Assembly (NCBI GenBank): GCA_030141605.1
Contig: JAQGDQ010001919.1
Span: 1-21,137 of the forward strand
Direction: 5' to 3'
DNA from: Tubiluchus corallicola
Taxonomy: Eukaryota > Animalia > Priapulida
DNA length: 21,137 nucleotides
Of the stretch, positions 1-21,137 are shown in pieces; the first letter of the stretch is position 1; each line of letters opens with the position of its first letter. The notes below the pieces were generated by a model. It was not told the origin of the DNA. It ran no database searches and saw nothing but the letters and a program-made list of their open reading frames with translations. Both the position numbers and the translations under genes were made by a program.

Positions 1-169
1 GATGCGTTCCAGAGGCAAAAATCAATACTGCTTGAATCATATACGTTAAACGGTCTATGAGTTTTTTCATATTTCTACTGATTAATTCCTTTCTACTTGC
101 TTGAAACCATCTATATGTCTTACTAACCTAGCTGTCACTTTCTCTTTCATTAACATTTAAGCGTAGGAT

Positions 170-350
170 TTAGATTTAGATTTTTAGATTTAATATTTTC
201 TTTCAAACTTCACAAAGTTCATATACACATCACAAATTAATACAAATAATACATTAAATCATGACACACAACAATAACACAAATAACGATATAACGATGT
301 AGGCAGCAGTTAAACAATAAACACCATAACACTGGCTTCACTGGGTGACC
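170..350 (-). mobile_element. Possible LINE 3'-end remnant
   Basis: (TTTAGA)n microsatellite at about 168-193 followed by CA-rich sequence like the other antisense LINE tails. No coding remnant was seen. Confidence 0.3.
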
Positions 351-496
351 TTGGGAATTTTAGCTAGCCTGGTTACGATGTGAACAGATTGCAGGCAGAA
401 TTCTTTGCACAGAGTTTCTCCCAGGTCTCGTTTGATACAAATGCCAAACGGCTAGTTAGTAGTTAGTCGAGAAGCAAAAACGTGCTTGTATAATAA

Positions 497-1355
497 TTAC
501 ATTGTTTACGTTACTAGTCGCGTCACATTGTTTACGTTACTAGTTATGTTAGATTGTTTACATTACTAGTTGCGTTACATTGTTTACGTTACTACTCACG
601 TTACATTGTTTACGTTACTAGTTACGTTAGATTGTTTACGTTACTACTCACGGTACATTGTTTACGTTACTACTCACGTTACGTTGTTTACGTTACTACT
701 CACGTTACGTTGTTTACGTTACTAGTCACGTTACGTTGTTTACGTTACTAGTCACGTTACGTTGTTTACGTTACTAGTCACGTTACGTTGTCTACGTTAC
801 TAGTCACGTTACGTTGTCTACGTTACTAGTCACGTTACATTGTTTACGTTACTAGTCACGTTACATTGTTTACGTTACTAGTCACGTTACATTGTTTACG
901 TTACTAGTCACGTTACATTGTTTACGTTACTAGTCACGTTACATTGTTTACGTTACTAGTCATGTTACATTGTTTAGTTTATTAGTCACGTTACATTGTT
1001 TACGTCACTAGTCACGTTACATTGTTTACGTTACTAGTCACGTTACATTGTTTACGTTACTAGTCACGTTACATTGTTTACATTACATTGTTTACGTTAC
1101 TAGTCACGTTACATTGTTTACGTTACTAGTCACGTTACATTGTTTAGTTTATTAGTCACGTTACATTGTTTACGTTACTAGTCACGTTACATTGTTTACG
1201 GCACTAGTCACGTTACATTGTTTACGTTATTAGTCATGTTACATTGTTTACATTACAAGTCACGTTACATTGTTTAGTTTATTAGTCACGTTACATTGTT
1301 TACGTCACTAGTCACGTTACATTGTTTACGTCACTAGTCACGTTACATTGTTTAC
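497..1355. repeat. 26-bp minisatellite, ~33 copies
   Basis: Unit GTTACATTGTTTACGTTACTAGTCAC; ends about 85 bp before the coding exon 1 acceptor. Confidence 0.95.
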
Positions 1356-1450
1356 AGTGCATCGTTAAATGAAAAAAAGGTGTCAAATAATCAGTGTCAT
1401 TGTCGTTAAACGGGGAGCTGTTAATTAATTTTTTTCTTTAGAAAACCATC

Positions 1451-1599
1451 ATGACTATTGAGACGGATTTAGAAAACAACTACGAGTATACTCACGTTGC
1501 CCAGGTGGTCAACGTAGCGCCATCTGTAACGCTCGATCAGCTACAGACCTTATTTGGACATTTGGGTAAAGTAGAAGAGATCAAGATGTATCCAACTGA
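1451..1599 (+). CDS. SREK1: SREK1/SRSF11-family splicing factor, coding exon 1 (start of RRM1)
   Basis: ATG at 1451 follows a pyrimidine-tract acceptor (ttttttctttAG ending 1441, implying an upstream non-coding exon). Translates MTIETDLENNYEYTHVAQVVNVAPSVTLDQLQTLFGHLGKVEEIKMYPT, resembling SREK1/SRSF11 'IQVTN...EQMRTLF.FLG.IEELRLYP'. Donor GA|GTAAGT at 1600, phase 2. Not in the ORF track. Confidence 0.9.
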
Positions 1600-2065
1600 G
1601 TAAGTGTCTTGTAAAGTCTTATTAAAGTGGCATGAGATCCTGACGCGCACTCGACTCTTGTCATCCAACTGCTGTTGAATGAAGAAAATTTGTGCAGTTG
1701 AGTTATAAGTTATAAGTTTATTAATTTCCACTCTGCATCTTACAGTTATAATAAAAATACAGATAAGTTCACTGAAGTAAATATAAATATAAATGCAATA
1801 TTATCCAGAAATTACAAAAGAGATTCTTATGCAGCATATACATGTGCAAATTACATTCCAGAATAATTTTCATGCATACAGTTTGAGCCTAAAAGCATAG
1901 CCTGACAGGCCAAACTGTACGTGGAAATCTTAAAAAAGTAAATAATGATAATATATACATAGAAGTGGGGGTAGTGAATGAAAGATGAAATGGAGCGAGA
2001 ACTAATAAAAACTGTGATCATGATTATAAAGTTGCTCCTAATATAACTCTTCGGCTGGAGTTGTA

Positions 2066-2490
2066 CACTCACATCTCGGTTTGCCGGACCTCGCTTCTAC
2101 GGATGTCGGAAAAATCGGACAAAATCTGGACTGCTAAGAGTCTCGCATACTACGGACACAGTCCGTTGCTTCGCGAGCTGACCGCTAGTTGGCGGGCCGT
2201 CACTTTGTTTACATCCAAGCAGCGTGTAACGACACGTGTGCAGCTTGTTTGTCAGCGAGTTTAAGTAGTTTAATCCGCTTTTGTAAGCGTTATTTGAGTC
2301 ATTTGTCAACAGTATTTATATACTTTTGAATAGGAACAGCCCATACTTTTTGAGACAATTAGGCAATTGATTCTACATTGCCGTGAGTCTAACACTGTAC
2401 TGTATTGGCTTAGTATCGGTAAATACAGACATTCGGTATATTCGCACGGGCATCTCCCTGCTTTTTGTTCGGCAAACCGAGATATGAGTG
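2066..2490. mobile_element. TA-flanked MITE (Tc1/mariner-type target site), 425 bp
   Basis: 24-bp TIRs CACTCACATCTCGGTTTGCCGGAC / GTTCGGCAAACCGAGATATGAGTG (2 mismatches), with TA at 2064-2065 and 2491-2492. No coding capacity. Confidence 0.82.
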
Positions 2491-2905
2491 TAACTGTTAG
2501 AGTGTTTAAACGTATTAAGAATTTCCGTTCTTTTGAAAGCAGTTATTGTGTAACCTACTTTCTACTGAACTCACTATAAGAAAAAAATATCTAATCTTTT
2601 CCACCAACTAAGTTCTGTCTGCTTATGTATGGTATTAATGCGCTTGTATTAAAACACAATGGTGCTGTGAGCTTTTGCGAAATTTAGTAAGAAATACATA
2701 CGTTCGTATTCAAGACTCTACAGGGTAATTTTTTGTACTAGAAGATATAACATCTATGTATTATAGTATAGCATAGTATAACGTGTGGGTCACGTACCAG
2801 TAAGCGGTTGCCATAGTATGTGAAAGTTCCAATCATTTTCACAACAGACCATACTAAGATATGATTGTGAATGTGGCAATGTTTAGGTTACAGCTCTTGC
2901 TTTAA

Positions 2906-4204
2906 CTTTTTCAATACCATAACCATTTGCTGCATTTTGCATGGATTCATGAAGAACTGCTCTCACTAATCAGCAATTACATTTTATTTGATAATTAATC
3001 ATAAGTCATTTATTTCACATTACACATTTACAATAGTTTCATGTACAATATCTAGTGAAAGGGCCTACAATGAACATAATACAAATAGGAAATACTGCAC
3101 AGGAAAAGCCTCAAACACTGTTCACCTATACATGAAGGTAAATGTGTTGCGGGTAATCAAAAAGCAGGGCTTGTTAGATTGTCCCATGCAGTGAAAGAAA
3201 AAAAAGTAATGGAGATAATCTGAAAATTTAAAGTGAATCATGTGTATTGAAAAACAATAGTGCTTAAAATGGAATGATGTAATGAATGAAGCTCATATAT
3301 GGGATGATATAAAAGATAGAAAGACTATTATTTGTTGATAATATGCAAAATTAAGATAACTTGATTAAGCTAACACCACCGTTTTGCCGCCACTGCGAGG
3401 ACGGATAGTGATAGAAATTTTGATTACTCACTGATACTTACTTAAAATTTTATTTTTTAACATTTTTTTAAATCTAGTAATGGATCTGCGATTTTTTCCT
3501 GATTGACAAATCTCATTGCAGGCTTTTGGTCTTTGAAATATTATAAAATATATTATATACAAATATTATACAATTTTTATAGGTTTCTACTTCTCACACA
3601 ATGGATTTTCATGCTGAATTACATATGAAATGCAATTGCTTACCTTAGATAAATTAAAAATCGATTTTTGACTAAAAAATTGAAAAGGGTTTACAGCAAC
3701 TGCAGTGTTTGCACTGTAACAATGTACAGTATCACTTGTAATCAGCTAATGCAGAAAATGTCAACTATCCAGACACAACACTCTGATAAACTTTGGCCTC
3801 AAGTCTACTCTATTTTAAAGTAGAAATTCCTGTTAAGAGATGAAACAACCTTAATTTGTCCTTGTCTGATGAGCTGGTTTTTCCTGGAACTTTGTACAGT
3901 AGACAGTTCTCTTGTGCTGTAACAAGCAGGCGATCAATAATAGTGTGTACAATCACGCAAGTGTAAACCAGGCTAAGCTACTCAATAGGCTAAGTTGGAG
4001 TGACTGAAAAGGGTGTTTTTCTTAATTTTATCCAATTAAATCACTTATAAATGTTTAAACAAACAGCATGTTTGGATAGCCGAGATTCTCTTGAATAGAA
4101 CAGTACATAATTTGTAATCATTTAGTTATGTCTGTGCTCATACAGTAGCAGAAAAGTCACAAGTCTTATAAGACTTATTTTCAATGGTGCGGGTCCTGAA
4201 AGAG
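2906..4204 (-). mobile_element. TTAA-flanked non-autonomous DNA transposon (piggyBac-type MITE, ~0.72 kb), complete copy interrupted by a LINE fragment
   Basis: TTAA at 2902-2905 and 4205-4208 with degenerate TIRs (CTTTTTCAATACC / CTCTTTCAGGACC). Its reverse complement aligns by eye with 11361-11851 and 15808-16341. Confidence 0.82.
2997..3571 (-). mobile_element. 5'-truncated LINE (CR1/L2-like) 3' end nested in the TTAA MITE
   Basis: Interrupts the MITE alignment, with AATT on both sides (2993-2996, 3572-3575). The minus strand reads IIFQRPKACNEICQSGKNRRSITRFKKMLKNK, resembling the 'G.k.WN.l....S...FK..LK' ORF2 C-terminus, then a 3' UTR ending AATAAATGACTTATGATT. Confidence 0.62.
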
Positions 4205-4295
4205 TTAATAGTATTTGTTTAAAAATTGTTCTGATACTTTTTGATACAATTACATGTAAAGTTACGGATGTGCAAGTACAGTAAGATAGTATATG

Positions 4296-5260
4296 TCAAT
4301 CAATCAATCAATTTATTTCATTCCAGCAATACATATACAACACATCAACGTACAATATTATTGAAACAAAAAGAAACAGTACAGGTAAAAAAACGTTGAT
4401 GAAGTCAAATTAACCAAATAAAAGAGTTGCTGTATGACACCTTGAAAGCTTGGCTTGTTAAGGTGGCAAAAATGAGTGAATGAAAGAATGGTTACGGTTA
4501 GTAGACATGATGGAATGGAAAAAATAGTAAGATTAGGGATAGGAAGAAGGAAGGAAGGGGAGGATGAGTGAATGAAAGAATTGTTAGGGTTAGTAGACAT
4601 GATGGAATGTAAAAAATAGTAAGATTAGGGATAGGAAGAAGGAAGGGAGGGGAGGATGAGTGAATGAAAGAATGGTTAGGGTTAGTAGACATGATGGAAT
4701 GGAAAAAATAGTAAGATTAGGGATAGGAAGAAGGAAGGGAGGGGAGGATGAGTGAATGAAAGAATGATTAGGGTTAGTAGACATGATGGAATGGAAAAAA
4801 TAGTAATATTAGGGATAGGAAGAAGGAAGGGAAGGGGGATGAGTGAACGAAAGAATGGTTAGGGTTAGTAGACATGATGGAATGGAAAAAATAGTAATAT
4901 TAGGGATAGGAAGAAGGAAGGGAGGGAAGGATGAGTGAATGAAAGAGTGGTTAGGGTTAGTAGACATGATGGAATGTAAAAAATAGTAAGATTAGGGATA
5001 GGAAGAAGGAAAAGAGGAGAAGAAACGACCACAGTGTATGTTTAATTTACATAGAGCTATATTAAAATAGCATTATAATTGATTGGAGGCCATATATTGC
5101 GACTGCATTAGACATGGAACCATTAAACTTGTATTATAAGTATGAATCAAAAATGGTCCTTTTCAAATACTTTTTGAAACTATAAATAGTTTTGTGTATT
5201 TTTACTTGGGCACTTATTTTATTCCAGTTATTGGGGGCTGTGAATTTAATAAAGGCTAAT
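4296..5260 (-). mobile_element. 5'-truncated LINE (CR1/L2-like) 3' end with tandemly amplified 3' UTR
   Basis: The minus strand from about 5260 to 5134 reads LAFIKFTAPNNWNKISAQVKIHKTIYSFKKYLKRTIFDSYL* (WN...SFKK.LK ORF2 C-terminus). It ends AATAAA (4317-4312) followed by a (TTGA)4 microsatellite tail (4296-4311). Confidence 0.7.
4472..5011. repeat. 92-bp purine-rich tandem repeat, ~6 copies
   Basis: gtagacatga recurs at 4501, 4593, 4685, 4777 and onward. The unit contains GGTTAGGGTTAG and GGAAGAAGGAAGGGAGGGG. Confidence 0.95.
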
Positions 5261-5284
5261 GTTTACTTGTTTGTTTACTTTTAG

Positions 5285-5412
5285 TGATGGATCCGGAAAT
5301 CCTAAGATTGCTTTTGTAAAATTTGCGGAGAAGGAAACGGTCGGCATGGCTCAGCATTTGACCAACGTGGTGTTTATCGATCGAGCGCTGATCGTGCTGC
5401 CATTTTACGAGG
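5285..5412 (+). CDS. SREK1: SREK1/SRSF11-family splicing factor, coding exon 2 (RRM1 C-terminal half)
   Basis: Acceptor tttAG (5283-5284). Phase-2 join gives D-DGSGNPKIAFVKFAEKETVGMAQHLTNVVFIDRALIVLPFYE; 'AQHLTN.VFIDRALIV.P' is the family signature. Donor GT at 5413, phase 1. Confidence 0.93.
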
Positions 5413-5476
5413 GTATCGTATTAATATTTATTTATTTACTTATTTATTCATTCGTGAAATTTTGCTGCTGTATAAT

Positions 5477-5839
5477 TGTTGTGGAGATCGCTGACGTGAA
5501 GTAGAATTGCATAGAACATCGTAGAATGTTCCGTCGGAATGACCGCCTTACTGTCTGGATTGTCCTCGAACATTTGTTCCAGAAGTTTCTACAGCACTCT
5601 ATATAAGTCGAAGCAGGCTGCCGACACGTGATCGCACATCGCACACAGATCTAACACGGACTTGTACTTACGCATTTATACTTACTTAAACGTTTTCCAG
5701 ATTATCACGTTTAGTATAATCATTTCAACATTCCTTCATACTCCTGTGTTGTAGAATTCTCGCTTAATAAAGTAGTAATATTTAACGGCGTGTTTTCTGG
5801 TTTTCTCTACGAGCCTTCCGAGAGAAACAAAACACAACA
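5477..5839 (+). mobile_element. Solo LTR, 363 bp
   Basis: Termini TGTTGTG...CACAACA, perfect 5-bp target duplication ATAAT (5472-5476, 5840-5844), internal TATATAA (5600-5606) and AATAAA (5766-5771). Confidence 0.85.
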
Positions 5840-6911
5840 ATAATATGTACTCAAAGGTAACAATAATTAAGACATTCACACAGGTTATACAACATTATGC
5901 AGTAGAATACAACTTGGGTTGCCCAAAATTTTTTTCTGTCTAACCTCAAAAAAATTTTGTTTCCTCCCTCCCTGCTGTTGTCTTTTGAGCTCAGGAGGTA
6001 AGACAGAAACAAGTTTTTTTTAAGCTGGTCTTATCTTATTTGTGGGATGTCTCTTATTTTGCCAGAATCGTAGAATAATGTTTCAAGACTTTGATATTTA
6101 TGTAAACTTGTGTAAATTTGTGGGGGGGGGGGGGTAGATTGACGATATTAAAGAGAAATCAAAATGAAGAATGAAATTCCAAAATCTTAAACTAATCACC
6201 CTGGGGACAGCGCTAATTAGAAGTACTTAAAGAATTTTAAAGATTTTTGAATAAATTGATAAAATGATAAAAAAATTTACATGTATGCCTCAACTTTTCC
6301 ACCAAAGTAACAGGAATGACACATGAACACGGAGACACACATGAAATTAAGCAACACGAATATTTGCTAGTTCTGAAAGTATTTGGGAAGAGGATTTTCA
6401 CTTCTAGTGTGCTGTTTAGAATAAAATACTGCAAGTTAATTTTTAAATGGATACTTTCTGCCAAATCTAACATAATGGAAAAGTTGAAAATGGGCACTGG
6501 GGACACAGGAAAAACTTTCACAGGAACTGATTTCAGCCTCAGTAGAAATGTCCAAATCACTTTTCTGGCAACAAATACAACTGGAATAAATCTCTTTCTT
6601 TGGTGTCTACCAGTCATGAGACAGTATCGCACCAGAAACTTTGTTATTTAAAAAAATTATCCTGGGACAAAATTGTACGTTCTGTGTAGAATGACCCACA
6701 TAAGGAAAATGATGTTTAGAAATTTTAAGTTATTAACTATACGACTGAAGTAATTCGTTTGTATATTTTAATATTAGTGCTTTAATGAATGTAGAGAGTT
6801 TTGTACCTGTGCTTATAACTGTAGTAGTGGCGTGATTTGATCAAAAACTTATACTGATACCTCCGTCTGCTAAGATGGTCTTTCAACGTACGTCGCTTTT
6901 TTGTGTTGCAG

Positions 6912-7021
6912 ACAAAATACCAGAGGAAGTTGAAGCACTGAAGATCCTAGCGTCGTCACCTGGTTGTGGCGTGCCGAGCTTAAACCTGGCTTCAAAATGG
7001 CCGCCTAATGTTGTAAATCAG
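6912..7021 (+). CDS. SREK1: SREK1/SRSF11-family splicing factor, coding exon 3 (inter-RRM linker)
   Basis: Acceptor ttgcAG (6910-6911). Phase-1 join gives DKIPEEVEALKILASSPGCGVPSLNLASKWPPNVVNQ ('KIPEE..AL' as in SREK1). Donor CAG|GTACTG at 7022, phase 0. Confidence 0.87.
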
Positions 7022-7337
7022 GTACTGAGTTTTATACTTGTGTAAAATGATGTTGAAGTATTAATGATCTGTGTTTCTTTCTATGATGTAGCTCTCAACT
7101 AAAACTAGATTTTTCCTGCTGATTATCATACTTTTGCAGGGATGAGAATTTTCCATGGATACGCGAAATTCCGAGTTTTTGGAAGACCAGTGGGGCCATT
7201 TTTGTAAATCGTGTAAATTCGTTGAGAAAATTTTTAAGGACCCAGTACATTATTTCACCAAGTTGTCAATGCAGTTTTGTCATTATTAGTCATAACTTAG
7301 AAATGCTTTTTAATAGAAAAGTGACACTTGGCAAGCT

Positions 7338-7572
7338 GCAAGAGGGCCAAGTAAGCTAGTGCACCATCTTTGTTGATCTAGGGCTTGCTCAAATGACAGC
7401 CATTCAGGATGAGAAATCTATAAAAATTTTATTATTAACCGGTCCCCTCTTGCAAGAGGGCCCAGTAAGCAAGTGCAGCATCTTTGCTGATCTAGGGCTT
7501 GCTCAATTGATCTCTACCAGAGAAGACGACAGCCATTCAGGACGTGAAATCTATTATTAACCGGTCCCCTCT
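7338..7572. repeat. Two-copy tandem duplication (~115 bp) with self-complementary ends
   Basis: caagagggcc.agtaagc.agtgca.catctttg.tgatctagggcttgctcaa...attattaaccggtcccctctt occurs twice. Confidence 0.8.
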
Positions 7573-7585
7573 TTTACTTTTGCAG

Positions 7586-7741
7586 GTTCAAGGCGTCGGT
7601 CCCTCACAGATGATAATCACAATTGACCCCAAACTGTCAACTCTCAACTTACCGCCCTACCCACCCCTTCCAGCTGCGATAGACAGCAACAAACTTGAGG
7701 AAGTGAGAAGGACAGTATTCGTCGGTAATCTGAATCCAAAG
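7586..7741 (+). CDS. SREK1: SREK1/SRSF11-family splicing factor, coding exon 4 (linker and start of RRM2)
   Basis: Acceptor ttttgcAG (7584-7585). VQGVGPSQMIITIDPKLSTLNLPPYPPLPAAIDSNKLEEVRRTVFVGNLNPK matches the family 'P.PPL....D..K..EIRRTVYVGNL'. Donor AAG|GTAAAT, phase 0. Confidence 0.93.
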
Positions 7742-7892
7742 GTAAATGTAAATTGTTATAACATGTTGCAATCATTTTATTGTAAAACGTATACAATGTT
7801 CACCTCAATCACAAAATTGAACAAACAGTCATAAAGTTAGCAATATGATATTTAACAGTAGAAATTTTGCATCCTTTCTCAATGCTTCTCTA

Positions 7893-8208
7893 GATCAACT
7901 GAAACTTGCATGCCTGGGAGAATAAAGTTGTAATCACATGACCAGAAATTCAAGTTCCTATTGGAAGGTATACAATGTTCACAGAAGATGGTGGAATGCA
8001 GAATAACTGTATAACTTGTTTCGTTACCATAAAAATTCTCTCCACACACACAGTGGCATAAAAGCAACAAACAATTTATTGAGAAAACCTTGCACTCAAG
8101 AACATAACCTTTAACATTGCTGTCTTTTGATCAACTGAAACTTGCATGCCTGAGAGAATAAAGCTGTAATCACATGACCAGACATACAAGTTCCTATTGG
8201 AAGGTACA
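7893..8208. repeat. Dispersed direct duplication of ~80 bp (about 7893-7972 and 8129-8208)
   Basis: gatcaactgaaacttgcatgcctg.gagaataaag.tgtaatcacatgaccaga.at.caagttcctattggaaggta occurs twice. Confidence 0.8.
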
Positions 8209-8529
8209 TCACATTCATGCATACAGACCATAAATGGAAAGGTCACCTATACTCTACAGACTACTAGTTAAACCAAAATCAAAGTCTACTTGGCTTCTTT
8301 GATAGCAGAATAAAGATTATTTGTTTACAGAAAGCTGTGTTATAATGTTATAATTTTTCTCTATTTAAACTTGAATAAGAGAGTTAGAACCAGAATTAAA
8401 GCATGAAATTAACAACCTAATTACTCTGATTAATGAATATCTATAAAAGCAAAAGAAACAATATTTAGAAACAAAAATCAATCTCTGACAAACTTTGTAC
8501 AATTAGAGTAAAACAACGACTGTAGATGG

Positions 8530-8662
8530 CAGCATCGTGAGGTCAGTATCGTATCGTGAGGTTAGTATCGCGATATGTATCGTATCGTGATACGTGTCGT
8601 ATCGTGAGGTTAGTATCACGATATGTATCATATCATGACTTAGGTGTATCGTTACAGCCCTA
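8530..8662. mobile_element. hAT-type MITE terminus with subterminal (GTATC/ATCG) repeats
   Basis: Ends GTATCGTTACAGCCCTA (reverse complement TAGGGCTGTAACGATAC), preceded by clustered gtatcg/atcgtga repeats. No matching other end was found. Confidence 0.65.
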
Positions 8663-10330
8663 TGAACTATGAACTATGAATTTTATTTCACACATCAAAA
8701 ATACAATATCAAACGTATTAATAATCTTTAAATAAAATAATTTGAGTAGTGCGAGGTGAGTGTACGATCATACGGTCATTAACACACTCACCTTACTTGA
8801 ATGAAAAAATGATTATAATTATGCATGCTTCTGTAGATAACTTAATGTAAATAAGGATGAAGTAAATGATGTAATAATTTGAGTAGTGCGAGGTGAGTGT
8901 ACGACCATACGGTCATTAACACACTCACCTTACTTAAATGAAAAAATGATTATAGTTATGCATGCTTCTGTAGATAACTTAATGTAAATAAGGATGAAGT
9001 AAATGATGTAATAATTTGAGTAGTGCGAGGTGAGTGTACGACCATACGGTCATTAACACACTCACCTTACTTAAATGAAAAAATGATTATAGTTATGCAT
9101 GCTTCTGTAGATAACTTAATGTAAATAAGGATGAAGTAAATGATGTAATAATTTGAGTAGTGCGAGGTGAGTGTACGACCATACGGTCATTAACACACTC
9201 ACCTTACTTAAATGAAAAAATGATTATAGTTATGCATGCTTCTGTAGATAACTTAATGTAAATAAGGATGAAGTAAATGATGTAATAACTTGAGTAGTGC
9301 GAGGTGAGTGTACGACCATACGGTCATTAACACACTCACCTTACTTAAATGAAAAAATGATTATAGTTATGCATGCTGCTGTAGATAACTTAATGTAAAT
9401 AAGGATGAAGTAAATGATGTAATAACTTGAGTAGTGCGAGGTGAGTGTACGACCATACGGTCATTAACACACTCACCTTACTTAAATGAAAAAATGATTA
9501 AAATTATGCATGCTTCTGTAGATAACTTAATGTAAATAAGGATGAAGTAAATGATGTAATAACTTGAGTAGTGCGAGGTGAGTGTACGACCATACGGTCA
9601 TTAACACACTCACCTTACTTAGATGAAAAAATGATTATAGTTATGCATGCTTCTGTAGATAACTTAATGTAAATAAGGATGAAGTAAATGATGTAATAAT
9701 TTTAGTAGTGCAAGGTGAGTGTACGACCATACGGTCATTAACACACTCACCTTACTTAAATGAAAAAATGATTATAGTTATGCATGCTTCTGTAGATAAC
9801 TTAATGTAAATAAGGATGAAGTAAATGATGTAATAATTTGAGTAGTGCGAGGTGAGTGTACGACCATACGGTCATTAACACACTCACCTTACATAAATGA
9901 AAAAATGATTATAGTTATGCATGCTTCTGTAGATAACTTAATGTAAATAAGGATGAAGTAAATGATGTAATAATTTTAGTAGTGCGAGGTGAGTGTACGA
10001 CCATACGGTCATTAACACACTCACCTTACTTAAAGGAAAAAATGATTATAGTTATGCATGCTTCTGTAGATAACTTAATGTAAATAAGGATGAAGTAAAT
10101 GATGTAATAATAGCAATGGTATAACAGCAATAAACCTGAAAGTTGAGAAAGGAAAACATAATATGTAATTACGACTTTGAGTGAACCTTAAAGAGTGAAA
10201 AAGAATTTCAAATAGTTACGAATTTAAATTATCTAATTATCTGTCAATGTACCACTTACTTGTATTACAATGCACCATATTACTTATTTGTATATACAAT
10301 GATTTACATATACACATATATGTACCCAAA
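8663..10330 (-). mobile_element. Probable antisense LINE 3' end containing the 137-bp array
   Basis: (TATGAAC)n microsatellite tail at 8661-8680 next to a minus-strand AATAAA (8687-8682), with a stem-loop just upstream as in CR1/L2 3' UTRs. The right boundary is approximate and any coding remnant is badly decayed. Confidence 0.5.
8736..10110. repeat. 137-bp tandem repeat, 10 near-identical copies, each with a hairpin
   Basis: The unit recurs at 8744, 8881, 9018 ... 9977. Each has AGGTGAGTGT...ACACTCACCT enclosing GACC-ATAC-GGTC (GATC in the first copy). Confidence 0.96.
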
Positions 10331-11082
10331 TTTAAATGGGGGATTATTATTATTATAATTCTTTATTTAAAATTTAAAATTTGATGCATATACAAATATT
10401 TACATAATATACATTCAGTGACCGTCTATTTGCTGGGTATGGTTAAAAAACTTTGTAAATAAAATAGCTGTTATATTCGTAAGACTTTTAAATACCAATA
10501 AATCACGGATTTCGTATCTCGAAATAATATAAAAGAACAACTAAAATCAAATAGTCCAGTTTACACAAACGACCTGTATAATATAAAAGTGACAGATATA
10601 ACATAAAAATTCAATATTTTATACTAAAGTTTGTAAAAACAAATCACAAACTAACTCAGTGAAAGCATCTAGCAGGTTTTTGTCACGAGAGGTATAAATT
10701 TTACTAATGTTTTGAAATTGTAGGCTATTTGCGAGCACTAATCTTTAATTTTCGTCGACCAAAGTACAATTAAAAAGCAAATGTTCAACTGTTTGTGCTT
10801 CCTCTGAGCATATACAGGCATTTTCGTGTATGTATCCAATTTTAAAAAGAAAATCTTTAAAGTTACCTTGTCCTAGTAAAAAGTTACAAGATAGTTTTTC
10901 TAGCCTTCTGCTACCTGTGTGAAAAGGAAGGTCTAGTGGAGTTAAAAATACACTTTCAGGAAGAATAGATAATTCCTGGCATAAGTGGGGGAGAAGAGAT
11001 TAAATTTATATTTACAGCCCTACTTTATATGTATTGTAATTTTGCTTGTATGTTATAATCTGTAGTAAACTATTTTCCACAG

Positions 11083-11258
11083 GTTATGCCAAATGACGTG
11101 ATGAAATACTTCTCTAACATTGGTGAAGTGAAGTATTTACGAATGGCCGGTAGTGAGGACGCTTCCTGCAAATATGCTTACATAGAATTCACGGAGCAGA
11201 CAACCGTTCCCTTGGCTCTTCAGTATAACGGTGCCCTGTACAATGGATGGAGAATCAA
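11083..11258 (+). CDS. SREK1: SREK1/SRSF11-family splicing factor, coding exon 5 (RRM2); gene incomplete in window
   Basis: Acceptor ttccacAG (11081-11082). VMPNDVMKYFSNIGEVKYLRMAGSEDASCKYAYIEFTEQTTVPLALQYNGALYNGWRIK matches SREK1 'GEVKFVRMAGDE..P.RFAFVEF..Q.SVP.AL..NG'. Probable donor AA|GTACAG at 11259. The five exons splice in frame (719 nt). The expected 'HSNNAIVKP' and RS-domain exons were not found. Confidence 0.9.
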
Positions 11259-11360
11259 GTACAGCTTACGATTTCTTTTAAACCAGTTAAAAACAATTAT
11301 ACAGTAGCTGACATCTTGAACAAATGTGCAATGAAACCACATAATGTGAACGTCGCTTAA

Positions 11361-11851
11361 CTCCTGCAGAACCGCAAGGTTTAAAACAAGATTTTATAAG
11401 AACTATGACTTTTCTGCTACTGTTTGAGCACAGACATAACTAAATGATTACAAATTAGGTACTATTGTATTCAAGAGAAACTCGGCTATACAATCATGCT
11501 ATTTGTTTAAACATTTTTAAGTGATTTAGTTCAATAAAATTATGAAAAACGCGCCCTTGCGACATTGCAACTTAGTCCATTGAGTAGCTTAGTCTGGTGT
11601 ACACTTGCATGATCGTACACACTATTTTATTGATCGCCTGCTTGCTGTAGCCCAAGAGAACTGTCTGCTGTACAGAGTTCCAGGAAAAACCAACCGATCA
11701 GTCAAGGATAAATTAAGGTCGTCTCAAATTCCAACAGGAATTTCTGCTTAAAAATAGAATATACTTGAGGCCAAAGTATATCAGAGTGTTATGTCCGGAC
11801 AGTTGAAATTTTCTGCATAAGCCGATTTCGTACAAGTGATACTGTACATTG
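11361..11851 (+). mobile_element. Left part of the same TTAA MITE family (left TIR present, right end missing)
   Basis: TTAA 11357-11360 then CTCCTGCAGAACCGCAA. Collinear with the reverse complement of 3720-4204 (e.g. gacttttctgctactgt.tgagcacagacataactaaatgattacaaatta). Similarity stops at 11851, about 100 bp before the cGLR stop codon. Confidence 0.85.
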
Positions 11852-11947
11852 AGTTCCCAAATACAAATATTTGCTTGGAATTCGTGTAATACTTATTAAA
11901 ACATTGGATTTCTGATGACTAAATTTAACCAAATGACTAAAGCATTT

Positions 11948-14347
11948 CTAAGATGCACTTTGCTGTTTCTTATCACTTTCTTCTATCTCATCCCAAACGA
12001 TTTTTAAATCGAAATCAACTCTCACAATATCCGCCTCGTCCAATATTCCTTCCCCCTGAGTTAGTACATGTGTTTTTAACATAGCACGGTACTTTTCAAA
12101 ATCTGGTTCCATTAGACCTTTTTTTGATGGTATGGCGCCATCAGTTAATTTCTTTTCTATAGCACGTGCTGCGTCTTCTGCCAATGTTAACAATGGAATG
12201 CCACTCATTTCTTTATGTTTTAGATCTTCTAAGATATTAACATCATTTAGCAGTGGGTGAAACATTGTGCCTTCTCGGCAACAGTCCCCAATGTACTGGA
12301 ATATAGAGACAGCTCGAGCTTTCAAGTTTTCTGTGCCCCAGTCATCTTCAGTGGTCACCACTTCATGCAAGAAGGCCACTTTTAACATGTAAGAGTCAAT
12401 GACCTTATCTGGTTGATACTTTATTGCTCCGTATAATTCTGGCAAGTTGACATCTAAAATGACCAAACTGGTGTGGTATGCTAAAGCATCAGGATTGGGA
12501 TATAAATGTATTTCTTTGTTGCAAGAATACAGGACAGGCTTTACTAGCACCTTTATGAGGATCAACACCATCTTATGGTTGCTGTCTAAGTTCTTTATAA
12601 ATTCACATTCAGCAACAGCAAATGTGGGTTCAACTTTTGTTTTTGATTCATCTGGTTTGAGCACGTAGTGATAACTGTTGACCTCTGGCCATTTATCATT
12701 GGCATTCTTTGGTACTCCCTCTTCTTCAGCACATGGTGTCACATCTACAGAGACTGCTATTTTTTTGTTTGGCAACAGAACACGTAATTTCAAACATGTA
12801 CAGACTTTATTCCATTCCACTACATGTGGAAAGCTGTTTGGCACAATTTTCTCTTTAAATTCCTCTTCTTGCAAAGCTGTCGCCACGGCTCTGCACAGGG
12901 ATTGGGAAAACATCTCCTTTAATTTTCCTAAATCTGCTGTGAAATCTCCGTGCAGTTGTACCACAACAAAAAAATCAAACTCATCTGGCTGGCCAATCTT
13001 TACTCCACAAGCCGAACTGCCAACAAGTATGGGCACAAATCTTATACGATGATTTTTGTAAACAATTCTGCTAACAGCACCTAACAATTCCTTTATATTT
13101 TTTCTAATATAGTCAAATTCTTTTACATTTGAAATTGTTCCTAATTCAGGCTCGGAAACCAAGTCCTTTAGAGACAATCCACAAATGTTTTTTGACACTG
13201 TTTCATCATCCTCTTTGCCAGAAAGCTCTGAAGACACTTCTTGCCACCTTTGAAAGTACTGATAGGAAAAAAAAAGTCCTGCAATTCGTTTGTAATTTCT
13301 GTTCAGTGCCTTTTCGTAAGCTCGTCGGATGCATATATCATAAACCGTTTCATGAGACTCATTTAACATTTCGGTCTGAACTCCTATATCAATGAGGTAT
13401 TTAACAACGTCTACACTTTGAGGTGACAAGTGAGCATCTTGACAAGCCAGATGAATTAGACTTCCTCCATTGTAAAGTTTATTTACTATCTGCCTCACTA
13501 TTTCGCCTGATTGCCTCTCTAGCATAGTTTCATATATTAATTTAACAACATCCAGTCTACCTTCTATACATGCTATGCAAAGTGGGGTCCAACCATGATT
13601 ATTTTCTGCCAGAATGTCAGAGCCCGCAAAAATCAGAAGTGCTGCACAATGAACATGTCCTTGCATTGCTGCCAAATGCAGAGCGGTATCACCTGTTGGC
13701 TCCAGGTAGAAGACATTTGCACCTTTGAGAAGCAGCAAAACAAGGGTTCCAAAGTGCCCTTTAAATGCTGCAGCATGGAGGGGTGAATCACCATCAACTG
13801 AAATGTAAGGTTCAATTTTGGCGCCATATTTAATTAACAGCTTCACTACTTCAGTGTGGCCTTCCCATGACGCAAGCTGTATAGGTCGTATTTTACACTT
13901 TTCTGGGAAGCCATCAACTTCTGCTCCGTGAACCAACAGCATTTCACAAATTTCTGTATGTCCCGCTCTAGCTGCTAATATTAAAGGCGACAATCCATTC
14001 CTTCTAGAAAGACAGTTTATGTCAGCACCCCGTTCAATGAGTTGCTGTGCAAGAAAAGTATGTCCCAAATGACATGCAGTTTCAAGGGGGGTTACTTCTG
14101 TATAACCTAGACTTGAAAGTTTTATAGTGAATCGTGATAGACTTTCCATTTCTGCTCCTCTGTTGAGAAGTTCATGAACAAGCTCATGCATGTTAAACCA
14201 CGTTGCAGTATCTAGCAGCTTGTTGAGCAACTCTGTTCCATCCACATCAAGTATAACAGCAAATTGGTAACCAATTAGTAACTTCTCGAGTACCAATTTT
14301 TGTTCGGCGTCTGACACGCTGTCAATAAGTACCTTGATTCTTTCCAT
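11948..14347 (-). CDS. Ankyrin-repeat / Mab-21 (cGAS-like receptor, cGLR) nucleotidyltransferase fusion protein, 799 aa, single coding exon
   Basis: Uninterrupted ORF with good Kozak context (GATATGG) and an in-frame stop 15 nt upstream. Ankyrin motifs TPLETAC, SPLILAA, RPIQLAS, SPLHAAA, TALHLAA, TPLCIAC, SLIHLAC (about aa 85-345). NTase motif LVG443S444-x11-E456FD458 plus third acid VSVD535V. Mab-21 C-lobe motifs TFAVAE, S652YMLKVAFLH, W...L, DC....MFHPL..VNIL. Confidence 0.92.
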   Translation of the reverse strand: MERIKVLIDSVSDAEQKLVLEKLLIGYQFAVILDVDGTELLNKLLDTATWFNMHELVHELLNRGAEMESLSRFTIKLSSLGYTEVTPLETACHLGHTFLAQQLIERGADINCLSRRNGLSPLILAARAGHTEICEMLLVHGAEVDGFPEKCKIRPIQLASWEGHTEVVKLLIKYGAKIEPYISVDGDSPLHAAAFKGHFGTLVLLLLKGANVFYLEPTGDTALHLAAMQGHVHCAALLIFAGSDILAENNHGWTPLCIACIEGRLDVVKLIYETMLERQSGEIVRQIVNKLYNGGSLIHLACQDAHLSPQSVDVVKYLIDIGVQTEMLNESHETVYDICIRRAYEKALNRNYKRIAGLFFSYQYFQRWQEVSSELSGKEDDETVSKNICGLSLKDLVSEPELGTISNVKEFDYIRKNIKELLGAVSRIVYKNHRIRFVPILVGSSACGVKIGQPDEFDFFVVVQLHGDFTADLGKLKEMFSQSLCRAVATALQEEEFKEKIVPNSFPHVVEWNKVCTCLKLRVLLPNKKIAVSVDVTPCAEEEGVPKNANDKWPEVNSYHYVLKPDESKTKVEPTFAVAECEFIKNLDSNHKMVLILIKVLVKPVLYSCNKEIHLYPNPDALAYHTSLVILDVNLPELYGAIKYQPDKVIDSYMLKVAFLHEVVTTEDDWGTENLKARAVSIFQYIGDCCREGTMFHPLLNDVNILEDLKHKEMSGIPLLTLAEDAARAIEKKLTDGAIPSKKGLMEPDFEKYRAMLKTHVLTQGEGILDEADIVRVDFDLKIVWDEIEESDKKQQSAS

Positions 14348-14732
14348 ATCAACAATGAGTCAAAAACACTTCTCGCTGTAATCTTTTAGTCAGGTAGCAG
14401 AAAAACCAAAGTGGCTAATTTATATTGTGTATCAAAAATATCATACAAACAGCATACAAAATGGTCTTATGCTTTATTTTATTTTCAAGCACGTAAACTT
14501 TTACCAGATAGTAGAACGTTCTAGCGAATAATAATTCCACAAGGTGTGATAGTAAAATTTGTGCGTATTGTACCTTTGTACCTTAATCACAGCAAACTGT
14601 TGACCAAAAAACGTACAACTTATCTTGGCAAATAAGACGCAATTTGTCTAAGCGCTGTTATCAGATGTAAATAGGGAAACATGGCGTCTTGGAGAAATTG
14701 TTGCTGTATATTTAATTCTAAACGTGGACTCT

Positions 14733-15575
14733 TGATACAGTCTTTTAGGTTCATTTTGTTTGTTTATTGGTGGCCATTACATATTTTCAAGGCTTGTTAA
14801 TGTAGTTGTACTCAAAATGAAAATATAATTATTATGGAGCTAGCAATAATTATATATGTACAAGAAAAATATACCCAGTCTATAGGTTGCTGTGACGTCA
14901 GTCTGGAATATAAGAACTACTGAGCAGCATTGCAACCCCTTTTAATATAGTTGACTTTGTATTCTAGTATGATTTTGTGTATATCCTATACTTAGGTTGC
15001 ATTAATAGCTTAATTTAGCTAATTACTTATGTTAATTGAATGAGTCATTAGTTAATTACTCATTAAACGAATTTATCTACTACAATAAAGCAAGTAGTGA
15101 CTGTACATATATGAGCCCGCACCTAGTTAGCTCTGGGAAGGGTCCCACCTCGTACCTGTCCTAGATCTCCTTTACAAGAAAGTAAGTGATTGGTCATACG
15201 CTCAACTGAACAGGCTGTCTGGCCAATAAATCGTCGTGTTAAAGGACAAGGTCATCCAGTTTTACGTGTTCGAGAAATTGAAACCAGGTTCAACCCAGTG
15301 TGTCAAACGTGCTAAGCCAGTGAAGTCATCGAATATGGCTTCCGACGAACATTTATTAATAATCGAAGTCAAGACTTAATTACTGTGGCGACAGAAAGTG
15401 ATTAAAGGGCACTGACACACCAAAGGGTTAGGTGTTCGAGCCGTGAGGCGGAAACACCAATAAACTGGCTATTATTCGTTATTTTACGTACTGCTGTAAA
15501 CGGAAATTCAGGAGATCTGATGCAGAAACAACCAGGCGATGACCAGACGTTGTATCAATGGTAGTTCCACGAGCT
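14733..15575 (+). mobile_element. Possible 5' LTR plus degenerate primer-binding site, hosting the nested solo LTR
   Basis: TGATACA (14733) ... TGTATCA (15557), with AATAAA near 15459. It is followed by A-TGGTAGTTCCACGAG, which resembles the complement of a tRNA-Gln 3' end (TGGAGGTTCCACCGAG). No target duplication and no internal ORF. Confidence 0.38.
14857..15107 (+). mobile_element. Probable solo LTR, 251 bp
   Basis: Termini TGTACA...TGTACA, 4-bp TATA on both sides (14853-14856, 15108-15111), TATAAG near 14908 and AATAAA at 15084-15089. The target duplication is low-complexity. Confidence 0.55.
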
Positions 15576-15807
15576 CCACAGGTCAGGACTCCACTGCACT
15601 CCACTAGGATTGGAGTACTTTACCACTTACGACTCCGGTACACCTGACAAGCATTGTAGAAGTGGCCACATAAGTTTCCGCCCCCTGCTCGAACTTTGGA
15701 AGAGTAACTGCTCAAGATTCCACGAAGTTCGCATAACCGTTTAGTCATGTTATTCCAGCTTCCAGAGTGATGGAGAACGTCAAATGTTGGAATCCGACAG
15801 TGTCCGA

Positions 15808-16341
15808 CTTTTCAGGCACTCCAACTTAGCCTATTGAGTAGCTTAGCCTGGTGTACACTTGCGTGATCGTACACATTATTTTATTCATTGCCTGCTTGCT
15901 AGAGCCTAAGCTGTTTCACTGTTCTACTGCTATTCCAGAAAAAAACAACTCGGCAGCCAAGAAGAAATTAAGGTCGTTTCATCTTTTAATGAGAATTTCG
16001 CCTTAAAACTAGAGTAGAGTTGAGACCAAAGTTTATCAGAGTGTTGTGTCTGGACAGTTGAAATTTTCTGCATTAGTCAATTTCACACAAGTGATACTAT
16101 ACATTGTTACAGTGCAAACACTGCAGTTGCTGCAAGCCCTTTGCAATTTATTCATCAAAAATCGATTTTTAATTTGTCTAGCGTAAGCAAATGAATTTCA
16201 TTTATAATTTTGCATGAAAATCCATTGTGTGAGGAGTAGAAACCTACAAAAATGATCAAATGTAACGTAATCGCTGCTTAGTGAGAGCAGTTTTTCATGA
16301 ACCCGTGCAAAATGCAGCAAACATTTACGGTCCTGAAGGAG
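15808..16341 (+). mobile_element. Right part of the same TTAA MITE family (right TIR present, left end missing)
   Basis: Begins cttttcaggcactccaacttagcctattgagtagc (reverse complement of about 3975-4011) and ends TTACGGTCCTGAAGGAG followed by TTAA at 16342-16345. The TIR matches the 11361 TIR at 14/17 positions. Confidence 0.85.
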
Positions 16342-16812
16342 TTAATGCCCAAATTTTCAGCAAAACAAAATATCTGTATTTACACAGACCTGTGCATATT
16401 ATTGCACTCATCAAACTACTATCGTTTTTGCAGTTTCCAAGCGGCTAAACTAAATTTATTATCATTTTTAAGCAAGTTACTTATTTGAGTGTTTCTACAG
16501 AAAGGCCGGCCAAAAGAAATTTGGTTCCGTCTTACCTCGTGAGCACAAAACATGTCAGTAGGGAGGGAGAAGAATTTTTTTCAAGGCTTTGTGTATATTT
16601 AAAGCTGGACCGTGTTATGTTTAAATTCACTTTAAATCAAAGTTTGTTTATTTCCCACTGGTTAGCAGTAATGTTTTAAATTTTTTCAATGCACATTTCT
16701 TCACTCTTTGTCTTTTAGTTTCGCATTGCTAAATTATCGCATAATTATCGATTATTGTATAGTCTCTTGTTTGTATGATGAAACGTGTATGATCTGGTAA
16801 TAATGGTATAAG

Positions 16813-17855
16813 TGGCAACACTACTCGGCTGTTAATACACCGATTTGGTGGAAAATTCAACACTTTTTTACCTCCAGTATAATGAGAATCATACAAAATG
16901 GCAACACTACTCGGCTGCTAATACACTGATTTGGTGGAAAATTCAACACTTTTTAGCCTCCAGTATCATGAGAATCATACAAAATGGCAACACTACTCGG
17001 CTGTTAATACACTGATTTGGTGGAAAATTCAACACTTTTTTACCTCCAGTATCATGAGAATCATACAAAATGGCAACACTACTCGGCTGTTAATACACTG
17101 ATTTGGTGGAAAATTCAACACTTTTTTACCTCCAGTATCATGAGAATCATGCAAAATGGCAACACTACTCGGCTGTTAATACACTGATTTGGTGGAAAAT
17201 TCAACACTTTTTAGCCTCCAGTATCATGAGAATCATGCAAAATGGCAACACTACTCGGCTGTTAATACACTGATTTGGTGGAAAATTCAACACTTTTTTA
17301 CCTCCAGTATCATGAGAATCATGCAAAATGGCAACACTACTCGGTTGCTAATACACTGATTTGGTGGAAAATTCAACACTTTTTAGCCTCCAGTATCATG
17401 AGAATCATGCAAAATGGCAACACTACTCGGCTGTTAATACACTGATTTGGTGGAAAATTCAACACTTTTTTACCTCCAGTATCATGAGAATCATACAAAA
17501 TGGCAACACTACTCGGCTGTTAATACACTGATTTGGTGGAAAATTCAACACTTTTTTACCTCCAGTATCATGAGAATCATGCAAAATGGCAACACTACTC
17601 GGCTGTTAATACACTGATTTGGTGGAAAATTCAACACTTTTTAGCCTCCAGTATCATGAGAATCATGCAAAATGGCAACACTACTCGGCTGTTAATACAC
17701 TGATTTGGTGGAAAATTCAACACTTTTTTACCTCCAGTATCATGAGAATCATGCAAAGTGGCAACACTACTCGGCTGGTAATACACTGATTTGGTGGAAA
17801 ATTCAACACTTTTTAGCCTCCGATACAATGAACGTCATACAAAATGGCAACCCTG
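16813..17855. repeat. 86-bp tandem repeat, 12 copies, with 5-unit higher-order structure
   Basis: tggcaac recurs at 16813, 16899, 16985 ... 17759; the array ends in TGGCAACCCTG (17845-17855). Confidence 0.95.
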
Positions 17856-18130
17856 GCCGAGAGTTAGCCGCAAAAAAACATGGCCGCGCCCTGCGTTCAT
17901 GATGTTATAACGACGAAATAATGATGTTATGATAATTATTGCGTTTTATGTTTTAAATTAAAAAATACGCTTTTATATGACTGAGTCAAGCAAGTATATG
18001 ATTATACGAAAAATATATATATAATTTCCACCGTGTGCGCGATAAAAATGTATTACTTAGGCGATTAGACGGAAACACAGGTATTTTTATTGTCTGCCAA
18101 AAGTAAAAGTGTGTATTTTATGCATCGTGT

Positions 18131-21100
18131 CTTATGCTACGCTTGTGTTTCATTTGCTACGCTTGTGTTTCTTTTGCTACGCTTGTGTTTCTTTTGCTAC
18201 GCTTGTGTTTCTTTTGCTACGCTTGTGTTTCTTATGCTGCGCTTGTGTTTCTTTTGCTACGCTTGTGTTTCTTTTGCTACGCTTGTGTTTCTTATGCTAC
18301 GCTTGTGTTTCTTATGCTACGCTTGTGTTTTTATGCTAAGCCTGTGTTTCTTATGCTACACTTGTGTTTCTTTTGCTACGCTTGTGTTTCTTATGCTACA
18401 CTTGTGTTTCTTATGCTACGCTTGTGTTTCTTATGCTACGCTTGTGTTTCTTATGCTACGCTTGTGTTTCTTTTGCTACGCTTGTGTTTCTTATGCTACG
18501 CTTGTGTTTCTTTTGCTACGCTTGTGTTTCTTATGCTACGCTTGTGTTTCTTATGCTACGCTTGTGTTTCTTATGCTACGCTTGTGTTTCTTATGCTACG
18601 CTCGTGTTTCTTATGCTACGCTTGAGTTTCTTATGCTATGCTTGTGTTTCTTTTGCTACGCTTGTGTTTCTTATGCTACGCTTGTGTTTCTTATGCTACA
18701 CTTGTGTTTCTTTTGCTACGCTTGTGTTTCTTTTGCTACGCTTGTGTTTCTTATGCTACGCTTGTGTTTCTTATGCTACGCTTGTGTTTCTTATGCTACG
18801 CGTGTGTTTTTTTTATGCTGCACTTGTGTTTCTTATGCTGCACTTGTGTTTTTTATGCTACACTTGTGTTTTTTATGCTACACTTGTGTTTCTTATGCTA
18901 CACTTGTGTTTCTTTTGCTACGCTTGTGTTTCTTATGCTACGCTTGTGTTTCTTATGCTACACTTGTGTTTCTTATGCTACGCTTGTGTTTCTTATGCTA
19001 CGCTTGTGTTTCTTATTGCTACACTTGTGTTTCTTATGCTACACTTGTGTTTCTTTTGCTACGCTTGTGTTTCTTATGCTACGCTTGTGTTTCTTATGCT
19101 ACACTTGTGTTTCTTTTGCTACGCTTGTGTTTCTTATGCTGCACTTGTGTTTCTTATGCTACACTTGTGTTTCTTATGCTACACTTGTGTTTCTTATGCT
19201 ACGCTTGTGTTTCTTATGCTACGCTTGTGTTTCTTATGCTACACTTGTGTTTCTTATGCTACGCTTGTGTTTCTTATGCTACGCTTGTGTTTCTTATGCT
19301 ACGCTTGTGTTTCTTATGCTACGCTTGTGTTTCTTATGCTACGCTTGTGTTTCTTATGCTACGCTTGTGTTTCTTATGCTACGCTTGTGTTTCTTATGCT
19401 ACACTTGTGTTTCTTATGCTAAGCTTGTGTTTCTTATGCTACGCTTGTGTTTCTTATGCTACGCTTGTGTTTCTTATGCTACGCTTGTGTTTCTTATGCT
19501 ACGCTTGTGTTTCTTATGCTACCTTTGTGTTTTTTATGCTACGCTTGTGTTTCTTATGCTACGCTTGTGTTTCTTATGCTACACTTGTGTTTCTTATGCT
19601 ACGCTTGTGTTTCTTATGCTACGCTTGTGTTTTTATGCTACACTTGTGTTTCTTATGCTACACTTGTGTTTCTTATGCTACGCTTGTGTTTCTTATGCTA
19701 CGCTTGTGTTTCTTATGCTGCACTTGTGTTTTTATGCTACACTTGTGTTTCTTATGCTGCACTTGTGTTTTTTATGCTGCACTTGTGTTTCTTATGCTAC
19801 ACTAGTGTTTTTATGCTACACTTGTGTTTCTTATGCTACGCTTGTGTTTTTTATGCTACGCTTGTGTTTTTTATGCTATGCTTGTGTTTTTTATGCTACG
19901 CTTGTGTTTTTTACGCTACACTTGTGTTTTTTATGCTACACTTGTGTTTCTTATGCTACGCTTGTGTTTTTTATGCTACGCTTGTGTTTTTTATGCTACG
20001 CTTGTGTTTCTTATGCTACGCTTGTGTTTCTTATGCTACGCGTGTGTTTTTTTTATGCTGCACTTGTGTTTTTTATGCTGCACTTGTGTTTTTTATGCTA
20101 CACTTGTGTTTTTTATGCTACACTTGTGTTTCTTATGCTACGCTTGTGTTTCTTTTGCTACGCTTGTGTTTCTTATGCTACGCTTGTGTTTCTTATGCTA
20201 CGCTTGTGTTTCTTATGCTACACTTGTGTTTCTTATGCTACGCTTGTGTTTCTTATGCTACACTTGTGTTTTTTATGCTACACTTGTGTTTCTTATGCTA
20301 CGCTTGTGTTTCTTATGCTACGCTTGTGTTTCTTATGCTACGCTTGTGTTTCTTATGCTACACTTGTGTTTCTTATGCTAAGCTTGTGTTTCTTATGCTA
20401 CGCTTGTGTTTCTTATGCTACGCTTGTGTTTCTTATGCTGCGCTTGTGTTTCTTATGCTGCGCCTGTGTTTTTTATGCTGCGCTTGTGTTTTTTATACAC
20501 TTGTGTTTCTTATGCTACGCTTGTGTTTCTTATGCTACGCTTGTGTTTCTTATGCTACGCGTGTGTTTTTTTTATGCTGCACTTGTGTTTTTTATGCTGC
20601 ACTTGTGTTTTTTATGCTACACTTGTGTTTTTATGCTACACTTATGTTTCTTATGCTACACTTGTGTTTCTTATGCTGCACTTGTGTTTCTTATGCTACA
20701 TTTGTGTTCCTTGTGCTACGCTTGTGTTTTTTATGCTACACTTCTGTTTTTTATGCTACACTTGTGTTTCTTATGCTACACTTGTGTTTCTTATGCTACG
20801 CTTGTGTTTCTTATGCTACGCTTGTGTTTCTTATGCTACACTTGTGTTTCTTATGCTACACTTGTGTTTTTACGCTACACTTGTGTTTTTTATGCTTCAC
20901 TTGTGTTTCTCATGCTACGCTTGTGTTTCTTATGCTACGCTTGTGTTTCTTATGCTACGCTTGTGTTTCTTATGCTACGCTTGTGTTTCTTATGCTACAC
21001 TTGTGTTTCTTATGCTACACTTGTGTTTTTTATGCTACACTTGTGTTTCTTATGCTACACTTGTGTTTCTTATGCTACGCTTGTGTTTCTTATGCTACGC

Positions 21101-21137
21101 TTGTGTTTCTTATGCTACACTTGTGTTTCTTATGCTA
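18131..21137. repeat. 20-bp satellite, ~150 copies, runs off the window end
   Basis: Unit CTTATGCTACGCTTGTGTTT with minor variants (acac/acgc, ttat/tttt, 19-bp deletion units). Confidence 0.98.

Follow-up and report, generated by a model that had tools for sequence, protein, structure and literature searches.

A complete ankyrin-cGLR-type gene between two ends of a TTAA MITE in Tubiluchus corallicola

In a 21,137-nucleotide contig of Tubiluchus corallicola (JAQGDQ010001919.1, analysed over its whole length and called the window below), a gene of the ankyrin-cGLR type was found between two ends of a high-copy TTAA MITE, the whole forming a unit of 4,989 bp (11357-16345; Table 1). The gene, rather than being shown to jump as one unit, was likely copied into a resident transposon. 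The observations behind this reading were two MITE pieces, a TTAA pair, an intact ORF, a multicopy gene block with a shared inner junction, and single-copy flanks and terminus. The unit likely sits in an intron of a host gene whose product has RRM domains and which is putatively SREK1/SRSF11. Its exons (1451-1599, 5285-5412, 6912-7021, 7586-7741 and 11083-11258) were spliced into 239 codons without a stop, and the unit begins 98 bp past the last donor site; the next exon after 11258 was not found in the window.

Table 1. Positions of the unit's components and of related features in the window
Feature	Position	Strand	Evidence or remark
Host gene	1451..11258	+	five exons, RRM domains
Third, cargo-free MITE copy	2902..4208	-	TTAA at either end; ~577 bp longer than right piece implies
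Left TTAA target-site copy	11357..11360	none	sequence; two X1 haplotype contigs bridge TTAA, depths 90.6 and 104.3
Left MITE piece	11357..11851	+	element positions 1 to ~490
Left MITE terminus, decayed	11361..11393	+	single-copy; differs from majority contig end at 10/31 columns
Gene 3' flank, 96 bp	11852..11947	-	sequence
Intronless 799-aa ORF	11948..14347	-	translation, domain and profile searches
Gene 5' flank	14348..14957	-	contig depth (bins 14349-14790; X4 record 32, X3 record 22)
LTR-like second high-copy repeat fragment	14958..15807	+	depth, sequence; LTR label presumed from typical features
Right MITE piece	15808..16345	+	element position 198 to end; majority-type TIR; right TTAA 16342-16345

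Inspection of the two TTAA sites showed that the adjoining inner 17 bases form an inverted pair with 14 matches, as the initial annotation had claimed. With an 18-base TTAA+TIR pattern and at most two mismatches, three matches were found in the window (11357 on the + strand, 16345 and 4208 on the - strand) and none in 100 shuffles of it. The unit has the TTAA target-site duplication and the 12-19-bp TIR of piggyBac/TTAA MITEs, and the MITE is, like these, non-coding and of very high copy number. The end CTCCTT fits five of the six positions of the rule for the first six TIR bases of piggyBac elements, C[CAT][CAT][TGA][TAG][TGA], which the ends of the third copy, CTCTTT and CTTTTT, fit at all six. 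In the ORF list of the window, none of at least 80 aa was found in the MITE pieces. No autonomous partner was found; a metagenome scan with the TIR pattern gave 14 loci, all chance matches and none alike beyond the pattern itself. Rfam and tRNA scans gave no matches, and the promoter scan stayed at chance level, its model being bacterial and irrelevant for animal DNA. KolobokP (Kojima and Bao 2022, PMC9587614) is likewise a TTAA-family DNA element with MITE-like direct repeats flanking an internal region and abundant solo units, but its termini are 5'-RR...YY-3', whereas the unit has 5'-CT...AG-3' termini, partial repeats of 80% identity and no transposase or nuclease. Membership in Kolobok/KolobokP was rejected on the termini, the partial direct repeats and the missing transposase.

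It was confirmed that two pieces of one MITE flank the gene. The left piece matched the third copy (4208-3720) at 84% identity, and the right piece matched it at 84% (15808-16253 against 4011-3573) and 82% (16251-16348 against 2996-2899). From ~11554 onward the left piece repeats the start of the right piece; the overlap of ~290 bp (11568-11851/15822-16106) is 80% identical, with a longest identical run of 22 bp. Private changes over its 289 ungapped columns numbered 22 in the left piece, 31 in the right piece and 13 in the third copy. The two overlapping pieces are independent MITE lineages, each no closer to the other than to the third copy. A 4254-bp circle excised or integrated via the present direct repeats was rejected, given their 80% identity and 22-bp longest exact run. 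When the cargo and the duplicated part were taken out, an element of exactly 735 bp remained. The third copy has ~577 bp absent from the right piece, and contigs across 16252 (X2 record 15, X1 record 7) support the short form. These results indicate that the ~735-bp form is a general one and that the third copy alone does not define the element, contrary to what had been supposed.

The ORF was intact and intronless, as had been annotated. It encodes six ankyrin repeat cores (aa ~85-275) and a nucleotidyltransferase motif (G443-S444, E456, D458 and D535) followed by a Mab-21_C helix bundle. The motif has the G[S/G] loop and the [DE]h[DE] X50-90 [DE] triad, 76 residues separating the second acid from the third. 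The strict activation-loop rule h[QT]GS is departed from by V442, where Q/T is expected; the cGLR selection in the methods of PMC9980059 used the looser G[S/G] rule. Mab-21_C was matched with 31.4 bits (cut-off 24.1), and the match to the Mab-21 nucleotidyltransferase was under the cut-off (E 0.094), which is weak for the core. A 3-sequence profile gave as its sole match in the PDB a weak one (E 0.028) to cGAS-like receptor 1 (8gjy), aligned in three colinear stretches over the GS loop, the third acid and the helix bundle; single-sequence phmmer with the catalytic part against the PDB gave 0 matches. The two predicted models had pLDDT <50 across the catalytic domain, and fold searches returned only ankyrins or noise. 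The only protein relatives found by sequence search were P0002 (800 aa, 48% identical), with the same motif residues including the V, and P0003 (146 aa). When the full-length alignment was used in a 50%-cluster search, ankyrin proteins dominated, and 149 of the 150 best stretches fell in the ankyrin part; four 50%-cluster proteins scored weakly against the catalytic-domain profile, one of them with a Pfam Mab-21 domain. No relative was found in metagenome and viral scans.

Judged from its sequence, the product is likely an ankyrin-bearing cGAS-like immune enzyme of the Mab21/cGLR type, and it is a predicted cyclic-dinucleotide synthase. It resembles the ankyrin-fused cGLRs (Li et al. 2023, PMC9980059) in joining ANK repeats to a nucleotidyltransferase of the Mab21 fold that has a GS loop and an acidic triad, and the non-nucleic-acid-type enzymes of that study in its acidic pI, but it has V for Q/T before GS and is very divergent. 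The ankyrin repeats are predicted to bind a ligand other than a nucleic acid, and the acidic catalytic domain would respond to it. The main text of PMC9980059 contains no occurrence of 'transpos', and a literature search with few subscription papers in reach found no paper on transposon-borne cGLRs.

Neither AATAAA/ATTAAA nor poly(A) was found in the 3' flank; the only AATAAA downstream of the gene, at 11631, is within the left MITE piece. The upstream stretch, annotated as ~1.4 kb of upstream DNA, was resolved into ~610 bp that are indeed gene flank and ~850 bp of a separate high-copy LTR-like repeat. In the latter, a TG start and ~428 bp are followed by a TGG primer-site-like motif at 15386 and a leader cut at the right MITE piece; it presumably derives from an LTR retroelement, and no ORF was found in it. 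The 5' flank was multicopy at the level of the ORF in sample S1 at least as far as ~14920; there, some contigs fork. Contigs across 14957 (depth 83.2 in X3, and 496 in two contigs in X1) suggest that the LTR-like piece is present in some paralogs at least. LTR-mediated retrotransduction was rejected, because the gene is upstream of the LTR-like piece, in opposite orientation, and has no poly(A). The segment 15613-15694 was rejected as cassette-specific, since its depth in X3 (133.7) is the level of the LTR-like family.

Copy number was assessed from public DNA contigs of two samples, using runs X1-X4 of the six listed (X5 and X6 shared 0.00 of words). Contig depth is not copy number, and 32 of the 22,807 pieces were listed. 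The ORF contig had a depth of 1910 in X1 (9.8-12.9 times single-copy) and 64.6 over 422 bp with 12 differences in X2 (12 times); ORF contigs in X3, where single-copy depth was low (2-5.6), had depths of 42.5-76.1 (at least 7.6 times). The ORF, the 5' flank and the left-MITE junction were each represented by single contigs whose depth was about 8-13 times the single-copy level and whose identity was 97-98%. The junction was seen in X3 record 18 (11719-11987, depth 46.7, 5 differences), of which 133 letters fall within the MITE piece and 136 past it, and the left piece from 11719 onward is common to the gene paralogs. These data point to about ten near-identical ankyrin-cGLR family members joined to the inner left MITE piece. 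The summed MITE depth in X1 was 1003-1562 times single-copy, three copies lie in the 21-kb window, and 59, 51 and 14 contigs of X1, X2 and X4, respectively, run out past 16345 into other, unrelated flanks.

The host flanks on both sides of the unit were single-copy. At the left terminus (11340-11379) the summed depth in X1 was 194.9 against 163.7 for the flank, from two haplotype contigs, and the terminus was single-copy at 88% likeness. The left junction is present on both X1 haplotypes, which differ there at 9 of 132 sites. The near-window form of the right piece (15856-15983) was near single-copy (depth 225.8), which is weak evidence, since the ORF also has haplotype-level contigs of 128-170 bp; no contig bridging 15807/15808 was among those listed. 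The expectation that paralogs share MITE ends and junctions thus held for the left inner junction and failed for the one testable end, the outer left one, which the paralogs lack. The bare-TTAA allele that had been proposed did not appear in X1, the sole sample covering the site. Joints skipping ~4.1-4.8 kb were rejected as empty alleles, because any plain MITE copy yields such joints.

The arrangement was compared with animal Pack-TIRs (PMC8277862), which hold 100-5000 bp of other sequence between two portions of one TIR element, both retaining 10 or more terminal bases. The unit has 3956 bp of cargo between its MITE pieces, and the termini of both pieces are present. Eight of the 370 listed cases are piggyBac-type. 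Typical Pack-TIR cargo is a 224-bp fragment with a small gap between the pieces, whereas the unit carries a whole 2.4-kb ORF plus flank and has a ~290-bp overlap. In the multicopy class of paralogs, too, this MITE piece lies 96 bp past the stop codon; the filter of that study, which asks for a parental copy of the cargo with no transposon within 100 bp, excluded such cases, and a MITE-free parent may exist as well. Copies elsewhere with both ends and their own TSDs, as in multicopy Pack-TIRs, were not found; the right end is not diagnostic here, and majority-type paralog ends are compatible with the data. In Drosophila melanogaster, Ssk-FB4 (PMC8277862), which has been called the first potentially functional whole-gene coding Pack-TIR of an animal, likewise holds a nearly whole host gene in a non-autonomous TIR element in several copies, and amino-acid-changing differences are enriched in both. 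Its copies share both ends, with distinct TSDs of 9-10 bp and empty alleles; in contrast, the tested end of the unit is private, its target site is TTAA, and no empty allele was seen in X1.

We favour, with a probability of roughly 0.45, a Pack-TIR produced by gap filling: a MITE already resident at the site, and since decayed, would have taken up a copy of a family member via MITE homology. We infer that the resident MITE in the host gene broke near element position 198 and that its left arm invaded a MITE fragment beside an ankyrin-cGLR family member; copying would have run through MITE positions ~198-490 and on over the gene with its 5' flank and an LTR-like piece, before rejoining the right MITE arm at position 198. 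Such a single event would account for a lone TTAA pair, for a ~290-bp direct repeat whose copies belong to two MITE lineages, and for an outer end that is private beside an inner junction that is shared. Animal Pack-TIRs usually arise by gap filling without transposition, and only 4 of 281 unique cases are multicopy (PMC8277862). The predicted switch point near 11554 was not visible, identity to the third copy being an uninformative 89% outside and 86% inside, and the junction contigs at 14957 argue against gap filling in being also compatible with a larger shared unit. The unit is likely immobile at its site now, because its left TIR is decayed and it is present on both X1 haplotypes.

Mobility of the whole unit, as in the model of the initial annotation, is less probable but a live rival. 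On this view, a non-autonomous, composite transposon of the piggyBac type formed from two older MITE copies that flanked the gene. The ~10 paralogs would be insertions at dispersed sites that bear majority-type TIRs, and at this locus either the left end decayed or the interior was later homogenised by gene conversion. It accounts for a TTAA pair with outward TIRs enclosing a complete unit, for a multicopy interior between single-copy flanks, and for a left inner junction, and probably an LTR junction, common to the paralogs; Ssk-FB4 is a precedent for a multicopy Pack-TIR with a whole gene (PMC8277862), and majority-type left ends elsewhere would be hidden by the >1000-fold MITE depth. Against it, the left terminus is single-copy and departs from the majority end in 10 of 31 columns, whereas the interior is 2-3% from the paralogs; at 3-5% divergence, P is 1e-3 to 4e-7 for 7-9 private changes among 33 bases. 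At 8-10% divergence, 7 changes have a P of about 0.01-0.04, and decay of the end after an old whole-unit jump is possible because local divergence is high. The lack of an empty allele in X1 and of an autonomous partner in the metagenome TIR scan also weighs against whole-unit mobility.

We consider it improbable that the gene and the MITE pieces met here long ago and that a block from inside the unit was subsequently copied to another place and multiplied by tandem or segmental duplication, the TTAA ends being uninvolved. The private left end and single-copy flanks are compatible with this, and the fork near 14920 shows that the right side may be missing from paralogs; in insects, recent cGLR amplifications in clusters have been described. 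Such a history nevertheless leaves unexplained the ~290-bp duplicated MITE middle, the reciprocal loss of inner ends in register at position 198, and the entry of the gene into the host gene. A lone resident nested gene beside two unrelated MITE insertions, each of which happened to lose its inner end, is very improbable. The two-insertions caveat attached to the initial annotation was right in that the MITE is extremely abundant and its two pieces are separate lineages; a lone gene was largely refuted by X3 record 18, as both the gene and the MITE-gene junction are multicopy.

ANK-cGLRs and piggyBac Pack-TIRs are known separately; whole-gene coding Pack-TIRs are rare in animals, as is a complete immune-enzyme gene as cargo. 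Invertebrates have tens to >200 cGLR genes, and in the literature consulted their expansions are attributed to nothing beyond gene amplification. It is a tentative proposal, held below even odds, that many dispersed sites receive an intact, diversifying ankyrin-cGLR gene through a piggyBac-type MITE family of >1000 copies, by whole-unit jumps or by repeated templated copying from MITE to MITE. The parallel that had been drawn to CBASS cassettes holds as an analogy, the unit having no effector gene inside it. Some ten copies make up a young family that is physically linked to a MITE piece, and one of them is TTAA-bracketed within a housekeeping gene, which makes transposon-mediated spread directly testable. 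If the paralogs are tandem and this copy a one-off, it would still be a large intact Pack-TIR, with a young ANK-cGLR family for ligand work. If the MITE is the vehicle, the unit would represent a second-messenger immune cassette that is mobile in an animal, and it would offer a mechanism for invertebrate cGLR expansions.

The ankyrin-cGLR gene was found between two TTAA ends (at 11357 and 16342), as the initial annotation had claimed, with the inner 17 bases forming an inverted pair of 14 matches. The pattern of TTAA plus TIR occurred three times in the window versus none in 100 shuffles. Rules for piggyBac TIRs were taken from sections of PMC5381638 and PMC2872659. Where the left and right MITE pieces overlap, they were 80% identical. 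A three-way count with the cargo-free third copy at 2902–4208 was star-like (over 289 ungapped columns, the left piece had 22 private changes, the right piece 31 and the third copy 13), which points to separate MITE lineages, or to a duplication that would be as old as the MITE family. The third copy had been taken to define the element; it is indeed a related MITE copy, but it is ~577 bp longer than the form represented by the right piece, and contigs crossing 16252 carry the short form elsewhere. The extra stretch (2997–3572) may mark a longer MITE subtype or have been inserted into this copy. Contigs at 11394–11471 step back 38–60 bases with short spacers, suggesting that the genome holds short variants of the MITE left region elsewhere, in tandem or nested.

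Coordinates of repeat features in the window
Feature	Position	Description	Identity
Left MITE piece	11357–11851	element positions 1 to ~490	~84% to third copy
Right MITE piece	15808–16345	element position 198 to end	~84% to third copy
Small dispersed repeat	5948–6021; 16512–16581	two copies, opposite orientation	77%
Inverted pair, likely another small TIR element	2064–2089; 2467–2492	26 bp, 377 bp apart	92% complementary
Tandem array	497–1355	26-bp unit	
Tandem array	4472–5011	92-bp unit	
Tandem array	8736–10111	137-bp unit	
Tandem array	16813–17851	86-bp unit	
Tandem array	18130–21137	20-bp unit	

The five exons of the host gene splice in frame and encode RRM domains. The next exon was looked for in the window and not found, so the intronic location of the unit is inferred from the donor site at 11259. 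Intron sequence preceding the last host exon (10150–10982) was high-copy, with a summed depth of 17,000–95,000 in sequencing run X1. The five tandem arrays lie around and within the host gene; long ORFs inside the 20-bp array were dismissed as artefacts.

Contigs of four of the six public runs listed, from two samples, were aligned to 10150–16750, and those of runs X1 and X3 also to 11200–11499. Compared with the host flanks in X1 (depths 163.7 and 148.1), the summed depth was 16–37 times higher over the ORF and 19–20 times over the 5′ flank. Because contig overlap inflates summed depth, single contigs are the better guide, their depth itself being no copy number. Single ORF contigs had depths of 1910 in X1 (9.8–12.9 times single-copy), 64.6 over 422 bp in X2 (12 times, with 12 differences) and 42.5–76.1 in X3 (at least 7.6 times). 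We read these depths as roughly ten near-identical copies of the gene. An X3 contig at 11719–11987 (depth 46.7, five differences) leads from the left MITE piece into the 3′ end of the gene, and this junction is therefore common to several copies.

The ~1.4 kb of upstream DNA described earlier proved to be gene flank only in part, with 14958–15807 being a separate high-copy repeat (summed X1 depth 205–360 times single-copy). It has an LTR-like anatomy, truncated where the right MITE piece begins; a TG start, a primer-site-like TGG at 15386 and a GC-richer leader are features that we take to be LTR-like. Contigs crossing 14957 were found in X3 (depth 83.2) and X1 (depth 496 in two contigs), and other contigs fork near 14920; the data suggest that some copies carry the LTR-like piece too, unless the repeat begins further left. 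Among the contig pieces listed (32 of 22,807) and the joints listed (15 of 180), none bridged 15807/15808. The fragment lies ~610 bp from the start codon and points in the direction opposite to the gene; in some paralogs it could serve as promoter or enhancer.

At the left outer end, both X1 haplotype contigs (depths 90.6 and 104.3) cross the TTAA, and together they make up the X1 depth over 11340–11379 (194.9), where X3 has no cover. Therefore, the proposed bare-TTAA empty allele was not seen in X1, and the left terminus is single-copy in this run. In 48 X1 contigs the majority end appears as a loose end; the left terminus departs from it in 10 of 31 columns, two of those bases lying in the TIR. 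The key prediction that paralogs share MITE ends and junctions thus held for the left inner junction (~98%) but not for the left outer end, which is private. On the right, a contig of depth 148.1 covers 30 letters of the element, where the bridging rule asks for one more; this fits, without proving, a right end on both X1 haplotypes. A plain cargo-free MITE allele may occupy the site in X1. Polymorphism was locally high at 11301–11432, where the X1 haplotypes differ at 9 of 132 sites, whereas in the flanks X1 departs from the window by ~1.5–2%.

The ORF (11948–14347) is unbroken and encodes 799 aa. Ankyrin repeats and Mab-21_C were above the Pfam cut-off, and the Mab-21 NTase model matched weakly. 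A profile of the protein and its only two relatives from protein searches (48% and 60% identical) had a sole PDB match, cGAS-like receptor 1 (8gjy, E 0.028), in three colinear stretches; folding models gave no confident structure for the catalytic domain. In the spacing of its GS loop and its acidic triad (E456, D458, D535), the protein matched the cGLR definition in the part of Li et al. (PMC9980059) consulted, with V replacing Q/T before GS. With a pI of 5.7 the catalytic part is acidic, unlike the nucleic-acid-sensing cGLRs described there (pI above 8.5).

Selection was assessed from 40 of 421 substitution rows, 23 of them in the ORF. Among those listed, 4/23 were synonymous and 19/23 were not, two sharing one codon; the neutral expectation was 26% synonymous (P 0.23 for ≤4), and strong purifying selection was rejected (P 3e-6 at dN/dS 0.2). 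Neutral divergence of 3% would have brought about three stops, yet the frame is intact (P 0.05). Of the seven listed ankyrin-core differences, four fall at positions presumed to form the binding surface, two of these in one cluster. Because the rows are a biased subset, diversifying selection would be a lead, not a result. Near aa 532 and aa 556 paralogs carry insertions of 3 bases. In some ORF pieces the gap count is not divisible by three, and broken copies may exist too.

Gap filling was our leading reading of the origin of the unit, at a probability of about 0.45. A resident 735-bp MITE would have broken near position 198; its left arm would have used a MITE fragment next to a family member as template and copied on through gene and flank, and the copied stretch would then have rejoined the right arm. 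One such event would account together for the pieces, the private outer end and the common inner junction, and once the cargo and the duplicated part are subtracted, exactly 735 bp remain. The predicted template-switch point within the left piece was not seen in the sequence comparison. Transposition of the whole TTAA-bracketed unit is the main rival and seems less likely: the terminal 33 bases would need to have gained 7–10 changes of their own against an interior drift of 2–3%, which is unlikely at face value, but the high allelic divergence at this end weakens the argument, and a jump long ago with later gene conversion would fit as well. We regard a donor locus with tandem amplification as improbable, and chance neighbours as very improbable.

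In the sections of PMC8277862 consulted, animal Pack-TIRs are mostly single-copy products of gap filling and rarely multicopy, 8/370 are piggyBac-type, and Ssk-FB4 carries a near-whole gene. KolobokP (PMC9587614, in part) resembles the unit in composite outline but differs in its termini. ANK-fused cGLRs are already catalogued in PMC9980059, whose tables may hold a relative. Literature searches returned no paper on a transposon-borne cGLR. The unit is real, large and Pack-TIR-like, and the gene that it holds is intact and belongs to a young ANK-cGLR family, the whole being more than a chance bracket and less than a proven mobile cassette.

Follow-up and report, generated by a model that had tools for sequence, protein, structure and literature searches.

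An intact ankyrin-fused cGLR gene between TTAA transposon ends in Tubiluchus corallicola, likely present in many copies

The window analysed here, a whole stretch of 21,137 nt from Tubiluchus corallicola (GCA_030141605.1, JAQGDQ010001919.1), is AT-rich animal DNA and carries an intact gene for an ankyrin-fused cGLR (ANK-cGLR) between two TTAA-type transposon ends. The explanation we favour, with a probability of about 0.5, is that the gene exists in 10-30 copies that spread with the transposon, and that its product is likely a synthase of a cyclic dinucleotide for STING, switched on when a ligand other than nucleic acid, e.g. a protein, is bound by the ankyrin array. Since transposon flanks are combined with a gene depth 20-33 times that of the flanking DNA, a transposon has likely helped to multiply a family of immune sensors here. 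Both the activators of acidic domain-fused enzymes and the route by which genes reach tens to hundreds of copies are open questions for animal cGLRs (PMC9980059), and a TTAA-flanked unit would be a concrete and checkable route for such expansion. Features are collected in Table 1.

Table 1. Features of the ANK-cGLR gene, the TTAA-flanked unit and the adjoining host DNA (positions counted from the first base of the window).
Feature	Position	Strand	Remarks
Third, gene-free MITE copy	2902..4208	(-)	TTAA at both ends; 575-bp insertion (2997-3572); empty-element reference
Host fifth exon	11083..11258	(+)	Single-copy; donor opens the intron holding the element; X1 contig 10856-11330, depth 163.7
Left TTAA (11357-11360) and 17-bp TIR	11357..11377	(+)	
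Left MITE piece	11361..11851	(+)	About positions 1-490 of a ~720-bp element; 84% to third copy
ANK-cGLR ORF (P0001)	11948..14347	(-)	799 aa; single coding exon; frame without stop
cGLR domain (cGAS/Mab-21 fold), residues 389-738	12134..13183	(-)	Structural alignment to 8gjw and profile search
S652-Y653-x-x-K656	12380..12394	(-)	Aligned to cGAS SYHVK
D535, third catalytic acid	12743..12745	(-)	Invariant in 11/11
WNKVC clade signature, residues 512-516	12800..12814	(-)	Invariant in 11/11
E456-F-D458, metal-binding acids	12974..12982	(-)	Invariant in 11/11
G443-S444	13016..13021	(-)	Invariant in 11/11
Linker helix, residues 348-366	13250..13306	(-)	Conserved across clade (N..Y+..AG.h)
Ankyrin array, residues 38-345	13313..14236	(-)	Six canonical repeats plus capping/degenerate pairs
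Unclassified high-copy repeat	15050..15807		Between gene upstream region and right MITE piece; limits approximate; X1 depth 26,000-47,000
Right MITE piece	15808..16341	(+)	About positions 197-720
Right TIR and TTAA (16342-16345)	16325..16345	(-)	14/17 bases match left TIR

The reading frame of the gene (product P0001) has an in-frame stop four codons 5′ of its ATG. There are six canonical ankyrin motifs, with first residues 86, 120, 154, 188, 221 and 254, and in the AlphaFold2 model residues 38-62, 297-320 and 335-365 form further helix pairs of capping or degenerate type, which makes the seven to eight repeats of the original prediction, itself drawn from the sequence alone, a fair count. In a Pfam scan Ank matched six stretches (E 4e-40) and Mab-21_C matched residues 649-714 (E 5e-7; 30.1 bits vs a cut-off of 24.1), and PF03281 (Mab-21) gave no match at E ≤ 0.1; two of the three profiles proposed beforehand were thus recovered and the third was not. 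Of the 13 relatives, 7 do match PF03281 (E ≤ 0.05). Rfam gave no match. A candidate TTACAG acceptor with a branch-point-like CTGAC/CTAA is located at 14375-14400 (-), 28 bases 5′ of the ATG, and suggests a 5′ UTR intron with a non-coding first exon. A CRE-like palindrome at 14893 was discarded as lying within chance (20/100 shuffles).

The AlphaFold2 model, computed from an 11-row alignment, reached a pLDDT of 84.6 and a pTM of 0.79, and its residues 389-738 superposed on oyster Cv-cGLR1 (8gjw) with Z 21.3 and an rmsd of 3.0 Å over 291 residues at 16% identity. This entry ranked 31st among the structural matches to the model, below ankyrin matches to the N-terminal half, and Foldseek with the full model returned ankyrin proteins only among the matches listed. 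A profile of the C-terminal domain matched 42 PDB sequences at E ≤ 1 (best 1.5e-16), all of them cGAS, cGLR or Mab-21, and covered both lobes of cGAS and of Sp-cGLR1. When the PDB was searched with a single sequence, Sp-cGLR1 was the one match (E 0.18), and a single-sequence fold of the domain had a pLDDT of 32. The cGLR identity and fold claimed by the original prediction are supported by the profile matches and the superposition, and the five catalytic residues that it named are found at the claimed positions with the triad intact.

The active-site motif GS-x8-20-[DE]h[DE]h-x50-90-h[DE]h is represented by G443-S444, 11 residues, E456-F-D458-F, 74 residues and V534-D535-V536. The written cGLR motif has [QT] before GS, where P0001 has V442; as Priapulus members with LVGS stand in the curated list of PMC9980059, its authors did not apply [QT] strictly. 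Apart from that letter, P0001 agrees with the three cGLR criteria of Li et al. 2023 (PMC9980059). Invariant in all 11 aligned sequences, at ~28% identity, are G443, S444, K450, E456, D458, W512-N-K-V-C516, D535, K599, D651-S-Y653 and K656.

A homologue search with residues 383-799 against 1.84 billion representatives gave 13 hits, ten full-length proteins and three fragments; after P0001 and the Priapulus protein P0015 were added, all 12 full-length members carried N-terminal ankyrin repeats. Four of nine hits looked up are Priapulus caudatus RefSeq proteins, and an Atlas query with the Priapulus homologue P0007 gave Mab-21/cGLR clusters. One relative, P0002, is 52% identical to P0001, and this identity together with the invariant residues shows a catalytic core clearly constrained over deep time. 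Relatives were found in 0/126 viral contig stretches and 0/55 prokaryotic genomes. A quick tree built from 40 domains separated the 12 WNKVC rows from the rest (SH-aLRT 99) and placed them within a larger set of 28 rows (98); ankyrin repeats occurred in 5/5 metagenome rows scanned on the 28-row side and 0/3 on the other side. One origin of ANK-cGLRs is hinted at by this tree, and only hinted at because it was midpoint-rooted, had long branches and left out one truncated locus. WNKVC was absent from all 26 metagenome loci. Among these loci, single-frame ANK-cGLR genes of 879-1,145 codons are present at L003:290-3010, L010:151-2787, L020:1431-4112, L022:2156-5371 and L025:258-3692; they fall outside the WNKVC clade, and their enzyme domains are acidic (pI 4.9-5.9).

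ANK-fused cGLRs have been described by Li et al. 2023 (PMC9980059), whose Table S1 includes Priapulus caudatus XP_014668761.1 (P0007) and XP_014666123.1 (P0015); in the available part of Table S3, the screened set, there is no Priapulus entry and no 'ankyrin' description. The same source reports five STING genes in Priapulus. P0001 is a new member of this catalogued class, and the fused architecture, which the original prediction had already called known, is not new; the transposon context and a hint of binding-face variation go beyond it. Ankyrin is not mentioned in the available part of PMC10732462, and a search of titles and abstract openings, with subscription journals outside its coverage, found no publication on a transposon-borne cGLR or an assayed ANK-cGLR. 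The two Priapulus proteins, at ~28-30% identity, share with P0001 the architecture, the WNKVC clade and the intact triad, whereas P0001 differs from them in a much shorter loop after D458 (20 residues vs 30-55 in relatives), a basic spine helix and a gene that sits in a transposon-flanked multi-copy unit. Cv-cGLR1 (8GJW), Sp-cGLR1 (8GJY) and cGAS have fold and active site in common with P0001, but they are basic, activated by nucleic acid and without an ankyrin array. The acidic, auto-active Pd-cGLR and Sp-cGLR2 resemble it in low pI and in an activator that is probably not nucleic acid. By eye, Pd-cGLR (432 aa) is like the WNKVC clade around the first and third acids, but it has no N-terminal extension, and WNKVC is absent from the part of its sequence compared.

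Catalysis by active sites of this kind follows from established CD-NTase chemistry. Based on this chemistry and on the invariant residues, we propose that P0001 is probably an active enzyme. It is very unlikely that P0001 instead acts as a non-catalytic adaptor by protein contact, or as an enzyme that modifies a protein brought to it by the ankyrin array. Shrimp Mab21 proteins do signal through IKKe, with cGAMP not detected in that study (PMC12928593), and the WNKVC motif stands where several other cGLRs have a GPA.TL strand; the short loop after D458 would also fit an adaptor. However, every metal- and triphosphate-binding residue is invariant at ~28% identity, which argues for catalysis.

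The trigger of the enzyme is a separate matter. Nucleic-acid-sensing cGLRs have a pI above 8.5 and a long basic surface for binding, and acidic ones were proposed to sense other ligands (PMC9980059). With a pI of 5.8-6.0 for the cGLR domain and 5.4 for the whole protein, a non-nucleic-acid trigger is plausible for P0001, and its basic spine helix counts against this: residues 408-436 contain 8 K/R vs 3 D/E (net +5). This helix is one basis for the opposing proposal, which we consider improbable, that dsRNA or dsDNA binds along the spine, with the role of the ankyrin array limited to localising or scaffolding the enzyme. Among 15 active cGLRs, nine are stimulated by dsRNA or dsDNA (PMC9980059), K592 is basic in 9/11 clade members, and the domain pI exceeds 8 in 4/11; on the other hand it is below 7 in the other 7/11, P0001 included, and the spine helix is neutral or acidic in all ten relatives, P0001 alone being basic. 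Three residues ahead of K599, 10/11 clade members have a hydrophobic residue or Ala, and the dsRNA-sensing Sp-cGLR1 has Arg. The earlier suggestion of a trigger other than dsDNA or dsRNA is thus helped by the acidic domain and by the variable ankyrin codons described below, and weakened by the charge of the spine.

In our preferred reading the concave face of the ankyrin array may read the ligand and be coupled to the enzyme through the conserved helix 348-366, to which we give slightly less than even odds, and the same holds for ankyrin-gated sensing of a non-nucleic-acid ligand as a whole. The pTM of the two-domain chain together with the conserved helix suggests a fixed arrangement with the array packed on the enzyme; a complex prediction for the separate ankyrin and cGLR domains scored 0.01 and is uninformative on this packing. 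As the original prediction suggested, the array may serve in sensing or in autoinhibition.

The gene lies inside a 5-kb TTAA-flanked unit whose ends are two pieces of one MITE family. The TIR pattern matched three times in the window and never in 100 shuffles. Left and right arms overlap by 289 bp at 80% identity and so come from two different MITE copies. At the right end, 156 X1 contigs run into unlike flanks at 16345 and 45 at 16346, and these ~200 diverging contigs mark a real element end. As in piggyBac elements, the target duplication is TTAA, which the third copy likewise has at each end, and the TIR length falls within 12-19 bp; the terminal motif is CTCC / CTCT vs the CC[C/T]T given in PMC2872659, and for this difference we call the unit piggyBac-like and do not file it as a piggyBac member. 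Coral CMITE, a piggyBac/TTAA MITE (PMC2872659), shares with the MITE here the TTAA duplication, a short TIR and the lack of coding capacity; unlike such MITEs, the element here begins with CTCC, is ~720 bp long and carries a gene. No transposase was seen in the window. Helitron and LTR readings were rejected, because inverted repeats bordered by TTAA form the ends and the direct repeats belong to the interior of the MITE. MITE pieces are common locally (three in 18 kb). Over the pieces of the third copy, X1 depth is above 100,000, which implies hundreds of MITE copies.

Pack-TIRs consist of host sequence enclosed by TIRs and a target duplication; the locus has this arrangement and looks like a multi-copy Pack-TIR. 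Such cases are rare in animals (four, or 1.4%; median captured size 224 bp; PMC8277862), and 'piggyBac' does not occur in the main text of that paper. Among the animal Pack-TIRs reported there, the locus is nearest to Drosophila Ssk-FB4. However, Ssk-FB4 is a TcMariner with four copies, whereas the ends here are TTAA-type and derive from two different MITE copies, the depth suggests 10-30 copies, and the cargo is a whole pattern-recognition enzyme gene.

Copy number was judged from two DNA runs, X1 and X3, which belong to two independent studies. The median depth of the gene over 24 bins was 5,093 in X1 vs 148-253 for single-copy pieces (20-27 times), and 99.7 in X3 vs 3.0-3.3 (33 times). Just outside the TTAA sites depth was single-copy (163.7 and 148.1 in X1, 3.3 in X3), as on host exon 4 (185.9 in X1, 3.0 in X3). 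Summed contig depth is no copy number, being inflated by overlapping short contigs, and for this reason we give a range: the gene is likely present in 10-30 copies. Over 3.1 kb X1 has 1,118 contigs, with 250 at ≥99% identity, 245 at 95-99%, 333 at 90-95% and 290 below 90%. One X3 contig (11719-11987) crosses the junction between MITE and gene at 11851 with a depth of 46.7, i.e. 10-15 times single copy. The multi-copy state thus applies to the gene and the left junction, the latter by one contig of one run. Moreover, X3 depth falls to 0-22 over 14385-14900; given this drop and the single shared junction, the 5-kb unit may not move as a whole.

The mechanism we propose has two steps, which together appear somewhat probable: two MITE copies would have come to flank the parent gene, with their outer ends forming a composite unit, and a piggyBac-like transposase acting in trans would have moved this unit. 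Somewhat unlikely, in our estimate, is an ordinary family expansion by tandem or segmental duplication, MITE fragment included, in which recombination or gap repair placed the present copy in a resident MITE and no transposase ever moved the gene. The two MITE pieces overlap at only 80% identity, as a crossover between two MITE copies would leave them, gap filling without transposition is the origin of most animal Pack-TIRs (PMC8277862), and the multi-copy junction is seen on the left side only. Yet gap-filled Pack-TIRs are mostly single-copy (PMC8277862) and the left junction here is multi-copy; in addition, single-copy host DNA resumes just beyond each TTAA.

Variation among copies was tallied from 40 of the 293 variant rows, ten of which represent one X3 contig with six further differences. 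These rows hold at least 35 substitutions in the ORF, 6 synonymous, 28 non-synonymous and 1 apparent stop. The neutral expectation is 22-28% synonymous, and 6/35 among the listed rows is indistinguishable from it; the listed substitutions do not show purifying selection among copies. A dN/dS near one, which the original prediction had named, together with a lack of transcription, as evidence against itself, is therefore not cleanly excluded by these counts. No variant touches the catalytic codons in the 40 of 293 rows listed. Among the listed indels in the ORF are four insertions of 3 bases each and two insertion pairs (1+5 and 4+2 bases); insertions at 13698-13702 do not all resolve to triplets, gapped contigs in the ORF have 2, 3, 6, 6 and 9 gap letters, and the single 4-base deletion listed is 5′ of the ATG.

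In the six canonical repeats the variable ankyrin codons are concentrated at the binding-face positions 2, 3, 5, 13, 14 and 33, those randomised in DARPins. Six of the 11 listed fall there (p=0.007), namely R127, D187, F195, K196, P217 and T218, most of them from one contig, and purifying selection on the ankyrin framework would produce some enrichment at variable positions anyway. Near-identical paralogues that differ on the ankyrin face would allow ligand specificity to be mapped by swaps.

These data also bear on whether the copies are passengers, with a functional parent elsewhere and P0001 and most other copies being neutral transposon cargo that is open only because it is young. We regard this as unlikely. 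It agrees with the share of synonymous changes, with the apparent stop at R127 (read as a single change), which accounts for 40% of X1 depth at that site, and with the position of the gene inside a host intron, antisense to the host and downstream of the exon-5 donor. But the listed in-ORF indels are mostly frame-keeping even though 290/1,118 X1 contigs are less than 90% alike, changes cluster on the ankyrin binding face, and a good candidate splice acceptor precedes the ATG. Under the preferred reading, expression of the P0001 copy itself would have an even chance. Run X6 (14 million letters), presumably an RNA run, covers host exon 2 with contigs and has none on the cGLR gene; it is uninformative on expression. 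A far-reaching version of the preferred reading seems distinctly improbable to us: a DNA transposon would have captured a whole cGLR gene and raised it to tens of copies; their ankyrin faces would diversify in the manner of NLR or VLR repeats, so that the copies form a bank of protein-sensing cyclic-dinucleotide synthases.

The host gene has exons on the (+) strand at 1451-1599, 5285-5412, 6912-7021 and 7586-7741 in addition to the fifth, with GT-AG splicing and 239 open codons, and one X6 contig links sequence from exon 1 with exon 2. Its product is a two-RRM SR-type splicing factor, presumably SREK1/SRSF11-like by its motifs. The gene continues beyond the window, and no host exon after exon 5 was found within it. 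Local duplications occupy 7337-7573, just upstream of host exon 4, and tandem arrays in the host introns span 390-1355, 4375-5115, 8599-10268 and 16724-17969 (units of 26, 92, 137 and 86 bases). A 26-bp inverted-repeat pair is present at 2064-2492, and a dispersed 58-bp inverted pair at 5964-6021 and 16512-16569. The end of the window (18061-21137) is an A/T-skewed short tandem repeat with spurious ORFs of up to 837 codons.
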